From an uncultured Rhizobium sp. (GTDB taxonomy: Bacteria > Pseudomonadota > Alphaproteobacteria > Rickettsiales > UBA1997), in NCBI GenBank assembly GCA_964461905.1, contig CAYWVI010000001.1, forward strand, positions 8,783-72,782: a DNA stretch of 64,000 nucleotides. The letters run 5' to 3'. The position numbers and the translations under genes are program-made. The first letter of the stretch is position 1, and each line of letters begins with the position of its first letter. Shown here in pieces: positions 1-64,000 of the stretch. The notes under the pieces were generated by a model, which worked only from the letters and a program-made list of their open reading frames with translations, did not search any database and was not told where the DNA came from.

Positions 1-603
1 ACTCAAATTGGCGAGAAAAAAATTGATCGCACAAAAATTGATTTTTCAGAAATTGATAAAAATGATTTTTTCTGCCCAGATAAAATTGCCGCTCAAAACT
101 TTGAAGATTATTTATTAGATTTAAGAAAGTCTGGAGACTCTGTTGGCGCGATTGTTGAAGTTGTTGCAAAAAATGTTCCCACTGGATTGGGAGAGCCAAT
201 TTACAATAAACTCGATGCAAAAATTGCCTCAGCAATGATGTCAATTAATGCTGTAAAAGGCGTTGAAATTGGCGATGGAATGGAAGCTGGAAGCAAAAAA
301 GGTTCTGAACTTGCCGATGAAATGTGGATGGAAAATGGAAAGTTAAATTTTTCCTCCAACCATTCTGGCGGATCTCTTGGTGGAATTTCTTCAGGGCAAG
401 ATATTGTTGTGCGTTTTGCTGTAAAACCAACTAGCTCAATTTTAATTCCAAGAAAAACTGTCGATATTCACGGCAATAATTGCGAAATCATCACCAAAGG
501 TCGTCATGATCCATGCGTTGGAATTCGCGCTGTTCCAGTTGGCGAAGCAATGCTTGCCTGCGTTTTAGCTGACTTTTTATTATTACAAAAATCTCGCTCT
601 TAA
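1..603 (+). CDS. aroC: chorismate synthase, C-terminal part (5' end lies outside the window)
   Basis: Frame 1 is open from nt 1. Translation carries chorismate-synthase signatures ([37 protein letters not shown]). Confidence 0.9.
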
Positions 604-1874
604 TGAAAAAAATATTAGTAATCGGCTCTGGAGGTCGTGAACACGCAATTTGTGAACAGTTTAAAAAATCACCAAAATTAGAAAAACTTTTTGCACTTCA
701 AGGAAATGCAGGAATTTCTGAAATTGCCGAAATTGTTTCTGATATAAAAATTGATGAACATCAAAAAATAATTGATTTTTGCCAAAAAGAAAAAATCGAT
801 TTTGTTTTTGTTGGGCCAGAACAGCCTTTAGTTGCTGGTCTTGTTGATGATTTGCAAAAAGCTGGAATTCGTGCTTTTGGGCCTTCAAAAAAAGCTGCAC
901 AACTTGAAGGATCAAAAATTTTCATGAAAAAAATTGCTGTTGAAAATTCAGTTCCAACCGCTGCTTATCAAGTTTTTACAGAAAAAAATTCTGCCGTAGA
1001 ATTTGCTAAAAAAATTGGCTTCCCTTGCGTTATAAAAGCTGACGGACTTGCTGCTGGAAAAGGTGTGGTTATTGCTCAAAATCTAGACGAAGTTGAAAAA
1101 AACATTGCTGAATTTTTTCAAGGAAAATTTGGCGAAGCTGGGAAAAAAATTATCATCGAAGAATTTCTCGATGGCTTTGAAGTTAGCTATTTTGTGCTTT
1201 GCGATGGCAAAAATTTTGTACCACTTGGCTTTGCGCACGATCACAAAAAAGTTGGTGAAAATGAAACTGGCTTAAACACTGGCGGAATGGGAACATTTGC
1301 ACCCTCGCCTTTGGTTAGCAAAAAAATGGAAGAAGAAATTATTGAGCGCGTAATCAAACCAACTTTGCACGGACTTGAAAAGGAAGGCTGCCCATTTACT
1401 GGAATTTTATTTGCTGGCTTAATGATTGGTTCAAAAGGTATTAAGCTTTTAGAATTTAACGCCCGCTTTGGCGACCCAGAAACTCAAGTTATTTTACCAA
1501 GAATTAAAACTGATTTTATTGATTTAATTGAAAACGCAATTGACGGAAATTTAGATAAAATTACCCCGCAATTTGACGAAACAAAAAAGCTAGTTTGCGT
1601 TGTAATGTGCGCCAAAGGCTATCCTGAAGATTATCAAAAAGGCACTGAAATCAATAATTTAGAAGCGGCTAAAAAAGTTTTAGGAGTTAAAATTCTTCAC
1701 GCTGGAACTGTTGAAAAAAACGGAAAAATTTTAGCCAATGGCGGCAGAGTTTTAAATGTAGTTGCAACCGCCAACTCTTTTGAAGAAGCAAGAACAATAG
1801 CTTACAAAGCTGTTGATTTGATTGATTGGAAAGAGGGATTTTGTCGTCGAGATATTGGCAAAAAAGCTAACTAA
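603..1874 (+). CDS. purD: phosphoribosylamine--glycine ligase
   Basis: 423 aa with N-terminus KILVIGSGGREHAI and an ATP-grasp core typical of PurD. TAATG overlap with the aroC stop. Confidence 0.93.
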   Translation: MKKILVIGSGGREHAICEQFKKSPKLEKLFALQGNAGISEIAEIVSDIKIDEHQKIIDFCQKEKIDFVFVGPEQPLVAGLVDDLQKAGIRAFGPSKKAAQLEGSKIFMKKIAVENSVPTAAYQVFTEKNSAVEFAKKIGFPCVIKADGLAAGKGVVIAQNLDEVEKNIAEFFQGKFGEAGKKIIIEEFLDGFEVSYFVLCDGKNFVPLGFAHDHKKVGENETGLNTGGMGTFAPSPLVSKKMEEEIIERVIKPTLHGLEKEGCPFTGILFAGLMIGSKGIKLLEFNARFGDPETQVILPRIKTDFIDLIENAIDGNLDKITPQFDETKKLVCVVMCAKGYPEDYQKGTEINNLEAAKKVLGVKILHAGTVEKNGKILANGGRVLNVVATANSFEEARTIAYKAVDLIDWKEGFCRRDIGKKAN

Positions 1875-1881
1875 GCTCGGC

Positions 1882-2862
1882 TTAATTTACTGCCAATCTT
1901 TTATTTCGTTCAGCTCTCATTTTAGCAAAATCATCGCCAGCGTGGTAAGAAGAGCGAGTTAACGGGCTTGAAGAAACCATTAAAAACCCTTTGCTGTACG
2001 CCATTTTTTTATAAAACTCGAATTCGTCTGGATGAACGTAGCGATCAACTGGCGCATGACGCAAAGTTGGGCGCAAATATTGCCCGATTGTTAAGAAATC
2101 GATGTCAGCGCAACGCATATCATCCATTACTTGCAAAACCTGCTCTTTGGTTTCGCCAAGACCAACCATTAATCCTGATTTAGTAAATAGTGACGGATCA
2201 ATTTCTTTTACGCGTTTTAAAAGCCACAAAGAGTGAAAATAGCGCGCTCCTGGACGGATTGTGCCGTAAAGACCGGGAACGGTTTCAATATTGTGGTTAA
2301 AAACGTCAGGCTTTGCAGCAACAACTTTTTCTAACGCGCCATTTTTACGCAAAAAATCTGGAGTTAAAATTTCAACCGTAGTTCCGGGAGATTTTTTTCG
2401 AACATTTTCAATGCATTTAACAAATTGATCTGCGCCGCCATCAGCTAAATCGTCGCGATCAACTGAAGTAATAACGATGTGTTTTAAACCAGAAACTTTA
2501 GCAACATCGCCAACATTTTCTGGCTCGTGAGGATTTACAACGTCAGGTTTTCCTGTTTCAATATTGCAAAAAGAACAAGCTCTAGTACATACAGAACCAA
2601 GAATCATTACAGTTGCATGTTTTTGCGCCCAACATTCACCAATATTTGGGCAAGCCGCTTCTTCGCAAACTGTATGTAACTTTTTTTCGTTAAGAAGTTC
2701 TTTGGTTTCGTAATATCCCTTTGACTGCGGAGCTTTAACACGAATCCAATCTGGTTTTCTTTCCATTTTTTCTTTAGGAAAGTTTTCAGCAAAACCCATC
2801 AAATCTTTGTTATCACGTTTAGCAATTTGCCCTGAATCTCGTTTTTCTTCTCTGGTTTGCAT
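1882..2862 (-). CDS. lipA: lipoyl synthase
   Basis: Radical-SAM CxxxCxxC motif (CTRACSFC) plus the auxiliary-cluster motif [12 protein letters not shown]. Confidence 0.93.
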
Positions 2863-3521
2863 TATTTAATTTCTCCCGTCACAACAAAATTAGCAATTTC
2901 AGCGATGTTAGTTGAATGATCAGCCAAACGCTCAAAGCTTTTTGCGATGAATAAAGTGTTAGTTAATTTTTTTACTTGATCTTTGCTGAAATTTTCATGC
3001 TCCATTATTATAAACAAGTCGCTGTAGGTCTGATCAATTGTATCATCTTGTTTTAATACTGATTCAGCCAGAACAATATTTTGATCGTTAAATGACGAAA
3101 CAGCTTCTAAAACCATTTTTTTACAAGTTTCGATCATTGAAATTAAAGACTCTTCAACTCCGCTTTCAAATTTTTCCGATCCAATTAATGCAATTTTTTT
3201 AATGATACTTTTTGCCTGATCTCCACTGCGTTCAAGATTTGAAGAAACTTTTAGTGAAGAAATAATGTATCGCAAATCAACAGCCATCGGTTGGCGCAAT
3301 GCCAACATTGCAGTAACTTTTTTTTCTATTAAGTGATCAAGAGTATTTACTTTGTAGTCATGATCTGTGATTCTTTCTATAAAAGAAACATCACGAGATT
3401 TGATCATTTGAGACACCATATCAATTGACTGTATAACTAAACCCACCATTTCATCTAGCGTTTCAGCAATAGCATGCAAATCTTTATCGTAAGATTTTAC
3501 CGTATGTTCTTTGAGAGTCAT
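2862..3521 (-). CDS. phoU: phosphate signalling complex protein PhoU
   Basis: 219-aa helical protein with the size and duplicated-repeat pattern of the PhoU family. Similarity recognised by eye. Confidence 0.75.
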
Positions 3522-3600
3522 TTTTCAGATATGAAAAAAGTTAATGAAGAAAGATTGAGATCGATTAAATTTTTTACTAAGCAAAATTCAATAGCTAAAT

Positions 3601-4653
3601 TTAACTATCTAGCTCCCAACGCGCACGTGGTTTAAAATTTAATTCATCAGAAATTCCTAAACGCATTTTTTCTACACCATTCCACGCAACCATCACAGCA
3701 TTGTCGGTGCATAATTTAATTGGCGGAGCGATCACTTCTAAATCATGTTTTTTTGCCCAATTTTGCAATTCCAAAAAAATATAACGATTAGCGGCAACTC
3801 CACCAGCAATAACTAATTTCTTAAAGTTAAGCTGACTTCTATCAATATTTTCTAAGCGATTTATAATGATTTCGCACGCAGTTCTTTGAAAGGATGCGCA
3901 GATATCTTGTTTATCACGCTCACTTAGTTTTTGCGGAGTTGTTAAATGAGAAAAAGTCTCACCAGTTAATTTTTCAATCTCCCTTCTTACAGCTGTTTTC
4001 AAACCAGAAAATGAAAAATCACAGAGATGATCTTTTTTTATATATCCATCAATTAAAGGACGAGAAAATTTAAAACGTTTATTATCACCTTGTAATGCCA
4101 TTTTTTCAACTGCTGGCCCTCCCGGATAAGGCAATCCTAACATTTGCGCAACTTTATCAAAAGCTTCGCCCAAAGCATCATCAATTGTTTCACCAAGTTT
4201 TGTGTATTTACCAACTTTATGAGCGATCAAAATTTGGCAATGTCCACCAGAAATCAGCAATAATAAATAAGGAAATTCAATATCAGAAGTAAGTCGTGCT
4301 GTTAAGGCATGAGCTTCTAAATGATTAATTGCAATAAAAGGTTTTTGAAAAACTGAAGCTAAAGTTTTTGCCGCCATCATGCCAACAATCACACCTCCAA
4401 TTAAACCCGGACCAGAAGTTGCAGCGAATGCATCAATATCTTTAAAATCGAGTTTAGCTTCTTTTAAGGCGTGTAAAATTAATCCATCCAAAACTTCAAT
4501 GTGTGAACGAGCTGCTACTTCTGGCACAACTCCGCCAAATTTTTGATGAAGAGCAATTTGTGAATTTAGCGCGTGCGACAAAACATTTTTATGCTCATCA
4601 ACAATAGCAACGGCAGTTTCATCGCATGAAGTTTCAATTCCCAGAACTATCAA
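3601..4653 (-). CDS. tsaD: tRNA N6-adenosine threonylcarbamoyltransferase
   Basis: N-terminus LGIETSCDETAVAIV, plus the HLEAH and GGVAAN motifs of the Kae1/TsaD family. Confidence 0.92.
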   Translation of the reverse strand: MIVLGIETSCDETAVAIVDEHKNVLSHALNSQIALHQKFGGVVPEVAARSHIEVLDGLILHALKEAKLDFKDIDAFAATSGPGLIGGVIVGMMAAKTLASVFQKPFIAINHLEAHALTARLTSDIEFPYLLLLISGGHCQILIAHKVGKYTKLGETIDDALGEAFDKVAQMLGLPYPGGPAVEKMALQGDNKRFKFSRPLIDGYIKKDHLCDFSFSGLKTAVRREIEKLTGETFSHLTTPQKLSERDKQDICASFQRTACEIIINRLENIDRSQLNFKKLVIAGGVAANRYIFLELQNWAKKHDLEVIAPPIKLCTDNAVMVAWNGVEKMRLGISDELNFKPRARWELDS

Positions 4654-4655
4654 AA

Positions 4656-7142
4656 TTAATCTTTTTTTGATTTTTTAGAAAAACGACCTTTTCTGCCTCC
4701 ACCAGCAGCCTTTTTTGCCATATCTGTTGCAATCAGATCAACTGCACGATTTAAACCAACCTCTAAAACACTGTCTTCTTTTAAAGAGGTATATTTTTTG
4801 TCATGCAATAAATAAGGGCCGAATGGACCAATATTTGCTACAATTTTTAAACCTGTTTCTGGGTGAATTCCAACTTCACGAGGTAAAGACAAAAGGTCTG
4901 CCGCGTCTTTTAAAGTGATCAAATTTGGATCGAGATTTTTTGGAATTGAAATCCGTTTTGGCTTTTTGGCTTTTGGTTTTTTAGCGGCTTTAGTTGTGGT
5001 TTTTTTAGATGTTTTTTTCTTTGATTTAGATTCCTTTTCTTCAGCCTTTTCTTCAACATCCACAACCAAATCACTTCCAATAAGTTCAAGATACGGGCCG
5101 TAAGGTCCAATTTTAACCATTACTTCAAAACCAGTTTTAGCATCAATGCCTAAACTTCTTGGTTCAAATTGAGGCTTTTTTTCACCTTCTTCATCGATAT
5201 CGTTTCCATCTTTTTCAAAAAGCTGCATCGTGTGCTTACATTCTGGATAATTTGAACATCCAACAAAAGCTCCAAATTTACCAAGCCTTAAGCTTAATTT
5301 ACCATTTTTACAAGTTGGGCAAGAATCTTTTAAATTACCCATCTCATCAACACCAAAAATATGTAAACCAACCTTTTTATTTAAAACTTCCAAAACATCG
5401 GCAAATGGTTTTTCGCTAACTTCAGAAGTTGATTTGCTAAAATCTTTCCAGAATTTCTTAAGGAATGATTTCCAATCCATCTTACCATTTGAAATAATAT
5501 CTAGCTCATCTTCCAAATCTGCGGTGTAATCATATTCAACATATTTAGCGAAAAATTCTTTCAAGAAAGTTGTTACAATTCTGCCGCGCTCTTCTGGCGT
5601 GAATCTCTTTTTATCAAGCTTAACATAACCACGATCTTGCAAAACAGAAATAATTGCTGCGTAAGTTGAAGGACGACCAATTCCCAACTCTTCCATTTTT
5701 TTAACCAAACTAGCTTCAGAATATCTTGGCGGTGGTTCAGTAAAATGTTGTTGCGGCTTAACATCAATTAAACCAACCGATTCTTTTTCTTTTAGCTCTG
5801 GCAAATTTTGTTTAGATTCATCTTCGTCAGATTCATTATCATCACGATCTTCGCGATAAACTTTATAAAAACCGTCAAATTTAATTGTAGAACCAGTTGC
5901 CTTTGCTTTTGCATAACTTGGAATTGTTGTAATTTCTGCCACAACTTGATCAAAAATAACATCAGCCATTTGTGAAGCTAAAGTTCTTTTCCAAACTAAA
6001 TCATAAAGAGCAAACTGACCATCATCTAAATATTGTTTTACCTTATCTGGCGAAAGAGAAAAATCAGTTGGACGAATTGCCTCGTGAGCTTCTTGAGCAT
6101 TTTTTGCTTTGCTTTTAAAGACATTTGGTGAATCAGGCAAATAATCTTTACCATAAAGAGAATTGATCTTTTCACGTACAGCTTTGATTGCTTCTGGGCT
6201 TAATGAAATTGAATCTGTTCTCATGTAAGTAATCAAACCTTGAGCAGCTCCATTAATTTCAACACCTTCGTAAAGACGTTGAGCTGTTGACATCGTACGA
6301 CTAACTGAAAAACCAAGTTTACGAGCAGCTTCTTGTTGTAAAGAAGAAGTTATAAATGGCGGATTTGAACGACGTTTTGCTTGTTTTTTTGTAACTGAAA
6401 GAACTTGATATTTTTTATCTTCTAAAAGCTTTTTTATATTTCCTGATTGGCTTTCTGTAACAATTGAAAACTTCTCTAACTTTTTACCTTCAATTTCAAA
6501 AACACTCGCTTGAAACTGAACATTTTTATCATTTTTTAGATCAAGTTTAATATCCCAATATTCTTCACTTTTAAAGGCATCAATTTCATCTTCACGATCA
6601 CAAATCAGACGCAACGCAACTGATTGAACGCGTCCTGCCGATCTACTTCCCGGTAGTTTACGCCATAAAACTGGCGATAAAGTAAAGCCAACCAAATAAT
6701 CTAAAGCACGACGAGCCTGTTGAGCATTAACCAAATCCATATCAATATCACGCGGGCTTTTGATTGCTTCAACAATTGAATTTTTTGTGATTGCGTTAAA
6801 TACAACACGCTCAACTTTTGTTGCAGATTTAACGGCTTTTTTTGCTTTTAAAACTTCTAAAATATGCCATGCAATTGATTCACCTTCGCGATCTGGATCG
6901 GGAGCAAGAATAAGTTTGTTGCAGGTTTTTGCAGCATCGACAATTTCTTTTACATGCTTGGTTGATTTTGATGAGACTTCGTAACTCATTGCAAAATCAT
7001 TATTTGGATCAACAGAACCATTTTTGCTTGGCAAATCACGAACATGCCCAAATGAAGCTAAAACTTTATAGTCTGAACCTAAATATTTACCAATCGTTTT
7101 TGCCTTTGCTGGAGATTCAACAATTAAAAGATTTTTACTCAC
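4656..7142 (-). CDS. topA: DNA topoisomerase I
   Basis: Toprim N-terminus LLIVESPAKAKTIGKYLG, active-site region GLITYMRTDS and a C4 zinc ribbon (CPTCKNGK...CSNYPEC). Has a Lys-rich insertion and tail. Confidence 0.93.
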   Translation of the reverse strand: MSKNLLIVESPAKAKTIGKYLGSDYKVLASFGHVRDLPSKNGSVDPNNDFAMSYEVSSKSTKHVKEIVDAAKTCNKLILAPDPDREGESIAWHILEVLKAKKAVKSATKVERVVFNAITKNSIVEAIKSPRDIDMDLVNAQQARRALDYLVGFTLSPVLWRKLPGSRSAGRVQSVALRLICDREDEIDAFKSEEYWDIKLDLKNDKNVQFQASVFEIEGKKLEKFSIVTESQSGNIKKLLEDKKYQVLSVTKKQAKRRSNPPFITSSLQQEAARKLGFSVSRTMSTAQRLYEGVEINGAAQGLITYMRTDSISLSPEAIKAVREKINSLYGKDYLPDSPNVFKSKAKNAQEAHEAIRPTDFSLSPDKVKQYLDDGQFALYDLVWKRTLASQMADVIFDQVVAEITTIPSYAKAKATGSTIKFDGFYKVYREDRDDNESDEDESKQNLPELKEKESVGLIDVKPQQHFTEPPPRYSEASLVKKMEELGIGRPSTYAAIISVLQDRGYVKLDKKRFTPEERGRIVTTFLKEFFAKYVEYDYTADLEDELDIISNGKMDWKSFLKKFWKDFSKSTSEVSEKPFADVLEVLNKKVGLHIFGVDEMGNLKDSCPTCKNGKLSLRLGKFGAFVGCSNYPECKHTMQLFEKDGNDIDEEGEKKPQFEPRSLGIDAKTGFEVMVKIGPYGPYLELIGSDLVVDVEEKAEEKESKSKKKTSKKTTTKAAKKPKAKKPKRISIPKNLDPNLITLKDAADLLSLPREVGIHPETGLKIVANIGPFGPYLLHDKKYTSLKEDSVLEVGLNRAVDLIATDMAKKAAGGGRKGRFSKKSKKD

Positions 7143-7241
7143 AGTTTTTTTATTTTGAGGTTAGTAAGCCACAAATTTCTACTTCATAAATTGAAGTTTA
7201 TTTTTTGTTCTTACCTTAAACACCGCACTACAGAACGAATA

Positions 7242-7460
7242 TCAAACATTTCTACGAACAATACGACCTTTGGTTAGATCGTAAGTAGTCATTTCAATCT
7301 CAACTTTATCGCCTTTTAGAATACGAATTTTATTTTTTCTGATTTTGCCCGAAGCGTGAGCAATAATTACGTGCTTATTTTCTAGTTCTACACGAAAAAT
7401 TGTGTTAGGCAAAACCTCAACCACAATTCCATTCATCGTTAAAAGATCTTCTTTAGACAT
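7242..7460 (-). CDS. infA: translation initiation factor IF-1
   Basis: 72 aa with a near-canonical IF-1 S1-fold sequence ([33 protein letters not shown]). Confidence 0.95.
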
Positions 7461-7570
7461 TTTTGATTTGATTTTGTTTAAAATTATGAGCTCAAGATAA
7501 GAAAGCTGGCGGAACCTAAGTTGCTAAAAAGTAAAATTCAAGAAATTGCCCTTAAAAAAGATTACCTAAC

Positions 7571-10500
7571 CTAAAATCTATGCGTAAATTTAGCTATTCC
7601 AGAGTGAGCTATGTAATTTTGCATTATATCCAAAACATAGTCTAAGCTGAACATATTAGTTTCATTTTTATTGTAATCTACACCGAGTCCAAATCTTATG
7701 GCATATGATCCGTCTTTGTCTGAAAGAGTTGTAAATGACTCTCTTTGACCAATAAAATTTGCCGTAGTTTTTTGCGTTCTATTTAAAAAGTTATAACCGT
7801 AAGAGTTATGAAATCTGTATTTTAGATCATTTGGTTTTTTATAAGAATCATTACGATTTATATTATATCCGATTCTACCTTCTAGGTAGTTATCAGCATT
7901 TCTTCTTACTTCTAAACCAACTGTTCCCGCATCTTTTTCGTGATAAGAATCTGTAGTTCTTTTAACAAAAGTTACAGATATTTCAGGAATAAAATCTAAT
8001 TCTGAGTCTCCTACATTATTATAAACAATACCGCTTCTTAATCTAGCTATGTAGTTAATTCCTGCATATTTTGCATTAGCGGTTTCGCTAACTGAAGGAA
8101 TAATTCTTGAAGATTTATATTTATTCCAAGCAATTCCAGCAACAGCATCCCAAAATATTTTATTATTATAAAATTTTCCGCCGTAAATATTGGCTTGGTA
8201 AGTATCAACATTTACATATCTTAAATTGTTAGAAAATGAAATGCGCGAATTGGAATAACCAAGCGACGCTCCTATTAAAGTATTTTTATTAATTTTTTTA
8301 TCTTTTCCAAAAACAAAACCATCAGCTTTAGAACTATAGCTTAAATCACTTTGTGAGCCATATCTTCTAGCACTAGATCCAAAAATCTCTCCCCAAACTG
8401 CATATTTTTTTTCTTCAACGGATTTTTTATTTTCTTTTAAAGCTAGTTTTTCTTTTTCTCTTAAAACTTTTTTCTCATGAACCTTTAATGTCAAAGCATC
8501 AACCTCTAAACATGAACAAGAATTTTCATCATATTGATCTATTATTCTGACTTTACTTTTGATATTTTTATTTTTTTCAGCCGCTACAGACAAACAAAAT
8601 CTTAAAGCTTCACCTTCATAGTCATGATCATCTTTATCATCATACTTAGAACCATCAATTCCAAGATTAACGAATGAATTAAAACGACTATTTGCTGCTT
8701 CAAGATTTTTATGAACAGGAACCATTACCGCTAATTCAATATCTGCATCATTTATTGGAGCAGCTGATCTTAAAGCTTTGGCAATTTCGAAATAGCTAGA
8801 TGATGTATCGATATATTTTTGAAATTTTTCTAAAGTACCATTAGAATCACCACCAACTTCATCAATATTTTCAAAAACCTTTTTTGCAGTTTCATCGTCT
8901 GTAATTTCATCAATTGATACCCTTTCGATATAAACCACTAAATCTTTATATTTTCCTGTGCTTTCAATATAATCACGAGCGGCAGAGTGAAAAGTAAGAA
9001 TACCAATTTTGTTATTACCAAGAGTACCATCGTTGATACTGATATTTGAATCTGCAACAGCCTTAACATCTGATTCCGAAGCATTAGTTGCTGTGTTTTT
9101 GTAATCACCATCAATTACTAAATAATCAACACCGCTTTGTAAGTAAGAATAATTATCAGCAATATTTATGTTTAATCTAACTCCACTTTCAATATTGGTT
9201 TTTCCTGCAAAATTTAGCCTTCCTAAAGCTCCACCATCAGTAAAAGTTGTAGAAATTATTGGGTGAAGACCAGTGCCAGCAAGTATTGAAAGATTTCCCA
9301 ATGCGTCGCTACCATTAGATCCAATTGCATAAGTTTTGGTGCCAATATTAATTCTAGCTTCAGATTTTTCAGTTTTTCTATCAGTTCTTGTATTTATCGA
9401 ACCAATCATGGCATCAGAAGCAAAATCATTATTAAAATTTAAAGTGCCTGCAAGGGTAATATCTCCTGTTACACTTCCGCCATTTAAGTTAATGGTTTGA
9501 GACTTGAGGCTCGTATTAATTTTTCCAACAATTGTTCCATAATTTGTAATCGTACTATTTTCACCTTGTGGTCTGATACTAGAAGCATTCTGACCCGGAT
9601 AGGCAGGATTAGTAACTGCCGTTCCATTCAAAACTTCATAATTGTTATTATCTTTACAGGTATCAGGAAGAGTATCATATGCAGAACATTCTGTAACCAT
9701 GTCAGAACCTGCTATTGGACTAGTTTCAATTCTAATATTACCATTAGATTCATTAGTAATATTAAGGGTTGTATTAAAATCAGAAATTATGTTACCAGCA
9801 CTGATCAAACCTCTATTAGTAATATTAACTTCTGACGTAATATATGCTTTATTTTTATCAAATGTTTCACTAAATACTTTCGCTCCAAACACCATTTGAC
9901 CATAAATCTTTCCCGTAGACTCATTGGTAATAGAAATGTTACTTTTTATTCTACTATTACCACTAGAGTAAAAAGAATTACTGTCAGTAACCCCCGGATT
10001 TGCTGTTAATCTTGGATTTGCAGCAATTATACCTTCATTTCGAACCCTTAAAGTAAGAGTTCCGATAACTCCCGCTTCAGCATTTTCATCAGCTTCATCT
10101 TTTGAGGCACCAGTAAAACTATTATAATTACCAGCACCACCACTACAATTAACTGTATTAGTATCACCCGAACTAACAGCGGGATCTTGATCAATACAAG
10201 CAGCATTGTCATATCTTATTGCAGATCTTGAACCTTGAATAATCCCATCTTTTCCCACGATAATATCGGTTCCACTGCTATCTGAATCTCTTAAAAATAT
10301 AGCAGTATCTGTGCTGTTAATAATACCTGATTTTACTTCTAAAGTTTTGAGATGACCACCAAGCTCTGCAACAATTGCACCTGTTCCTTTGTCTGCAATA
10401 GAAGTATTGATTCCCTCACCTTCATTTGCCTGTACAGTAATTACAGCACCAGAAACTCCATTTGGAATAGAAACCCCAATTGATGCTCTCGTAGTAATGC

Positions 10501-10738
10501 TTACTTGATTAGTAGTGGTGTTAAAGGGAATGGCACCATAAATTCCTGAAAAAATAAGATTTCCACCACGATTAATTAACAATGTTTGGTTGTCTGCCGT
10601 AAAAGTTCTTTTGCACGATGTTAAACCACCAGAACAATCTTCTTCTGAGTTAACTGCAGCAGGATCAGCGAAAGCATTTTGAGAAAATAAAAAGAAAAGC
10701 AATTGAACTGAAATTGCTTTTGAAACTCTTAACAACAT
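7571..10738 (-). CDS. autotransporter (type Va) outer-membrane protein with a large beta-helix-like passenger
   Basis: Signal peptide ending FSQNAFA-DP. The passenger is Asn/Gly/Thr/Ile-rich with recurrent ITNxGxI-type strands. A charged helical linker (KEKLALKENKK) precedes a roughly 280-aa C-terminal beta-barrel region of alternating aromatic strands ending in ...FTHRF. Confidence 0.75.
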   Translation of the reverse strand: MLLRVSKAISVQLLFFLFSQNAFADPAAVNSEEDCSGGLTSCKRTFTADNQTLLINRGGNLIFSGIYGAIPFNTTTNQVSITTRASIGVSIPNGVSGAVITVQANEGEGINTSIADKGTGAIVAELGGHLKTLEVKSGIINSTDTAIFLRDSDSSGTDIIVGKDGIIQGSRSAIRYDNAACIDQDPAVSSGDTNTVNCSGGAGNYNSFTGASKDEADENAEAGVIGTLTLRVRNEGIIAANPRLTANPGVTDSNSFYSSGNSRIKSNISITNESTGKIYGQMVFGAKVFSETFDKNKAYITSEVNITNRGLISAGNIISDFNTTLNITNESNGNIRIETSPIAGSDMVTECSAYDTLPDTCKDNNNYEVLNGTAVTNPAYPGQNASSIRPQGENSTITNYGTIVGKINTSLKSQTINLNGGSVTGDITLAGTLNFNNDFASDAMIGSINTRTDRKTEKSEARINIGTKTYAIGSNGSDALGNLSILAGTGLHPIISTTFTDGGALGRLNFAGKTNIESGVRLNINIADNYSYLQSGVDYLVIDGDYKNTATNASESDVKAVADSNISINDGTLGNNKIGILTFHSAARDYIESTGKYKDLVVYIERVSIDEITDDETAKKVFENIDEVGGDSNGTLEKFQKYIDTSSSYFEIAKALRSAAPINDADIELAVMVPVHKNLEAANSRFNSFVNLGIDGSKYDDKDDHDYEGEALRFCLSVAAEKNKNIKSKVRIIDQYDENSCSCLEVDALTLKVHEKKVLREKEKLALKENKKSVEEKKYAVWGEIFGSSARRYGSQSDLSYSSKADGFVFGKDKKINKNTLIGASLGYSNSRISFSNNLRYVNVDTYQANIYGGKFYNNKIFWDAVAGIAWNKYKSSRIIPSVSETANAKYAGINYIARLRSGIVYNNVGDSELDFIPEISVTFVKRTTDSYHEKDAGTVGLEVRRNADNYLEGRIGYNINRNDSYKKPNDLKYRFHNSYGYNFLNRTQKTTANFIGQRESFTTLSDKDGSYAIRFGLGVDYNKNETNMFSLDYVLDIMQNYIAHSGIAKFTHRF

Positions 10739-10890
10739 TTTGAAAGAAATTTGCAGAAAAATTTTTAAAACTAAAAAGGCTAATTTTTAAAAAGCGGGGC
10801 TTTCTATTAAGCAAACTCAATTATGCAAGATGTGTTTTACAATAGAGTACATACCAAAAATCATCAAAACTTAATTAAACAACATACTAA

Positions 10891-12027
10891 CTATTGAGCA
10901 GCTAATATTCTTGCTTGAGAGTCAAATTCTAATATTTCTTCAATTGAATCTGGATTTTTGTGAGGAATTTTTTCTAAAACTCGCTCTACAACATTAACAA
11001 TTTGATTAAATCCAATCTCTTTTTTTAAAAATCTTTCCACCGCAATTTCATTTGCTGCGTTTAGAACTGCTGGAGCTGATCCATCAATTTCCATAACTTG
11101 GCGACATAATTTTATAGCGGGAAATTTTTTATCATCTGTGGCAAAAAAACTTAGATTTTGTAATTTTGCTAAATCAAGTTTTTCATGCTTGATTTTCATT
11201 CTTTTTGGAAATGCTAAGGCATAAGAAATAGGAACTTGCATGTCTGGCTTACTTAACATTGCTAACACCGAACCATCAGCATAATCAACCATTCCATGAA
11301 TTATTGATTGCGGATGCACCAAAATTTTTATTTGTTCTTTTTTTAGAGGAAATAAATGGAAAGCCTCAATCATCTCTAAGCCCTTATTCATCATGGTTGC
11401 AGAATCGATTGATATTTTTGCACCCATTGACCAATTTGGATGTTTTAATGCTTGCTCTACTGTGATTTTTGCAAAATCAATATCACGACCAAAGAAAGGG
11501 CCACCTGATGCTGTAAGCGTAACAGAATCAATTTGGTGTAAATTTTCATTTTCAAAAATCTGAAAAATTGCATTATGTTCTGAATCAACAGGAATAATCT
11601 TTGAACCGCTATTTTTAGCTGCCGCCAATAAAAAACCTCCACCGCAAACTAACGATTCTTTATTAGCCAAAGCTATATCTGAGCCAGATTTTATTGCTTC
11701 TAAAGTTGGCAACATTCCAGCCGCACCAACAATTGCTGAAATAAATAAATCACATTTGATTTTTGCCACTTCCAAAACCGCTTTTTTGCCGCTTAGAATT
11801 TGGCAATTATCTAAATTTTTTAATTCTTCTTTTAGCTGCAAAAACAAAGATTCATTTTCTATTACAACATAGCGTGGCTTTAAATCCAAAGCTTGAGATA
11901 CAAGTGTTTCTAGGTCATTTCTAGCAATAAGAGCCAAAACCTCAAAATCTTGTGGAGAGTTTTTAATAACTTGAATTGTACTTTTTCCAATTGAACCAGT
12001 GCAGCCAAAAATAGAAATTTTTTTCAT
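10891..12027 (-). CDS. dxr: 1-deoxy-D-xylulose-5-phosphate reductoisomerase
   Basis: N-terminal NADPH-binding motif ISIFGCTGSIGKST, plus LANKESLV and DSEHNAIFQ motifs. Confidence 0.92.
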   Translation of the reverse strand: MKKISIFGCTGSIGKSTIQVIKNSPQDFEVLALIARNDLETLVSQALDLKPRYVVIENESLFLQLKEELKNLDNCQILSGKKAVLEVAKIKCDLFISAIVGAAGMLPTLEAIKSGSDIALANKESLVCGGGFLLAAAKNSGSKIIPVDSEHNAIFQIFENENLHQIDSVTLTASGGPFFGRDIDFAKITVEQALKHPNWSMGAKISIDSATMMNKGLEMIEAFHLFPLKKEQIKILVHPQSIIHGMVDYADGSVLAMLSKPDMQVPISYALAFPKRMKIKHEKLDLAKLQNLSFFATDDKKFPAIKLCRQVMEIDGSAPAVLNAANEIAVERFLKKEIGFNQIVNVVERVLEKIPHKNPDSIEEILEFDSQARILAAQ

Positions 12028-12428
12028 TTTATTTTTTTGATTTTGATTTGGTTAATTTTTTTTCCCTTATTTGGTTCAGATATTTTTTTTCCCTCTTCTT
12101 CAATTAAAGCCTCCAAACTCATTGCCTTGGATTGAGTTTTATCTAAAACAAAAGTTATTTCTGGAACAGTTCTTAAAGTAACTTTCTTAGCCATTTGATA
12201 ACGAAAATGTGGCGCAGCTTCATTTAATTTATCGACAATTTTTTTATGCATCGAGTCATTTCCAAAAATGTCGATAAAAATTTTTACATTCTTTGCGTCA
12301 GGACTAACATCAGCTTCTAAAATAGTTATGTAACTTCCCGGAACTGTCAAAATGTCTTCTCTCATAAAAATGTCAGACATTATTCTTTTTATATTTTCTC
12401 CAATTTGTAGCTGTCGTTGCGATTTCAT
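12024..12428 (-). CDS. rbfA: 30S ribosome-binding factor RbfA
   Basis: 134 aa with an RbfA-like N-terminal region (RQLQIGENIKRIMSDIF). 4-nt overlap with dxr. Has a Lys-rich C-terminal tail. Confidence 0.8.
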   Translation of the reverse strand: MKSQRQLQIGENIKRIMSDIFMREDILTVPGSYITILEADVSPDAKNVKIFIDIFGNDSMHKKIVDKLNEAAPHFRYQMAKKVTLRTVPEITFVLDKTQSKAMSLEALIEEEGKKISEPNKGKKINQIKIKKIK

Positions 12429-12511
12429 TTTTCTTAAAAATTAAATTAAGTTGTAAATACGTCTTTTAGCTCCCTTCTTATGACGGGATCTTTTTATTAT
12501 TTTCTAAATTT

Positions 12512-13231
12512 TTAGAAACGTTTATATTGATGAATACCACGCATCACCAAATCAAAAGTGCAAAGTTTAATTGATTGAGTATTCATAATGTCTGAGTGAC
12601 GAACAAGAGCCGTTAAAGCTTTTCTTTCTTCTTCGCTATATGACAAATATTGGTAATCCGTTTCATTATATGGATGCTTTGCAAAATACATTTCTGTTTC
12701 AAGCTTACCAAATTTTGGGTGATAAACATTCATATTAATGTGTGGAGCGCGTCCCGGAACTGAACCCGGCATAATTGTTATGAAGTGATAATTGCCTAAA
12801 TTATCGGTAACAGTTCTTCCTGACATACTAAAATATTTATCGATAAACTCGCTGTCTTGTTCAAGCAAAGTATGATATTTTCCTGCTGAATTTTTTTGCC
12901 AAATCTCAATAACAGCACCATCAATTGGCACATTAAAAGAGTCTGTTAAAGTGCCTTGAATAAAAATTATCTCTCCAAAAGCACGATAAAAAGCTCCCGT
13001 TTTTTTAGCTAAATTATTAGTAGTTGCAAAAGTTTCTGGAATTGAAAGATCTGCCGCAAAAAAGCGTGAAGGAGTGGGAGTTTTTGGCTCAAAAACTGAA
13101 GGAGCTTCTTTGTTAAAACGATCAACTGGATAACCTTTAACATGCTTAAAAGCTGGATGAATTTCATCTTCAATAGCAAAAGAAGAAAAAGACCAAAACA
13201 CTAATAAAATTGTTAAAACAAATTTTCTCAT
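12512..13231 (-). CDS. secreted intradiol ring-cleavage dioxygenase-like protein (PcaH-like fold)
   Basis: Signal peptide (LLVFWSFSSFA). The core matches the Dioxygenase_C pattern: VIEIWQKNSAGKYH, GRTVTDNLGNYHFITIMPG, APHIN. Confidence 0.5.
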   Translation of the reverse strand: MRKFVLTILLVFWSFSSFAIEDEIHPAFKHVKGYPVDRFNKEAPSVFEPKTPTPSRFFAADLSIPETFATTNNLAKKTGAFYRAFGEIIFIQGTLTDSFNVPIDGAVIEIWQKNSAGKYHTLLEQDSEFIDKYFSMSGRTVTDNLGNYHFITIMPGSVPGRAPHINMNVYHPKFGKLETEMYFAKHPYNETDYQYLSYSEEERKALTALVRHSDIMNTQSIKLCTFDLVMRGIHQYKRF

Positions 13232-13235
13232 TTGA

Positions 13236-13805
13236 TTAAACTTTTGGTAATGTCACTCCAGTTTGTTTCATGTACTTTCCAGAGCGCATGTCGTAAGAAA
13301 CTTCACAAGGTTGATCACCTTTGAAAAATAAAAACTGACAGGCTCCTTCAAAAGCATATATTTTGGCAGGCAATGGAGTTGTATTTGAAAACTCTAAAGT
13401 AACGTGACCTTCCCAACCAGGTTCTAAAGGAGTAACATTTACAATAATTCCACAACGGGCATAAGTTGATTTACCAACACAAACAACCAAAACATCTTTT
13501 GGAATTTTAAAATATTCAACCGTACGAGCTAAAGCAAAACTATTTGGCGGAATAATACAAACATCAGTTGTACGATTTACAAAACTAGTTTCGCAGAAAT
13601 TTTTTGGATCAACAATTGCCGAGTCAATATTGGTAAAAATTTTAAACTCGTTAGAAACTCGAGCATCATAACCATAAGAAGAGTTACCGTAAGAAATTAT
13701 TTTGTTACCTTGCAAATCAACACGAACCTGTTGTTCTGCAAACGGCTCAATCATTTTTTGATTTTTGACGAGCGCGGCAATTGATTTATCTGAAAGAATT
13801 GACAT
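13236..13805 (-). CDS. dcd: dCTP deaminase
   Basis: 189 aa with [19 protein letters not shown] and [13 protein letters not shown] motifs of the Dcd/dUTPase-fold family. Confidence 0.85.
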
Positions 13806-13844
13806 TGGTTGCTAAAAGAAATTTTGATTTTGATGAGAAGTTTC

Positions 13845-13873
13845 TTGCCTGTAATAAGATGTCTTTTTATAAA
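13845..13873 (+). promoter_or_regulatory. possible sigma-70-type promoter for the CPA2 antiporter gene
   Basis: TTGCCT, 17-nt spacer, TATAAA, 46 nt upstream of the ATG at 13920. Such matches arise easily by chance in AT-rich DNA. Confidence 0.25.
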
Positions 13874-13919
13874 AAATAAATCTCAATTCGCAAATTAAAA
13901 ACTCCTATTTTTTTACAAA

Positions 13920-15674
13920 ATGCATGACATCTCTTATCTACGAGATATATTAATTTTACTTTTTGCCTCAGTATTAATTGTAATTATTTTTAGACAGCTT
14001 GGCTTAAGTCCCGCCTTGGGATATCTAGTCTCTGGAGCAGCTATTGGACCTTTTGGTTTTGGAGTTTTAACAAGCACAGAAACCACTCAATCTATTGCCG
14101 AACTTGGTATAGTTTTTTTGCTTTTTGCTATAGGATTAGAACTTACTTTAGGACGGTTAATTGCAATGAAAAAATACGTCTTAGGTTTTGGTGGACTGCA
14201 AGTAATTTTAACATCTGCCGCAATTTCGTTGATTGGTGTAGAGTTTTTTAAGCTACCCCTAGAAACCGCAATTATCATTGGAACCGCTTTATCTCTTTCT
14301 TCAACTGCAATTGTGCTGCAAGTAATTGCTGAGCATTCTGAACAAACCACAAGGGTTGGTCGTTTATCTTTTTCAATTCTTTTAATGCAAGATTTGGCAG
14401 TAATTCCAATTTTAGTTTTACTACCTCTTCTTGCTAAAAAAGATTCTGATCTAAATATTTTTCATGCTTTAGGTGGAGCATTACTTGATGCAATGATAGC
14501 CATGGCAATCATTGTTGTTGTTGGAAGACTTCTTTTGCGTCCACTCTACCGCTTAATTGCCGCGACAAAAAATGACGTATTATTTTTAAGCTTAACTTTA
14601 TTAATCATTTTAGGATCATCATTTTTGAGCAATCACATGGGTTTATCTTTTGCCCTTGGAGCTTTTATCGCTGGCTTAATGGTTGCTGAAACTGAATATA
14701 AATATCGTGTTGAAGAAGAAATTCTCTCTCTAAAATCACTTTTGATGGGACTTTTCTTCATGACAATTGGAATGTCATTTGATTTTGATTTATTGCTTTC
14801 AAGCTTACCTTATATCGTGATGGTTTCTTTGGCTCTGATAGTTGTAAAATCTTCAATAATCATAACCTTATGTGCCATTTTTCGCTTTCCCATGGCACCA
14901 GCAATTCATACTGGATTGCTACTTTCACAAGGTGGAGAATTTGCCTTTGTTGTATTTTTAATGGCTGTTCAACTCAAATTTATTGATATCGACACTTCAC
15001 AATTTTTGATGACTGTTGTTACGTTCACAATGGCACTCACCCCATTGCTTGCAGCACTTGGACGCAAAGCTAAATCAAATCTTTATACCAAAGAAGTTCT
15101 TCAAGATAATCAAATTAAACGAGAACTTGGCGATATTTCTAAACATGTAATAGTTATTGGATTCTCAAAAGTAGGACGCATTGTTTCGTATATACTTCGC
15201 AAACGCGGCATAAATTATGTTGTAATAGAAAATAATCATCGCGCTGTTCGCATCGAAAAAAATAACGGCTATAACATACATTATGGTGATGCTTTAAACA
15301 TCGACATACTTCGCTATGTTGGAATTGAGCGTTGTGAATCAGTTGTTATTACTATGGAAGATGAAATTGCGTGTATTAAAATAACTCGATTCATTCACGA
15401 AAATTTTCCTAATGCTCACGTAATCACAAAAGCCGAAACTATAAATAATGCTGATCGCTTTAAAAAACTTGGAGCTAGCTTGGTTGTTTCAAAAAATCTT
15501 GAAACTGGATTACAATTAACTCATGCAGCACTAACTTCAGTTGGCACAACAACTTCTGAGATAAACAATGCCCTTTCTGCATTTCGTGATATTAACTCTG
15601 ATATTATGCGCGACATAATACTTTATGATGAAAATAGCGGCGGGGAAGAGATTTTTGAAAAAAAACCTAACTAA
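13920..15674 (+). CDS. monovalent cation:proton antiporter-2 (CPA2, KefB/KefC-like) with C-terminal TrkA-N/RCK domain
   Basis: About 12 predicted TM segments of Na+/H+-exchanger type, followed by a Rossmann-like segment (HVIVIGFSKVGRIV). Confidence 0.8.
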   Translation: MHDISYLRDILILLFASVLIVIIFRQLGLSPALGYLVSGAAIGPFGFGVLTSTETTQSIAELGIVFLLFAIGLELTLGRLIAMKKYVLGFGGLQVILTSAAISLIGVEFFKLPLETAIIIGTALSLSSTAIVLQVIAEHSEQTTRVGRLSFSILLMQDLAVIPILVLLPLLAKKDSDLNIFHALGGALLDAMIAMAIIVVVGRLLLRPLYRLIAATKNDVLFLSLTLLIILGSSFLSNHMGLSFALGAFIAGLMVAETEYKYRVEEEILSLKSLLMGLFFMTIGMSFDFDLLLSSLPYIVMVSLALIVVKSSIIITLCAIFRFPMAPAIHTGLLLSQGGEFAFVVFLMAVQLKFIDIDTSQFLMTVVTFTMALTPLLAALGRKAKSNLYTKEVLQDNQIKRELGDISKHVIVIGFSKVGRIVSYILRKRGINYVVIENNHRAVRIEKNNGYNIHYGDALNIDILRYVGIERCESVVITMEDEIACIKITRFIHENFPNAHVITKAETINNADRFKKLGASLVVSKNLETGLQLTHAALTSVGTTTSEINNALSAFRDINSDIMRDIILYDENSGGEEIFEKKPN

Positions 15675-15686
15675 ATTAATTGGGTA

Positions 15687-15722
15687 ACTTTTGGATTGGG
15701 TTTTAGAACACAATCCAAAAGT
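15687..15722. terminator. stem-loop between convergent genes, possible bidirectional terminator
   Basis: Perfect 12-bp inverted repeat ACTTTTGGATTG / CAATCCAAAAGT with a 12-nt loop, between the kefB-like stop (15674) and the popZ-like stop (15742). No strong T-tract. Confidence 0.4.
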
Positions 15723-15741
15723 GCTAATTAAGTGGTAAAAT

Positions 15742-17502
15742 TTATTCTTTTGGAATCATCTTTTTAATCTCTTCTCTAACAACTTTTTCAACCAAGTCTG
15801 GCAAATTATCGTTAAACCATTTTTCAATTTTTGGTTCCATTAAATGCAAAGCTAACTCTGCAAGAGCTGGACTTTGAGAAAAGCTAGAAATTCCAGAAAC
15901 CACATTTTTGGCATCAACTAATTTTTTTACTGAATCACTTACTTGACGAACAGTTGATTCATATTCTTGTGATTTTACTGGCTGACTAACTAGTTTATCA
16001 CTCTCAAATTTTTGCGATTTTTCTTTTTCCATTGGCATGAAATTCATTGTTGGCTGTGCTTTCAATGGCATTGAAGTTTCAGAGGTATTGGCTGAAAAAC
16101 CCATCAACTCTTTTTCAAATTCAAGATCAATTTCATGTTTTTGAATTTGTGGCTGATTTGAGTCTTCAAGTTTTTTATCCCATAAAATTTCTTGCTCTGG
16201 ATTCGAATTAAACCCTAAAGGATCTAATTCCTTAACTTCTTCTTTAGTGGCTTCAAAAACAGTTTGCTGCTCAATTTCTTCATTTTTTACCTGAGCAAAA
16301 ATATCATCTTCTTGCTCAAGATCTGCAAAATCAAAATCATCCTTGGGCATTTCACTAACTGTTTCTTTTTGTAACTCAGATTTTGGTTCCAATTTTTCTA
16401 AAATATCTAAATCTAAATCGTCAATTTTTGGTTCAGGTTGTTTTAAAAAAGATTGTTCTTCAGTTTTTATAGACATCTTATCATCTTCCAAATGAGCATC
16501 AAAAGATGGTAATTCTTTCGACGAACTTTCCATAGTTTGGTTAACTATTTCTTCTTCCTCCTCAAAATTAGGTAACTCTAAATCATCTTCTTCTAAATCT
16601 TCGTCATGATTATCTTCTTCTTGCTCCTCATGATCTTCTTCATGGTATTCTTCAAAACCCTCTTCATCATCTTCATGATCTTCTAAATCTTCATCATGAT
16701 CATCTTCTTCTTGTTCATCATGATCTTCTTCAAAATTCTCTTCTTCATCTTCATGATCTTCTAAATCTTCATCATGATCATCTTCTTCTTGTTCGTCATG
16801 ATCTTCTTCAAAATTCTCTTCATCATCTTCATGATCTTCTAAATCTTCGTCATGATCATCTTCTTCTTGCTCTTCCTGATCTTCTTCATCTTCATGATCT
16901 TCAGAATCCTCTAACAATTCTTCTTCAGACTCTGATTCTGTAACGGAAGAATTAATTGGATTTCCTAGCCAATCAACAGGCCCAACATCTCCTGCCACAA
17001 CTTGAGAAGTTTTGCCACTAACACCATTATCTTCTACCTCAACTTCATCTTCAGATTTTTCAATTTCTGACACATCTAAAACTGGATCAGGCATTACAAC
17101 AGCTCCAGATTCTTTTCTGGCAGGAGGATTAATTGCGGAAGGTGCAAAAGTTTTTTCTTCATTGTCTAAATCTAAATCATCCAAATTAAAATCTTTGAAA
17201 CTTTCAATTCCTGAAGTTTTTTCCGTAGATTTTTTTATTGATAAATCTTTTTTCTCTTCGAATTTTTCAATGTCTATTCCCAAATCATCTTCAAATTTTT
17301 GATCTACAACTGATGCTACTTCTGCCTTAGATTCTACAGCCTTACTTTTTTTATTATCGCTAGAAGAAATATCTTCAAATTCATCTTCTGAATTAGAATT
17401 AACAACGTTTGGAACCTCTTCTTTTTTCTCAGCTTTTTGATCAAGCTTAAGCATTTTTTTCTTGATAGTTTCTAAAATCGAATGAGTATTTTTTTCTGCC
17501 AT
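15742..17502 (-). CDS. PopZ-like (DUF2497-type) polar-organising protein homologue with a greatly expanded acidic repeat linker
   Basis: C-terminus LAELALHLMEPKIEKWFNDNLPDLVEKVVREEIKKM aligns with my recollection of the Caulobacter PopZ C-terminal domain (LEDVVRELLRPLLKEWLDQNLPRIVETKVEEEVQRI). N-terminal helix SILETIKKKM resembles PopZ MEEILASIRRII. The middle is extremely acidic. Confidence 0.6.
   Translation of the reverse strand: MAEKNTHSILETIKKKMLKLDQKAEKKEEVPNVVNSNSEDEFEDISSSDNKKSKAVESKAEVASVVDQKFEDDLGIDIEKFEEKKDLSIKKSTEKTSGIESFKDFNLDDLDLDNEEKTFAPSAINPPARKESGAVVMPDPVLDVSEIEKSEDEVEVEDNGVSGKTSQVVAGDVGPVDWLGNPINSSVTESESEEELLEDSEDHEDEEDQEEQEEDDHDEDLEDHEDDEENFEEDHDEQEEDDHDEDLEDHEDEEENFEEDHDEQEEDDHDEDLEDHEDDEEGFEEYHEEDHEEQEEDNHDEDLEEDDLELPNFEEEEEIVNQTMESSSKELPSFDAHLEDDKMSIKTEEQSFLKQPEPKIDDLDLDILEKLEPKSELQKETVSEMPKDDFDFADLEQEDDIFAQVKNEEIEQQTVFEATKEEVKELDPLGFNSNPEQEILWDKKLEDSNQPQIQKHEIDLEFEKELMGFSANTSETSMPLKAQPTMNFMPMEKEKSQKFESDKLVSQPVKSQEYESTVRQVSDSVKKLVDAKNVVSGISSFSQSPALAELALHLMEPKIEKWFNDNLPDLVEKVVREEIKKMIPKE
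16591..16905 (-). repeat. in-frame 78-nt (26-aa) tandem repeat inside the PopZ-like gene
   Basis: Units 16681-16758 and 16759-16836 differ at only 2 of 78 positions by my comparison. More diverged copies lie at 16591-16680 and 16837 to about 16905. The unit encodes DHDEDLEDHEDDEENFEEDHDEQEED. Confidence 0.85.
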
Positions 17503-17617
17503 TACAAACCCTGTAAAGTGTTGATTTTGCTAGTTTTGGAAACCTATTTATTTTTTATCTCAAATAAAAAACTAAGCCGATTTTTTTACCATCTTGCTAA
17601 AATTACAATCAAATAAA

Positions 17618-19609
17618 ATGAAAAAAGATTACCTAAAAATTTTTATATGGCTCTGCATCGGAATTTTAGGTGCTGCTTCATTTGGTGGAATTGCATTAAT
17701 ACGCGGAGAAAAAATTTCTTCATTATGGTTTATTACAGCTTGTGTTTGCACTCAACTTATTGCTTATCGTTTTTATAGTGCGTGGATTGCAACAAAAATT
17801 TTGCAAGTAAATGAAAATAACAAAACTCCAGCCACAAAAATTAATGATGGAAAAGATTTTGTTCCAACAAATCGCTGGATTGTTTTTGGACATCATTTTG
17901 CCGCAATCGCTGGACCTGGACCATTAATTGGCCCAACTCTTGCTGCACAATTTGGATATTTACCGGGAACATTATGGATTTTAATTGGCTCAGTTTTTGC
18001 TGGCGCAGTTCAAGATTTAATAATTCTATTCGCTTCAATGCGTAGAAACGCAAAATCACTTGGACAATTAATAAAAGATGAAGTTGGAAAAACCTCGGGA
18101 TATGCAGCAATGATTGGAACGTTAGCAATCATAATTATCTTAATCGCTGTTTTAGGCTTAGTTGTTGTAAAAGCTTTAGCGCATAGTCCTTGGGGTTCTT
18201 TTACTGTTTTAATGACCATTCCAATTGCCATGTTGGTTGGTATATACTTATACTACATTCGTCCAACTGGAGTTATTGAAGCAAGTTTAGTTGGCTTCGT
18301 TTTATTTCTCTTGGCTGTTTATGGTGGAAAATTAATTCACTATCACCCTGCACTATCACAAATTTTTGATCAAAGCTCAAAATTCTTAGCAATCGCTGTT
18401 ATTATTTATGGATTTGCTGCCGCCACACTTCCTGTTTGGCTACTTTTAACGCCGCGTGATTATTTATCTTCGTTCTTAAAACTTGGAACAATTTTACTAC
18501 TCGCAATTGCTTTGTTGATCTTTCGCCCTGAAATTCAAATGCCAGCAATAACACAATTTATTGATGGTTCTGGTCCAATTTTTAGCGGCAAAATTTTTCC
18601 ATTTTTATTTATTACAATTGCTTGTGGCGCAATCTCGGGATTTCATGCATTAGTCGCTTCAGGAACAACTCCCAAAATTATCTCTAATGAAAAAGATGTT
18701 CGCCTAATTGGTTATGGAAGCATGTTACTTGAAGGATCAGTTGCAATTATGGCAATGATCGCTGCTTGCGTTTTGCAACCCGGAATTTTCTTTGCCATAA
18801 ATTCACCAGCTGCCGCTTTAGGAAGCGATGCAGCACAAACTATAACATCTTGGGGTTTTCCAGTAACGTCAGAAACCATGAAAGAACTAGCAGCACAAAT
18901 GGGTGAAAACACTTTATTTTCGCGCACTGGCGGCGCGCCTTCTCTTGCTGTTGGCATGGCAACAATTTTTTCATCAGCTTTTGGCAGCAATATGTTATCA
19001 CTTTGGTATCATTTTGCCATTATGTTTGAAGCAATTTTTATTCTTACAACTCTTGATGCAGGAACAAGAGTTGCGCGCTTTATGCTTGAAGATTTACTTA
19101 AATTTCGCGAAAAAAATTTACATAAATCAATTTTAGCTTCTTTGTTTTCTAGCTTCTTAATTGTTGCCGCTTGGGGATATTTTCTTTATATTGGAGTAAT
19201 TGATCCAAGCGGAGGCGTAAATATTTTGTGGCCACTTTTTGGAATGTCGAACCAAATGCTTGCAGGAATTGCATTGGTTTTAGCAACAGTAATAATCTTT
19301 AAAAGTAATCGTAGGAAATATTTTTTTGTTACCGCAATTCCCCTGATTTTTCTTTTAATTACAGTCAGCTGGGCAGTTTTAGAAAAAGTATTTTCTTCTG
19401 ACGTAAAAATTGGTTTTTTCGCTCTAGCAAATTCACTGCAATTTAACCTTGAACATGGTTTGATTTTAGGTGCAGAAAATATTTCAACAGCCAAAAAAAC
19501 TATTTTTAATCAACGCTTAGTTGGAACAATCGCTTTAAGCTTTGCAGCAATTTTATGGATTGTAGTAATTGATGGAATTCGTAGCTGTCTTTTTTTCAAG
19601 AAAAAATGA
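17618..19609 (+). CDS. cstA: carbon starvation protein A family transporter (CstA/BtsT-like)
   Basis: Polytopic membrane protein. Its N-terminus (GIALIRGEKISSLWFITACVCTQLIAYRFY) matches the CstA pattern. Start moved from TTG 17594 to ATG 17618. Confidence 0.88.
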   Translation: MKKDYLKIFIWLCIGILGAASFGGIALIRGEKISSLWFITACVCTQLIAYRFYSAWIATKILQVNENNKTPATKINDGKDFVPTNRWIVFGHHFAAIAGPGPLIGPTLAAQFGYLPGTLWILIGSVFAGAVQDLIILFASMRRNAKSLGQLIKDEVGKTSGYAAMIGTLAIIIILIAVLGLVVVKALAHSPWGSFTVLMTIPIAMLVGIYLYYIRPTGVIEASLVGFVLFLLAVYGGKLIHYHPALSQIFDQSSKFLAIAVIIYGFAAATLPVWLLLTPRDYLSSFLKLGTILLLAIALLIFRPEIQMPAITQFIDGSGPIFSGKIFPFLFITIACGAISGFHALVASGTTPKIISNEKDVRLIGYGSMLLEGSVAIMAMIAACVLQPGIFFAINSPAAALGSDAAQTITSWGFPVTSETMKELAAQMGENTLFSRTGGAPSLAVGMATIFSSAFGSNMLSLWYHFAIMFEAIFILTTLDAGTRVARFMLEDLLKFREKNLHKSILASLFSSFLIVAAWGYFLYIGVIDPSGGVNILWPLFGMSNQMLAGIALVLATVIIFKSNRRKYFFVTAIPLIFLLITVSWAVLEKVFSSDVKIGFFALANSLQFNLEHGLILGAENISTAKKTIFNQRLVGTIALSFAAILWIVVIDGIRSCLFFKKK

Positions 19610-19779
19610 AAAAAATTTGGGCTTTTTTAAAACTAGTTATTAGCTATTTAAACGGCAATTTTGCTTATCAAAATTATCTTAAAATTCATAATCAAAATCA
19701 CCCAGAAATAGTGCCGATGAATCAGAAGAATTTTTTTAGAGAAAGAACCAAAAATAAAAAAATTAACCGCTGCTGTTGA
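19606..19779 (+). CDS. YbdD/YjiX-family small protein (DUF466), CstA-associated
   Basis: 57-codon ORF absent from the supplied track. Translation: MKKIWAFLKLVISYLNGNFAYQNYLKIHNQNHPEIVPMNQKNFFRERTKNKKINRCC. Shows the family hallmarks Y..Y..H...HP...PM...FFRER and a terminal RCC. ATGA overlap with the cstA stop. Confidence 0.7.
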   Translation: MKKIWAFLKLVISYLNGNFAYQNYLKIHNQNHPEIVPMNQKNFFRERTKNKKINRCC

Positions 19780-19840
19780 CATTGAAGGGTGCTTCTTAAA
19801 TGATTAATCAATCTCTTTTTAAGTATTTTTAAAAAAACAC

Positions 19841-21190
19841 ATGTCACAAAACTGGAAAGCTAACTCTTGGCGAAACTTACCAATAAAACAGCAGCCGATC
19901 TACGAAGATCAAAATTTATTAAAACAAACTGAACAACAACTAAAAAATTTTCCACCACTTGTTTCATTCGATGAAATTGAAAAATTAAAATCAGAATTAG
20001 CTTTGGTAACAGAAGGAAAAGCTTTCTTATTACAAGGTGGCGATTGTGCTGAAAGCTTTGCTGAATTTTCTCACGATAATTTAAAAAATTTCTTTCGTAC
20101 CGTAATGCAAATGACCATCGCGTTAATGCATGGTTTAAATAAGCCAATTGTAAAAGTTGGTAGAATTGCTGGGCAATATGCAAAACCCCGCTCCGACAAT
20201 AGCGAAACAATTGACGGCATAACAATGCCAAGCTATCGCGGCGATATTGTAAACAAAATTGACTTTGAACAAACTGCCAGAATTGCTGATCCTAAACGTT
20301 TAATTGAATCTTATTTTTATTCTGCCGCTTCGCTGAATTACTTAAGATCGCTAGCACTTGGCGGCTATGGAAATTTAGAAAAAGTTAATAAGTGGAATGA
20401 AGAATTTGCTCACAGCTTAGTTAGCAAAGAAAATACCGAAAAAGTTATTGAAGAAGTAAATAAAAATTTACGTTTCATTAAAGCTTGTGGTCTTGATTCT
20501 AGCTCTTTGCCACAATTAACAACTGCCAGCTTTTTTACTTCGCACGAAGCTTTGCTTTTAAATTATGAGGAAGCTTTTATTCGCGAAAATAAAGATAATA
20601 AAAAATTCTACGATTTAAGTGCGCATATGCTGTGGATTGGAGATCGCACACGCAACCCAAATGAAGCTCATGTTGAATTTATGCGTGGCATAAGCAACCC
20701 AATTGCTTTTAAAGTTGGACCTTCAATTTCAAAAGATGATTTACTCAAACTTTTAGAAATTTTAAATCCAAATAATGAAGCTGGTCGAATTACTCTAATT
20801 TCTAGAATGGGTGCCTCAAAAGTTGAACAAACTTTACCACCTTTAGTTGAAGCAGTGAAGTCTTCAGGGCAAAAAGTGATTTGGTCTTGCGATCCAATGC
20901 ATGGCAACACAATCAAATCTTCAAACGGTTATAAAACGCGTAAGTTTGATGATATTTTAAGCGAAATTAAAACCTTCTTTAAAGTTCATAAAGACCTTGG
21001 AACATATGCTGGCGGAGTTCACTTTGAGATGACTGGACAAGATGTGACAGAATGTTTAGGCGGAAATCAGCAAATCACCGAGCTAAATTTACAAGATCGC
21101 TACCATACTCATTGCGACCCAAGATTAAACTCTTCGCAAAGTGTTGAATTAGCATTTATGATTGCTCAAGATTTAGCCTCAATAAAATAA
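19841..21190 (+). CDS. 3-deoxy-7-phosphoheptulonate (DAHP) synthase, class II
   Basis: 449 aa, the class II (plant-like) length and pattern: GGDCAESF, RIAGQYAKPRS, CDPMHGN. Confidence 0.9.
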   Translation: MSQNWKANSWRNLPIKQQPIYEDQNLLKQTEQQLKNFPPLVSFDEIEKLKSELALVTEGKAFLLQGGDCAESFAEFSHDNLKNFFRTVMQMTIALMHGLNKPIVKVGRIAGQYAKPRSDNSETIDGITMPSYRGDIVNKIDFEQTARIADPKRLIESYFYSAASLNYLRSLALGGYGNLEKVNKWNEEFAHSLVSKENTEKVIEEVNKNLRFIKACGLDSSSLPQLTTASFFTSHEALLLNYEEAFIRENKDNKKFYDLSAHMLWIGDRTRNPNEAHVEFMRGISNPIAFKVGPSISKDDLLKLLEILNPNNEAGRITLISRMGASKVEQTLPPLVEAVKSSGQKVIWSCDPMHGNTIKSSNGYKTRKFDDILSEIKTFFKVHKDLGTYAGGVHFEMTGQDVTECLGGNQQITELNLQDRYHTHCDPRLNSSQSVELAFMIAQDLASIK

Positions 21191-21191
21191 A

Positions 21192-22094
21192 ATGACAAAA
21201 AAAACTCACGGTACAATTGCTATTGTTGGAGCTCCAAATGCCGGAAAATCAACACTTACTAATGCAATTTTAGGACAGAAACTTTCGATTGTTTCGCCAA
21301 AAGTTCAAACAACTCGTAATTCTATCAAAGCCATTGCTCTTGAAGATCAAACGCAATTAATCATTATTGATACTCCCGGAATTTTTATTCCGCGTGATGA
21401 TAAAATTCTTGAAAGAGTTATTGTTAAATCTGCTTGGCAAGGTCTTCGTGATTCTGATCACGTCTGTTTTTTAATTGATGCTGCGGTTGGACTAAATCGT
21501 GAAAATTTAAGAATTATTGAAGATTTAAAAAAAGAAAATTTGCCAATCACAATTTTGATTAACAAAACTGATTTGGTCAAAAAAAACACCATTCTTGAAA
21601 TAATGGCTGGAGTTGTTGAGCTTGGTTTTGAAGAGATAATTCCTATTTCTGCTGAAACAAAAGATAATGTAGAAAAAGTTAAGAAACTTCTTTGCGAAAA
21701 ATGTTTAAATCCCGGTTGGATTTATGATGAAGATCAAATCACTGACGCACCAATGCGTTTTATCGCATCAGAAATTACCCGTGAAAAATTATTTCTAAAA
21801 TTAGAACAAGAATTACCCTACAACTTAGCTGTTAAAACAGATTCTTACGAAGTTTTAAACAATGGCGACATAAAAATTTATCAAACAATTTTGGTTACAA
21901 AAGAAAGCCAAAAAAGCATTATTGTAGGCAAAAATGGCTCAATGATAAAGCAAATTGGACAAGAATCTCGCACTGATATTTCTGAAATTGCCAACGCAAA
22001 AATTCATCTTTTTTTATTTGTTAAAGTTCAGAAAAATTGGATGAATGACTCAGAAAATTATGAAAAACTCGATATAGACAAATTGCCAAAATAA
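21192..22094 (+). CDS. era: GTPase Era
   Basis: G1 GAPNAGKST, G3 DTPG, G4 NKTD, and a C-terminal KH domain (VGKNGSMIKQIG). Confidence 0.92.
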   Translation: MTKKTHGTIAIVGAPNAGKSTLTNAILGQKLSIVSPKVQTTRNSIKAIALEDQTQLIIIDTPGIFIPRDDKILERVIVKSAWQGLRDSDHVCFLIDAAVGLNRENLRIIEDLKKENLPITILINKTDLVKKNTILEIMAGVVELGFEEIIPISAETKDNVEKVKKLLCEKCLNPGWIYDEDQITDAPMRFIASEITREKLFLKLEQELPYNLAVKTDSYEVLNNGDIKIYQTILVTKESQKSIIVGKNGSMIKQIGQESRTDISEIANAKIHLFLFVKVQKNWMNDSENYEKLDIDKLPK

Positions 22095-22095
22095 G

Positions 22096-22797
22096 ATGAC
22101 TTCAACAATTGATCCAAAAGAAGTAGAAAAATTCTCACGAATTGCTGATGAGTGGTGGAGCCAAACAGGAAAGTTTAAACCATTACATAAATTCAATCCA
22201 ATTCGTATTGAATTTATCACCCAAGAAATTTCTAAAAAATTTAAAATTAACTCTGATTTAAAAATTTTAGATATTGGTTGTGGTGGCGGATTAATTGCCG
22301 AGCCATTTTCTAAAATGGGAGCAAATGTTACAGCAATTGATGCCTCAGAAAAAAATATTGCCGTTGCTAAGATTCACGCCGAAAAATCTGATCTCAAAAT
22401 TGATTATCGAGTTTTAGCTGCAGAAGATTTAGATGAAAAATTTGATGTAGTGTTTGCTCTTGAAATTATTGAACATGTAGCCGATGTAGAAAAATTTATC
22501 AGCAGTTGTTCAAAATTAGTTAAACCAGATGGACTACTTTTTGTAGCCACAATGAACAAAACATTAAAATCTTTAGCTTTAGCAAAATTTGCCGCAGAAT
22601 ATATTTTACGCTGGCTACCAATTGGAACTCATGATTGGAAAAAATTTCTTAAACCATCCGATCTAAACGAAAAAGCTCTTTCTAACAACTTATTATTACA
22701 AAATCTAACTGGCTTTGATTACAACATCCTAAAAGATGAATGGAGCATAACTAAAAACCTTGATATTAATTATATCGCAACTTTTGTAAAAAATTAA
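22096..22797 (+). CDS. ubiG: bifunctional 3-demethylubiquinol / 2-polyprenyl-6-hydroxyphenol O-methyltransferase
   Basis: SAM-binding motif ILDIGCGGGLIAE and the UbiG-type N-terminus (WW...GKFKPLHKFNPIR). Confidence 0.88.
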   Translation: MTSTIDPKEVEKFSRIADEWWSQTGKFKPLHKFNPIRIEFITQEISKKFKINSDLKILDIGCGGGLIAEPFSKMGANVTAIDASEKNIAVAKIHAEKSDLKIDYRVLAAEDLDEKFDVVFALEIIEHVADVEKFISSCSKLVKPDGLLFVATMNKTLKSLALAKFAAEYILRWLPIGTHDWKKFLKPSDLNEKALSNNLLLQNLTGFDYNILKDEWSITKNLDINYIATFVKN

Positions 22798-22802
22798 TAA
22801 AG

Positions 22803-23912
22803 CTAAAATCTGTAAAGATAGTTCATCAAAACACCAACAATTGATCCAGAGTAACCATCTTCTTTCATGTTTGATCTACTAATATCTAAAGTAAGGCGTT
22901 CTGTAAATTTATATCCAACTGAAAGCTGTGCATGACTAGCCTTTCCTTCTTTTTGTAATCTATGACTACTTGGATCACGAGATAAGTAAGAAAAACTTCC
23001 TGTCCAACTGCTATATTTAAGAATCAAAGCCGCAGTTTTATGAAGTGAATTACGACCTTGCTCTCCATCAATGCTAGTTACTTTTACTATTTCAATGAAT
23101 GGAATAACCGAAGTTTCACCAATTTTATAAAGATATTCTGAACCAAAAACATAACCTTTTTCACGTTGTCTTCCCGGCAATCTATTAACACTCAAGCTTT
23201 TAAAGCCAATATTGTAACTCCAATCTTCAATTTCAAAAAAGTCTTTCCCTTCAAGAGCCACTGAATAAGAATTTAAAGATTTTGTAGAGCCAGCAGAACC
23301 ATCTTTACTACTAGCATATCCTCTATTATCTAAAGCACTTCCACTTAAACCAGTAGTATCATTAAAAAATGAATTAACTGTTATTTTGCTTTTTTCTAAC
23401 AAGGCAGAAAGAGATACACCAATTTTTTCTCTTAGGTTATAATCTTCTGTAAATTGTGATGTAAATACACCCATTCTTTTTTTCTTATCATGAGCAGTTC
23501 CAAACTTTGGATCAAATTTACCTGCTGAAAACTGCATATCTTCATTTTGGAATTGTAGTTTTAATTCTTCAACTAACAGACCATATCCAGATGCTTTAAT
23601 ACCGCGATCTGAATCTAAAAAAGTTCTATACCTTTCTGGATATTCACCATTTCTGGTTGTTAATACATCATTTTGTTGCAATCTCCACTGAGTTTTAACT
23701 GCCCAATTTCTGTCAATATTTAAACCAAAATCTGATTCTACATAACCAAAAGCATTATTGGGTGAAACTCCAGTTTTGGTAGTTGATAAAACTCGATCAG
23801 CACTTAATTGAAATAATGCAGTTCCAGAAATATTAGGATATTGCCCAGCAGCGTATGAATTAGTTAAAATCAAAACAGAAAATAAAACGACTTGTGGTAA
23901 AAATTTATTCAT
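22803..23912 (-). CDS. outer-membrane beta-barrel protein (porin-like), family not recognised
   Basis: Signal peptide (VLILTNSYA-AG), alternating amphipathic strands throughout, and the C-terminal OMP signature ...NYLYRF. Confidence 0.5.
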   Translation of the reverse strand: MNKFLPQVVLFSVLILTNSYAAGQYPNISGTALFQLSADRVLSTTKTGVSPNNAFGYVESDFGLNIDRNWAVKTQWRLQQNDVLTTRNGEYPERYRTFLDSDRGIKASGYGLLVEELKLQFQNEDMQFSAGKFDPKFGTAHDKKKRMGVFTSQFTEDYNLREKIGVSLSALLEKSKITVNSFFNDTTGLSGSALDNRGYASSKDGSAGSTKSLNSYSVALEGKDFFEIEDWSYNIGFKSLSVNRLPGRQREKGYVFGSEYLYKIGETSVIPFIEIVKVTSIDGEQGRNSLHKTAALILKYSSWTGSFSYLSRDPSSHRLQKEGKASHAQLSVGYKFTERLTLDISRSNMKEDGYSGSIVGVLMNYLYRF

Positions 23913-23932
23913 GAATAGCGAAAATTTTATGA

Positions 23933-25744
23933 TTATTTTGGTAGAATAACGGTAACTGTACTTCCAACGTTAAGTTCACTTTCTATTTGAAACTCACCGC
24001 CGTGTAATTCAATAAAATGTTTTGTTAAATAAATACCTATTCCTGTTCCTGCAACAGCTAATGTATTTTTAGCACGGAAAAATTTTTGACCAATATGAGC
24101 TAAATCTTCTTTTGGAATTCCAATTCCTTGATCAATAACACGCAATGCAATCTTTGTTGGACTAGCTTTGGCTAAAATTTTTACAGTTGTAGAATCTTTA
24201 GAATATTTTATAGCGTTAGAAATTATGTTTGTTACCGAGTGATCCAAAAGTTTTTGATCTCCATTAAATTCTGTTGGTAGCTCATCAATTCTGGTAATAA
24301 TTTTAATTTGTTTATTAACCGCCAGATTAGAATTTTTTTCAATTACGTCTAAAACAAAAGCTTTAAGATCAAAAATCTGTTTTTCGACTTTAATTTTTCC
24401 ATCACCGCTTTCCATCTTAGCAAGATTTAAAGTACTGTGAATTAAACCGTTCATTCTCTGAATTCCGACTTTAATTCGATCAAAACCCTTTGTTAATGCA
24501 TCATCTTCTACTCCAAGATTTTTAATTTTTCTTGTTAGTAATTCTCTAGTTCCATCAATAATTTGTAGAGGAGTTTTAAATTCATGAGAAACTAACGCCA
24601 CAAATTCATTTTGCATTTGTCTCATTTCTTGCTCATGCTTTAAAGCCTCTTTAAGCTGTAAAGTTTTTTCTATTAAAGCGTGATTTGAAATCATTACACG
24701 CTCAATTGACTTAGAACGATCAAGAGCGATAGAAAATTGATTTGCAACCATTTCGATTAATTCTACCTCATCAGCAAGCCAATTTCTTTTACTTGATTGA
24801 TGAATATAAATTCCGCCATTTATTTTTTCGTTAAATGTTGTTGTAACGGCAATTTGTGATACAACGCCAAATTTTCTGCAAAGATCTTGAACATCAGAAA
24901 AATTTCGATCCGATAAAACATCTTCTGCAATTGTTAGAGAAGTTTTTTTATCTGCTTTTCCGAACTTTATAAAAAACCTATTTTGGAAATTTATATAATC
25001 AGACATTATTTTTAATGCCTGAGGATCATTTTTATCTTTTAGAATTTTTGCCGCATATTTATCGCAATACTCAACCACAAAACTTGCAGCTCCTTCATCA
25101 TAATCATGCATTACACATCTATCGACCTTAAGATGTTCACATAATATTTTTGCTGTCTCTTTTGCAATTTCTCTAATCTCTAAATCAGAAATTATTAAAC
25201 CACCAACTTGGCGCAATAAACGTTCATTACGCAAAGTTCTCTCGAGATTTTTCATTAAACTCTGATTCGCTGACTTAGCTTCTTTTTTAAGATTATCATT
25301 ATCAGAGAATTCAGAATCTATTTTTGTAAAAGCAAGCGTGGCGTATTTTCCACTATCACCTTCAGAATTTACTATTGGGTTAAAATCAACTTTTAGCCTA
25401 TATCCACTATCATCTGAGGTTGAAATAATAACTGAACAAGAGTGAAAATCTTTTACTGATTTTATTAAACGAACATACTCCATATGATCTTCTGAGGAGT
25501 AATCAAAATCTAAATTGGTAAATAAAAAATCATAATTTTTGCCAATCAAGTTGTGCATAGGTATACCAAATACCTCAGAAAAATTTTTATTTGCAAAAAT
25601 TACTGAAAAATAATTCGGATTATTTTGCTTGGCAGCACATAAAATTAAAGCTTCGGACTTTTCTTCCAAAGATTTTTTTAAACTATCCAGTGAATCAATT
25701 TCTTCTTTCACGTTATTTTCTTTCATTAAAAGCTGTTTTGACAT
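23933..25744 (-). CDS. cytoplasmic PAS/GAF sensor histidine kinase
   Basis: H-box SHEFKTPLQ, N-box NAIKYS, G1 DQGIGIP, G2 GTGIGIY. PAS-like and GAF-like regions lie upstream. No TM segment, and no response regulator next to it. Confidence 0.85.
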   Translation of the reverse strand: MSKQLLMKENNVKEEIDSLDSLKKSLEEKSEALILCAAKQNNPNYFSVIFANKNFSEVFGIPMHNLIGKNYDFLFTNLDFDYSSEDHMEYVRLIKSVKDFHSCSVIISTSDDSGYRLKVDFNPIVNSEGDSGKYATLAFTKIDSEFSDNDNLKKEAKSANQSLMKNLERTLRNERLLRQVGGLIISDLEIREIAKETAKILCEHLKVDRCVMHDYDEGAASFVVEYCDKYAAKILKDKNDPQALKIMSDYINFQNRFFIKFGKADKKTSLTIAEDVLSDRNFSDVQDLCRKFGVVSQIAVTTTFNEKINGGIYIHQSSKRNWLADEVELIEMVANQFSIALDRSKSIERVMISNHALIEKTLQLKEALKHEQEMRQMQNEFVALVSHEFKTPLQIIDGTRELLTRKIKNLGVEDDALTKGFDRIKVGIQRMNGLIHSTLNLAKMESGDGKIKVEKQIFDLKAFVLDVIEKNSNLAVNKQIKIITRIDELPTEFNGDQKLLDHSVTNIISNAIKYSKDSTTVKILAKASPTKIALRVIDQGIGIPKEDLAHIGQKFFRAKNTLAVAGTGIGIYLTKHFIELHGGEFQIESELNVGSTVTVILPK

Positions 25745-25862
25745 TGATTTACCTAAAAATATTTAAGCATAACTTTCTAAAGCATTATGTAAGTCAAACT
25801 TGATCTAGATTAGAATAAATCAATGCTTTTATCAAAACCGTCTCAGAATTAAATATCTTTGT

Positions 25863-28430
25863 TCAAAGCAAGATTATTCCCCTAGCCTTATCATAACTAA
25901 CCTTAACTAACTGACCTTCAATAATTTCGCCCTTTAATATTTTTTCTGCCAACAAATTTTCAATCTCACGTTGTATAACTCTTTTTAAAGGACGCGCACC
26001 ATAATTTGGATCAAAACCACTTTCAGCCAAGTAATCAGATGCAGATTTATCAAGTTTTAAATGAATATTTTTTATCTCTAATCTTTTTGCCAGCCTTGCA
26101 AATTGCACTTCCACAATATTGGCAATATTTTTGCGGCTAAGTTTATTAAATAAAATAATTTCGTCTAAACGGTTCAAAAATTCTGGACGAAAATGTTCGC
26201 GAACTACATTCATTACCGGCTCAAAAACAGAATCACTTTTTTTATTTTCTGGCAAATCCACCAAAAATTTTGAACCTAAATTCGAAGTTAAAATTATTAT
26301 TGTGTTGGTAAAATTAACAACGTGACCTTGCGAATCTGTAAGTCTTCCATCATCTAAAACTTGCAGCAAAATGTTAAAAACATCTTGGTGAGCTTTTTCA
26401 ACTTCATCAAATAAAATCACTTGATAAGGACGACGACGCACAGCTTCTGTTAAAACACCACCTTGCTCAAAACCAACATATCCCGGAGGAGCACCAATTA
26501 AACGTGCCACCGAATGTTTTTCCATAAATTCACTCATATCAATTCTAAGCATTGCTGATTCATCATCAAAAATAAATTCTGCCAATGCTTTTGAAACCTC
26601 AGTTTTACCAACTCCTGTTGGACCTAAAAATAAGAATGAACCAATTGGGCGGTTAGAATCTTGCAAACCCGCGCGTGATCTACGCACTGCGTTTGAAATT
26701 GCTTTTAAAGCTTCATCTTGACCAACAACTCTTTGGCGCAACAAATCTTCCATTTTTAACAATTTTTCTTTTTCACCTGATAAAATTTTATCAAGTGGAA
26801 TTCCCGTCACTTTAGAGATAATTGCCGCAATATCATCTTCTGAAACTTCTTCACGCACTAAATTAGCCGAAACAGAAAGCTCAATTGTTGATAGTTCTTT
26901 TTGTAATTCAGGAATTTTTCCGTAAGTCAATTCACCAGCTTTGGCTAAATTTCCTTCACGTTGTGCTTTTTCTAATTCAAATTTTGCTTGCTCAATTTTT
27001 GCTTTTATCTCATTTACTTTGTTGCGCTTCATTTTCTCTGCTTCCCACAGAGAAGTCATCTCAGCAGATTTTTTTTCTAAATTCTTTAGTTCTAAATTGA
27101 TCTTTTCCAAACGTTCTTTTGACGATTTATCATCTTCTTTTTTTAATGCTTCTGCTTCAATTTTCAGCTGTAAAACTTTGCGATCAATTTCATCAAGTGT
27201 TGTTGGTTTTGAATCAAGCTCAATTTTCAAAGAACTTGCCGCTTCATCAATTAAATCAATGGCTTTATCTGGCAAAAATCTGTCAGTAATATAGCGATCA
27301 GACAAGGTTGCAGCGGCAACTAAAGCTGAATCTTTAATTTTTATGCCATGATGAACTTCATATTTTTCTTTGATTCCACGCAAAATTGAGATTGTATCCA
27401 AAACGCTTGGTTCTTCAGTATATACTGGTTGAAAACGTCGTGCCAAAGCTGCATCTTTTTCAATATATTGACGATATTCATCAAGAGTTGTTGCACCAAT
27501 GCAATGAAGGGTTCCTCGGGCTAAGGCTGGTTTTAGTAAATTTGAAGCATCCATTGCACCATCAGTTTTTCCTGCGCCAACAAGCAAATGAAGTTCATCA
27601 ATAAAAAGCACGATATTGTCGTTATTTTCCACTTCAGATAAAACTGCTTTTAATCGTTCTTCAAACTCACCACGAAATTTTGCACCAGCAATTAACGCGC
27701 CTAAATCAAGTGACATAAGGCTTTTTCCTTGCAAACTTTCTGGCACATCGCCATTAACAATTCTTTGAGCTAAACCTTCAACAATCGCGGTTTTTCCAAC
27801 TCCGGGTTGACCAATTAAAACTGGATTATTTTTAGTTCGGCGAGATAAAACTTGCATTGCACGACGAATTTCTTCATCACGTCCAATCACTGGATCAATT
27901 TTTCCTTCACGAGCTTTTTTAGTTAAATCTTGAGCATATTTTGATAAAGCTTGGTAGGTGCTTTCTGCTGAAGCAGAATCTGCTTTTTTACCAGAACGAA
28001 TTTTTTGAATTGCCGTACGAAGAGCTTGAACAGTAACTCCGCAAACTTTTAAAGCTTGGGCTGCGGCATTTTTTTCATCTTCTAAAATTGCCTGCAATAA
28101 GCGTTCAATTGTTACAAATTGATCAGAATTTTGATCGGCAATTTTTTCTGCCAACATCAAAACACGAGCTAATTCTTGTGACATTGATGGCGAAGAATTA
28201 GCACCTTCAACAACGGGAATTTTATTTAAAATTTGAGTTACTTCAGCGTTTAAAATTTCAATATTTCCATCGCAAAGAGTTATGAGTTTTTGCGTTAAAC
28301 CATCTTGATCATCAAGCATTGATGCCAATAAATGTTCTGGTAGTAATTTTTGATGCCCTCGCCCCAAAGCAAGCGTTTGAGCAGATTGTAAGGTGTTTTG
28401 TGTTTTTTCTGTATAGCGTTCTATTTTCAT
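25863..28430 (-). CDS. clpB: ATP-dependent chaperone ClpB
   Basis: Two AAA+ modules ([18 protein letters not shown]) separated by a long coiled-coil M-domain. Start moved to ATG 28430 ([11 protein letters not shown]). Confidence 0.93.
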
Positions 28431-28477
28431 AATTCTCTTAATTTTATTGAAGAAAAATAACCACAATCAACTAAGGT

Positions 28478-28999
28478 TTATTTTAACTTCTTCAAGAGTA
28501 ACGGCTCAATTTCTTCAACAGTTTTTATAAAAAAATCACGATTAAACAAGTCACGATGCGGGATTTGCAGATTGTCACCAAGATCAATTTTCAAATCTTG
28601 TATTAGCAAAATATCAATATCAATTTCACGCGGTGCCCATTTTCCACGATCTTTTCTACCAATATTTTTTTCTATTTCTTTGATTATTTGTAGAATTTTT
28701 TGGGGCGGAAATTTTTGCAGATCAATGTCGGCTGCAAAAGCAATATTAAAAAATTCTACATCCCATTCTGGTGGTGAATTTGGCAAAAGTAGTGCGGGAT
28801 TTTTAAAGATTTTTGATATTTTAGTATCAGTTAAAAATAATTGATTTGTAAGTTCTAACTCTGCTTTTTCTAAATAAACATTACGATCACCAACGTTTGA
28901 ACCAATTCCAAAAACAATGCGTTTCTTTTTTTGTTGTATTTTAACCAATTGGTTGAGAGATGCGCGAACTTTTAGCTGCGCCAGAATTTTCATTAACAA
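28478..28999 (-). CDS. folK: 2-amino-4-hydroxy-6-hydroxymethyldihydropteridine diphosphokinase
   Basis: GSNVGDR near the N-terminus, REIDIDILL, and IPHRDLFNRDFF. The true start is uncertain: ATG 28999 or 28993, or a TTG near 28948 that would just overlap the upstream stop. Confidence 0.8.
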   Translation of the reverse strand: MLMKILAQLKVRASLNQLVKIQQKKKRIVFGIGSNVGDRNVYLEKAELELTNQLFLTDTKISKIFKNPALLLPNSPPEWDVEFFNIAFAADIDLQKFPPQKILQIIKEIEKNIGRKDRGKWAPREIDIDILLIQDLKIDLGDNLQIPHRDLFNRDFFIKTVEEIEPLLLKKLK

Positions 29000-29771
29000 C
29001 TTTCTGTAGAATTTTAATTTGATAATTTTGCTCTAAGTCTTGAGCATCTAAAACAATATTATTTAAACAATCAGATAAATTAGTTTTTTGATGTTCGCTT
29101 AAATTTTTAGCAAGATTGCTAAATAACGTTTCAATTAACTTTTCGCTATTTTTAGTTAGATCAACTATTTGAGAAATAAAATTTCTAAATGCTGTTTGCT
29201 CAGTAATTTCACTTGAACGCATTGAAATAATAACACGATCTAACTGTTCATCTTTAGACTTATTACAATTCATAACTGCAAGTAAAATTGCTTTTTCTGT
29301 TGTGTTGATTCTTTCATCTCCATCCCAAATATTTTCAGGAGTTTTTGAAGAAATTTTATTAATTTTAGCAATAACTCGAAGAAACTTTTCCTGCAAAAGC
29401 ATATGACCACTCTCTTGCAAACCACTACTTAAATTTGTTAGATTTACAGCTCCAATTTTCATTGATGGAGTTGGTTTGCAAGTAGCATTGTAAATAAAAC
29501 TAGCAAAATTTTTTGGTAAAAATTTTGTGATTCTTTTTAATCTTTTTTTATCACCATAAATAACTTCTACTTCTTGATAATTTTCTGTCTCTTTAATGAT
29601 ATTAATTTCAAGACGATTTTGATTATTTTCTTTTTGCCTTAAAGCATTATCTTCTTCTTTCGAATTAGAAACATCTTTTGAATCAAGAGAAAAAGGATTA
29701 TTCAAATTAGGTTTTTGTAGCTGATTTTTCTTTATTTCTAAGTCCATCTGTAAGTTAATTTTGTTATACAA
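28941..29771 (-). CDS. hypothetical protein (about 270 aa, no recognisable domain)
   Basis: Long ORF with the same codon style as its neighbours, an Asn/Lys/Glu-rich N-terminus, and no TM segment or signal peptide. Start is TTG 29771 or ATG 29747. Confidence 0.5.
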   Translation of the reverse strand: MYNKINLQMDLEIKKNQLQKPNLNNPFSLDSKDVSNSKEEDNALRQKENNQNRLEINIIKETENYQEVEVIYGDKKRLKRITKFLPKNFASFIYNATCKPTPSMKIGAVNLTNLSSGLQESGHMLLQEKFLRVIAKINKISSKTPENIWDGDERINTTEKAILLAVMNCNKSKDEQLDRVIISMRSSEITEQTAFRNFISQIVDLTKNSEKLIETLFSNLAKNLSEHQKTNLSDCLNNIVLDAQDLEQNYQIKILQKVVNENSGAAKSSRISQPIG

Positions 29772-29867
29772 AATAGTAACAAAAACAAAATTACTTAGAA
29801 CTTAAAAATCCCACCATTTCTTTAAAAAAGACTGCAAAACCTATTTCTTATTTCAAAATAAGAAATT

Positions 29868-30965
29868 TTAGACATTAAACCTAAAATGAAAAACATCGCC
29901 ATCTTGCGTTATATAATCTTTTCCTTCTAAACGTAATTTACCCGCGGCTTTTGCTCCTTCTTCTCCGCCAAGATTTACATAATCTTCATAAGAAATTGTT
30001 TCTGCGCGAATAAAACCTTTTTCAAAATCAGTATGAATAACACCAGCAGCTTTTGGTGCGGTTGAATCTTTTTTCAATGTCCAAGCGTGACATTCTTTTG
30101 GCCCAACTGTAAAAAAAGTGATTAGATTTAAAAGCTTGTAGGAGCCTTTAATAATTTGCGCCAAACCAGTTTCTGCTAAACCAACTGATTCTAAATATTC
30201 TTTTTTCTCTTCTTCGCTTTCAAGCCCAGCAATTTCAGACTCAACTTGTGCGCAAATTTTTAAAACTTGATAAGAATTTTCCTGACCAAATTTTTCCACC
30301 ATTTCAGAAAACTTATTTCCCTTCAGTTCGTGTTCTTTTAGGTTACAAACAAATAATTGTGGTTTTGAAGTTATAAGCTGTAGTTCTTTTAAAATTTTTT
30401 CTTCTTCATGAGAATTTAATTTTACCAAACGCGCTGCTTTTCCTGCTTTTAAAATTTCTAAAACTTTTTTCGATACTTCAACTTGCGCTGCTGAATCTTT
30501 GTCTGTGCGTGCTTTTTTTTCTAAAGCTGGTAATCTTTTTTCTAAACTTTCCATGTCCGCAATAATCAGCTCTAGCTGAATTAATTCAATATCACGAATT
30601 GGATCAACACCACCTTCAACGTGAGTTATATTTTCATCTTCAAAACAACGAACAACATTAATTATCGCATCAACTTCACGAATATGTGACAAAAATTTAT
30701 TGCCCAAACCCTCACCCGTACTTGCTCCACGAACTAATCCTGCAATATCAACAAACTCAATTTGCGTTGGAATTATCAAAGCAGAACCAGCAATTTTTGT
30801 TAATTTTTCTAAACGAAAATCTGGCACATTTACTTTGCCAATATTTGGTTCAATTGTACAAAAAGGATAATTTGCAGCTTGAGCCGCAGCAGTTTGAGTT
30901 AAAGCATTAAACAAGGTTGATTTGCCAACATTTGGTAAACCAACAATTCCACATTGAAGAGACAT
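29868..30965 (-). CDS. ychF: redox-regulated ATPase YchF
   Basis: N-terminus GIVGLPNVGKSTLFNALT, 365 aa, with a TGS-like C-terminus. Confidence 0.93.
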   Translation of the reverse strand: MSLQCGIVGLPNVGKSTLFNALTQTAAAQAANYPFCTIEPNIGKVNVPDFRLEKLTKIAGSALIIPTQIEFVDIAGLVRGASTGEGLGNKFLSHIREVDAIINVVRCFEDENITHVEGGVDPIRDIELIQLELIIADMESLEKRLPALEKKARTDKDSAAQVEVSKKVLEILKAGKAARLVKLNSHEEEKILKELQLITSKPQLFVCNLKEHELKGNKFSEMVEKFGQENSYQVLKICAQVESEIAGLESEEEKKEYLESVGLAETGLAQIIKGSYKLLNLITFFTVGPKECHAWTLKKDSTAPKAAGVIHTDFEKGFIRAETISYEDYVNLGGEEGAKAAGKLRLEGKDYITQDGDVFHFRFNV

Positions 30966-31071
30966 TTATAGAAAAAATAAATTTGAGAAATTTTGAATTT
31001 TTTGGTTGTGATATTTGGTGTAGTGTTAATTGTTAAATCATAATTCGTAATTTTTAATTTTATATTTTCTT

Positions 31072-32190
31072 GTGCGCAAAACTTTAGTAATTTTACTTCT
31101 ATTTTTATTGTCCGCCTGTCTGTTCTATAAAAAAATCACCATTCGCGGCCAAAGCGATTTTAAGCTTAAGCAAGTTGATTTTGAAGATCTTAATAATTGG
31201 CAAAATGATAATCATAAAAAAGCTCTTCAGGCTTTTATTCAATCCTGCAACAAATTTTCAAAACTAGCTCAAAATCGTCTAATAGGAAATAAAATTGGAA
31301 ATATCACCGCTGGCGATTTTCGTGATGTTTGCGAAATAGCTCAAATTGTTAAAACCATGAATAACCAACAAACCCGCAACTTTTTTGAAAATTGGTTTAA
31401 ACCATTTTTAGTTGAAAAAAATTACGCCAATAGCGAAGGATTATTTACTGGATATTATGAAGCCTCACTCAAAGGCAGCAAAGTTAAAACTGAAAAATTT
31501 AAATATCCAATTTATGCCAAACCAAAAGATTTAGGTTCAGAACCTTATCTAACTCGTGCTGAAATTGAAGATGGAGCTTTAGAAAATAAAAATTTAACAC
31601 TTCTTTATGTTGAAGATAAAGTTGAACTTTTCTTCATGCACATTCAAGGATCTGGAAAAATTGAATTGCCAAACGGCTCAGAAATTCGTTTATCTTATGC
31701 CGCACGAAATAATCACAAATTCAATGCAATTGCTAATTACATGTCCGAAAAAGGCTATCTATCAAAAGGCAATGTCAATGGCGCAAGTGCAAAAGAATGG
31801 TTAAAAAATAACCCCGATTTAGCAGATGAGGTAATGAATCAAAATCCTGCTTATGTTTTTTTCAGAGTTTCTGATGATGAATATGTTGTTGGAGCGCAAG
31901 GAGTTCCGCTAACTCCTGAAAGATCTCTTGCTGTTGATAGCGAAATTATGCCTTATGGATTTCCAATTTGGGTAGAAACAAGTTTAAAAAGCTCCTCCAA
32001 AATAAAAGAAAACTACAATCATCTTTTCGTTACTCAAGATACTGGCTCTGCAATTAAAGGAGCTATTCGAGGTGATATTTTCTTTGGAAACGGATCAGAA
32101 CAAGAAGATAAAGCTTACAACATGGCTTCTCGTGGAAAATATTACATTTTGTTACCAATTAATGTTGTAGATAAGCTTAAAGGCTTTTGA
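31072..32190 (+). CDS. mltA: membrane-bound lytic murein transglycosylase A
   Basis: GTG start, signal or lipoprotein-like N-terminus (LLLFLLSAC), an MltA-specific region, and a C-terminal 3D domain (QDTGSAIKGAIRGDIFFG). Confidence 0.85.
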   Translation: MRKTLVILLLFLLSACLFYKKITIRGQSDFKLKQVDFEDLNNWQNDNHKKALQAFIQSCNKFSKLAQNRLIGNKIGNITAGDFRDVCEIAQIVKTMNNQQTRNFFENWFKPFLVEKNYANSEGLFTGYYEASLKGSKVKTEKFKYPIYAKPKDLGSEPYLTRAEIEDGALENKNLTLLYVEDKVELFFMHIQGSGKIELPNGSEIRLSYAARNNHKFNAIANYMSEKGYLSKGNVNGASAKEWLKNNPDLADEVMNQNPAYVFFRVSDDEYVVGAQGVPLTPERSLAVDSEIMPYGFPIWVETSLKSSSKIKENYNHLFVTQDTGSAIKGAIRGDIFFGNGSEQEDKAYNMASRGKYYILLPINVVDKLKGF

Positions 32191-32260
32191 CTTTTAAAAT
32201 ATTTCTTTGCTAAAGTGCGCGCCCCCAATTTTTGACTTTTTAGATTTTCTACTTTGGGTT

Positions 32261-32325
32261 TTGGTCAAGTTTGACTTTTACAAAGCAAATTTAGCTTGTA
32301 AGTCAACTTGACCAATTTTCTTTTT
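32261..32325 (+). terminator. long bulged hairpin plus T-tract, likely intrinsic terminator of mltA
   Basis: Left arm 32261-32286 (TTGGTCAAGTTTGACTTTTACAAAGC) pairs with right arm 32294-32315 (GCTTGTAAGTCAACTTGACCAA): 22 bp with 4 bulged nt and a 7-nt loop. TTTTCTTTTT follows. Confidence 0.4.
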
Positions 32326-32346
32326 AACTACCTTTATCAAAGAGCT

Positions 32347-32374
32347 TTGAAAGATTTAGTTTCTTTGATATAAA
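32347..32374 (+). promoter_or_regulatory. possible sigma-70-type promoter for tRNA-Leu (and uppP/dnaE fragment)
   Basis: TTGAAA, 16-nt spacer, TATAAA, ending 25 nt before the tRNA 5' end. Chance occurrence is plausible in AT-rich DNA. Confidence 0.25.
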
Positions 32375-32398
32375 TCATTTAAGATTTTTATTTTAAAT

Positions 32399-32485
32399 GC
32401 CTCTGTGGCGGAATTGGTAGACGCGATAGACTCAAAATCTATTGTCCCTTGGGACGTGTCCGTTCGATTCGGATCGGAGGTACCA
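32399..32485 (+). tRNA. tRNA-Leu (anticodon CAA), class II with long variable arm, CCA encoded
   Basis: Hand-folded cloverleaf. Acceptor stem GCCTCTG/CGGAGGT; D arm GCG...CGC; anticodon stem ATAGA/TCTAT with loop CTCAAAA; variable stem GTCC/GGAC; T arm GTCCG-TTCGATT-CGGAT; discriminator A followed by CCA. Confidence 0.93.
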
Positions 32486-32502
32486 TCTTACTTAAAAAAC
32501 AA

Positions 32503-33300
32503 GTGCTTCACTTAGCAGATCTTTTCAAAGCGATTATTTTAGGAATTATCGAAGGATTAACGGAGTTTATTCCTGTTTCATCTACAGCCCATCTTCTTAT
32601 CTCTTCTTATTTAATTGATTTTCAAACCATCAAAAATGGAATTTTTGAAATTGTTATTCAAGTTGGCGCAATACTTGCAATCTGCGTAATTTATCGAGCA
32701 AAAATTTTTTCAGTTATTTGCAATCTTAAACAAAAACCTCAGCAAGAATTTACTATTAATCTAATTTTAGCATTTCTACCAGCTGCAATACTTGGTGTTA
32801 TTTTTCATAAAATCATAAAAGAAATTCTCTTCTCAAACTTTGTAATTGCGATCAGCTTAATTATTGGCGGAATTATTATTATGATTGTTGAATTGCGACC
32901 TCAAAAATCAAAAATCAAAACTGTTGAAGAAATAAAACCAATCAATGCTTTTAAAATTGGTTTATTTCAATCACTAGCAATGATTCCCGGTGTTTCTAGG
33001 TCTGGTGCAACAATTATTGGCGGATTGTTACTTGGCATGAATCGAAAAACCGCTACTGAATTTTCTTTTTTTTTGGCAATTCCAACAATTGCCGCTGCAA
33101 GTTTTTATGATCTGATTAAAAATTATTCTGAGCTAACAACATCAAATCTTGAACTTATTTTGGCTGGATTAATTTCAGCCTTCATATCAGCAATCTTGGT
33201 AATTAAGTGGTTTATTAATTTTGTTAGTAAGAACAATTTTTTTGTTTTTGCGATTTATCGTATCATTGTTGGGATCGCCATTTTGATTTTTATTTCTTAA
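32503..33300 (+). CDS. uppP: undecaprenyl-diphosphate phosphatase
   Basis: GIIEGLTEFIPVSSTAHL and PGVSRSGATIIGG motifs. I use GTG 32503 as the start because the tracked ORF start (32449) lies inside the tRNA. Confidence 0.85.
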   Translation: MLHLADLFKAIILGIIEGLTEFIPVSSTAHLLISSYLIDFQTIKNGIFEIVIQVGAILAICVIYRAKIFSVICNLKQKPQQEFTINLILAFLPAAILGVIFHKIIKEILFSNFVIAISLIIGGIIIMIVELRPQKSKIKTVEEIKPINAFKIGLFQSLAMIPGVSRSGATIIGGLLLGMNRKTATEFSFFLAIPTIAAASFYDLIKNYSELTTSNLELILAGLISAFISAILVIKWFINFVSKNNFFVFAIYRIIVGIAILIFIS

Positions 33301-33306
33301 ACAAAC

Positions 33307-34437
33307 ATGCAACAAGAAAAATTCGCCATCAGATTTGGACTTGGAGCTATTAAAGCCGTAGGTTTTAATATGATGGAAAATGCTGTTGAAGAACGAAAAA
33401 ACAATGGTGAATTTTCTGATATTTATGATTTTGCACAACGTTTAAACCCTCGCTCAATTAATAAAAAGTCAATCGAGGCTTTAGCCAAAGCGGGAGCTTT
33501 TGACTCTTTAGAAAAAAATCGTCGTCAAGTTTCAGAATCTTTTGATATTTTATCTGCCTACTCAACAGAAAAAAATGAAGAAGCAAATTCAAATCAAATG
33601 AGTCTTTTTGGCGGCTTGGCTGAAGCGCAAAAAAAACCCGAATTAAAAAAGATTTCTAATTGGAACAAATCAGAACGTTTGCAAAAAGAATTTGAAGCTT
33701 TTGGATTTTTTTTAAACGAACACCCAATTGATGATAATTTATCTGAATTAAGAAAACGCGGCGTAATTTTTTCTGATAAACTTGAGCGTGATGAATTAGA
33801 GGATGGTGATTTAGTAAAAATGGCAGGAGTTGTTGCTGGAAGCAAACATCGCTCAGGACCTCGTGGACGTTTTGCTTATTTAACAATTTCTGATCCTTTG
33901 GGAATTTTTGAAGCAATGATTTTTGATGAAGGATTAATCACTTCAGCACGAGATATTTTAATTGATGGCAGCGTTATTTTGTTGGAATGTTTAATAAAAA
34001 AAGATGATGGCGGAGTTAGAATTTTGGTGCGTGAAGTAAAAAGATTAGAAGATTTTATTCAAAATACCAAAGCTCAAGATAAGGATTTTGAAGACATAAA
34101 AAAACAACCGCAAAGAAATTATAATCGCAACAAAGATGCAAATTTTGCTAAAAAAGAATCCACTCCCAATAAACAAGTTGAAGTTGCGCCAATAAAAAAA
34201 GTTCTTTCAAAAGTAGAAATTTTTATCAAATCAAGAGAACCAATTTTTAGCATTAAAGCCTTTCTTTCTCAACGTTTATCAAGTAATGACTCTGCAATCA
34301 CTACCTCTGTTTTTTTTGCAATAATTGATGGTCAAAAAATTACTAAAGTTGAGTTGCCTCAAAAATATCTTCTTGATGAATTTGATGTTTCAAAGCTTGC
34401 TCAAATTAATAAAGTGATTGATGTAAAATCACTTTAA
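33307..34437 (+). CDS. dnaE: DNA polymerase III alpha subunit, C-terminal third only (HhH, clamp-binding motif, OB fold, C-terminal domain); stand-alone fragment or gene remnant
   Basis: IRFGLGAIKAVG (HhH region), QMSLFGG (internal beta-clamp-binding motif), EFEAFGFFLNEHPID, and OB-fold VKMAGVVAGSKHR...RFAYLTISD are collinear with roughly the last 345 residues of E. coli DnaE. A stop lies two codons upstream of the ATG, and no PHP, palm or fingers part is in the window. Confidence 0.8.
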   Translation: MQQEKFAIRFGLGAIKAVGFNMMENAVEERKNNGEFSDIYDFAQRLNPRSINKKSIEALAKAGAFDSLEKNRRQVSESFDILSAYSTEKNEEANSNQMSLFGGLAEAQKKPELKKISNWNKSERLQKEFEAFGFFLNEHPIDDNLSELRKRGVIFSDKLERDELEDGDLVKMAGVVAGSKHRSGPRGRFAYLTISDPLGIFEAMIFDEGLITSARDILIDGSVILLECLIKKDDGGVRILVREVKRLEDFIQNTKAQDKDFEDIKKQPQRNYNRNKDANFAKKESTPNKQVEVAPIKKVLSKVEIFIKSREPIFSIKAFLSQRLSSNDSAITTSVFFAIIDGQKITKVELPQKYLLDEFDVSKLAQINKVIDVKSL

Positions 34438-34493
34438 AGCACTGCACTCGAATCAGAATTTTTTAAAAAATTTTTTGATTTGCAAAAGTTCAT

Positions 34494-35060
34494 TTAAATA
34501 GCCACTCCAAACCAAAATGTAGTTTTTCCATAACTACGAAAATCAAGAAATTTTATCTTTTCTGCAAAAATATTTTCTAACTTTGCATCACACTTAGATT
34601 CAATCACAATCAAAGTTTTTTCTTTTACACATCCAGATTCTAAAAGGCTTTTTATTATCGCTAAATAATCTTGTGAATAAGGAGGATCTATAAATATAAA
34701 GTCAAAATTCTCTGAGATTTTTGGCAAGTTTTTAGCATCTAAATGAATAGTTTTTATGAAATTTTTTGTTCCTAAAAACTCAGAATTTTTTTCAACCAAC
34801 TTCAGATGATCGTAATTATTATCAATAAATGTTACTGATTTTGCACCACGAGATAAAGCTTCAAAACCAACTGCTCCAGTTCCACAACATAAATCCAAAA
34901 CCTTTGCACCAATTATTTCAAAACCAATTTCTTTAGTAAATTTTGCTGAAGATAAAATATTAAAAAGAGCTTCACGATTTTTGTCAGTTGTAGGACGTAA
35001 ACTAAGATGAGTTGATGATGCTAAGTTTTTACCGCGAAATTTACCAGCAACTATGCGCAT
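34494..35060 (-). CDS. rsmD: 16S rRNA (guanine966-N2)-methyltransferase
   Basis: 188 aa with N-terminus RIVAGKFRG, SAM motif LDLCCGTGAVGFEALSRGA, and the catalytic DPPY. Confidence 0.85.
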   Translation of the reverse strand: MRIVAGKFRGKNLASSTHLSLRPTTDKNREALFNILSSAKFTKEIGFEIIGAKVLDLCCGTGAVGFEALSRGAKSVTFIDNNYDHLKLVEKNSEFLGTKNFIKTIHLDAKNLPKISENFDFIFIDPPYSQDYLAIIKSLLESGCVKEKTLIVIESKCDAKLENIFAEKIKFLDFRSYGKTTFWFGVAI

Positions 35061-35893
35061 TGGAAACGCAATTTATCAGCATAATAAGAACCGAGAACTT
35101 TTACATCCTGAGCAAAAAACTCTAATTCTTTTAAAGCTTGCGCAACATTTTGTTGATTAGCATGACCCTCAATAATCACAAAAAACGCTGCTTGTTTGGA
35201 AGCTCCACCACGAATAAAACTTTCAATTTGCATCATACCAACAGAATTAGTAGCAAAGCTACCAATGGCTTTGTAAAGCGAACCTGGATAATTTTTAATC
35301 GTAAAAATAATAGAAGTAATTACTGGTGAAATTTCAGGATTTATTTCTGGTTTTTGCTTTGAAATAACAATAAATAAAGTTGAGTTATTTTGCAGATCTT
35401 GCATTTCTTCTTTAATAACTTCTAAACCATTAACTTCTGCTGCAACCTTTGAGCAAATAGCTGCTTTGCTTTTATCATTACTTGATGCCACAAATTCTGC
35501 CGCTTTTGCAGTGTTAGAAAATTCTGATATTTCAACTCCAAGATTGCGCAAATTATTTTTACACTGCATCAAAGCTTGTGGGTGAGAATAAACTTTTTTT
35601 ATATCCGAAATATTTGCACCTTTTATTGCTGCAAGACAATGTCTGATTTCAACAAAATGCTCCGCGATAATTGAAACTTCATATTTCTGCAATAATTCGT
35701 GAATTTCTGATACTCTTCCTGCTGAAGAATTTTCCAAAGGAATCATTCCCATTTCTACTTTATTCGAAACAACCGCTTCAAAAACATCTACAAAATCTGC
35801 AAAAGCCTGAGCTTCAAACTCAGGATAGAATTTTTCGCAAGCAAGATTTGAATTTGCTCCTTTTGAACCTTGAAACGCAATTATCTTTTTCAT
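35051..35893 (-). CDS. pheA: prephenate dehydratase
   Basis: PDT domain (IAFQGSKGANS...) followed by an ACT domain (PGSLYKAIGSFA...IESF). Start moved to ATG 35893, which removes the overlap with pgsA. Confidence 0.85.
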   Translation of the reverse strand: MKKIIAFQGSKGANSNLACEKFYPEFEAQAFADFVDVFEAVVSNKVEMGMIPLENSSAGRVSEIHELLQKYEVSIIAEHFVEIRHCLAAIKGANISDIKKVYSHPQALMQCKNNLRNLGVEISEFSNTAKAAEFVASSNDKSKAAICSKVAAEVNGLEVIKEEMQDLQNNSTLFIVISKQKPEINPEISPVITSIIFTIKNYPGSLYKAIGSFATNSVGMMQIESFIRGGASKQAAFFVIIEGHANQQNVAQALKELEFFAQDVKVLGSYYADKLRFQCA

Positions 35894-35897
35894 TAAA

Positions 35898-36518
35898 CTA
35901 CATATTTTTGAAACCAACGCGGAAATAAGCGTATCCAGTAATCACAGTAAGAAAGGCCGCTAAAATAAATAAAATTTTTGAAGCAAAAACTACAAAGCTG
36001 ACAATTAGAAATTTTAAATCCATTTCTTGCCAACTACTTAAAAAATAAAAGAAAGTGTAAGAGAAACCTTTTTCACCTAATAACATTCCAGTAATTGCAG
36101 TCATTTGCACGGCAGTTTTATATTTTGCTAATTTACTAACTGGAACGCTAACATGGAGTTCTGCTAAAAATTCACGCAAACCAGAAACTAAAACTTCACG
36201 ACAAATAATGATTAATCCCGGAATTAAAATCCAAAGATCGTGACTGTTAAAGTTGATTAACATTACAATCGCCACAATTACTAAAAGCTTATCAGCAATT
36301 GGATCTAAACACTTACCAAAATTAGACTGAACTTTGAAAGCACGAGCAAAATATCCATCAAAATAATCAGTAATTGCCGCAATGGCAAAAAGTGTTGCTG
36401 CAACAACATTTGCAACCATTCCGCTAATATAAAATGACATGATTAGAACAGGAATTACAAAGAGACGAAAAGATGTAAGAAAATTTGGTATTTGTTTCAT
36501 TGTTTGATGTATATTCAA
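35898..36518 (-). CDS. pgsA: CDP-diacylglycerol--glycerol-3-phosphate 3-phosphatidyltransferase
   Basis: CDP-alcohol phosphatidyltransferase motif DYFDGYFAR...G...DPIADK in a polytopic membrane protein. Confidence 0.85.
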   Translation of the reverse strand: MNIHQTMKQIPNFLTSFRLFVIPVLIMSFYISGMVANVVAATLFAIAAITDYFDGYFARAFKVQSNFGKCLDPIADKLLVIVAIVMLINFNSHDLWILIPGLIIICREVLVSGLREFLAELHVSVPVSKLAKYKTAVQMTAITGMLLGEKGFSYTFFYFLSSWQEMDLKFLIVSFVVFASKILFILAAFLTVITGYAYFRVGFKNM

Positions 36519-36577
36519 TATAAAACCTTTTTTGTTTTAAAACTACCTAGTGATGGCTTTGGTTAAATTGAATTTTT

Positions 36578-36814
36578 TTAAGTGTTATTTTCAGTTTTTT
36601 TTGAAATTGTTTCAATTTTCAGTTGTGCTTCTTCTAATCTTTTAGCGCAATGTTCTTTCAATAAAGAACCCTCTTCATGCAATTCAATCATTGATTCTAG
36701 GCTTATTTTTTGCGAAGATATTGTTTCAACAATCTCTTCTAAACGCGCTAGAGCTTCTTCAAATTTCATTTTTGATATTTTCTTCTCAAAATTTTTTACA
36801 GATTCTTTAGTCAT
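36578..36814 (-). CDS. xseB: exodeoxyribonuclease VII small subunit
   Basis: 78-aa helical protein with FEEALARLEEIVETI, typical of XseB. Confidence 0.85.
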   Translation of the reverse strand: MTKESVKNFEKKISKMKFEEALARLEEIVETISSQKISLESMIELHEEGSLLKEHCAKRLEEAQLKIETISKKTENNT

Positions 36815-36816
36815 AT

Positions 36817-38241
36817 TTACTTCATAAAATCAAAAAGTGGAACTTCTCCACCTTCTTTATCTGTTAAACGAATAGGATATTGATCAGAAAAACATGCATC
36901 ACAATATTGCGGATTTTGATTGTTTCGTTTTCCAGCAACAATAGCACGATAAAGACCATCAATTGAAATATATCCCAAGCTGTCAGCACCAATCATTTTT
37001 CTGATTTCTTCAATAGAAAGCTTTGATGCAACCAGATCTTCTTTTTCAGGAGTATCTACACCATAAAAACATGGAGAAATTGTTGGCGGACTAGCAATTA
37101 ATAAATGAACTTCTTTTGCTCCAGCATCACGAATCATTTGTACAATCTTTTTTGAAGTTGTTCCTCGAACAATACTGTCATCTATTAAAACAACTTTTTT
37201 ATCCTTAATAACAGATAGATTGGCATTATGTTTTAATTTAACCCCAAAATGCCTAATTTTATCAGTTGGTTCAATAAATGTTCTGCCAACATAGTGGTTA
37301 CGAATAATTCCAAGCTCAAAAGGAATTTTTGATTCAAGTGCATATCCAATTGCTGCAGGAACTCCAGAATCAGGAATTGGCACAATAACATCGGCATCAA
37401 CTTTGACTTCTCTAGCTAGTTCAATCCCAATATTTTTACGCATTTCGTAAACATTTTTTCCTTCAAGCAAACTATCTGGACGGGCAAAATACACATATTC
37501 AAAAATACAAAATTTTGAGTCAGCAACTGGAAATGGTTGCAATGATTTTATTCCTTCTTCGCTAATAATAACCATTTCTCCATGCTCAATATCACGCTCA
37601 AATTTTGCGCCTATAATATCTAAAGCGCATGTTTCAGAAGCAATAACATAGGCACCATCTCCTAATCTTCCTAAAACTAGAGGTCGAACTCCGTTTGGAT
37701 CACGTAAAGCAATTATTTTTCCTTCATGAATTATAACTAACGAAAAAGCTCCTTCAATTTGCGAAACTGCATCAATTATTTTTTCCTTTAAAGTTGGTTT
37801 TTGACTTAGAGCTATTAGATGAATAATAACTTCTGTATCCATAGTTGATTGAAAAATCGAACCACGTTTTATCAATTTATTACGTAGAGTAGTTGCGTTT
37901 GTTAGGTTACCATTGTGAGCCAAAGCCAAAAACCCACAACTTAACTCAGCATAAATTGGTTGATGATTATGAGCGGTTTTTTTACCAGCAGTTGAATATC
38001 TAACGTGACCAATTGCTAAATCTCCCTCTAGTTTTTTTACAATTTCTTGAGAAGTAAAATTATCCGCAACAAGACCATCTGCAAAATGAGCTGAAAAAAG
38101 AGATCCCGACATTGTAACAATACCAGCAGCTTCTTGACCTCTATGTTGTAAAGCATGAAGACCAAGAGCAGTATTTACTGCCGCATCTGAAGAACCATAA
38201 ATTGCAAAAATTCCACACTCTTCTTTTAACTCGTCAAACAT
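36817..38241 (-). CDS. purF: amidophosphoribosyltransferase
   Basis: Short propeptide followed by CGIFAIYG (Ntn catalytic Cys). Has a PRTase motif (VVLIDDSIVRGTT) and C-terminal Cys ligands. Confidence 0.93.
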   Translation of the reverse strand: MFDELKEECGIFAIYGSSDAAVNTALGLHALQHRGQEAAGIVTMSGSLFSAHFADGLVADNFTSQEIVKKLEGDLAIGHVRYSTAGKKTAHNHQPIYAELSCGFLALAHNGNLTNATTLRNKLIKRGSIFQSTMDTEVIIHLIALSQKPTLKEKIIDAVSQIEGAFSLVIIHEGKIIALRDPNGVRPLVLGRLGDGAYVIASETCALDIIGAKFERDIEHGEMVIISEEGIKSLQPFPVADSKFCIFEYVYFARPDSLLEGKNVYEMRKNIGIELAREVKVDADVIVPIPDSGVPAAIGYALESKIPFELGIIRNHYVGRTFIEPTDKIRHFGVKLKHNANLSVIKDKKVVLIDDSIVRGTTSKKIVQMIRDAGAKEVHLLIASPPTISPCFYGVDTPEKEDLVASKLSIEEIRKMIGADSLGYISIDGLYRAIVAGKRNNQNPQYCDACFSDQYPIRLTDKEGGEVPLFDFMK

Positions 38242-38257
38242 AAGTTATTATTTTTGT

Positions 38258-40396
38258 CTATTTAATTGAATCATAGTTTGCTCGTGACATTAGGTATTTA
38301 TACACGATCAAATTTTCCATAATACGTTGTACATAATTTCTAGTTTCTGAGTAGGTAATTAACTCAATCCAATCAACCACCATATTTAAATCTTCTTCTT
38401 TACGAGGATCATAAAACTCATTTATCCAACGCTGAGTTGCATTTGGACCAGCGTTATAAGAAGCAATCGCCAACATTTCTGAACCATCAAAACGATCAAT
38501 TAACTTTTTAATGTAATGAGATCCAAGTCTTACATTATATTGTACATCCGTTGCTAATTTATCTCTGTTATATGGAATTCCTAAATCTTTTGCCACAAGC
38601 TTTGCAGTATCAGGCATTAATTGCATAAAACCAACAGCACCAACATGACTTAATGCAGCTGGAGCAAATCCGCTTTCTTGCTTAACAATTGCATGAATTA
38701 AAGGAGCATATTCATCGTTAGAAATTTCTTTAACAATTTGAAATTTGTCTTTGATAAAAAATACATTCTTTTTAGAGGCAACTCTTGAAAGCTTCACATC
38801 TAGCTGCTTATCACCAATCTCATTTGAAAGTGCCATTACAACTGCAACCTCACCTTCACTTCCAGAATTATTAATTATCCATTCAAGAATTTTTCCAGCA
38901 TCCGATTTTTTATCCATTAAATTTAACAAATAAGCCACTTGAGCTGCTCTTGATGACGACATTTTAATCATGTCATTAACTGTAATATCTGGATCTTTTG
39001 GCAAAATTATATCTTCTTGAGCTCCAATTGGATCAACTACGCGATGTTTGTGAATTGCTAATTGTCCATAGAAAAAAATTGGATATTGTGCAGCAATTTT
39101 ATACCAACTTGCTGCCTTTTGTTTATTTTTCATAGCTTCAGAAGTCATTCCAAGCCAATAAGACGCACGAGATAAAGTAACAGGCTGCACAACATTACGA
39201 TAAAGATTTTCAAATCTTTCATAAGCTACTTTTGGTTCATCTAAAAACCTTAAAGCAATCCACCCTGTCATCCATTCAGCTTCCCAAAAATCGGATGAAG
39301 TTGCTGGCAAAGAATGCTTATTAATTATTTTATAAGCCATTTTATAATTTTTTTGCTTCAACATTTCACGGGCATAAAGCCGACGCAAACTCCACCATTT
39401 TTCTGGAAATTGTAACTTTTCTGGAAGATCAAGCATGATTTCTAAAAGATCTTCGATTTGATCTTTTGACTTATGCCATATAACTCTACGATAAGAAAGA
39501 CCTTCGTTAGATCTTAGTTTTCTTGGCACTGATAAAACTATTTTATCAATATATTTTGGTGATTCTTGAATTTCTATTATTGCTGAAAACAAAGACTGAT
39601 AATCTTGATTAACAAAACGCATGATGCGCTTTGCTTCAAGAATTTTTCCATCCCACAATAAACGATCGATACGATTAATATGATCAACCTGTGTTAGATA
39701 ATTTTGATATTTTTGCAAAAAGTCTTTCTCTTCATTTTCTGAAAAATTTTCTTTCAACCAAATGTTGGATATAATCGTTTGAACTTCTTTACGAACTTTA
39801 TCTTTATCAGCATCTGATTGTTTTGATTGTGACAAGAATTTGATTTTTGACTCAAGCAAGAAAAGCTTTGATTCCAAAGTTGCAGCTGGATTTAAACTAA
39901 AATATTTTTCACTGGAATTGTAAGGAATATTATTGGCAATCGCCACTTTCTCTACATTTCTACTTATCTGCGAAACATTTGGATAAAATGAATTGTCTAA
40001 TGAAAAACGCGAAATATCACTGAAGGAAATTGTTTTAGGATTTGATACATCGCTATATTTGCTCCACAATATAATATTAACTGTTGATTCAAAAAAATCT
40101 GGCTTGTTTTTTATTACCTGAGTTTTTTCTGGAGCTTCTGCGTTTTCATTGTCTTTTTTTAGCTTTTGAGCTAAAGCTAAAGCTTCGTTATATTTTTTAT
40201 TTTCAATTTCCGCGCTAATCTCTTTTATAGTAGCACGGTCTTCATCAGAAATATTTTTCCATAACTTCAAAGACATAGGACGAGAATCTTTTGCGCTAGA
40301 TTCAGCCGCAAAAAATAATACTGACATAACTCCAACAATAGCAAAGCACTTTGCTATTAAGTTATATTTATGAATTTTTGAAAGAGTAAGAATCAC
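38258..40396 (-). CDS. slt: soluble lytic murein transglycosylase (Slt70-like)
   Basis: GTG start and a signal peptide. A long superhelical N-terminal region precedes the SLT catalytic motif (VKQESGFAPAALSHVGAVGFMQLMP...AGPN). Confidence 0.85.
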   Translation of the reverse strand: MILTLSKIHKYNLIAKCFAIVGVMSVLFFAAESSAKDSRPMSLKLWKNISDEDRATIKEISAEIENKKYNEALALAQKLKKDNENAEAPEKTQVIKNKPDFFESTVNIILWSKYSDVSNPKTISFSDISRFSLDNSFYPNVSQISRNVEKVAIANNIPYNSSEKYFSLNPAATLESKLFLLESKIKFLSQSKQSDADKDKVRKEVQTIISNIWLKENFSENEEKDFLQKYQNYLTQVDHINRIDRLLWDGKILEAKRIMRFVNQDYQSLFSAIIEIQESPKYIDKIVLSVPRKLRSNEGLSYRRVIWHKSKDQIEDLLEIMLDLPEKLQFPEKWWSLRRLYAREMLKQKNYKMAYKIINKHSLPATSSDFWEAEWMTGWIALRFLDEPKVAYERFENLYRNVVQPVTLSRASYWLGMTSEAMKNKQKAASWYKIAAQYPIFFYGQLAIHKHRVVDPIGAQEDIILPKDPDITVNDMIKMSSSRAAQVAYLLNLMDKKSDAGKILEWIINNSGSEGEVAVVMALSNEIGDKQLDVKLSRVASKKNVFFIKDKFQIVKEISNDEYAPLIHAIVKQESGFAPAALSHVGAVGFMQLMPDTAKLVAKDLGIPYNRDKLATDVQYNVRLGSHYIKKLIDRFDGSEMLAIASYNAGPNATQRWINEFYDPRKEEDLNMVVDWIELITYSETRNYVQRIMENLIVYKYLMSRANYDSIK

Positions 40397-40564
40397 CGAA
40401 AAATTTTTTTAGAAGCGTTGAAGGTTTCTCCATTTTCTATTTTAACCTTTAAAAAAAACAAATCGAATTATTGATAATAATTTGCTTAATGAAATCAAAT
40501 TTCACTTTAATTTTTTAAACCGTTTTTTAAGTTCCCCATAAAATTAAACCAAATTTACTTACAA

Positions 40565-40894
40565 ATGAATTTTCTTAATAAGATCTTTATAAAAGCCTCA
40601 TGCCAAAAAGTTGGAAACGATGAATTTGGTAACGAATATTATACAAATCAAAAAAATGGTAAAAGATTTGTCATTTATAACGGCATAGTTGAACCATCAA
40701 AAATTCCTGCAGAATGGCATGGTTGGATTCATTACAGCACCAATCAAATACCGGTAAATATCAATACTCATAAATTTTCATGGCAAAAAATTCATTTACC
40801 AAATTTAACCGGAACTAAAAACGCACACTCTCCAAAAAATTCCTCTACTAAAAATACCAGTGCTGGTTATGAAGCCTGGAAACCAAACAATTAA
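40565..40894 (+). CDS. NDUFA12-like (NADH:ubiquinone oxidoreductase subunit NDUFA12 family) protein
   Basis: GNDEFGNEYY...KRFVIYNG...IPAEWHGWIHY matches the NDUFA12 family pattern found in alphaproteobacteria and mitochondria. Confidence 0.8.
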   Translation: MNFLNKIFIKASCQKVGNDEFGNEYYTNQKNGKRFVIYNGIVEPSKIPAEWHGWIHYSTNQIPVNINTHKFSWQKIHLPNLTGTKNAHSPKNSSTKNTSAGYEAWKPNN

Positions 40895-40898
40895 TAAC

Positions 40899-41375
40899 AT
40901 GAACAAATCAAATAATTATTTCGAAATTATAGTTGGAACTTTTGTTTTAGTTTGCGCTTTAGTGTTTTTCTTTACTTCATTTAATAAAAGCCAATCTAAA
41001 AACATTAATGGTTATTATTTAGTCGCAAAATTTGATAATGCTGATGGAGTTGCGAATGGAAGCGATGTAAAAATTTCGGGAGTTAAAATTGGAACTGTTG
41101 AAAGTCAGTTATTAGATAATCAGAATTTTAAAGCTTCGTTAAAATTAAAAATTCCAAATGATATTAAACTTCCATCTGATAGCTCAGTAAAAATTGCATC
41201 AGAAGGACTTTTAGGGTCAAAATATCTTTCTATAACTCCGGGTGGAGATGAAGAAAATCTTAAAGATGGAGATGAAATTATCTTCACGCAATCTAGCGTA
41301 AATTTTGAAGAATTACTTGGAAAATTTATTTTCAACTCCACAGAAAAAAAAGATGAAAAAAACAAAGACGATTAA
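40899..41375 (+). CDS. mlaD: outer-membrane lipid asymmetry maintenance protein MlaD (MCE domain)
   Basis: N-terminal TM anchor, then an MCE domain (FDNADGVANGSDVKISGVKIGTVES...SEGLLGSKYLSITPG). Start moved to ATG 40899. Confidence 0.75.
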   Translation: MNKSNNYFEIIVGTFVLVCALVFFFTSFNKSQSKNINGYYLVAKFDNADGVANGSDVKISGVKIGTVESQLLDNQNFKASLKLKIPNDIKLPSDSSVKIASEGLLGSKYLSITPGGDEENLKDGDEIIFTQSSVNFEELLGKFIFNSTEKKDEKNKDD

Positions 41376-41796
41376 CTTATTAATTATTTCAATTTTAGTT
41401 GGATTTTTTGCCACAAATTCTTTTGCTGCTGAAGAAATAACTTCTGCAGAAGAAAACAGCGAAGAATTAAAAGAAGTCACAACTGATTTAGCTAGATTTT
41501 ATAATACTGCAATTTTGCGCGGCTTAAACAAAACCACAGCAAAAACCTCTTCACTAGAAATGAAAATTGAAGATAAAATTCATTTTGGACAAATTTCAAT
41601 AATCGCTCACAAATGCTGGCAAGCACCTTTAGATCAAAAGCCAGAAAGCAAAATTTTAATTGAAGTTTTAGAAAGCAAAAACAACGAGCCAGAACAACGA
41701 ATTTTTTATGGTTGGATATTTGCATCAAGCCCATCAATTTCTGGATTAGAACATCCAATTTATGATTTAACTGCAATTGGCTGCAAAAACAAATAG
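41353..41796 (+). CDS. DUF2155 domain-containing periplasmic protein
   Basis: Signal peptide, then LRGLNKTTAKTSSLEM...FGQISI..HKCW...IFYGWIFASSPSISGLEHPIYDL, matching the DUF2155 pattern that commonly follows mlaD in alphaproteobacteria. Confidence 0.7.
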   Translation: MKKTKTINLLIISILVGFFATNSFAAEEITSAEENSEELKEVTTDLARFYNTAILRGLNKTTAKTSSLEMKIEDKIHFGQISIIAHKCWQAPLDQKPESKILIEVLESKNNEPEQRIFYGWIFASSPSISGLEHPIYDLTAIGCKNK

Positions 41797-41803
41797 CAAA
41801 AAA

Positions 41804-42448
41804 ATGATAAAAATTTCTCCATCAATTCTTTCCGCCGATTTCTCAAAACTAGGCGAAGAGCTGCAAAATATTGACAAAGCTGGCGCAGATTACATTCACA
41901 TTGACGTAATGGATGGAAGCTTTGTTCCCAATATCACAATCGGCAACGAAGTTGTTAAAAATCTACGTAAAAATACCAAACTACCATTTGATGTGCATTT
42001 GATGATTAACAACCCCGACAATCACATTAAAGCTTTTGCTGACGCTGGATCTGACATTATCACAATTCACGCCGAAGCTTCAATTCACTTGGATCGCTCA
42101 GTTGAATTAATAAAATCATTTGGCAAAAAAGCTGGGGTTTCAATTGTTCCATCAACTCATGAAGATGCTCTTGATTACGTTTTAGAAAAGTTAGATCTGG
42201 TTTTGGTTATGACCGTTAATCCCGGATTTGGCGGACAAAAATTTCTCTCTTCGCAATTAAGAAAAATTGAAAATATTCGTAAGAAAATTGAAAAAACTGG
42301 TCGAAAAATTGACCTTGAAGTTGACGGCGGAATTAATGCCGAAACTTTTAAATTAGCAACTTCAGCAGGTGCTGATGTGCTGGTTTCTGGATCCTATATT
42401 TTTGGATCAAAAAGTTACTCTGAAGCAATTTTAAAATTACGCTCTTAG
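41804..42448 (+). CDS. rpe: ribulose-phosphate 3-epimerase
   Basis: ISPSILSADF, HIDVMDGSFVPN and VNPGFGGQKF motifs. Start moved to ATG 41804. Confidence 0.92.
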   Translation: MIKISPSILSADFSKLGEELQNIDKAGADYIHIDVMDGSFVPNITIGNEVVKNLRKNTKLPFDVHLMINNPDNHIKAFADAGSDIITIHAEASIHLDRSVELIKSFGKKAGVSIVPSTHEDALDYVLEKLDLVLVMTVNPGFGGQKFLSSQLRKIENIRKKIEKTGRKIDLEVDGGINAETFKLATSAGADVLVSGSYIFGSKSYSEAILKLRS

Positions 42449-43828
42449 ATGAAATATGTTGTTTACGGTCTTGGAATTTCTGGAATTGCCACGGCAAAAT
42501 TTTTAATCACCCATGGCGAAAAAGTTATTGCCACTGACGACAATTTAAAAGTAGTTGAAGATTCAAAAGAGAAATTTCCAAACATAGATTTCTTAAATCC
42601 AGAAGAAATTGAATATGATTCAAGCACCGTAATAAGCCTCTCTCCGGGAATTCCCTTATATTTTCCAAAACCTCATAAAGTTTTAGAAATCGTTAGAAAA
42701 ACTGGCGCAAAACTTTCTTGCGATATAGAGATTTTTTATAAAAAAAATTCTCAAAATAACTTCATCGCAATTACAGGAACCAACGGCAAATCAACAACAA
42801 CCGCATTATCTGGTTTTATTTTTAAAGAATTAGGAATTGCCTCAGACATTGGCGGAAACATTGGAGTTCCTTGCTTTGACTTACCTCAAAACCAAAATAA
42901 TTTTTCTTATATTTTTGAAACTTCTTCTTATCAGCTCGACCTACTTAACGAAACTCACTTTAAAATCGCAGCACTTTTAAATATAACTCCCGATCACATT
43001 GATCGACACGGATCAATTTCTGGATATATCGAAGCTAAAAAAAGAATTTTTAGAAATCAGACTTTGGGAGATTTTGCTTTAATTGACGTTGATAATGAAA
43101 ATTCAAAAAAAGTTTTTGATGAATTAAAAAATGACAAAAACTTTCGCGCCACTCTTGTTCCAATTTCAACAAATAAAATTCAGGAAAATGGAATTTCGCT
43201 TGTTGAGGGAATTTTAGCCAACAACATTTCTGGCTCTAAATCGCAATTTGAGTTAAAATCAGATTTTTTGCGCGGTCAGCACAATGATCAAAACATGGCT
43301 TTTGCTTTTGGAATAGCCTATTGCCAATCTCTTTTTCAAAAAGAATTCCAAGAAACAAAAATTATTTCTGCCATAAAAAAATTCAAAGGATTGCGCCATA
43401 GAATGCAGCTACTTGGAGAAATTGATGGCATAAATTTTGTTAATGACAGCAAAGCAACAAACGCCGAATCAACCGAAAATGCTTTAAAAGCTTATGATAA
43501 TATTTTTTGGATTTTGGGCGGAGTTCAAAAAGAAGGCGGAATCAAAAGTTTAGAACCTTATTTTAATAAAATTCAGAAAGCTTATTTGATTGGTCAGGCA
43601 AGCGATGAATTTGCAAAAACTTTATCAGCACATTCTGTAAATTTTGAAAAATGCACCGATTTAAACACCGCTTTTAAAAAAGCTTTTTTGGATGCAAAAA
43701 CAATTAGCTTATCTCAAAAAAATATTTTACTTTCGCCAGCCTGCGCATCATTTGACCAGTGGAAAAACTTCGAACAGCGCGGTGATTACTTTTGCAAATT
43801 ATTTGATGAAGTTTACCCAAAATCTTAA
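42449..43828 (+). CDS. murD: UDP-N-acetylmuramoylalanine--D-glutamate ligase
   Basis: Mur ligase P-loop ITGTNGKSTT, DSKATN motif, 459 aa. No other dcw-cluster genes are adjacent. Confidence 0.9.
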   Translation: MKYVVYGLGISGIATAKFLITHGEKVIATDDNLKVVEDSKEKFPNIDFLNPEEIEYDSSTVISLSPGIPLYFPKPHKVLEIVRKTGAKLSCDIEIFYKKNSQNNFIAITGTNGKSTTTALSGFIFKELGIASDIGGNIGVPCFDLPQNQNNFSYIFETSSYQLDLLNETHFKIAALLNITPDHIDRHGSISGYIEAKKRIFRNQTLGDFALIDVDNENSKKVFDELKNDKNFRATLVPISTNKIQENGISLVEGILANNISGSKSQFELKSDFLRGQHNDQNMAFAFGIAYCQSLFQKEFQETKIISAIKKFKGLRHRMQLLGEIDGINFVNDSKATNAESTENALKAYDNIFWILGGVQKEGGIKSLEPYFNKIQKAYLIGQASDEFAKTLSAHSVNFEKCTDLNTAFKKAFLDAKTISLSQKNILLSPACASFDQWKNFEQRGDYFCKLFDEVYPKS

Positions 43829-46800
43829 CAAAATAACAGTTTCAAAAAAAGTATTAAAACGCTTAACCATTTTTTGCGCTTTATCTTTGGGAATTTTTGC
43901 AATTTTTCACGCTCCAAAAAATCTCTCTTCTGCAACATTAAATTATGATTGCGCTCTTCTTGCTGATAATGTTACTGCTGCTCCCGGTTCAAACTGTCTT
44001 TTTAGCGCAATGTCAAAAGATGGTTCAAATGTTTTGCCTTTATGCCGAGAAATTCCTTCTGTTAACTATACAATATCATCTGACAATATTTTACTAAATG
44101 GCGTTAGAAGACATACATGCTCTAACTTAAGCGACTTACCACTTTGCTCAACTTTTAGGGATAGTAGTAATAATTTAACCACTTCAGTTGAGCCAAAAGC
44201 TGGAAAAAATTGTGCTCCTCTTTGCGATAATAGCTTTAATGGAAGCGGAACAAGAGGAGTTGATTATGCAATTCATAATCGTGATTGCATAAGATTTTGT
44301 GATGCCATGGAAGCCGGAACAGAAAGTGCTAATCCAAATATAAATTGTGTTGATCGCAAATGTCATCAGCTTGCAAGTGGAACAACACCAGTTCCAGACA
44401 CCAATTGTTCTTTAATGCCATGTAATCTTCTAACACCATCAGAATTATCAAATGTATCTAAGAGAATTTATGACGACAAAATAGCTGCAAGAACAGTTGG
44501 TAAATACTGTGAAGGACAAACTGACATCTACAACTCACCTCTAAAATGCTATAAATTTAACAAAGATCAGCTTGATTACGTTGTTTTGCCAGAAATTTGT
44601 TCTATACATAACTGCCCTCCTCCATGCGAAAATTATACTTCAAATATTGATACAGATGGAGATGGCTTAATCAATCAATATGACAATGACGAAACTTTAA
44701 ATATTTCTGATCGCAATAGAGATGGTGTTACAGATAGTGATAACAGTTACAGAGAAAAATACAAAACAACGGTAAATGCAGGCTACGAGCTAAACTCAAC
44801 TTCTTATTGCAAGCCAATTTACTGCAAACCAGTAATAAAAAAACAATATCGCTGTGTTAATAATAACGGAGAAATCACAGGAAATAATAACAATGATATA
44901 TATAGAAATAGTAACTGCGATTCATCTGGAGATGGAGCATTATGCGCAAGTAATCTTTGCTATAAAACCATTGATTGCAACTTATCATCAAATGATAACA
45001 AGCCTGAATGTTATGTAGCAGATGATGGATCTATTGGCTCCACCGAAGATACTGTAAATTCATGGTTTTACCGTCCGAGACCATTACATAAAGCAACAAG
45101 AGTTTCTGGATCTGTGCGATTAATAGAAGACATGGAAAGAGGACTTTGCTATACGCAAAACCAGATGAAATCTAGGCGCGATAATTTTGACAATGGTGAA
45201 GCTTTTGACAATGGACGAGGCTCAACATCTGAAGATGGAAAATGGGGTTTAGATATGACAATTAGAATTCCGCTTGGACCAGGTCTTGGATCAATTATTA
45301 TACCTATTGGTTGGTTTCATAGCACATTACTTCCTGATGAAACCAGATCTCCAAAAGCATGCGGAGTTGAAGAAGTAAATACACGTGGAACTGGTTACAT
45401 GTATTTATGCTATGGAGATGGTAATCCTAATTCAGGAACTCTCTATGCCAAAGTTGCAGATCACACAGTTTTTCATAGCGGATATATCAAAACATCTTTC
45501 TCAGAAGGAGATGCAATACATAAGCTTAACCTTTGTTTTAGATTTAGAAACTCTTTTAGACCAGATGATGGCACTTCAGAAACCTGTGGTTCTAGACAGT
45601 GTGGAATTTCTTATGCATTTGGAGAAGGAACCACACAAAACTGCGGATTAGATAGGTGCTTTGATCTGGAGATTTCAGATTCAAATCCAGCCGAATGCGA
45701 AATGGATAGCACTATTTCTGAAGGTGATAGAAGTAGAAGATGTATGAAAACTTATGATACTTATCTAAGACTTAGAATTCAAAAATATGGCAATCGTAAA
45801 ATATGCAGCTTTTTGGATGTTAAAGGACAAACAGCTTATGATAATGGAAGCTCTGCTAGTAGCTTATTTATGAAAGGATCTGAGAAATTTTCTGATGGAT
45901 CTTGTGTTATTGGATCAAAAAGTGGTTCTGGAAATTGTTCTGGATTTAGTAGCTATACAGATCCAACTTTAGCAGAAGTATGGCGCACAATCAAATTTGG
46001 ATCATCTGGCAATATACCATACATTAAAAATAACCAAGTTGATAGTAATGGAACTCAATTACCTGGAAATCTAAAAGGATATTTTGATTTAGAAGGACAA
46101 TTCTTTCCAGAACAAGAATGTATTTATGCCCCACTTCGTACCCCTCCTCCTAGAATATATAATCTTGCTACAATTAACAACTCTACCCGACTTTTTACCC
46201 CTCCAGTTTATATATTAAATGCCATGACTAAAGCTGGATCTGGATTAATATCTCCTAGAGGTTTTGGTGAAAGTTTTGGAGTAACAGATTTTAATTACCC
46301 AGCAATTCAGGTAAATTTTGGCAACACAACTTCTGAAATCAGCCTAGATGCTGGAAAAACTGGCTATGAAGAAAATAGAACTATCAAAACTCTAACCACA
46401 ACAGCTAATCAAAATAATTACTCTGTAAATGTCTTCGTTCGCAAAGAGTTTAACGAAAGTAGCAAAAAACCAACTTTTTGTCTCTATCGCCAAGTAATAG
46501 ATATTAATGGTGTTGAAATTAGACCCGAAAGAATTGGCTGTGTTGAAAGAAAATTACCTGAAATTTACAACTCAACAACTCAACAAAAAGCTGTTATTTA
46601 TCTTGATCCTTCAAGCACATTCAACAGCTCAAAAATTGCCATAAAATTTATGGCTGGATTTGGAGCTGATAATATTGATAGCAACTGTCTTGCTGGAAGT
46701 GATGATATATGCAGCCCTGCAATTAAATTTGAAAATCCAAATTCAACTGTTCCAAATTGCAATTCTGCAATAGTTGATCCTACCGACCTAACAACAATCT

Positions 46801-49757
46801 CTCCTGAAATGTATAATCTTTGCGCAAAACGCGAAGAATGTAGTCAATTAAATGTTGAATGCATGCAAAATGAGATCGACCTACAAGCAGCCAGAGTTGC
46901 TGGTAATAGTGTAGATTCTTATTTAACAGTACGCGATCGTTGCAACAACTTCTTACTCCCTTTATGTAATGCCAAAAAAGGAATCACTGGTCTTGGCGGC
47001 ACATTAACTAATCCAAATCCAAATAACGAAGTTATAAGCCCAACAGCTTATGGATGGTTTAATGAAATTTGCTTTATTTCGGGAGACACAACCAACAGCT
47101 TTGATTCTCATTTAAAACAAGTGTTAGCTTATAAAACCAGTCCAGAAGGTGTTAAAGGAAAATGCATTACAATTGAAGGAGCAAACCAATGTCCAAATGG
47201 TGGTAAAGCTCCAAATTGTAATTGTATTATAGCTAATGAGAACACAGTTATTGATGCAGATAAAGAAGTAAGAACTCAAACTAATAGAGAAGCTGGATTA
47301 TGTGTTGATATGCCTCTACCGCAAACCTGTTCAGCAATAGATTATAACCCTCTTTCAACAATTCCAAGTGACCCTGAGTACTTATACTCATCTCTCAATT
47401 TTACCTCTTACGGCGCAACTCAAAATAATGTAAATAACGTTGTTCATATCTCTCATCAAACAAGAAAAAATGCGACTTCAAATGGCAATGCTGAATTTCC
47501 CATTGCTATTCTTGGCTCAGTTAACATTTCAGGAGCTTGTAATGGTTTTTGGAAAAATAGCATTTCACCTACTACAGGAATTGCCACTCCACCAACAAGA
47601 ACTTGCTTAAATAACAATGGTAACGCTGTTTGGGATACATTAGTAAACAATCCTTGCATCAGATATTCATGCGAAGCAAAAAATACTACAGGAGCAGAAT
47701 CAGAAATAATTGGAGCTAACTATCAAGGCGGTTATGCATCAACTGAAGTTGGAGATAATAAAGGTTCTGCAGATGGATTTGCAACTTGGCCAACATTAAC
47801 AAAAACAACGGATTTTCCAGAAAGTGCCAACGCAATATCTTGCATTCCGGGATTTAAAAAAATTGGATCAACAGCTACAACTTCTGGCACACCAATTAAT
47901 ACTTATCAAACCCAAATAAATGGATATTCTGGAGGAACAACACCAACCAGAGCATGCAATCAAGTTGGTGCTTGGCAAACTCCTGTTAACTCTTGTCAAA
48001 GAATAACTTGCCCAGCTATCAATCCACCAAGCAATCCCACCACTTCTGCTGATTGGGTAAAATGGTACGATGCTGGAGGAGCAAATTATCCACAAACCAA
48101 TGCTTCTAGAAGCACTTCATCTGGAATAGTAGCAATTGGAACGTGCAACACCTCTCTTGGCTTTTATAATCTTGGCGACCCACCAACTCGCAGATGCGAT
48201 TATCTAGGAAATTGGGGTCCAGTTGTTAATCCATGCACTACAAAATGCGATGCAATAACCGCGCCATTTGCCTCTGGATCAAATAACGGTAACGCAACTT
48301 GGGCAGAAACAATTATACCAAATGGATCAGTTGAAGTTGCTGGAACATTTGGTCAATGCCTTAATGGATATGTTCCTTATCCTTACCCACCACTAAAAAA
48401 TAAATATGGAAAATCTTATGATTTTGCACTCGGCAGCATCACAAATTACAGCGTTCCTGGGGTAAACCTAGTTGCTGGATCAGCTGATTACGTAAATTCA
48501 ATACCTCTTGATGTTTCATTAGATGGAACTCAAACCGGAAGAACACCCGGAAATCCAGTTAAATATTGTCGAGCAGTAAGTCATGACGGCATCGTTGTTA
48601 ATAATTGGGCAGCAGCTAATTCTTCCTGCATCGCTGGCTGCCCCGGATATGGGGATGATCCAAGAGTTGGGGTTGGTGTCACTCAACATCCAACAAGAAA
48701 TGGTAAAATTAGCATTAAATGGCCAAATGCAGAATTTGGAACTTGGTATTACATCAGCAGTAGTGACACCATTGGAACTCCAGATTTAAACACTGCAGAA
48801 TTTTTTGGACAAACAGCTGCCGATTTCTCCGAAGGTAGAACCAACAATTCTTATTTACTTGCCAGATTCTGTGGTGATGGAGTTAACAATGGATCAGTAA
48901 AAGGAAAATGGAATGATCCGGTTCCGCAATGCGTTACAAATGGCGGCATTATAACTCAAAATGGAGTTAGCAGTCATGCAACTTATGATACTAGCAGCCC
49001 TCGCAATGGTGTACCGGGTACAGCATCAAAAACCGTAAATATTGGTGACACAGCAACATCAACAACTTGTAGAACAGATGGCAGCTACTACCCTACAGGA
49101 AGCAACACTACTCCTGTCGCAATATCAAGCTATCAATGTATTTACAAATCTGGTAGTTCTAACATTGATGAAATCTATTTTCATCAAGTTGGGGGATCAC
49201 CATGCCAAGTTTATTGCCGACCTCCAGCTAACGATGCTCTATTCAATAATAGCAAATATACTGGAACCCCTGCCGCTCCACAATATACCCAAGTTGGTGG
49301 AACTCTAAATCTTGGCGGATGTCAAAATGGCTATGGCAAAGCGAATGATTCTGACCCAAACACATCTGATAGCTCTTGTGGCAGAAGTAATACTAACAGA
49401 GGTGCCACACCAGTTGTGACCTGTAAAGATAGTGGGCTTTTTGGAGATGTTCAAAATAATTGCACAGCTTGTGCAAATTGCACTGGTGCCGCAGCTGATA
49501 TTTTGTATAATCGCGTTTGTATACGCATAAATTGCAGCGGAGATGATGACCAAGTATTTATGATAAATGACGATAACCGAGCTGATTCTGGTTGTGGAAA
49601 CCCTGGTGATACTACTCTTAAAGTCAATTTTGGTGATTGTAACCATAATCAAACTGGTTGTAGTAGAACATTTACTGGAAATCAGTGTAAACATGCGAAG
49701 CTTGAATATTCATGCAAAGATGGACTGATGTCGAAAGATGTTTTTGAAGCTTATTAA
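43806..49757 (+). CDS. giant secreted cysteine-rich protein (about 1,983 aa) with a TSP3-like Ca-binding stretch and sushi/CCP-like C-terminal modules; function unknown
   Basis: Uninterrupted 6-kb ORF. I use ATG 43806, since the tracked start at 43692 lies inside murD. Sec-type N-terminus KKVLKRLTIFCALSLGIFAIFHA. About 93 Cys by manual count, and no other hydrophobic segment. Confidence 0.8.
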   Translation: MKFTQNLNKITVSKKVLKRLTIFCALSLGIFAIFHAPKNLSSATLNYDCALLADNVTAAPGSNCLFSAMSKDGSNVLPLCREIPSVNYTISSDNILLNGVRRHTCSNLSDLPLCSTFRDSSNNLTTSVEPKAGKNCAPLCDNSFNGSGTRGVDYAIHNRDCIRFCDAMEAGTESANPNINCVDRKCHQLASGTTPVPDTNCSLMPCNLLTPSELSNVSKRIYDDKIAARTVGKYCEGQTDIYNSPLKCYKFNKDQLDYVVLPEICSIHNCPPPCENYTSNIDTDGDGLINQYDNDETLNISDRNRDGVTDSDNSYREKYKTTVNAGYELNSTSYCKPIYCKPVIKKQYRCVNNNGEITGNNNNDIYRNSNCDSSGDGALCASNLCYKTIDCNLSSNDNKPECYVADDGSIGSTEDTVNSWFYRPRPLHKATRVSGSVRLIEDMERGLCYTQNQMKSRRDNFDNGEAFDNGRGSTSEDGKWGLDMTIRIPLGPGLGSIIIPIGWFHSTLLPDETRSPKACGVEEVNTRGTGYMYLCYGDGNPNSGTLYAKVADHTVFHSGYIKTSFSEGDAIHKLNLCFRFRNSFRPDDGTSETCGSRQCGISYAFGEGTTQNCGLDRCFDLEISDSNPAECEMDSTISEGDRSRRCMKTYDTYLRLRIQKYGNRKICSFLDVKGQTAYDNGSSASSLFMKGSEKFSDGSCVIGSKSGSGNCSGFSSYTDPTLAEVWRTIKFGSSGNIPYIKNNQVDSNGTQLPGNLKGYFDLEGQFFPEQECIYAPLRTPPPRIYNLATINNSTRLFTPPVYILNAMTKAGSGLISPRGFGESFGVTDFNYPAIQVNFGNTTSEISLDAGKTGYEENRTIKTLTTTANQNNYSVNVFVRKEFNESSKKPTFCLYRQVIDINGVEIRPERIGCVERKLPEIYNSTTQQKAVIYLDPSSTFNSSKIAIKFMAGFGADNIDSNCLAGSDDICSPAIKFENPNSTVPNCNSAIVDPTDLTTISPEMYNLCAKREECSQLNVECMQNEIDLQAARVAGNSVDSYLTVRDRCNNFLLPLCNAKKGITGLGGTLTNPNPNNEVISPTAYGWFNEICFISGDTTNSFDSHLKQVLAYKTSPEGVKGKCITIEGANQCPNGGKAPNCNCIIANENTVIDADKEVRTQTNREAGLCVDMPLPQTCSAIDYNPLSTIPSDPEYLYSSLNFTSYGATQNNVNNVVHISHQTRKNATSNGNAEFPIAILGSVNISGACNGFWKNSISPTTGIATPPTRTCLNNNGNAVWDTLVNNPCIRYSCEAKNTTGAESEIIGANYQGGYASTEVGDNKGSADGFATWPTLTKTTDFPESANAISCIPGFKKIGSTATTSGTPINTYQTQINGYSGGTTPTRACNQVGAWQTPVNSCQRITCPAINPPSNPTTSADWVKWYDAGGANYPQTNASRSTSSGIVAIGTCNTSLGFYNLGDPPTRRCDYLGNWGPVVNPCTTKCDAITAPFASGSNNGNATWAETIIPNGSVEVAGTFGQCLNGYVPYPYPPLKNKYGKSYDFALGSITNYSVPGVNLVAGSADYVNSIPLDVSLDGTQTGRTPGNPVKYCRAVSHDGIVVNNWAAANSSCIAGCPGYGDDPRVGVGVTQHPTRNGKISIKWPNAEFGTWYYISSSDTIGTPDLNTAEFFGQTAADFSEGRTNNSYLLARFCGDGVNNGSVKGKWNDPVPQCVTNGGIITQNGVSSHATYDTSSPRNGVPGTASKTVNIGDTATSTTCRTDGSYYPTGSNTTPVAISSYQCIYKSGSSNIDEIYFHQVGGSPCQVYCRPPANDALFNNSKYTGTPAAPQYTQVGGTLNLGGCQNGYGKANDSDPNTSDSSCGRSNTNRGATPVVTCKDSGLFGDVQNNCTACANCTGAAADILYNRVCIRINCSGDDDQVFMINDDNRADSGCGNPGDTTLKVNFGDCNHNQTGCSRTFTGNQCKHAKLEYSCKDGLMSKDVFEAY

Positions 49758-49781
49758 TTAATAAAAAATACGAATAATAAT

Positions 49782-50264
49782 ATGACAATAATCTCAATTA
49801 TCATGGGCAGCAAATCAGACTTTGCTACCATGCAACATACTTGCCAAATTCTTGAAGATTTTGGTGTAAAATTTGAAACCAAAGTTGTTTCAGCACATCG
49901 CACTCCAAAAAGACTTTATGATTTCTGTGAGTTAGCAAAAAAAAGAGGGATAAAAATTATAATAGCTGGAGCTGGAGGCGCGGCGCATTTACCGGGAATG
50001 GCAGCTGCAATTACTGATTTACCTGTTTTGGGAGTTCCTGTTGAAAGTCGCGCGCTAAAAGGATTGGATTCTCTTCTTTCAATTGCCCAAATGCCTGCGG
50101 GAATTCCAGTTGGATGTCTAGCAATTGGAGAGGCTGGAGCAAAAAATGCTGCACTTTTGGCAATTGCTATACTTGCAATAAGCGATGAAAAACTAGCTAA
50201 AAAACTAGAAAAATTCCGTCAAAAACAAACTAAAGACGTTAAAGAAACAATCACAAAACATTAA
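49782..50264 (+). CDS. purE: 5-(carboxyamino)imidazole ribonucleotide mutase
   Basis: 160 aa with [14 protein letters not shown] and [10 protein letters not shown] motifs. Confidence 0.92.
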
Positions 50265-51373
50265 ACTTCGTTATATATTCTATTATCACGACGATCTAAC
50301 TTTTCAGCTCTAACTCCGGCATTAGTTTGTTTTTTTTCATATGTCTCTTCTTCATCTACACCACCTATAACCTTTTCACTGTTATTACGACAGCACAAAT
50401 AACTTATAGCTCCACCACAAATTGTTAAAAAAATTCCAGCTCCTAGCAAATATACATAAGGCTTATCAGGATCCCACCATTGATCATTTTCACTATTTGC
50501 TTGATAGATAACGGTATCGTTAGTTGCAATAGAAGGAAACATCGATGGTGATATCGATGGTGATGGCGATGGAGGATTTGTAGGACTATTAGTTGAAGCT
50601 AAGGTGTTAAGAATTGTTGGAATGAGAGTAGAAGGAGACAATGTTGGCATCAAACTCTCAGCAAGAGTTGGATTTAAAGTCGGAAAAAGAGTTGGAAAAA
50701 TAGATGGATTCAATGTTGGAGAAAAAGTTGGAGGACAAACAATATTAGGATCTCCATTACATTGAGCAGCAACTTCTCTTGAAATAAGATTCAAAAATAC
50801 AGCCAAGAAAAGCAAAGCTTTATAGGCAGAGCCAGAAATTGATTTATCACCAACAGAAATATTTTCATTTTCTATTTTAAATTCTTTTTGCAAGCTCTCT
50901 GCTGAAGAACCTAAAGCCACAATCATCTCTTCCTTCTTAAGACCAATTCCACAATAATCATCGGATTTAAATCTTTTTATTAAATCTTCTTGCTGTTTTT
51001 CAGCTAGCTTCGGGTAAACTTCTTTTAAAACCTCTCCCATTTCAAGAGGATTTGGACTAACGCCCTGACCTTTTTCCCAGTTTTTTGAAAAATATTGCTT
51101 TTCTTCATTAGTTAAAGAAAAGAACCATTCTAAATGACATTTTGCTTTTTCTTTAGCACTAAGATTAAGATATTCGTCTTTTGCTAAATCTAATGTTTTA
51201 TCCTTTGATCCAAGAGTAATATCATCTTTAGATCTAAGAATTGGACTTGGATTTTTTTCTTTTAAACCAACTGAAATATCATCACTAGATTCAGATTTGG
51301 AAATATAATTATGATTAGCCGCAAATTCCAAAAGTTTTGTTGGAGTATATCCTAAATTCTGAGGTTTTTTCAT
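50261..51373 (-). CDS. hypothetical membrane protein with Pro/Thr/Ser-rich stalk and C-terminal TM anchor
   Basis: 370 aa. A soluble N-terminal region of about 185 aa is followed by an internal hydrophobic segment ([15 protein letters not shown]), then PT-rich short repeats ([19 protein letters not shown]...[13 protein letters not shown]...[11 protein letters not shown]), a TM segment ([23 protein letters not shown]) and a charged tail. Confidence 0.55.
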
Positions 51374-51408
51374 GATCTAAAGCTTAAATTAAAATTAGTT
51401 ATCAAAAA

Positions 51409-52068
51409 CTAGAATCGATAAGAAATGCCAAATTTTAAAACATCAACTCTTGTTTTATAACGACTAACAAGCCTGTTTAAAGTACCATCTGTTGTATTTC
51501 TTAAATCCATTGTGTGAGTTGTATATTCAATATTTACTGAAGTGAATTTATCGCAATTAAATCTTATTCCTCCTCCATAAATCCAATCCATCTCGGTACC
51601 GCTTCTAATACGAGAATTTGAATAATCGTTAAAATATTCACGAGTTTTATATGAAACCGCAACATAACCACCTGTCAAATATGGAGATATAACACTTGTC
51701 ATATCAAATCCAACATCAAGCTTTGGACCATATCGGTTTTGAATTTCAACTCTTTGCAATCTTTGTTGACTGCCAGTTCCATTGGCATGAGCTGTTGCAT
51801 TATTTAATTCAAGGATCAGTCCCGGAGCAATAAATAAACCTCCCATATTTACTGCATAAACATAATGAAGACCAGCACCATAATCACTATGACTAAAGCT
51901 TGGTTTGCGATCAGTTAATTGGGGATTATCGTTATTTGTAAACCTTTGATGAAACTTTATTTTTGTGTTGAGTAAATCGACACCAAAATATGAACCCTGT
52001 GTTTTAGCAAAAGCATTTCCACTCAAAATTGAAGTTAAAATAAAAATAGCAGCAGTTAGATTTTTCAT
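51409..52068 (-). CDS. small outer-membrane beta-barrel protein (OmpA-like/OMP_b-brl type)
   Basis: Signal peptide MKNLTAAIFILTSILSGNAFA, alternating beta strands, and a terminal ...FGISYRF. Start moved to ATG 52068, which removes the overlap with recR. Confidence 0.65.
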   Translation of the reverse strand: MKNLTAAIFILTSILSGNAFAKTQGSYFGVDLLNTKIKFHQRFTNNDNPQLTDRKPSFSHSDYGAGLHYVYAVNMGGLFIAPGLILELNNATAHANGTGSQQRLQRVEIQNRYGPKLDVGFDMTSVISPYLTGGYVAVSYKTREYFNDYSNSRIRSGTEMDWIYGGGIRFNCDKFTSVNIEYTTHTMDLRNTTDGTLNRLVSRYKTRVDVLKFGISYRF

Positions 52069-52084
52069 AATTTGTTGTTTAGTT

Positions 52085-52669
52085 TTAAAATTCTTTACGG
52101 GTTTTAAAAGCAATGTTTATGGTTCCTTCATCTAAATAATCAAGCTCACTTCCTATTGGAATTCCATGAGCAAGACGAGTTATTTTTAAATTAAAATCTT
52201 TTAAATTTTCAGATAAAAAATGAGCTGTAGTTTGTCCATCCATTGTTGCACTTGTTGCGATTATAACTTCTGAAACCTCTCCTGATTTTAAACGCATATA
52301 CAAAGATTCTAAATTTAAATCCTCGATAGTTTTTCCTGAAATTGCTGATAAATTTCCACCCAAAACATGATATTTTCCACGATAATTTTCAGCTCTTTCA
52401 ATTGCCCATAAATCAGCAACTTCTTCAACCACACAAATCAAACTATTATCTCGAGTTTTATTTAAGCAAATTCCACAAATTTTACCCTCATCAAGATTTC
52501 CACAAATTTCACAATTATGAATTTTTTCATTTAAATCACAAAGACTCGAAATTAATGGAATTAGTGATTTTTCTTTATTTGCAGCCAAGTTCAAAACTAT
52601 GCGTTTAGCAATTCTTGGGCCCATTCCCGGTAATTTGCTGATTATTTTACTTAGATTTTCAATCGACAT
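52085..52669 (-). CDS. recR: recombination protein RecR
   Basis: HhH N-terminus (LPGMGPRIAKR), a C4 zinc finger (CEICGN...CGIC) and a Toprim domain. Confidence 0.92.
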   Translation of the reverse strand: MSIENLSKIISKLPGMGPRIAKRIVLNLAANKEKSLIPLISSLCDLNEKIHNCEICGNLDEGKICGICLNKTRDNSLICVVEEVADLWAIERAENYRGKYHVLGGNLSAISGKTIEDLNLESLYMRLKSGEVSEVIIATSATMDGQTTAHFLSENLKDFNLKITRLAHGIPIGSELDYLDEGTINIAFKTRKEF

Positions 52670-52670
52670 G

Positions 52671-53930
52671 CTATTTCCTCAAAGCGCAATCAGCTTCTAC
52701 AACGTATTTATAAGTTGTAAGCTGTTCTAAACCAACTGGACCTCGAGCATGCAATTTTCCAGTTGATATTCCAACCTCTGCACCAAGACCAAATTCACCG
52801 CCATCAGCAAATTGAGTTGAGGCATTATGCATTACAATTGCTGAGTTAACTTTTTTTAGAAATTTTGCAGCCGCTAATTTGTCTTCCGTAACAATGCTTT
52901 CAGTGTGAGAAGAGCTATAAATTGCGATATGTTTCAAAGCCTCATCAATATCTTTTACAAGTTTTATTGAGATTATTTTGTCCAAATATTCGGTAAAAAA
53001 ATCTTTATCATTCGCCAACTTAATTCTTTTATCAATCTCACAAGCCGATTCATCTCCTCGCATTTCGCAACCAGCATTTGCTAAATCATCGGCAATTAAA
53101 GGCAGAAGTTTTTTGGCAATTTTTTTATCCATCAAAAGCGATTCTGTTGCACCACAAATACCAACTCTGCGCATTTTAGCATTAAGTAAAATTTTGCGAG
53201 CCTTTTCAAAATCAGCTTTTTCGTGAATGTAGGTATGACAATTTCCCTCAAGATGTTTAAAGATTGGAATTCTTGTATTTTCCATTATTGCCTTAATTAA
53301 AGACTTTCCACCACGAGGAATAACAACATCAATGTGATTATCCATTTTTAATAATTCGGTTACAAATTCTCTTTCCGTATTTGGAACTAAAATAACCACA
53401 TCTTTGCTTACTCCAACTTTTTCTAAAGCTTCTCGATAAATATCGACCAAAATTTTTGAAGTATTAATTGAATCAGAACCACAACGCAAAATCACCGCAT
53501 TTCCAGACTTTAAAGCTAAAGCTGCCACATCTGAAGCAACATTTGGACGTGATTCAAAAATTGCCATCAATAAACCAATTGGCACAGAAACTCTTTTTAT
53601 ATTTAAACCACTTTCACGATTGGTTTCAAAAAGAATTTTTCCTACTGGATCTGGAAGTTTTATAATATCTTTAACCGAGTTTGTTAAAGCTATGATCCTT
53701 TTTTCATCCAAAATCAAACGATCAATTTTAGCATCTTCAAGCTTACGATCTTTTGCCGCCTTAACATCTTTTAAATTAGCTTTAATAATTTTTTGCGTAT
53801 GTTTTTTGAGCAACTTTGCAACTTCTGATAAAACCAAATTTTTGGACTCGCTATCAAGAATTGAAATTTCTGCCGTGGCTCTTTTTGCATCATTACAAAT
53901 TTTTTGAACTTTTGATTTGATTTCGCTCAT
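52671..53930 (-). CDS. proA: glutamate-5-semialdehyde dehydrogenase
   Basis: 419 aa of the aldehyde dehydrogenase fold, with the catalytic region GICGATESLL and the NASTQFADGGEFG motif typical of ProA. Confidence 0.92.
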   Translation of the reverse strand: MSEIKSKVQKICNDAKRATAEISILDSESKNLVLSEVAKLLKKHTQKIIKANLKDVKAAKDRKLEDAKIDRLILDEKRIIALTNSVKDIIKLPDPVGKILFETNRESGLNIKRVSVPIGLLMAIFESRPNVASDVAALALKSGNAVILRCGSDSINTSKILVDIYREALEKVGVSKDVVILVPNTEREFVTELLKMDNHIDVVIPRGGKSLIKAIMENTRIPIFKHLEGNCHTYIHEKADFEKARKILLNAKMRRVGICGATESLLMDKKIAKKLLPLIADDLANAGCEMRGDESACEIDKRIKLANDKDFFTEYLDKIISIKLVKDIDEALKHIAIYSSSHTESIVTEDKLAAAKFLKKVNSAIVMHNASTQFADGGEFGLGAEVGISTGKLHARGPVGLEQLTTYKYVVEADCALRK

Positions 53931-55387
53931 AAAAATTTAATTAAAAATGGAGAAAATATTAGAGAAAGAACAATCACAATTGCTGTAGTAAAGGCAGTTA
54001 AAATCAGGCTAGAATCAAAATCAATAGACTTAGCAAGTTCTTGATCTTTTTGCGATCTAGCATTTTCTAAACGAGAAAAAAGTGGCCAAATAAGTTTCCA
54101 CGCAAACGCAAAAAGTGTTATAAAATTTACCAAAATAATTCCTATCGAAAGAATTAATTTTTGTTTAAAAATCACTTTTAATAAAAAGAATTTTTCAACC
54201 AATCCAACGCCGGGAGCCATTCCCATTAAATTTACAATTGCAAAAATTAACAAAATTGTGCTGATCTTTAACTCATAAAAAAGTCCATTCATAGATTTAT
54301 TTTCGGCTTTTGAGAGATATAAAACAAAATTTGAAATACAAAAAAAGAGTAATGTGATCGAAAATATGAAAGATAAAATTGCCATACTTATCTTTTCTTC
54401 ATCAAAAACCGCCAAAAGAAAAATTGAAAAAAGCACAAAAGAGAACTGCTGAAAGAACAAATAAAAGAATGAAGATTTAATGCCTTTACTCACAAAAACA
54501 CAAACACCAGCAACAATTATATTAAAAAGAAAAAGACCTTCAAAAATAGAAAAGCCAACCCCTGAAAATATTAAACTAAAATTCTCAATTCCAAAAATTG
54601 AGTATAAAACTTTGAGAAGTATGTAGATACTAACAAAGGCGTAAGACAAGAAAAACAAGCTGTAAATTGTGATCAAATCAAGATTGATGTCGCGATAAAG
54701 AAGATAAAACGGAACTAAAACCGAAAGAAACAAACCAACTAAATAAAATATCAAAAGCATTCCATATTTTGCAGAATCAATATCTCCTGAAATTATACCA
54801 TTAGGAGCAAAATCGACCTGACCAATAAACTTATAAGTTGCAACGATTGCTAAGAAAAAAAACAGAGATTCTAAATAAAGCAAAAATGTGAAAAAAGTTG
54901 AAAACTTTGTCTCTTTTTTATGAAGAAATTTAAGCCCAAAAAAATGACATAAAATTATCAAACAATTATAAAAGAATAAAATTGTTAGTAGATTTTTTCC
55001 TAAAATTATCAGATTTATAAAAGCAATAATTAAAGCCAAAAAAATCTTGAGATTAGTTGATTCTTTTAGCTCTAAAAGCCTTAAGAATTTTTGCGAATAA
55101 AAAGCAAAAACTATCCAGATAAAATTTAGCAAACCCAAAAAAACCAAACCAAGATGATCAATATCAAAACCTATTGCAACTCCTCTGGTAGCTTCGCTAA
55201 TCACTAAATAAGAGTTATCTCGCGCCAAATTTCCGTATATACCAATAAGATTAATTGCGAATAAAACTGGCAGCATTTTCTCAATCACACCAACAACTTT
55301 TGATGAATCATCACAAAACCTTGCGATTAAAGCATTCGCAAAAGGTATCAAAGAAATTAAAGCTATTAAAAACTGTGTTTGTGTCAT
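53927..55387 (-). CDS. polytopic membrane protein, degenerate paralogue of the proton-conducting antiporter subunit family (MrpD/NuoN-like)
   Basis: About 14 TM segments. Weakly collinear with the downstream-encoded neighbour and with the PF00361 pattern, but the FFE glutamate position reads FFY (NLLTILFFYNCL) and the K..PF.WL lysine is absent (SVLVPFYLLY). Confidence 0.45.
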   Translation of the reverse strand: MTQTQFLIALISLIPFANALIARFCDDSSKVVGVIEKMLPVLFAINLIGIYGNLARDNSYLVISEATRGVAIGFDIDHLGLVFLGLLNFIWIVFAFYSQKFLRLLELKESTNLKIFLALIIAFINLIILGKNLLTILFFYNCLIILCHFFGLKFLHKKETKFSTFFTFLLYLESLFFFLAIVATYKFIGQVDFAPNGIISGDIDSAKYGMLLIFYLVGLFLSVLVPFYLLYRDINLDLITIYSLFFLSYAFVSIYILLKVLYSIFGIENFSLIFSGVGFSIFEGLFLFNIIVAGVCVFVSKGIKSSFFYLFFQQFSFVLFSIFLLAVFDEEKISMAILSFIFSITLLFFCISNFVLYLSKAENKSMNGLFYELKISTILLIFAIVNLMGMAPGVGLVEKFFLLKVIFKQKLILSIGIILVNFITLFAFAWKLIWPLFSRLENARSQKDQELAKSIDFDSSLILTAFTTAIVIVLSLIFSPFLIKFL

Positions 55388-56890
55388 TTAAATTGTGTTT
55401 GAAAGTAGAAAGGACGCAAATTTAAGAGATAATTCATTGATCAATCCCGACAATAAAACAGTAAGACAGATTGTAACGATTAAGAACCAAAATGAGATCA
55501 GATAAAATTGATATTTCTTCAAACCAAAATCAGTTAAATTTTTCGCTTTTTCACCATGGTTCTTTGCATAAAATGCAGTGATTAATTTTACCGCAATGCT
55601 TGCTTGAACAAAAATTGAAATTAGCAATGAGATTAAAAGAAACGCTTCTAAACCAAGGCTAAAACTAGCATAAGCCATATACCAGTTCGCAAAAAATAAA
55701 AGCGTTAGAGGAAAGGCAGCAATAAAAAATATAAGCAATTTCATTGGCAAAACCAAAAGAAAATGATCACGACGAATTATGCTAAGTTTTGTAATTGATG
55801 ATGTGCCAAAATTACGCTTTAAAAAAGTTGCAAAAATAAACATCAGCAAATTTACAAAACTAAAGTTCAGCAAATAAAAGAAAGTGGCTTGTATTGATTC
55901 TATTGTTTGAAGTGCAATTCCAGCAAAAATAAATCCCAAATTATTAAGACAAAAATAGGCAGTTATCATCTTTAAATGCTTTTGCTGATAAAGCTTTATC
56001 GCACTATAAAAAATTAGTAATATTGATAGAAAAATTAAGATTGGAGCAAATTTAAAATCCGTGAATAACAGGTGATTGCCAAAGAAAAAATGTATGAATT
56101 TTAGAACTAAAAAAATTCCAACATTTGTTTTGATAAAAATTGACTCAATCGCCAAAAAATTAGCAATTGGGTTGCTACTTTTTAACTTTTCAAAATAAAG
56201 CCAAAATGGAAAAAATTTGATGATAATTGCAATTGTCATCAACGCAAAAATCATTACCAAAAACCATAAATTTGATTTAGCAACTAACGCCAAATCTTTA
56301 GAAATTATATCAAAATCAACGTGACCAAAAGCCAAATATAAAGCAAAGAAACTGAATATTAAAAGCAAAGAAGAAGCAGCATTAAGACAAAAATAGCGAA
56401 AAGTAATTTTAAGAAGATTTACATCTTTTGAAATCGAAAGAGTGGCAAAAAAACTGAATGCGTAAATTTCAAAAAATACGAAGAGATTTAGAAGGCTATT
56501 GGTTGTAAAAATGCCAACCAAACTAAAAAGATTAAGCAAAAAAACAGAATAAAAAATTCGACTATTATTTTGGTTCAAGAACTTTTCTATGTCCGAATTA
56601 TAGAAAAAAAGAATTACGATTTTTAAGAAAATCAGCAGCAATAAAAATAACATTCCCAAAACATCAAGCCTAAATTCTAAAGCTATCGACAAAGGAGAAA
56701 GCTTAAAATCGTTAGCTATTTTTTCATAAATCAAAACATCTGGCAAAACCTTTAGCGCAAAAAAGAAAAGAAGAAAACTAGAAAAAAGAGCAATTAAAAA
56801 TGAGAGGTTCTTACGAGAAACTGCTTGGCAAAGCAAAGCAGAAATCAGAGGAAGAAAAATTAGGAGGTAGATATTGCTAATTGTTCCCAT
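55388..56890 (-). CDS. MrpD/NuoN-type proton-conducting membrane transporter family protein (divergent)
   Basis: LNLFVFFEIYAFSFF resembles the MrpD TM5 motif DLFNLYVFFEV, with the Glu retained. IIKFFPFWL...NPIANFLA...FIKTNVGIF resembles the K..PfH.WLP...PvSAll...K.g.Y core of PF00361. Confidence 0.55.
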   Translation of the reverse strand: MGTISNIYLLIFLPLISALLCQAVSRKNLSFLIALFSSFLLFFFALKVLPDVLIYEKIANDFKLSPLSIALEFRLDVLGMLFLLLLIFLKIVILFFYNSDIEKFLNQNNSRIFYSVFLLNLFSLVGIFTTNSLLNLFVFFEIYAFSFFATLSISKDVNLLKITFRYFCLNAASSLLLIFSFFALYLAFGHVDFDIISKDLALVAKSNLWFLVMIFALMTIAIIIKFFPFWLYFEKLKSSNPIANFLAIESIFIKTNVGIFLVLKFIHFFFGNHLLFTDFKFAPILIFLSILLIFYSAIKLYQQKHLKMITAYFCLNNLGFIFAGIALQTIESIQATFFYLLNFSFVNLLMFIFATFLKRNFGTSSITKLSIIRRDHFLLVLPMKLLIFFIAAFPLTLLFFANWYMAYASFSLGLEAFLLISLLISIFVQASIAVKLITAFYAKNHGEKAKNLTDFGLKKYQFYLISFWFLIVTICLTVLLSGLINELSLKFASFLLSNTI

Positions 56891-58073
56891 TTTTTCTGCT
56901 TTGCATCATTTGCGCAAATTGTTCAAAAAGATAAAAACTGTCATCTGGACCAGGAGAACTTTCTGGGTGATATTGCACAGAAAATGCAGATTTGTCTTTT
57001 AGTCTTAAACCCTCAACACTGCGATCAAAAAGCGAAATATGAGTTACTTCTGCAATGTTTGGAATTGATTTTTCGTCAACACAAAAACCATGATTTTGGC
57101 TAGTAATTTCAACTTTTTTACTGTTTAAATCTTGCACTGGATGATTTGCTCCACGATGACCTTGATGCATTTTTGAAGTTTTTGCACCAATTGCCAAAGC
57201 CAAAAGTTGGTGACCAAGACAAATTCCAAAAAGAGGAATTTTATTTTTTAAAATTTCTTGAATTACTGAAATTGCGTATTTTCCAGTTTCAGCTGGATCT
57301 CCCGGACCATTTGATAAGAATACACCATCTGGTTGATATTTCATAATATCAGAAAAACTCGCTTTTGCTCCAACAACATTTACTTCGCAACCAACTTCTT
57401 CTAAGCAACGAAGAATGTTCAATTTTGCACCATAATCTATTGCAACAACTTTAAACTTTTTCTTAATGCTATTGTTGTAGGCATTATTTTTTTGCTGCCA
57501 TTTTGCTTCATTTTCCCATTTATATTCTTTGTTTTCACTTGCCGACTCTGCTAGTTCTACACCATTTAAATCTGTTTGTTTTTTTAACTCTTCTTTGGTT
57601 TTGCTAATTAAATCTTCATCAATTTTGTCAGCATAAATAATTGCTACCGATTTAGCACCTTTTGTTCTGATAAGCTTGGTAATTTTTCTTGTGTCGATTC
57701 CCGAAATTCCAGTTAAATTATTTTTTAGTAACCAATTATTAAGATCTTCTTGTGATCTGTAGTTTGAAGGGCTGGTAATTGGCTCGCGAATTATAATTCC
57801 TTTGGCTCGAATAGAATTTGCCTCAATATCTTTTGTGTTTGTTCCAATATTTCCAATGTGCGGAAATGTAAAATTGATAATTTGTCCAGAATAAGAAGGA
57901 TCAGTTATAATTTCTTGGTAGCCTGTAATTGCTGTGTTAAAACAAATTTCTCCGTAGGTAACTGACTTTTTTCCAACTCCATATCCATAAAAACATAAGC
58001 CATCCGAAAAAACTAATGCCGCGTTTTTTTCTTTCTGATAAAAACTTGGATAAAAAATATTTGCGTCTTTCAT
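56877..58073 (-). CDS. carA: carbamoyl-phosphate synthase small (glutaminase) subunit
   Basis: CPSase small-subunit N-domain, then a class I amidotransferase domain with GICLGHQLL and HGFCVD...YHPE. Confidence 0.92.
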   Translation of the reverse strand: MKDANIFYPSFYQKEKNAALVFSDGLCFYGYGVGKKSVTYGEICFNTAITGYQEIITDPSYSGQIINFTFPHIGNIGTNTKDIEANSIRAKGIIIREPITSPSNYRSQEDLNNWLLKNNLTGISGIDTRKITKLIRTKGAKSVAIIYADKIDEDLISKTKEELKKQTDLNGVELAESASENKEYKWENEAKWQQKNNAYNNSIKKKFKVVAIDYGAKLNILRCLEEVGCEVNVVGAKASFSDIMKYQPDGVFLSNGPGDPAETGKYAISVIQEILKNKIPLFGICLGHQLLALAIGAKTSKMHQGHRGANHPVQDLNSKKVEITSQNHGFCVDEKSIPNIAEVTHISLFDRSVEGLRLKDKSAFSVQYHPESSPGPDDSFYLFEQFAQMMQSRKNGNN

Positions 58074-58153
58074 GATATTTTTAAAACTGATGAGAATTTA
58101 AATTTAATTCTCAAAAAAATATTAGCCGCAATTCAATTCCGCAATTTAATTTT

Positions 58154-58441
58154 ATGATTAACTTTTTTGAAGATGATACACCACAACCTCTAATTATTTT
58201 AAAAGGAGAATATGGAATTATCACTGGTGATAACGCTATAATTGCTTCTCCAAATGCAAAAAGCGGCGTTGTAATGATTTTAAGTGATGAAAAAAATAAG
58301 GTTACAGCTCTAGCTCATTTTGATGAAAATCATGATCTTAGCGAAAGCTTAGAAAATATTATATTAGAAATGGTGAAAGCTGGAGCAGAAATAAAAAATT
58401 TGAAATGCAATTTAACTGAAAATGACAAAAGAAATTATTAA
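58154..58441 (+). CDS. hypothetical protein, resembles the N-terminal half of a CheD-like fold with the catalytic Cys replaced
   Basis: GEYGIITGDNAIIASPNAKSGVVMILSDEKNKVTALAHFD...EMVKAGAEIKNLKCNL can be aligned by eye to CheD (G...SGLGSCVGLVLYD....AGLVHVMLP...LIEAGC....LKAKLAGG). SC is replaced by SG. Weak, from-memory similarity. Confidence 0.35.
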   Translation: MINFFEDDTPQPLIILKGEYGIITGDNAIIASPNAKSGVVMILSDEKNKVTALAHFDENHDLSESLENIILEMVKAGAEIKNLKCNLTENDKRNY

Positions 58442-58844
58442 AGACCTGATGCATAGTGCTTCAAATATAACGCACCAAATTGCTGAAGGAATATCTCATG
58501 TTACACATGATTTAACTCAAAACATTGCTGATATCACAAGATCAAATGGTGATAAAATTGAAAATCTTCTTAGCGAAAAAGGGATTGATGTTGTTCGCGA
58601 AAATCGTCATGGAAACGATTGCCATAATATTGTTGCAAATAGCGATGGAACATTTTTTACCAATAATAGTGTAGATTTTTCTCGTAGTCTTTTAAACCAA
58701 ATTCTCTTTTCAAATAATGGTGAAGAAAGATTATCAAATGCTATGAGCAACCAAGAAAAACTACTAAAAAAAGTTCAAAACCCTCAACAAAAAGTGACTG
58801 CAAAAAAAGCATTCCATTTATTTCCAAACATAAATCTTAAATAA
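58422..58844 (+). CDS. hypothetical protein; central part resembles the C-terminal half of a CheD-like fold
   Basis: Overlaps the previous ORF by 20 nt in another frame. [34 protein letters not shown] aligns by eye with CheD [34 protein letters not shown]. Weak. Confidence 0.35.
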
Positions 58845-58846
58845 TT

Positions 58847-59299
58847 ATGTCATCAAAATTACTTCTTGGCAAAAAAACTGATTATACGTTCAACCAGCCT
58901 TCAAATAAAATTTTACAAAAGGTTTCTAATCCTCACAAAGATATTGATTATGCTATACGTTTTTCTTGCCCAGAATTTACCTCAATTTGCCCTATTACAT
59001 CACAACCAGATTTTGCTCATCTTGTGATTGATTATGTTCCAGACAAATCAATTGTTGAGAGCAAATCATTAAAACTTTATTTATTTTCTTACCGAAATCA
59101 CGGAGCTTTTCATGAAGATTGCACCGTTCAAATCGCCAAAGATATTATATCAACTATCAAACCAAAATGGTTAAGAATTGGCGGATATTGGTATCCACGT
59201 GGCGGAATTCCAATCGACATATTCTTTCAAAGCGGACAACTGCCAAAAGATGTTTGGATTAAAGAACAAGCTGTTCCTGAATATAAAGGAAGAGGATAG
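58847..59299 (+). CDS. queF: NADPH-dependent 7-cyano-7-deazaguanine (preQ0) reductase, type I
   Basis: 150 aa with [17 protein letters not shown] (catalytic Cys) and [20 protein letters not shown] (QueF motif). Confidence 0.9.
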
Positions 59300-59302
59300 A
59301 TT

Positions 59303-60103
59303 ATGATAAATTTTCCGATAATTCTTCCAGAACTTGATCCGATTGCAATTTCACTTGGACCAATTGCAATACGTTGGTATTCCCTAGCCTATATTGTTGG
59401 AATTTTATTTACTCTTTCTTGGCTAAAAATATGCAATAAAAAAGAAAGATTTATGTCTAACGAAGCCTATGATGATTGGTTGTTTTGGGCTGTTTTATCG
59501 GTTTTGTTTGGTGGCAGAATTGGCTATGTTTTATTTTATAATCCATATTACTTCTTATCAAACCCACTTGAAATTTTTGCTTTCTGGCAAGGTGGAATGT
59601 CTTTTCACGGCGGACTTTGTGGCGCAATATTTGGCATGTGGCTATTTGCTAAAAAATATCACGTAAATTTTCTTAAATTATCAGATCGCCTTGCGGTTGC
59701 TGCACCAGTTGGACTTTTTTTTGGAAGATTAACCAATTTTATAAATATGGAACTTTATGGTCGCGTCACCGGTTCCAACTTTGGCGTAATATTTCCAAAT
59801 GGAGGAGATTTACCTCGCCACCCAAGTCAACTTTATGAAGCAACTTTGGAAGGATTTGTTTTATTTGTAATTATGTTCTCTTTTTACAACCTAAGTAATC
59901 TTCGTAAAAATTATGGTTTTTTAAGCGGATTATTTTTAGCACTTTACGGAATTTTTAGAATGATTATTGAAAATTTCCGTGAACCTGACGAGCAAATTGG
60001 ATTTTTATTTCTTGAAACAACCATGGGACAGCTTCTATCTTTACCTCTGATTTTTTTTGGAATTTTATTGATTTTTTTAAGTCTTCAAAAGAAAAAAATT
60101 TAA
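59303..60103 (+). CDS. lgt: prolipoprotein diacylglyceryl transferase
   Basis: Polytopic protein with IRWYSLAYI, GGRIGYVLFY, GGMSFHGG, FGRLTNFINMELYGR and HPSQLYEA motifs. Confidence 0.9.
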   Translation: MINFPIILPELDPIAISLGPIAIRWYSLAYIVGILFTLSWLKICNKKERFMSNEAYDDWLFWAVLSVLFGGRIGYVLFYNPYYFLSNPLEIFAFWQGGMSFHGGLCGAIFGMWLFAKKYHVNFLKLSDRLAVAAPVGLFFGRLTNFINMELYGRVTGSNFGVIFPNGGDLPRHPSQLYEATLEGFVLFVIMFSFYNLSNLRKNYGFLSGLFLALYGIFRMIIENFREPDEQIGFLFLETTMGQLLSLPLIFFGILLIFLSLQKKKI

Positions 60104-60238
60104 AAAAAATCTTGCCAACTTTTCACCTCATATTGCTCTAGCTTTTAAAAAAAAATATGCTGATGAGCCTTTGTAAATAAAGGATAAAAACCATATACCA
60201 AAATTTGAGTTCACTGGTTTTTAACTTCCAAGCTAGTC

Positions 60239-60275
60239 AAGTTATTTATTTTCAAAAAATGAAAATAAATAACTT
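60239..60275. repeat. perfect 15-bp inverted repeat (AT-rich hairpin or palindromic site) in the lgt-rhodanese intergenic region
   Basis: AAGTTATTTATTTTC, 7-nt loop AAAAAAT, GAAAATAAATAACTT. Confidence 0.6.
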
Positions 60276-60373
60276 TACTTGCCCAAGCATAACTGCGAAA
60301 AATATCTCAACTTATTTACAAATTTTTACGGTTAAAAGCTGTCCGCTTTTCCTCATTTTAGATTCTTTAAAAA

Positions 60374-60805
60374 ATGCCAGTTACCGAAATTTCAGCCAAA
60401 GACGCTTTTTCTATATTAACAAGTGATTCAAACTCTGTTTTGATAGATGTTAGAACCTCAGAAGAAACAACTTTTGTAGGTGTTCCTGATAAATCTGAAA
60501 TTGATGACAGGCTAATTCTCTTGCCTTGGAAATTATTTCCCGACATGCGAATTAACCCACAATTCACAGGCACACTTACTGACTATTTAAAACAAGAATT
60601 TGGCGACAATGCCATAAATGCTAAATTATTCTTCATGTGCCGCAGCGGTGCAAGATCTGAACAAGCAGCATATCATATCTCTACTCTTGGTTTTGAAAAT
60701 TGTTATAACATTACATCTGGTTTTGAAGGAGATATAGATTTCAACGGTCATCGTGGCAATGTTAATGGCTGGAAAGCTTCTAATCTTCCTTGGAAACAAT
60801 CTTAA
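60374..60805 (+). CDS. single-domain rhodanese-like sulfurtransferase
   Basis: 143 aa with VLIDVRTSEE and the active-site loop FMCRSGARS. Confidence 0.8.
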   Translation: MPVTEISAKDAFSILTSDSNSVLIDVRTSEETTFVGVPDKSEIDDRLILLPWKLFPDMRINPQFTGTLTDYLKQEFGDNAINAKLFFMCRSGARSEQAAYHISTLGFENCYNITSGFEGDIDFNGHRGNVNGWKASNLPWKQS

Positions 60806-62232
60806 TGCTTCAACAACCTCTTAAAAATACAGCATTATTAAACCAAGATTTTTCCCAATCTTTTTTGCCAGAATTTTTGTCTCTTTGCAAATTAGAATTT
60901 GGTGAAAACAACTTTGAAAAATGGTTTGCGGGATTAGAAATTTTCTCTCTATCAGAAAGTGAGGTTGTGTTATCTACCTCTTCAAAATTTGTTCGTGATT
61001 GGGTTATTCGTGAATTTATCGAAACTAAATCCAATCAAAAAAATCTAAAATCATTAGCACAAATTATTAGTCCACAAATCAAAAAAGTGACAATAATTTA
61101 TGTTGCAAAACTTCAAGATGAACTAACTCCAAATATTTCTCAATCTGAGCAAAAAGTTGTTAGTCTTTCAAAGCATGATAATGTTTTTGCTTTTGGCACA
61201 GAATTAAATTCGCGCTATGTTTTTGATCAATTTATTGAAGTAAAATACAATAAATTAGCGGTTTCAATGGCTAAAATTGCCGCTGGAGTTGATAACCAAA
61301 TTAGTCTTTTTGATGATAAAATTCCTCTTTTTATTCATGGAAATGTAGGAATGGGAAAAACGCATCTAGCACAAGCAATTGCTTGGAAAATTAAAGAATT
61401 CAATAAATCAAAAAAAGTAGTTTATCTTTCTGCTGAAAAATTCATGTATCACTTTGTTCAGTCAATTCGTGGAAATGATGTAATGAGCTTTAAAGAAAAA
61501 ATGCGCTCAATTGACGTTTTAATCGTTGATGATGTTCAGTTTATAGCTGGAAAAGAAAGCACTCAGCAAGAGTTTATGAATTGCTTTAACGCTCTTGTTG
61601 AAGACAATAAACAAGTTGTTTTGGTCTGTGACCGTTGTCCTTCTGACTTAGAAAACATTGATGAAAAACTTAAATCACGCATTTCTGGTGGCATGATTGT
61701 TAACTTCAAAAATCCTGATTACCAAGATCGTTTAGCAATTTTAAAGGCTAAATCAAAAATTATGGGACAAGAAGTTTGCGAAAAAATTCTGAGCTTTATC
61801 GCCGAAAAAATTACTACTTCCGTTCGTGATCTTGAAGGAGCTCTTAAAAAAATCATTGCTCAGAAAGTTTTTCTTGAAGAAGAAATCACTTTAGAAAGCA
61901 CCAAAAATGTTTTGGCAGATTATGTTCGAGCTTCAAATAACTTAGCTCCAACCATTGAAAAAATTCAAAAAACCGTTTGTGCTTTTTATGGAATTAAAGT
62001 TTCTGATTTAAACTCAACTAAACGAGAAAGATCAATTGCTCGCCCAAGACAAATTGCAATGTATTTAGCAAAAAACTTAACAACTCTAAGTTTACCTGCA
62101 ATTGGCAAAGAATTTGGCAATAAGAATCATGCTACTGTAATTCACTCAGTAAAAATGGTAAATGAATTTATAAACCAAAACCAACAAATCCTCCAAGAAA
62201 TCAAAACTCTTGAAGAAAAAATCCGCAGCTAA
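60805..62232 (+). CDS. dnaA: chromosomal replication initiator protein DnaA
   Basis: AAA+ Walker A GNVGMGKTHL, box VII/sensor motifs, and a C-terminal DNA-binding domain (IARPRQIAMYLAKNLT...HATVIHSV). ATG 60805 (TAATG overlap with the rhodanese stop) is preferred over TTG 60790. Confidence 0.92.
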   Translation: MLQQPLKNTALLNQDFSQSFLPEFLSLCKLEFGENNFEKWFAGLEIFSLSESEVVLSTSSKFVRDWVIREFIETKSNQKNLKSLAQIISPQIKKVTIIYVAKLQDELTPNISQSEQKVVSLSKHDNVFAFGTELNSRYVFDQFIEVKYNKLAVSMAKIAAGVDNQISLFDDKIPLFIHGNVGMGKTHLAQAIAWKIKEFNKSKKVVYLSAEKFMYHFVQSIRGNDVMSFKEKMRSIDVLIVDDVQFIAGKESTQQEFMNCFNALVEDNKQVVLVCDRCPSDLENIDEKLKSRISGGMIVNFKNPDYQDRLAILKAKSKIMGQEVCEKILSFIAEKITTSVRDLEGALKKIIAQKVFLEEEITLESTKNVLADYVRASNNLAPTIEKIQKTVCAFYGIKVSDLNSTKRERSIARPRQIAMYLAKNLTTLSLPAIGKEFGNKNHATVIHSVKMVNEFINQNQQILQEIKTLEEKIRS

Positions 62233-63155
62233 TTTCCAAACATCATCTCGTCTTCATATTCGCCTTCATATCCATTTTTATAATCAAAACCTAAACTAAG
62301 AGATGAAAAAAGTTTTTCTTTTCTAGGCTCCTCTGACAACAACTCAAATCCTTCATCTAGCAACATTTTGGTTAATTGGTCTCGTTTTATAACGCTTTCA
62401 CAACCCATTAATATTGATATTACACGTTTATCACCTTTCTTTGCAGCACTTATTAAATTAAATCCAGAAGCATTTGTAAAACCTGTTTTTAAACCTTCCG
62501 CACCTTTATAATTTACCAAAACATGATTGTGAGTTTCGTATTTTGCACCAAGTCGATCAAATTCTTTTATAGAAAATAAATGATAATATTGTGGAAATTC
62601 TTTCTTAATTGATTTTGCTAAACGGGCTAAATCAAAAGCTGTTGTATATTGTCCTTCTTCATGCAAGCCAGTAGAATTACGAAAACTGCTATTAGTCATT
62701 CCAAGTTGTTTGGCTTTTTCATTCATTTTTTCAACAAATTTCCATTCATCTCCAGCCACAGCTTCTGACAAAACAATTGCTGCTTCGTTAAATGATTTGA
62801 CAATAACAGCTTCAATTGCCTGACGAACTGAAATTTCATCTCCTTGTTTTAAACGCATCGTGTTAACCTTATTAACATTAGCAACTTCTTCACCTCTTTC
62901 AGAAACAATAATTTTTTGATCAATTTTCAATTTTCCTTTTTCTAAAGCCTCAAAGGTTAAATAAAGCGTCATCAATTTTACCAAAGATGCTGGATAAGCA
63001 TATTGAGATGCGCGTTTTTGAAATAAAATATTGCCAGTTTTATCTTCGAAGACCACAGCAGAATAGTTTTTACCACAGCTATATTTGGTAAGTTCCAAAG
63101 CCTGAACTTCAAATGAAAATATAATTAAAAAGATGATTAAAAAAATTTCTTTCAT
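62229..63155 (-). CDS. D-alanyl-D-alanine carboxypeptidase (PBP5/6-like, peptidase S11)
   Basis: Signal peptide, SxxK motif (PASLVKLMT), SxN-like motif (SFNEAA) and KTG motif (LKTGFT). Confidence 0.85.
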   Translation of the reverse strand: MKEIFLIIFLIIFSFEVQALELTKYSCGKNYSAVVFEDKTGNILFQKRASQYAYPASLVKLMTLYLTFEALEKGKLKIDQKIIVSERGEEVANVNKVNTMRLKQGDEISVRQAIEAVIVKSFNEAAIVLSEAVAGDEWKFVEKMNEKAKQLGMTNSSFRNSTGLHEEGQYTTAFDLARLAKSIKKEFPQYYHLFSIKEFDRLGAKYETHNHVLVNYKGAEGLKTGFTNASGFNLISAAKKGDKRVISILMGCESVIKRDQLTKMLLDEGFELLSEEPRKEKLFSSLSLGFDYKNGYEGEYEDEMMFGN

Positions 63156-64000
63156 AATAAACGTGTAATCTCTTCAGATGCTTTACTACTAGGACTTTGC
63201 TTAAAATTTAAACCCATTAAATTCAAAGCTTCTTGGCTTTCTGATATTTGTTTTTGCGCTAAATTTTTATTACTCATTAATTTTTCTAACACATTAGCCA
63301 TCTTTTCTCCTGAGCAATTTTTCTGCAACATTTCAGGAATTACTTCTTTGTTTAAAATCAAATTAACCAAATTTGCAAAATTGATTTTTATCATTCTTTT
63401 GATCAAAAAATAAGTAAGAAAGTTCAGTTTATAAACCACAATCATAGGAATTTGATAAAGCGAAAGCTCTACAGTATTTGTTCCTGATTTTGCCAAAGCA
63501 AAATCACTAGCAAAAAAAGCTGCTTCTTTTTCTTCTTTTTCAATTAAAAAATATTCAACTTGTAAAGATTTCGACATCTCACCAACAAGCTGTCGAGTCT
63601 TGTCGCTTAAAGGAATAACAATTTTTAAATCTGATATTTTTGATGCTAAATTATTAGTAGCCAAAATCATTTCAGGAAAAATTCTTGTTACTTCACCATT
63701 TCTACTTCCTGGCATTAAACACAGAATTTTAGAGCTTTCACTGACATTATATTTTTTTCTAAAATCTAAATTGACTGAATTCTTTTTAGAAAAATCTGGC
63801 GCATTTTCTACAATTGGATGACCAATAAAAACCGTCTTCAAACCATATTTCTCAAAATATGGCGGCTCGAAAGGCAAAATTGCCAAAAGCAAATCATAAA
63901 ACTTAGCAATCTTTTTTGCTCGACCTTCACGATAAGCCCAAACTGAAGGTGCAATTAAATGAACTTTTTTTATCTGGTGAAAATTTTTAATTTTTTTTAT
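63152..64000 (-). CDS. lpxB: lipid-A-disaccharide synthase (N-terminus lies outside the window)
   Basis: The reading frame stays open to nt 64000 (…IAPSVWAYREGRAKKIAKFYDLLLAILPFEPPYFEKYG…), which is the typical LpxB pattern. 4-nt overlap with the carboxypeptidase gene. Confidence 0.85.
   Translation of the reverse strand: MKKIKNFHQIKKVHLIAPSVWAYREGRAKKIAKFYDLLLAILPFEPPYFEKYGLKTVFIGHPIVENAPDFSKKNSVNLDFRKKYNVSESSKILCLMPGSRNGEVTRIFPEMILATNNLASKISDLKIVIPLSDKTRQLVGEMSKSLQVEYFLIEKEEKEAAFFASDFALAKSGTNTVELSLYQIPMIVVYKLNFLTYFLIKRMIKINFANLVNLILNKEVIPEMLQKNCSGEKMANVLEKLMSNKNLAQKQISESQEALNLMGLNFKQSPSSKASEEITRLL

Follow-up and report, generated by a model that had tools for sequence, protein, structure and literature searches.

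PopZ of Caulobacter crescentus serves as the foremost bacterial model of condensates whose material state is set by an intrinsically disordered linker. The protein is short (177 aa; PDB 6XRY covers aa 1-133) and consists of an N-terminal helix (H1), an acidic disordered linker (the IDR) and C-terminal DUF2497 helices. The IDR works by electrostatic repulsion, with a longer IDR raising both saturation concentration and fluidity, and condensation in vitro needs divalent cations and also responds to pH (PMC9512792, PMC12999525). A doubled linker, IDR-156, increased saturation concentration and mobility, decreased partitioning and led to mislocalised condensates in Caulobacter (Lasker et al. 2022, PMC9512792). 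The same study reports that natural linker lengths are widely spread across alphaproteobacterial orders, highlighting five orders without Rickettsiales among them, and that longer PopZ linkers tend to have a lower charge fraction (PMC9512792). At the C-terminus, the P146A substitution traps PopZ as a trimer, W151 and L152 stabilise that trimer, and the last six residues, SRGRGA, are required for filament formation (PMC12999525). Beyond the Caulobacter protein, the PopZ of Rickettsia massiliae, examined in both E. coli and Caulobacter, recruits the zinc-finger domain of ZitP and supports bipolar ZitP in E. coli (Berge et al. 2016, PMC5182065).

Here we describe a gene from an uncultured low-GC alphaproteobacterium labelled Rickettsiales, lying within a 64-kb stretch of DNA that we call the window. 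The coding sequence (15742..17502, minus strand, from the ORF list) begins with ATG and specifies 586 aa plus a stop codon; both ends are considered fixed because more than 160 relatives share the termini MAEKNT... and ...IPKE. We propose, with a probability of about 0.7, that the product is a PopZ-family cell-pole scaffold with a long, polyanionic and fast-evolving linker. In the AlphaFold model, a helix at 2-25 is followed by two more at 511-542 and 545-582, within a C-terminal helical domain of aa 511-586, and confidence is low in between, from 27 to about 505. About 480 disordered residues between an N-terminal helix and C-terminal helices is the PopZ layout, with the parts in the same order as in the Caulobacter protein. 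Asp and Glu make up 33.8% of the protein (n=198) against 58 Lys and Arg, giving a net charge of -140, and 425 of the 586 residues, almost all belonging to the linker (aa 26-510), have a pLDDT below 50. The original prediction of a 586-aa protein whose middle is disordered, extremely acidic and built partly of His-containing repeats is borne out by pLDDT, composition and repeat finding. Each string quoted there was located (SILETIKKKM at aa 8-17, LAELALHLMEPKIEKWFNDNLPDLVEKVVREEIKKM at aa 547-582, DHDEDLEDHEDDEENFEEDHDEQEED at aa 216-241), and the Caulobacter sequence it gave is correct, identical to PDB 6XRY over aa 1-133 and, at full length, 97% identical to a Caulobacter database entry named PopZ. 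The reading of the gene as an artefactual ORF was dropped: the antisense ORF at 17012..17302 (+) is unsupported and falls wholly within a low-complexity region. Coordinates of all features are collected in Table 1.

Table 1. Features of the popZ-like gene and the adjoining intergenic gap, numbered by window position.
Feature	Coordinates	Strand	Basis
N-terminal amphipathic helix, aa 2-25, H1-like, presumed client-binding	17428..17499	-	AlphaFold, conservation
Acidic disordered linker, aa 26-510, 485 aa	15973..17427	-	pLDDT, charge, hydropathy
Hyperacidic block, aa 189-318	16549..16938	-	composition
78-bp tandem repeat array, 3.2 copies, 26-aa unit DDHDEDLEDHEDDEENFEEDHDEQEE	16636..16888	-	Tandem Repeats Finder
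Linker motif 1, aa 41-46, EFEDIS	17365..17382	-	mean column identity 0.77, 45 relatives
Linker motif 2, aa 105-114, FNLDDLDLDN	17161..17190	-	mean column identity 0.72; D109 nearly invariant
Acidic linker motif 3, aa 143-158, DVSEIEKSEDEVEVED	17029..17076	-	mean column identity 0.60, group conservation 0.78
Linker motif 4, aa 391-398, DFADLEQE	16309..16332	-	conservation; overlaps short predicted helix aa 397-406
Linker motif 5, aa 457-469, EIDLEFEKELMGF	16096..16134	-	mean column identity 0.76; AlphaFold helix 458-466
C-terminal DUF2497 / PopZ oligomerisation domain, aa 516-583	15754..15957	-	Pfam PF10691, AlphaFold, hhalign
Hairpin, 16-nt arms 94% complementary, 4-nt loop	15687..15722	.	repeat search

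The C-terminal domain carries the family assignment. Pfam PF10691 (DUF2497) matches aa 516-583 over profile positions 7-74 of 75, with 45 bits where the gathering score is 27 (E 1.5e-11), and the AlphaFold helices correspond to an H2-like helix (511-542) and, after a short break, an H3H4-like helix (545-582), with block-mean pLDDT of 67-94. Full-profile hhalign reports the C-terminal match alone, to Caulobacter PopZ aa 133-172, at a probability of 92% (E 5e-7, 40 columns, 30% identity). A word-index query of the C-terminal 91 aa yielded only four short fragments, of no use for surveying length, and the C-terminal profile was built from them. Against Caulobacter PopZ, the clade C-terminal HMM reaches 33 bits, with an E-value of 2e-12 that refers to a single comparison (Z=1). 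BLASTP pairs aa 554-582 with Caulobacter 143-171, placing P557, W562 and F563 on P146, W151 and L152, residues that drive the assembly of trimers and hexamers, and none of 45 clade relatives departs from P557 or W562. Judged from its sequence, the 586-aa protein is a genuine member of the PopZ/DUF2497 family; the proposal of PopZ-like termini thus stands for the C-terminus, on the strength of the profile score and the hhalign probability. Membership of the narrower NCBIfam family PopZ_fam (NF052660) is another matter: its score of 23.3 bits (E 1.2e-4) is below the curated whole-protein cut-off of 125, and the alignment is limited to model positions 45-164 of 167 (aa 453-581). We therefore file the protein in a divergent, long-linker clade of the broader DUF2497/PopZ family. 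A phmmer search of the PDB with the whole protein returned no meaningful match. Within the 64-kb window, the clade N- and C-terminal HMMs detected no second DUF2497-like ORF among 1187 six-frame fragments, so no better PopZ orthologue was found there.

The N-terminal helix (2-25, block-mean pLDDT 70-85) is the most conserved region after the C-terminus, with K4, T6, S8, I9, L10, I13 and K16 invariant in 45 relatives. Its ILETIK (aa 9-14) falls in register with ILASIR (13-18) of Caulobacter H1, weakly so at -1.3 bits by HMM, and hhalign of the two helices gives P 0.017, with 35 of 2000 shuffles scoring equally well. Net charge also differs, at +2 here versus -5 in Caulobacter H1. Homology between the two helices is therefore only suggestive at the level of sequence, and this opens the way to a reading in which the protein belongs to DUF2497 and has departed from pole organising, its C-terminus merely multimerising a motif-bearing polyanionic chain. 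Such a chain could possibly act as a crowding or exclusion brush in the cytoplasm, as a cation reservoir or as a scaffold for other partners. Besides the opposite charge of the helix and its non-significant homology, a departed role would fit the missed PopZ_fam threshold, the different C-terminal tail (IPKE here, SRGRGA in Caulobacter, where filaments require it) and the five motifs conserved in the linker across 45 relatives. Against it, the H1 / IDR / H2-H3H4 order and the assembly-critical residues are kept, the N-terminal helix lies at the equivalent position and shares the IL..I(K/R)(K/R) hydrophobic face, and the window has no other candidate PopZ. The Rickettsia protein is relevant here as well. 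R. massiliae PopZ also has DUF2497 and comes from the order named in the MAG records. That it acts in a PopZ-like manner in heterologous tests (PMC5182065) makes PopZ-type behaviour plausible in distant low-GC relatives. We consider a departed role quite unlikely, the least probable of the alternatives discussed here.

Gene order lends a further point to the departed role, since the locus shares no synteny with canonical popZ. In Caulobacter the order is PCMT, a tolC-like OEP, DUF2497 (popZ) and valS, an arrangement that the window does not share. The popZ-like gene instead forms a divergent pair with cstA, both in the window and at 35 of 48 related MAG loci. On its other side it converges tail to tail with a kefB/C-like gene, and the 67-bp gap between the two holds a hairpin (15687..15722) whose function we infer to be, possibly, that of a two-way terminator. 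The consensus terminator scan reported no terminator; it missed the hairpin because the stem is AT-rich. The consensus promoter scan was uninformative, finding 3 promoter-like sites against 7.3 expected. Elsewhere, one MAG bin (REEB439) has two such loci, which we rejected as proof of paralogy: each locus has its own cstA, so a mixed bin is equally likely.

The linker is where the protein stands apart from Caulobacter PopZ. It spans 485 aa, with a net charge of -140, a net charge per residue (NCPR) of -0.29, an acidic fraction of 0.37 and a mean hydropathy well under the Uversky boundary. Disorder and charge patterning, a check that the original prediction had suggested, thus come out as anticipated, with pLDDT mostly below 50 and a block of 70% Asp/Glu at aa 189-318. 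The NCPR resembles that of Caulobacter (-0.26), as does the pI, about 4.1 in both proteins. The Caulobacter linker, however, has only 77 aa, a charge of about -20 and 30% Pro, whereas Pro is 4% here, and the length ratio is 6.3, in place of the five-fold difference first estimated. The claim that linker length and charge tune the PopZ condensate agrees with the literature (PMC9512792). Set against the published trend of lower charge fraction in longer linkers, the linker described here is 6 times longer with an acidic fraction of 0.37, compared with 0.27-0.29 in Caulobacter.

Among relatives, this length is ordinary. For the nearest 165 complete relatives, from uncultured, Rickettsiales-labelled MAGs mostly sampled in lakes, the median length is 494 aa, 5-95% of values fall at 358-672, and the longest protein has 921 aa; at 586 aa, the present protein stands at the 85th percentile. 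The description of the protein as three times the usual size is accurate against Caulobacter (177 aa) and fails against these relatives, and the idea of a natural extreme has to be given up. All 68 word-index matches carry PF10691, with lengths of 395-921 aa, and for some relatives a PopZ or DUF2497 annotation already exists. An exhaustive profile search recovered 1372 family members, and the best 150 of the 1372 are mostly 350-770 aa long. With Caulobacter PopZ as the word-index query, the matches listed contain only Caulobacter-like proteins of 153-191 aa, and no intermediates that bridge the N-termini are present among them. Clade linkers span about 260-580 aa in their middle 90%, with net charges down to about -200, and charge fraction declines only weakly with linker length within the clade (Spearman -0.19). 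We take the long linker, on these comparisons, to be a trait of the lineage and no peculiarity of a single gene. The Rickettsiales label of the clade rests on the titles of MAG records; titles such as "Rickettsia typhi" or "Rhizobium sp." on lake MAGs look like automatic mislabels. The window encodes genes for purine, aromatic amino-acid, isoprenoid and ubiquinone synthesis, from which we infer that the organism is not a reduced obligate intracellular Rickettsia.

Linker sequence is much less stable than its surroundings. Compared with the protein of the nearest genome, the termini are 92-96% identical, and identity in the linker is 59% at aa 26-188, 23% at aa 189-318 and 39% at aa 319-510. 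Neighbouring genes of the same two genomes share 86-96% protein identity, with dxr, further off, at 72%. By this measure the linker evolves far faster than either the termini or the neighbouring genes. Five short motifs are nonetheless kept across the clade (45 relatives), a difference from Caulobacter PopZ, and in the third of them E148 and E151 are nearly invariant. These conserved motifs are probably additional docking or self-interaction sites. Together with the low Pro content (4% vs 30%), they suggest that the linker may be more than a mere spacer.

Within the linker lies the hyperacidic block (aa 189-318). Its 130 residues are 70% Asp/Glu with no Lys or Arg, and include 12 His (9.2%), for a net charge of -91; Caulobacter PopZ has no His at all. 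Close homologues have an acidic block at the same position that differs in sequence and length. Within the block, Tandem Repeats Finder identified a 78-bp unit in 3.2 copies (93% matches, score 436), a repeat far beyond chance. The 26-aa units occupy aa 215-240, 241-266 (96% nucleotide identity to the preceding copy) and 267-292 (86%); a partial copy, now decayed, comes after them. No such array is present in the closest homologues examined (seven related proteins, P0002-P0008, and the protein of the nearest genome, L001).

An array of about 250 bp made of units 86-96% identical also raises the question of whether the repeat number, and hence the length of 586 aa, is an artefact of short-read assembly in an otherwise real gene. 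The source is apparently a metagenome-assembled contig and the relatives are all MAGs, in some of which the gene is split at contig ends: one bin has its C- and N-termini on separate contigs (L012 and L047), and the gene is also cut at two other loci (L003 and L043). We regard an artefact as improbable, given that the frame is intact across the array and that the copies differ at several positions, which aids assembly. One copy more or less would in any case alter no conclusion.

Of the 16 His in the protein, 12 are found within aa 203-299 at a spacing of 7/11/8. The original prediction read this regularity as a hint of metal binding, and a dedicated module that binds metal (Zn/Ni/Ca) or senses pH, thereby gating assembly or buffering cations, merits consideration. 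Twelve His fall in 97 aa of a block without Lys or Arg, and His enrichment extends to the family: across 166 relatives, and uncorrected for shared ancestry, His accounts for 3.2% of hyperacidic blocks and 1.3% of the remaining linker (about 2.5-fold), and for 7.7% of non-acidic residues in hyperacidic blocks compared with 1.7% elsewhere in the linker, and Lys/Arg are depleted in the blocks of the same 166 relatives. In vitro, PopZ condensation requires divalent cations and is sensitive to pH (PMC9512792, PMC12999525), which makes it mechanistically plausible that the linker binds cations.

The regular spacing nevertheless follows from the young 26-aa repeat, in which recent duplication copied three His positions about 3.3 times. 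Repeat and His positions alike are missing in the closest homologues, whose neighbouring genes are 86-96% identical, so conservation provides no support for a dedicated metal site. Here, His positions vary even among close homologues. A sizeable hyperacidic block occurs in 88 relatives, 30 of which lack His there, and median linker His content is 1.2% in the 165 complete relatives. The family-wide enrichment is uncorrected for shared ancestry, and the His-rich members cluster near the 586-aa protein. A single base change turns Asp (GAT) into His (CAT) in a GA-rich tract, and searches of Pfam, NCBIfam and the PDB gave no match beyond DUF2497 and none to any metal-binding family. In the sarcoplasmic histidine-rich Ca-binding protein, too, tandem repeats combine His with long runs of Asp/Glu. 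The likeness to that protein is compositional only, with no sequence relationship detected in Pfam or the PDB. We therefore see the spacing as a by-product of a young repeat, and a dedicated metal or pH module as unlikely.

Returning to the PopZ-family scaffold that we favour, the N-terminal helix would dock client proteins, and the polyanionic linker would wrap the core in a cloud of negative charge, hindering assembly unless that charge is screened by cations, salt or low pH. The linker may thereby control both the ease and the density of scaffold condensation. With about -140 charges per chain, compared with about -20 in the Caulobacter IDR, assembly is expected to depend more strongly on cations and to be both more fluid and more dilute. 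The linker would change quickly as GA-rich acidic codons slip and duplicate under selection on its composition, with Lys and Arg apparently not tolerated in the hyperacidic block, and the His-bearing 26-aa repeat would be the most recent linker expansion.

A bolder version of this scaffold, which we offer tentatively and consider possible rather than probable, concerns the clade as a whole. Its linker, no mere passive spacer, would be a polyanionic arm of about 500 aa with at least five docking motifs, a Lys/Arg-free anionic block and, in the sub-lineage of the window, titratable His; such an arm could recruit several clients and place assembly under cation or proton gating. If this is true, it would break the published rule that the charge fraction falls as PopZ linkers lengthen.

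Taken singly, the gene encodes a recognisable PopZ homologue of clade-typical size whose His pattern is a by-product of its repeat. The clade to which it belongs is of wider interest: published linker tests reach about twice the Caulobacter length, and these proteins form a natural series far beyond it, one on which the rule of length-charge compensation and the model of cation gating could both be tested. The conserved linker motifs are candidate new client-binding sites.

The popZ-like gene is a minus-strand ORF (15742..17502) with an ATG start that encodes 586 aa, and its product very probably belongs to the PopZ family. The original prediction held that both termini resemble PopZ/DUF2497, and the strings it quoted are present in the ORF (SILETIKKKM at aa 8-17, a C-terminal string at aa 547-582 and an acidic repeat at aa 216-241). 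For the C-terminus the proposal stands: the DUF2497 profile, PF10691, scores 45 bits over aa 516-583 (gathering score 27, E 1.5e-11). When a profile of 45 relatives was compared by hhalign with Caulobacter PopZ, either the single sequence or a 24-sequence profile, aa 544-583 fell on residues 133-172 of the reference (92% probability, E ~5e-7), and a C-terminal HMM built from the clade, relatives from uncultured, Rickettsiales-labelled MAGs, scored Caulobacter PopZ at 33 bits. The full-length NCBIfam model PopZ_fam gave 23 bits, with a cut-off of 125, and aligned only over its C-terminal two thirds. The Caulobacter sequence that had been given for comparison is correct: its residues 1-133 agree throughout with PDB 6XRY ("Polar organizing protein Z"), and over the full length it shares 97% identity with a 178-aa protein from a Caulobacter genome that bears the name PopZ. 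Caulobacter P146, W151 and L152 align with P557, W562 and F563 of the window protein, and P557 and W562 show no variation among the 45 clade relatives. Caulobacter PopZ carrying P146A is arrested as a trimer, and the H3H4 trimeric coiled coil is stabilised by W151/L152 (PMC12999525).

An AlphaFold2 model run on the 45-sequence alignment has the PopZ order of H1, IDR, H2, loop and H3H4 in its predicted layout (see table). The N-terminal helix ranks second in conservation within the protein, with K4, T6, S8, I9, L10, I13 and K16 invariant in the 45 relatives. It aligns in register with Caulobacter H1 (ILETIK/ILASIR), but weakly (HMM -1.3 bits; hhalign P 0.017; 35/2000 shuffles score equally), and carries a net charge of +2 where Caulobacter H1 has -5. 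Homology of the two helices is thus suggestive only. In the 64-kb window, the clade HMMs found no second DUF2497-like or H1-like ORF.

Predicted and conserved features of the popZ-like gene and its product
Feature	Position	Properties	Remarks
N-terminal helix	aa 2-25	block-mean pLDDT 70-85	AlphaFold2
Mostly low-confidence chain	aa 27 to ~505	425 residues with pLDDT <50	AlphaFold2
Two short helices	aa 397-406, 458-466		AlphaFold2
C-terminal helices	aa 511-542, 545-582	block-mean pLDDT 67-94	AlphaFold2
Segment compared with nearest genome (L001)	aa 1-25	96% identity	
Segment compared with L001	aa 26-188	59% identity	
Segment compared with L001	aa 189-318	23% identity	47 gaps
Segment compared with L001	aa 319-510	39% identity	
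Segment compared with L001	aa 511-586	92% identity	
Linker motif	aa 41-46	EFEDIS	
Linker motif	aa 105-114	FNLDDLDLDN	
Linker motif	aa 143-158	DVSEIEKSEDEVEVED	
Linker motif	aa 391-398	DFADLEQE	overlaps short predicted helix
Linker motif	aa 457-469	EIDLEFEKELMGF	overlaps short predicted helix
Hairpin	nt 15687-15722	16-nt arms, 94% complementary, 4-nt loop	in 67-bp gap between convergent kefB/C-like and popZ-like genes

The protein had been described as an extreme, three times the usual size, which is true only against Caulobacter; the length of the linker is a trait of the clade. A word-index search with the whole protein returned 68 proteins of 395-921 aa, all 68 with PF10691, several of them named "cell pole-organizing protein PopZ" (JGI) or "DUF2497 domain-containing protein [Rickettsiales bacterium]" (NCBI); with Caulobacter PopZ as the query instead, the homologues listed measure 153-191 aa. 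An exhaustive search of 1.84 billion cluster representatives with the C-terminal domain profile gave 1372 proteins at the E<=1e-3 level, of which 144 also pass E<=1e-10; the best 150 of the 1372 are mostly 350-770 aa long. Relatives that combine the N-terminal motif with the C-terminal domain number 165, a phylogenetically unbalanced set in which clusters built at 90% identity are mixed with others built at 50%. Their lengths have a median of 494 aa (5-95% range 358-672, maximum 921), and the window protein's percentile among them is 85 for length, 94 for acidic fraction and 87 for His.

The acidic, His-containing repeat is real and far beyond chance. Asp+Glu total 198 in the protein and Lys+Arg 58 (net -140); of its 16 His, 12 lie within aa 203-299, where a spacing of 7/11/8 recurs. 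Its hyperacidic block (aa 189-318) is 70% D/E and 9.2% His with 0 Lys/Arg. Tandem Repeats Finder reports a 78-bp unit at 16636..16888 (3.2 copies, 93% matches, score 436), read in the protein as aa 215-240, 241-266, 267-292 and then a partial copy that has decayed; copies 1 and 2 are 96% identical in nucleotides, and copy 3 is 86% identical to either. Short-read assembly may have affected the repeat number. The popZ-like gene is frequently broken in related MAGs: in one bin (CAIYMZ01) its N- and C-terminal parts lie on separate contigs (L012 and L047), and at L003 and L043 it is likewise cut at contig ends. The acidic repeats appear to cause these breaks, so published lengths and repeat numbers for the family may be unreliable.

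All close homologues possess an acidic block in the equivalent place, differing in sequence and length, but none of those compared carries the 26-aa repeat, and the His-bearing repeat is therefore a recent lineage-specific expansion. Its even spacing arises because three His positions were copied ~3.3 times. A dedicated metal site, as had been suggested from the regular His, is thus unsupported. In the family as a whole, hyperacidic blocks hold ~2.5 times as much His as the rest of the linker (3.2% vs 1.3%) and are depleted in K/R; in 30 of the 88 proteins having such blocks, however, the blocks lack His altogether, and the members rich in His group close to the window protein. One transition is enough to turn Glu into Lys, and the base composition is AT-rich, so the complete absence of Lys from a 130-aa tract is notable, and suggests selection for an uninterrupted polyanion in which His (and Gln, Asn, Leu, Phe) is tolerated. 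The tract may still have a modest pH or cation effect.

When the clade alignment was used to scan one genome per GTDB species, 48 loci emerged. All 48 belong to MAGs, mostly of lake origin (Zurich, Rimov, Erken, Baikal, Tanganyika, Mendota), labelled Rickettsiales, Alphaproteobacteria and also "Rickettsia typhi" and "Rhizobium sp." The titles "uncultured Rhizobium sp." and "Rickettsia typhi" on L001 (CAYVKI010000001.1) and other lake MAGs, which have genes 86-96% identical to the window, are evidently wrong for a freshwater lineage of 33% GC (window ~33%). Neighbouring genes share 86-96% protein identity with L001, and the more distant dxr 72%. With dxr, DAHP synthase, ubiG, purD/F/E, prephenate dehydratase, topA and clpB among the housekeeping and biosynthetic genes of the window, a strongly reduced, obligate intracellular Rickettsia is an unlikely source. 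The popZ-like gene is paired divergently with cstA at 35/48 loci, and also on a 954-kb contig with a 462-aa relative. The Caulobacter locus (L049) instead reads PCMT, tolC-like OEP, popZ, valS; the window and related loci share no synteny with it, which gives no backing for positional orthology. MAG REEB439 has two cstA + popZ-like loci (L026/L027, contigs JAGWWH010000006 and JAGWWH010000002); either the bin mixes two related strains, or the entire gene pair has been duplicated. The hairpin may be a two-way terminator, and was missed by a consensus terminator scan because its stem is AT-rich.

Elsewhere in the window, a 2021-aa ORF (43692-49757, +) looks like a giant secreted or surface protein: it is Asn/Ser/Gly/Thr-rich, has scattered Cys residues and a hydrophobic stretch at the N-terminus, occupies the part of the window with the highest GC (0.41 vs ~0.33) and matches no Pfam family at E<=1e-5. 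A 1055-aa ORF (7571-10738, -), whose C-terminal 280 residues weakly match the autotransporter EprS model (38.6 bits, far below cut-off), probably encodes an outer-membrane protein of the autotransporter type; locus L005 has a weak relative (34% identity) close to its popZ-like gene. A 376-aa ORF (33307-34437, +) standing alone directly behind uppP/bacA has only HHH_6 and OB-fold (tRNA_anti-codon) domains, typical of the DnaE C-terminal end, and could be a split or truncated dnaE (DNA polymerase III alpha) or a separate protein. The sole RNA gene found, tRNA-Leu(CAA) (32399-32485, +), overlaps the TTG start (32449) of the listed bacA ORF, so the true start lies further downstream. Minus-strand ORFs 22803-23912, 50261-51373, 53927-55387 and 28941-29771 (276-486 aa) have no Pfam family at E<=1e-5; the first (369 aa) has counterparts of 68-69% identity in L002-L004, adjoining a histidine kinase there.

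That relatives are annotated PopZ or DUF2497, and that natural linker length varies, is already known. The most interesting feature beyond the original prediction is the conserved linker motifs: column conservation over 45 relatives picks out five acidic-hydrophobic islands that look like candidate short linear interaction motifs. Literature searches (PopZ + Rickettsiales; DUF2497) found no account of the long-linker clade, these motifs or the length-charge departure described below.

The window linker (aa 26-510) is 485 aa against 77 aa in Caulobacter, with a net charge of -140 against -20 (-0.29 vs -0.26 per residue) and 4% Pro against 30%. As had been stated, PopZ linkers are reported to tune condensate properties: Lasker et al. 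found IDR length tightly conserved in Caulobacterales (93 +/- 1 aa) and different among orders, a higher saturation concentration and mobility with mislocalised condensates when the IDR was doubled, a lower charge fraction in longer natural linkers, and a requirement for divalent cations in demixing in vitro (PMC9512792). In a 2026 structural study the effect of the IDR is explained by electrostatic repulsion around hexamers, which Mg2+, salt or low pH can relieve (PMC12999525). Being both long and highly charged, the window linker runs against the reported length-charge compensation, a trend that is weak within the clade (Spearman -0.19, p 0.017, uncorrected for phylogeny). We judge it likely, with a probability of roughly 0.7 for the whole statement, that the protein would serve as the organism's pole-organising scaffold and act by the Caulobacter mechanism. 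By extrapolation, 7x the Caulobacter linker charge would make condensation much harder and more dependent on counter-ions, and the assembly would be more dilute and more fluid unless other contacts compensate.

Follow-up and report, generated by a model that had tools for sequence, protein, structure and literature searches.

A separately encoded C-terminal module of DnaE1 in a mostly freshwater Rickettsiales-affiliated clade, probably the product of one of two genes for DNA polymerase III alpha

Why would a bacterial genome carry an intact gene for only the last third of its replicative DNA polymerase, and where is the remainder? The question is raised by an open reading frame (ORF) at 33307..34437 on the forward strand of the window, by which we mean the whole 64,000-nt stretch of DNA that was analysed. 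The ORF encodes 376 amino acids from an ATG start with no internal stops. The initial annotation described it as an intact reading frame restricted to the last third of DnaE, a description that was borne out: the helix–hairpin–helix (HhH) region, the clamp-binding motif, the OB fold and the C-terminal domain (CTD) could all be located. The PHP domain and the polymerase core are missing from the ORF, as had been claimed; Pfam gives no such domain in the 376 residues. The locus comprises the following features.

32399..32485, forward strand: tRNA-Leu(CAA), identified with ARAGORN, first member of the conserved tRNA-Leu-uppP-dnaE(C) unit
32503..33300, forward strand: uppP (undecaprenyl-diphosphate phosphatase, BacA); Pfam BacA E=4e-81, NCBIfam equivalog 348 bits against a cutoff of 262
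33298..33309, forward strand: uppP/dnaE(C) junction, consisting of the TAA stop, a 6-nt spacer and the ATG
33307..34437, forward strand: dnaE(C), encoding on its own the C-terminal module of a probably split Pol III alpha (DnaE1), 376 aa
33322..33336, forward strand: FAIRF (residues 6–10), second strand of the fingers/HhH beta-hairpin in intact DnaE
33322..33528, forward strand: (HhH)2 duplex-DNA-binding domain (residues 6–74); Pfam HHH_6 PF14579, E=1.2e-22
33595..33609, forward strand: putative internal beta-clamp-binding motif QMSLF (residues 97–101), of the Qxx[LM]F type
33814..34041, forward strand: OB fold (residues 170–245); Pfam PF01336, 28.6 bits against a cutoff of 27
34117..34194, forward strand: variable linker (residues 271–296), pLDDT <50, length-variable and unaligned in the family
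34204..34434, forward strand: C-terminal domain (residues ~300–376), alpha/beta fold, pLDDT 82–90

Several comparisons place the ORF within DnaE1, and the match far exceeds chance expectation. IRFGLGAIKAVG occupies residues 8–19 and QMSLFGG residues 97–103. The best NCBIfam match, the DnaE1 equivalog PRK05673, aligned residues 5–357 with model positions 821–1125 of 1146; its score of 190 bits stays below the cutoff of 1002 because the ORF contains only one third of DnaE. A DnaE2 identity was rejected on the basis of the lower score of the error-prone model PRK05672 (79 bits versus 190 bits for the DnaE1 equivalog), and no imuA- or imuB-like neighbours were present in any gene context examined. 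A family profile of the C proteins aligned with E. coli alpha from residue 831 onward. In this profile alignment QMSLF falls on E. coli alpha 920–924, which we take to be the internal clamp-binding site, and S95, Q97 and F101 are invariant across a 20-sequence family alignment of C proteins; the motif is thus retained as a putative clamp-binding site. An AlphaFold2 (AF2) model of the C protein has helices at residues 12–62, corresponding to the HhH region, and a five-strand barrel (pLDDT ~90) with OB-fold structural matches in the OB region. Residues ~300–376 correspond to a putative tau-binding CTD of the DnaE1 type. Using Foldseek, the whole C protein (372–378 columns), these residues included, was aligned to Taq alpha (4IQJ, alpha–tau_c–DNA) and E. 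coli alpha (5FKU), with low global TM-scores (0.4–0.5) because the domains are flexibly linked. Judged by its sequence, the ORF is a subunit-like fragment of DnaE1, not DnaE1 by itself. A tblastn search with an N-half protein revealed no PHP domain or polymerase core in the 64-kb window; an 828-aa ORF at 4656–7142, which has the right size for the N part, is topoisomerase I.

The gene lies in a compact and conserved unit. The upstream order given in the initial annotation (mltA, tRNA-Leu and uppP) was confirmed, the tRNA being tRNA-Leu(CAA), and the uppP stop (TAA, 33298–33300) is indeed in frame, two codons (ACA AAC) ahead of the dnaE(C) ATG. The BacA and NCBIfam uppP matches both begin at residue ~21 of the uppP ORF and the UppP proteins of relatives have 263–265 aa; uppP likely starts at the GTG at 32503 rather than at the mechanically assigned TTG at 32449, which overlaps the tRNA. 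When the region downstream of uppP was compared in relatives, the C gene was found to adjoin uppP there too. In 64 of 72 species loci, at most 10 nt separate the uppP stop from the earliest in-frame ATG of dnaE(C), or the two overlap by 1–4 nt (ATGA in locus L011), and dnaE(C) is probably translationally coupled to uppP. The same tRNA-Leu(CAA) gene was found immediately 5′ of uppP-dnaE(C) in 23 of the 27 related loci checked. A scan around the unit yielded 7 promoter-like sites (9.9 expected in shuffled sequence) and no terminator.

The same observations bear on whether the uppP/dnaE(C) junction is an assembly chimera or a rearrangement peculiar to one strain beside the tRNA, a breakpoint of the kind initially considered. 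Such an origin could be suspected because the window lies on a contig of metagenome type and rearrangement and integration often take place at tRNA genes. However, the tightly spaced junction recurs in 64 of the 72 species-level genomes, which come from many independent assemblies, and was found in 61 further metagenome contigs; independent assemblies retain the tRNA-Leu-uppP-dnaE(C) unit at identities as low as 47%; and the closest relative (86% identity) shows full synteny on 14 contigs. We consider an artefactual or strain-specific junction to have a negligible probability.

The C protein belongs to a family of stand-alone proteins. Its 120 best homologues are all stand-alone (373–406 aa, 61–86% identity), and in a representative set of 1.84 billion proteins the stand-alone block (359–414 aa, ≥262 bits) outranks the first full-length DnaE (32–36% identity). 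Among the 192 GTDB species loci that were matched, the best 80 were examined, and all 80 contained intact C ORFs of 362–449 aa with an in-frame stop ≤46 codons upstream of the gene; in the intact DnaE control, the upstream in-frame stop was 903 codons away. A metagenome search likewise yielded intact C ORFs of matching length in the 80 loci kept of 154 matched. The dN/dS ratios of dnaE(C) against two orthologues were 0.095 and 0.094, those of ten neighbouring genes ranging from 0.02 to 0.13, and the 20-sequence C family alignment contains 49 invariant columns, functional motifs included.

These data separate the two states that had been envisaged for the fragment, a very recent remnant and a maintained stand-alone protein. 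Split or degraded genes are common in reductive Rickettsiales genomes, and the AT-rich, Rickettsiales-like character of this genome and the presence of only one third of the gene would fit the decay of a disrupted dnaE. Against this, dN/dS equals that of the neighbours, the reading frames are intact in the species and metagenome loci above and the invariant columns persist. Relaxed selection, which would have marked this copy as decaying, was not found; the purifying selection resembles that on neighbouring housekeeping genes and points to a maintained protein. On the grounds of dN/dS, intact ORFs in relatives and clade-wide retention, the identification as a pseudogene was rejected, and a decaying remnant is highly improbable.

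A matching family of ~830-aa proteins in the same clade has the domains that the C protein lacks (PHP, palm, thumb and fingers). When the N-terminal part of an intact sister DnaE served as the query, many proteins of 829–843 aa were retrieved that carry PHP, DNA_pol3_alpha and finger domains, with HHH_6 absent; they were found on contigs of up to 884 kb. The 120 best matches to one such N protein were all 816–845 aa in length, and the catalytic motifs PDFDxDF, KFDFLGL and GPGRGSGAGS are kept in 140 of 140 N proteins. The usual gene context is ompH-dnaE(N)-mfd. The two families are complementary: on the closest intact sister, P0322 (1,234 aa), N covers residues 3–838 and C residues 860–1213, and in the junction alignment N stops after AYFxVEKI and C opens at KFAIRFGLG, only a variable loop being missing. 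The predicted N and C products thus tile intact DnaE1 without overlap or loss of a domain.

This complementarity weighs on the earlier proposal of an accessory or decoy role for the C protein, with a dnaE duplicate as its source; in this reading it would compete for the clamp or tau with a full-length DnaE encoded elsewhere in the same genomes. The clamp-binding motif and the CTD are kept in C, as a decoy would require. However, the same clade contains a family of N-only proteins from which precisely the C module is missing, which makes no sense if a full-length enzyme is also present. None of the 240 best matches to either half is a full-length DnaE, and the closest full-length DnaEs, 65% identical in the N part and 41% in the C part, fall outside the N family in a clade of their own. 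The proposal gained no support, and we regard it as very unlikely.

The position of the split was further characterized on structural models. In an AF2 model of the intact sister P0301, strands 822–827 and 841–846 flank a lower-confidence loop; the split is located in this loop, that of the beta-hairpin between the fingers and HhH. N proteins end 0–4 residues past the last homologous strand (aligned members), and C proteins have only 4–17 residues ahead of the first. FAIRF of the C protein aligned with strand 841–846 of P0301, and residues 1–14 of the isolated C model have pLDDT <50; we propose from these models that FAIRF is the docking strand for the N half. In both halves Pfam gave no domains beyond the expected ones, and no intein or Hint domain in either, indicating that the halves are not spliced and that the protein stays as two chains.

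The N and C genes share a contig in three species (L011/L093, L039 and L085). In L011/L093 the order is uppP-C-N-mfd, with the TAA stop of C directly followed by the ATG of N; in L039 the two genes are divergent, and in L085 they are 7.7 kb apart. A comparison of N and C contigs of equal size gave only two matches, one of 17,855 bp that was confirmed and one of 115,518 bp, on which basis we infer that P0401 (N) and L029 (C), both on 115,518-bp contigs, are paired in one genome. A metagenome scan centred on the partner of a known N protein added 80 C loci, among which no new N/C pairs were found. The C gene immediately precedes N in only one of ~160 loci, and this adjacency may be secondary. 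The genome from which the window derives presumably carries its N gene outside the 64-kb window. Among the explanations initially offered for the fragment, a genuinely split dnaE is the one that accounts for a complementary ~830-aa family that ends where C begins and shares a contig with it in three species.

Taken together, the data mark the ORF as one half of a two-gene DnaE1 whose products most likely reassemble non-covalently, a reading to which we assign a probability of roughly 85%. A large clade of mostly freshwater bacteria, affiliated with the Rickettsiales and including the GTDB family UBA1997, shares the split, which suggests that the replicase operates there as two polypeptides. 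An ancestral dnaE would have been broken in the hairpin loop between the fingers and (HhH)2, near E. coli residues 825–830. The catalytic aspartates and the PHP, palm, thumb and fingers domains would have stayed with the N gene (~830 aa), and HhH, the clamp-binding motif, the OB fold and the predicted tau-binding CTD with the C gene. The C gene would be expressed from the tRNA-Leu(CAA)-uppP-dnaE(C) unit, presumably by co-transcription with uppP. FAIRF, the first strand of C, would then most likely pair with AYFxVE, the last strand of N, rebuilding the hairpin, and the two-chain alpha would be tethered to the clamp and the clamp loader through the C chain.

Alternatively, both halves may be functional without forming a stable complex, N serving as a minimal polymerase core that perhaps reaches the clamp through epsilon, and C as an independent clamp-, tau- and DNA-binding factor, for example a detachable adaptor. 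The location of the N and C genes in different operons in most genomes would suit such independence, and the lack of structure in the N-terminal strand when C is modelled alone is compatible with a free tail. However, both hairpin strands are strongly conserved (AYFxVE in N; AIRFGLGAIK, nearly invariant, in C), which is hard to explain unless the strands still pair. In E. coli Pol III, the internal clamp-binding motif and the tau-binding domain are needed for processive, coupled replication, and N alone has neither. We therefore consider independent action of the halves unlikely and favour their reassembly into one alpha.

The split may have arisen once. In a neighbour-joining (NJ) tree the N family is monophyletic (40 of 40 bootstraps), but in the C-side tree six very divergent stand-alone members are not grouped as one clade with the rest, so that the N-side NJ tree is the main basis for a single origin. 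None of uppP, ompH and mfd was found near the intact sister dnaE genes L007, L095 and L096. Candidate routes for the fission would be a tandem duplication with reciprocal loss, or a dispersed duplication or translocation.

To our knowledge, bacterial Pol III alpha is taken to be a single chain. As a documented exception we found only the cyanobacterial dnaE, whose product is re-joined by a split intein, and we found no published description of an intein-free two-gene DnaE1. Two large surveys of family C polymerases dropped fragments without an active site and used complete genomes (PMC3919608, PMC12926913), filters with which a clade known only from metagenome-assembled genomes could not have been seen. 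NCBI records list the C protein as ‘hypothetical protein’ and give the name ‘DNA polymerase III subunit alpha’ to the N protein of 830 aa; completeness and marker-gene pipelines that expect one DnaE of ~1,150 aa may misjudge genomes of this clade. The clade also offers a natural test of whether processive, coupled replication depends on covalent attachment of the OB fold, the clamp-binding motif and the predicted tau-binding domain. UBA1997 bacteria are abundant epibionts of freshwater cryptophytes (bioRxiv 10.1101/2023.01.31.526412), and the clade overlaps with these epibionts, so that material for metatranscriptomic or biochemical tests exists. A bolder version, which we hold to be doubtful, is that the replicase is permanently two-chain throughout the clade, that C is an exchangeable clamp-, tau- and DNA-binding module held only by beta-strand complementation and that uppP-C-N-mfd, seen in one lineage, is a surviving intermediate of the duplication and permutation route by which PolC has been proposed to derive from a DnaE-type ancestor. 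If so, the polymerase could do without a covalent link to the elements that confer processivity and coupling, and a detachable C subunit could permit regulated exchange or another core stoichiometry at the fork.

When N and C are read together, the domain order is the same as that of canonical DnaE1 (E. coli 5FKU, Taq 2HPI/4IQJ). Canonical DnaE1 is, however, one chain with a connecting hairpin loop, whereas here the loop is deleted and the protein is cut between the fingers and HhH into two polypeptides, usually encoded at separate loci. Cyanobacterial DnaE-N and DnaE-C (Synechocystis/Nostoc; Wu et al. 1998) are described in PMC5054071 and PMC3919608 as split-intein halves that are trans-spliced to one chain. 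Like the halves reported here, they are described as the products of two genes at separate loci, with a C piece that contains HhH, OB and CTD, and the NCBIfam model of that piece (PRK07373) also matches the dnaE(C) ORF. The cyanobacterial halves bear intein halves, in contrast to the two halves of this clade, neither of which has intein sequence, and the split site differs: our ORF starts at around position 111 of 449 in PRK07373, ~105 residues further downstream. Natural splits that lack inteins are described in PMC3061061 for the family B polymerases Methanothermobacter PolB and gp43 of some T4-like phages; that account reports that activity is restored from the products with no covalent bond between them and that several of the splits lie in or near the fingers. 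There, too, two gene products tile an intact replicative enzyme; PolB and gp43 belong to family B, whereas dnaE(N) and dnaE(C) belong to family C and part the catalytic core from the module that binds the clamp and the clamp loader. PolC, finally, has been proposed to originate by ‘duplication with circular permutation’ (Timinskas et al. 2014, PMC3919608). Its OB module is N-terminal to the core, and in L011 the C gene (HhH-OB-CTD) lies directly 5′ of the N gene; this C-N order, if fused, would give a permuted architecture. The genes are unfused, however, and HhH accompanies the OB module in this clade, unlike in PolC, where it still follows the fingers.

The dnaE(C) gene encodes only the C-terminal third of the DNA polymerase III alpha subunit, as the initial annotation had claimed for this intact 376-aa ORF. 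The ORF and the domains of its product (C protein) are as follows:

33307–34437, + strand: dnaE(C) ORF, ATG start, 376 codons, zero internal stops
C-protein residues 6–74: DnaE helix-hairpin-helix (HhH) domain PF14579 (Pfam, E = 1e-22)
C-protein residues 170–245: OB fold (Pfam)

Residues 8–19 of the C protein are IRFGLGAIKAVG and residues 97–103 are QMSLFGG. Residues 5–357 are collinear with positions 821–1125 of 1146 in the DnaE1 equivalog PRK05673 (NCBIfam), at a score far under the whole-protein cutoff because two thirds of DnaE1 are missing. In a family-profile alignment, the match to E. coli alpha begins at residue 831, and QMSLF falls on E. coli residues 920–924, the internal clamp-binding site. 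Structural comparison of the AlphaFold model (mean pLDDT 80; first 14 residues low-confidence) with Taq and E. coli Pol III alpha gave matches to their C-terminal parts along the whole C protein (372–378 aligned columns). The in-frame uppP stop two codons before the ATG was confirmed (TAA, 33298–33300), as were the upstream genes mltA, tRNA-Leu (tRNA-Leu(CAA), 32399–32485) and uppP. No polymerase-core sequence was found in the 64-kb window (tblastn, N-half protein as query); the 828-aa ORF at 4656–7142, considered as the missing N-terminal part, was rejected as topoisomerase I. C proteins are named 'hypothetical protein' by NCBI, as opposed to DNA polymerase III alpha subunit by JGI.

The best 120 homologues among 5.8 billion proteins were all stand-alone (373–406 aa, 61–86% identity). 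HMMER, run exhaustively over 1.84 billion cluster representatives, recovered a separate stand-alone block (359–414 aa, ≥262 bits), below which scores fall to full-length DnaE at 32–36% identity. Scanning one genome per species in GTDB yielded 192 C loci, the best 80 of which were counted in detail. All 80 belong to metagenome-assembled genomes (MAGs) labelled Rickettsiales or Alphaproteobacteria, mostly lake-derived, and all 80 carry an in-frame stop ≤46 codons 5′ of the homologous region (ORFs of 362–449 aa); an intact-DnaE control left 903 codons open in this test. The nearest relative (86% identity) shows full synteny with the window (ychF, mltA, uppP, dnaE-C, rsmD, pheA, pgsA, xseB, purF, slt), and its arrangement is present on 14 contigs, which argues against the rearrangement or assembly breakpoint considered earlier. 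Nor is selection relaxed: dN/dS was 0.095 and 0.094 against two orthologues (ten neighbouring genes, 0.02–0.13), and a 20-sequence alignment of the family has 49 invariant columns, among them the clamp-motif positions S95, Q97 and F101. With dN/dS of ~0.09, like that of its neighbours, and stand-alone genes at 80/80 loci (best 80 of 192), the proposal of a very recent remnant fails. Thus, dnaE(C) is neither an artefact nor a remnant.

A search with residues 1–844 of P0140, the closest intact DnaE then known, retrieved ~50 intact DnaEs of 'Rickettsiales bacterium' MAGs (single-chain sisters), followed by a large family of 829–843-aa proteins (N proteins) with 100% query coverage. These contain PHP, DNA_pol3_alpha and DNA_pol3_finger and lack HHH_6; their genes lie on contigs of up to 884 kb and so are not shortened by contig ends. 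When the N protein P0329 served as query, the best 120 matches were all 816–845 aa (76–84% identity) and included no intact DnaE. In 140/140 collected members both catalytic motifs, PDFDxDF and KFDFLGL, are kept, and a direct Pfam scan of the N protein detected the three expected domains only and no intein. Mapped on P0322 (1234 aa), the intact sister nearest to them, the N protein covers residues 3–838 (65% identity) and the window C protein residues 860–1213 (41% identity). In the joint alignment, N proteins end just past the strand AYF(S/T)VEKI and C proteins begin at (E)KFAIRFGLG; the sole missing piece is a variable 15–45-residue loop that links both strands in every intact sister. The AlphaFold model of the intact sister P0301 (pLDDT 85) has these junction segments as beta-strands (822–827 and 841–846), with a lower-confidence loop between them and the HhH helices after them.

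The two genes also share contigs. GCA_964580715.1 (L011) carries tRNA-Leu, uppP, dnaE-C, dnaE-N and mfd in that order on contig CAZOKU010000034.1, with uppP and C overlapping by ATGA and the N ATG directly after the C stop TAA. C and N are divergent neighbours in L039, and N lies 7.7 kb 3′ of C in L085; the N protein P0401 and the C gene of L029 come from contigs of identical length (115,518 bp) and are probably encoded on one contig. Elsewhere, N sits within a conserved ompH–dnaE(N)–mfd segment, with ftsA and ftsQ on the opposite strand, and the ompH–N linkage extends to the deep-branching L085 lineage. At the N loci L012, L013, L094 and L011, mfd (transcription-repair coupling factor) begins 1–55 nt 3′ of N and ompH lies 5′ of it, and three of the four have ftsA–ftsQ–ddl downstream on the opposite strand; at L087, mfd lies ~2 kb 5′ of uppP–dnaE(C) with no N gene before it.

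The complementary N family, the exact tiling and the shared contigs bear out one of the explanations first offered, a genuinely split dnaE with its N-terminal part encoded elsewhere, and we consider it probable (about 0.85) that dnaE(C) is one half of a two-gene DnaE1. N and C proteins together tile DnaE1, meeting at a hairpin loop with no intein and with hairpin strands conserved on both sides; the chains therefore probably pair non-covalently into a two-chain alpha, in which all clamp and tau contacts would fall to the C chain. Stable association of N and C is somewhat less certain than the gene assignment. Distance-based neighbour-joining trees of the N region placed the N-only proteins, those of the L085 lineage among them, in a clade excluding all 71 intact DnaEs (40/40 bootstraps); on the C side, a core clade (31 of 37 sampled) was monophyletic in 40/40, and the other six, very divergent stand-alone proteins, did not join it as one resolved clade. 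The simplest reading would be a single ancient fission. Had this proceeded by tandem duplication and reciprocal loss, a C–N order would be predicted; this order was found only in L011, 1 of ~160 loci. The neighbours of the three intact sister dnaE genes inspected are unrelated.

Immediately 5′ of the C gene lies uppP, in ~70 of 80 species loci (best 80 of 192) and 61 of 80 additional metagenome loci (80 of 154 matches). The junction downstream of uppP, which the initial annotation had singled out for comparison, is the same in most relatives (gap ≤10 nt, or 1–4 nt overlap, in 64 of 72 species loci). Of 27 loci inspected, 23 have tRNA-Leu(CAA) in front of uppP, including lineages with only 47% identity to the window, and the flanks beyond this trio vary from genome to genome; this points to an old and stable tRNA-Leu–uppP–dnaE(C) unit. 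The spacing suggests co-transcription and translational coupling of uppP with dnaE(C); a promoter/terminator scan around the unit gave 7 promoter-like sites, against 9.9 expected from shuffled sequence, and no terminator. Coupling is not obligatory, since 0.65–1.6 kb of extra genes separates the two in one subclade (L016, L018, L019, L020 and L023 from GTDB; L097, L099 and L102 from metagenomes; ~69–73% identical to the window C protein). Within the L020 insert lie a 154-aa ORF (8795–9259, +) and, on the other strand, a 205-aa ORF (9333–9950). Mechanical calling starts uppP at TTG 32449, overlapping tRNA-Leu (32399–32485); family models match only from residue ~21 and the in-frame GTG 32503 gives a relative-like 265-aa product, so the start is likely GTG 32503. 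The most divergent stand-alone C genes (44–47% identical, some marine) lack uppP upstream (L163, a TARA_B110000259 scaffold; L165, L171, L172, L176, L089, L092; and L085, with a COQ9-like gene upstream of C), and so these lineages may have lost the uppP linkage, or it may be younger than the split.

Other features were seen around these loci. tRNA-Met(CAT) lies just 3′ of dnaE(C) in L006 (11781–11857), L018 (11290–11366), L046 (11236–11312) and L048 (11328–11404); the window has none there, and rsmD converges on dnaE(C) instead. In L001/L002 (a genome with ~1-Mb contigs), an island at 12148–21065, ~1 kb 3′ of dnaE(C), encodes a tyrosine integrase, an AbiEii toxin/DUF6088 pair, an HTH_17 protein and a Toprim/DUF3987 primase-like protein. 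The window contains dnaA (60790–62232, ~27 kb from dnaE(C)), so a replication origin is probably near its 3′ end. It also encodes a 1055-aa autotransporter (7571–10738) and a 2021-aa ORF (43692–49757) with zero Pfam matches at E ≤ 0.001; the start of this ORF and the end of one for a MurD-like Mur ligase (42449–43828) share 137 nt. MAG titles such as 'Rickettsia typhi', 'Rhizobium sp. Q54' and 'uncultured Rhizobium sp.' (L016, L031, L035, L041, L014, L022 and others) are evidently pipeline artefacts and were given no weight.

UBA1997, a freshwater Rickettsiales family (bioRxiv 10.1101/2023.01.31.526412), includes at least one genome found here (L065); the preprint says nothing of the polymerase. 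An intein-free dnaE split is absent from both large surveys of C-family polymerases (PMC3919608, PMC12926913); one dropped fragments that lacked an intact active site, and the other covered complete genomes only and discarded truncated sequences. Full-text literature on split dnaE, within an incomplete coverage, consisted of intein papers only. Given this silence, and with the same caveat on coverage, we regard the intein-free two-gene dnaE as a variant of a known enzyme that has not been described before. Two intact sister DnaEs, P0276 (1368 aa) and P0139 (1163 aa), have an apparent second OB-fold segment after the first (P0139 was hit in two stretches; P0276 has visibly repeated OB-like sequence), and a duplicated OB is a minor variant in the 2014 survey (PMC3919608). 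That survey also proposed that PolC arose from a DnaE-type gene by duplication with circular permutation (PMC3919608), which makes the C-before-N operon of L011 noteworthy; the likeness is only partial, since the HhH moves with the OB module in this clade. Cyanobacteria likewise encode DnaE in two genes, but each half bears part of a split intein and splicing joins them into one chain (PMC5054071, PMC3919608), and the cyanobacterial split site lies ~105 residues further upstream (NCBIfam model comparison). Naturally split, intein-free family-B polymerases resemble the present case in forming an enzyme from two gene products, and theirs reconstitute (PMC3061061 and work cited there).
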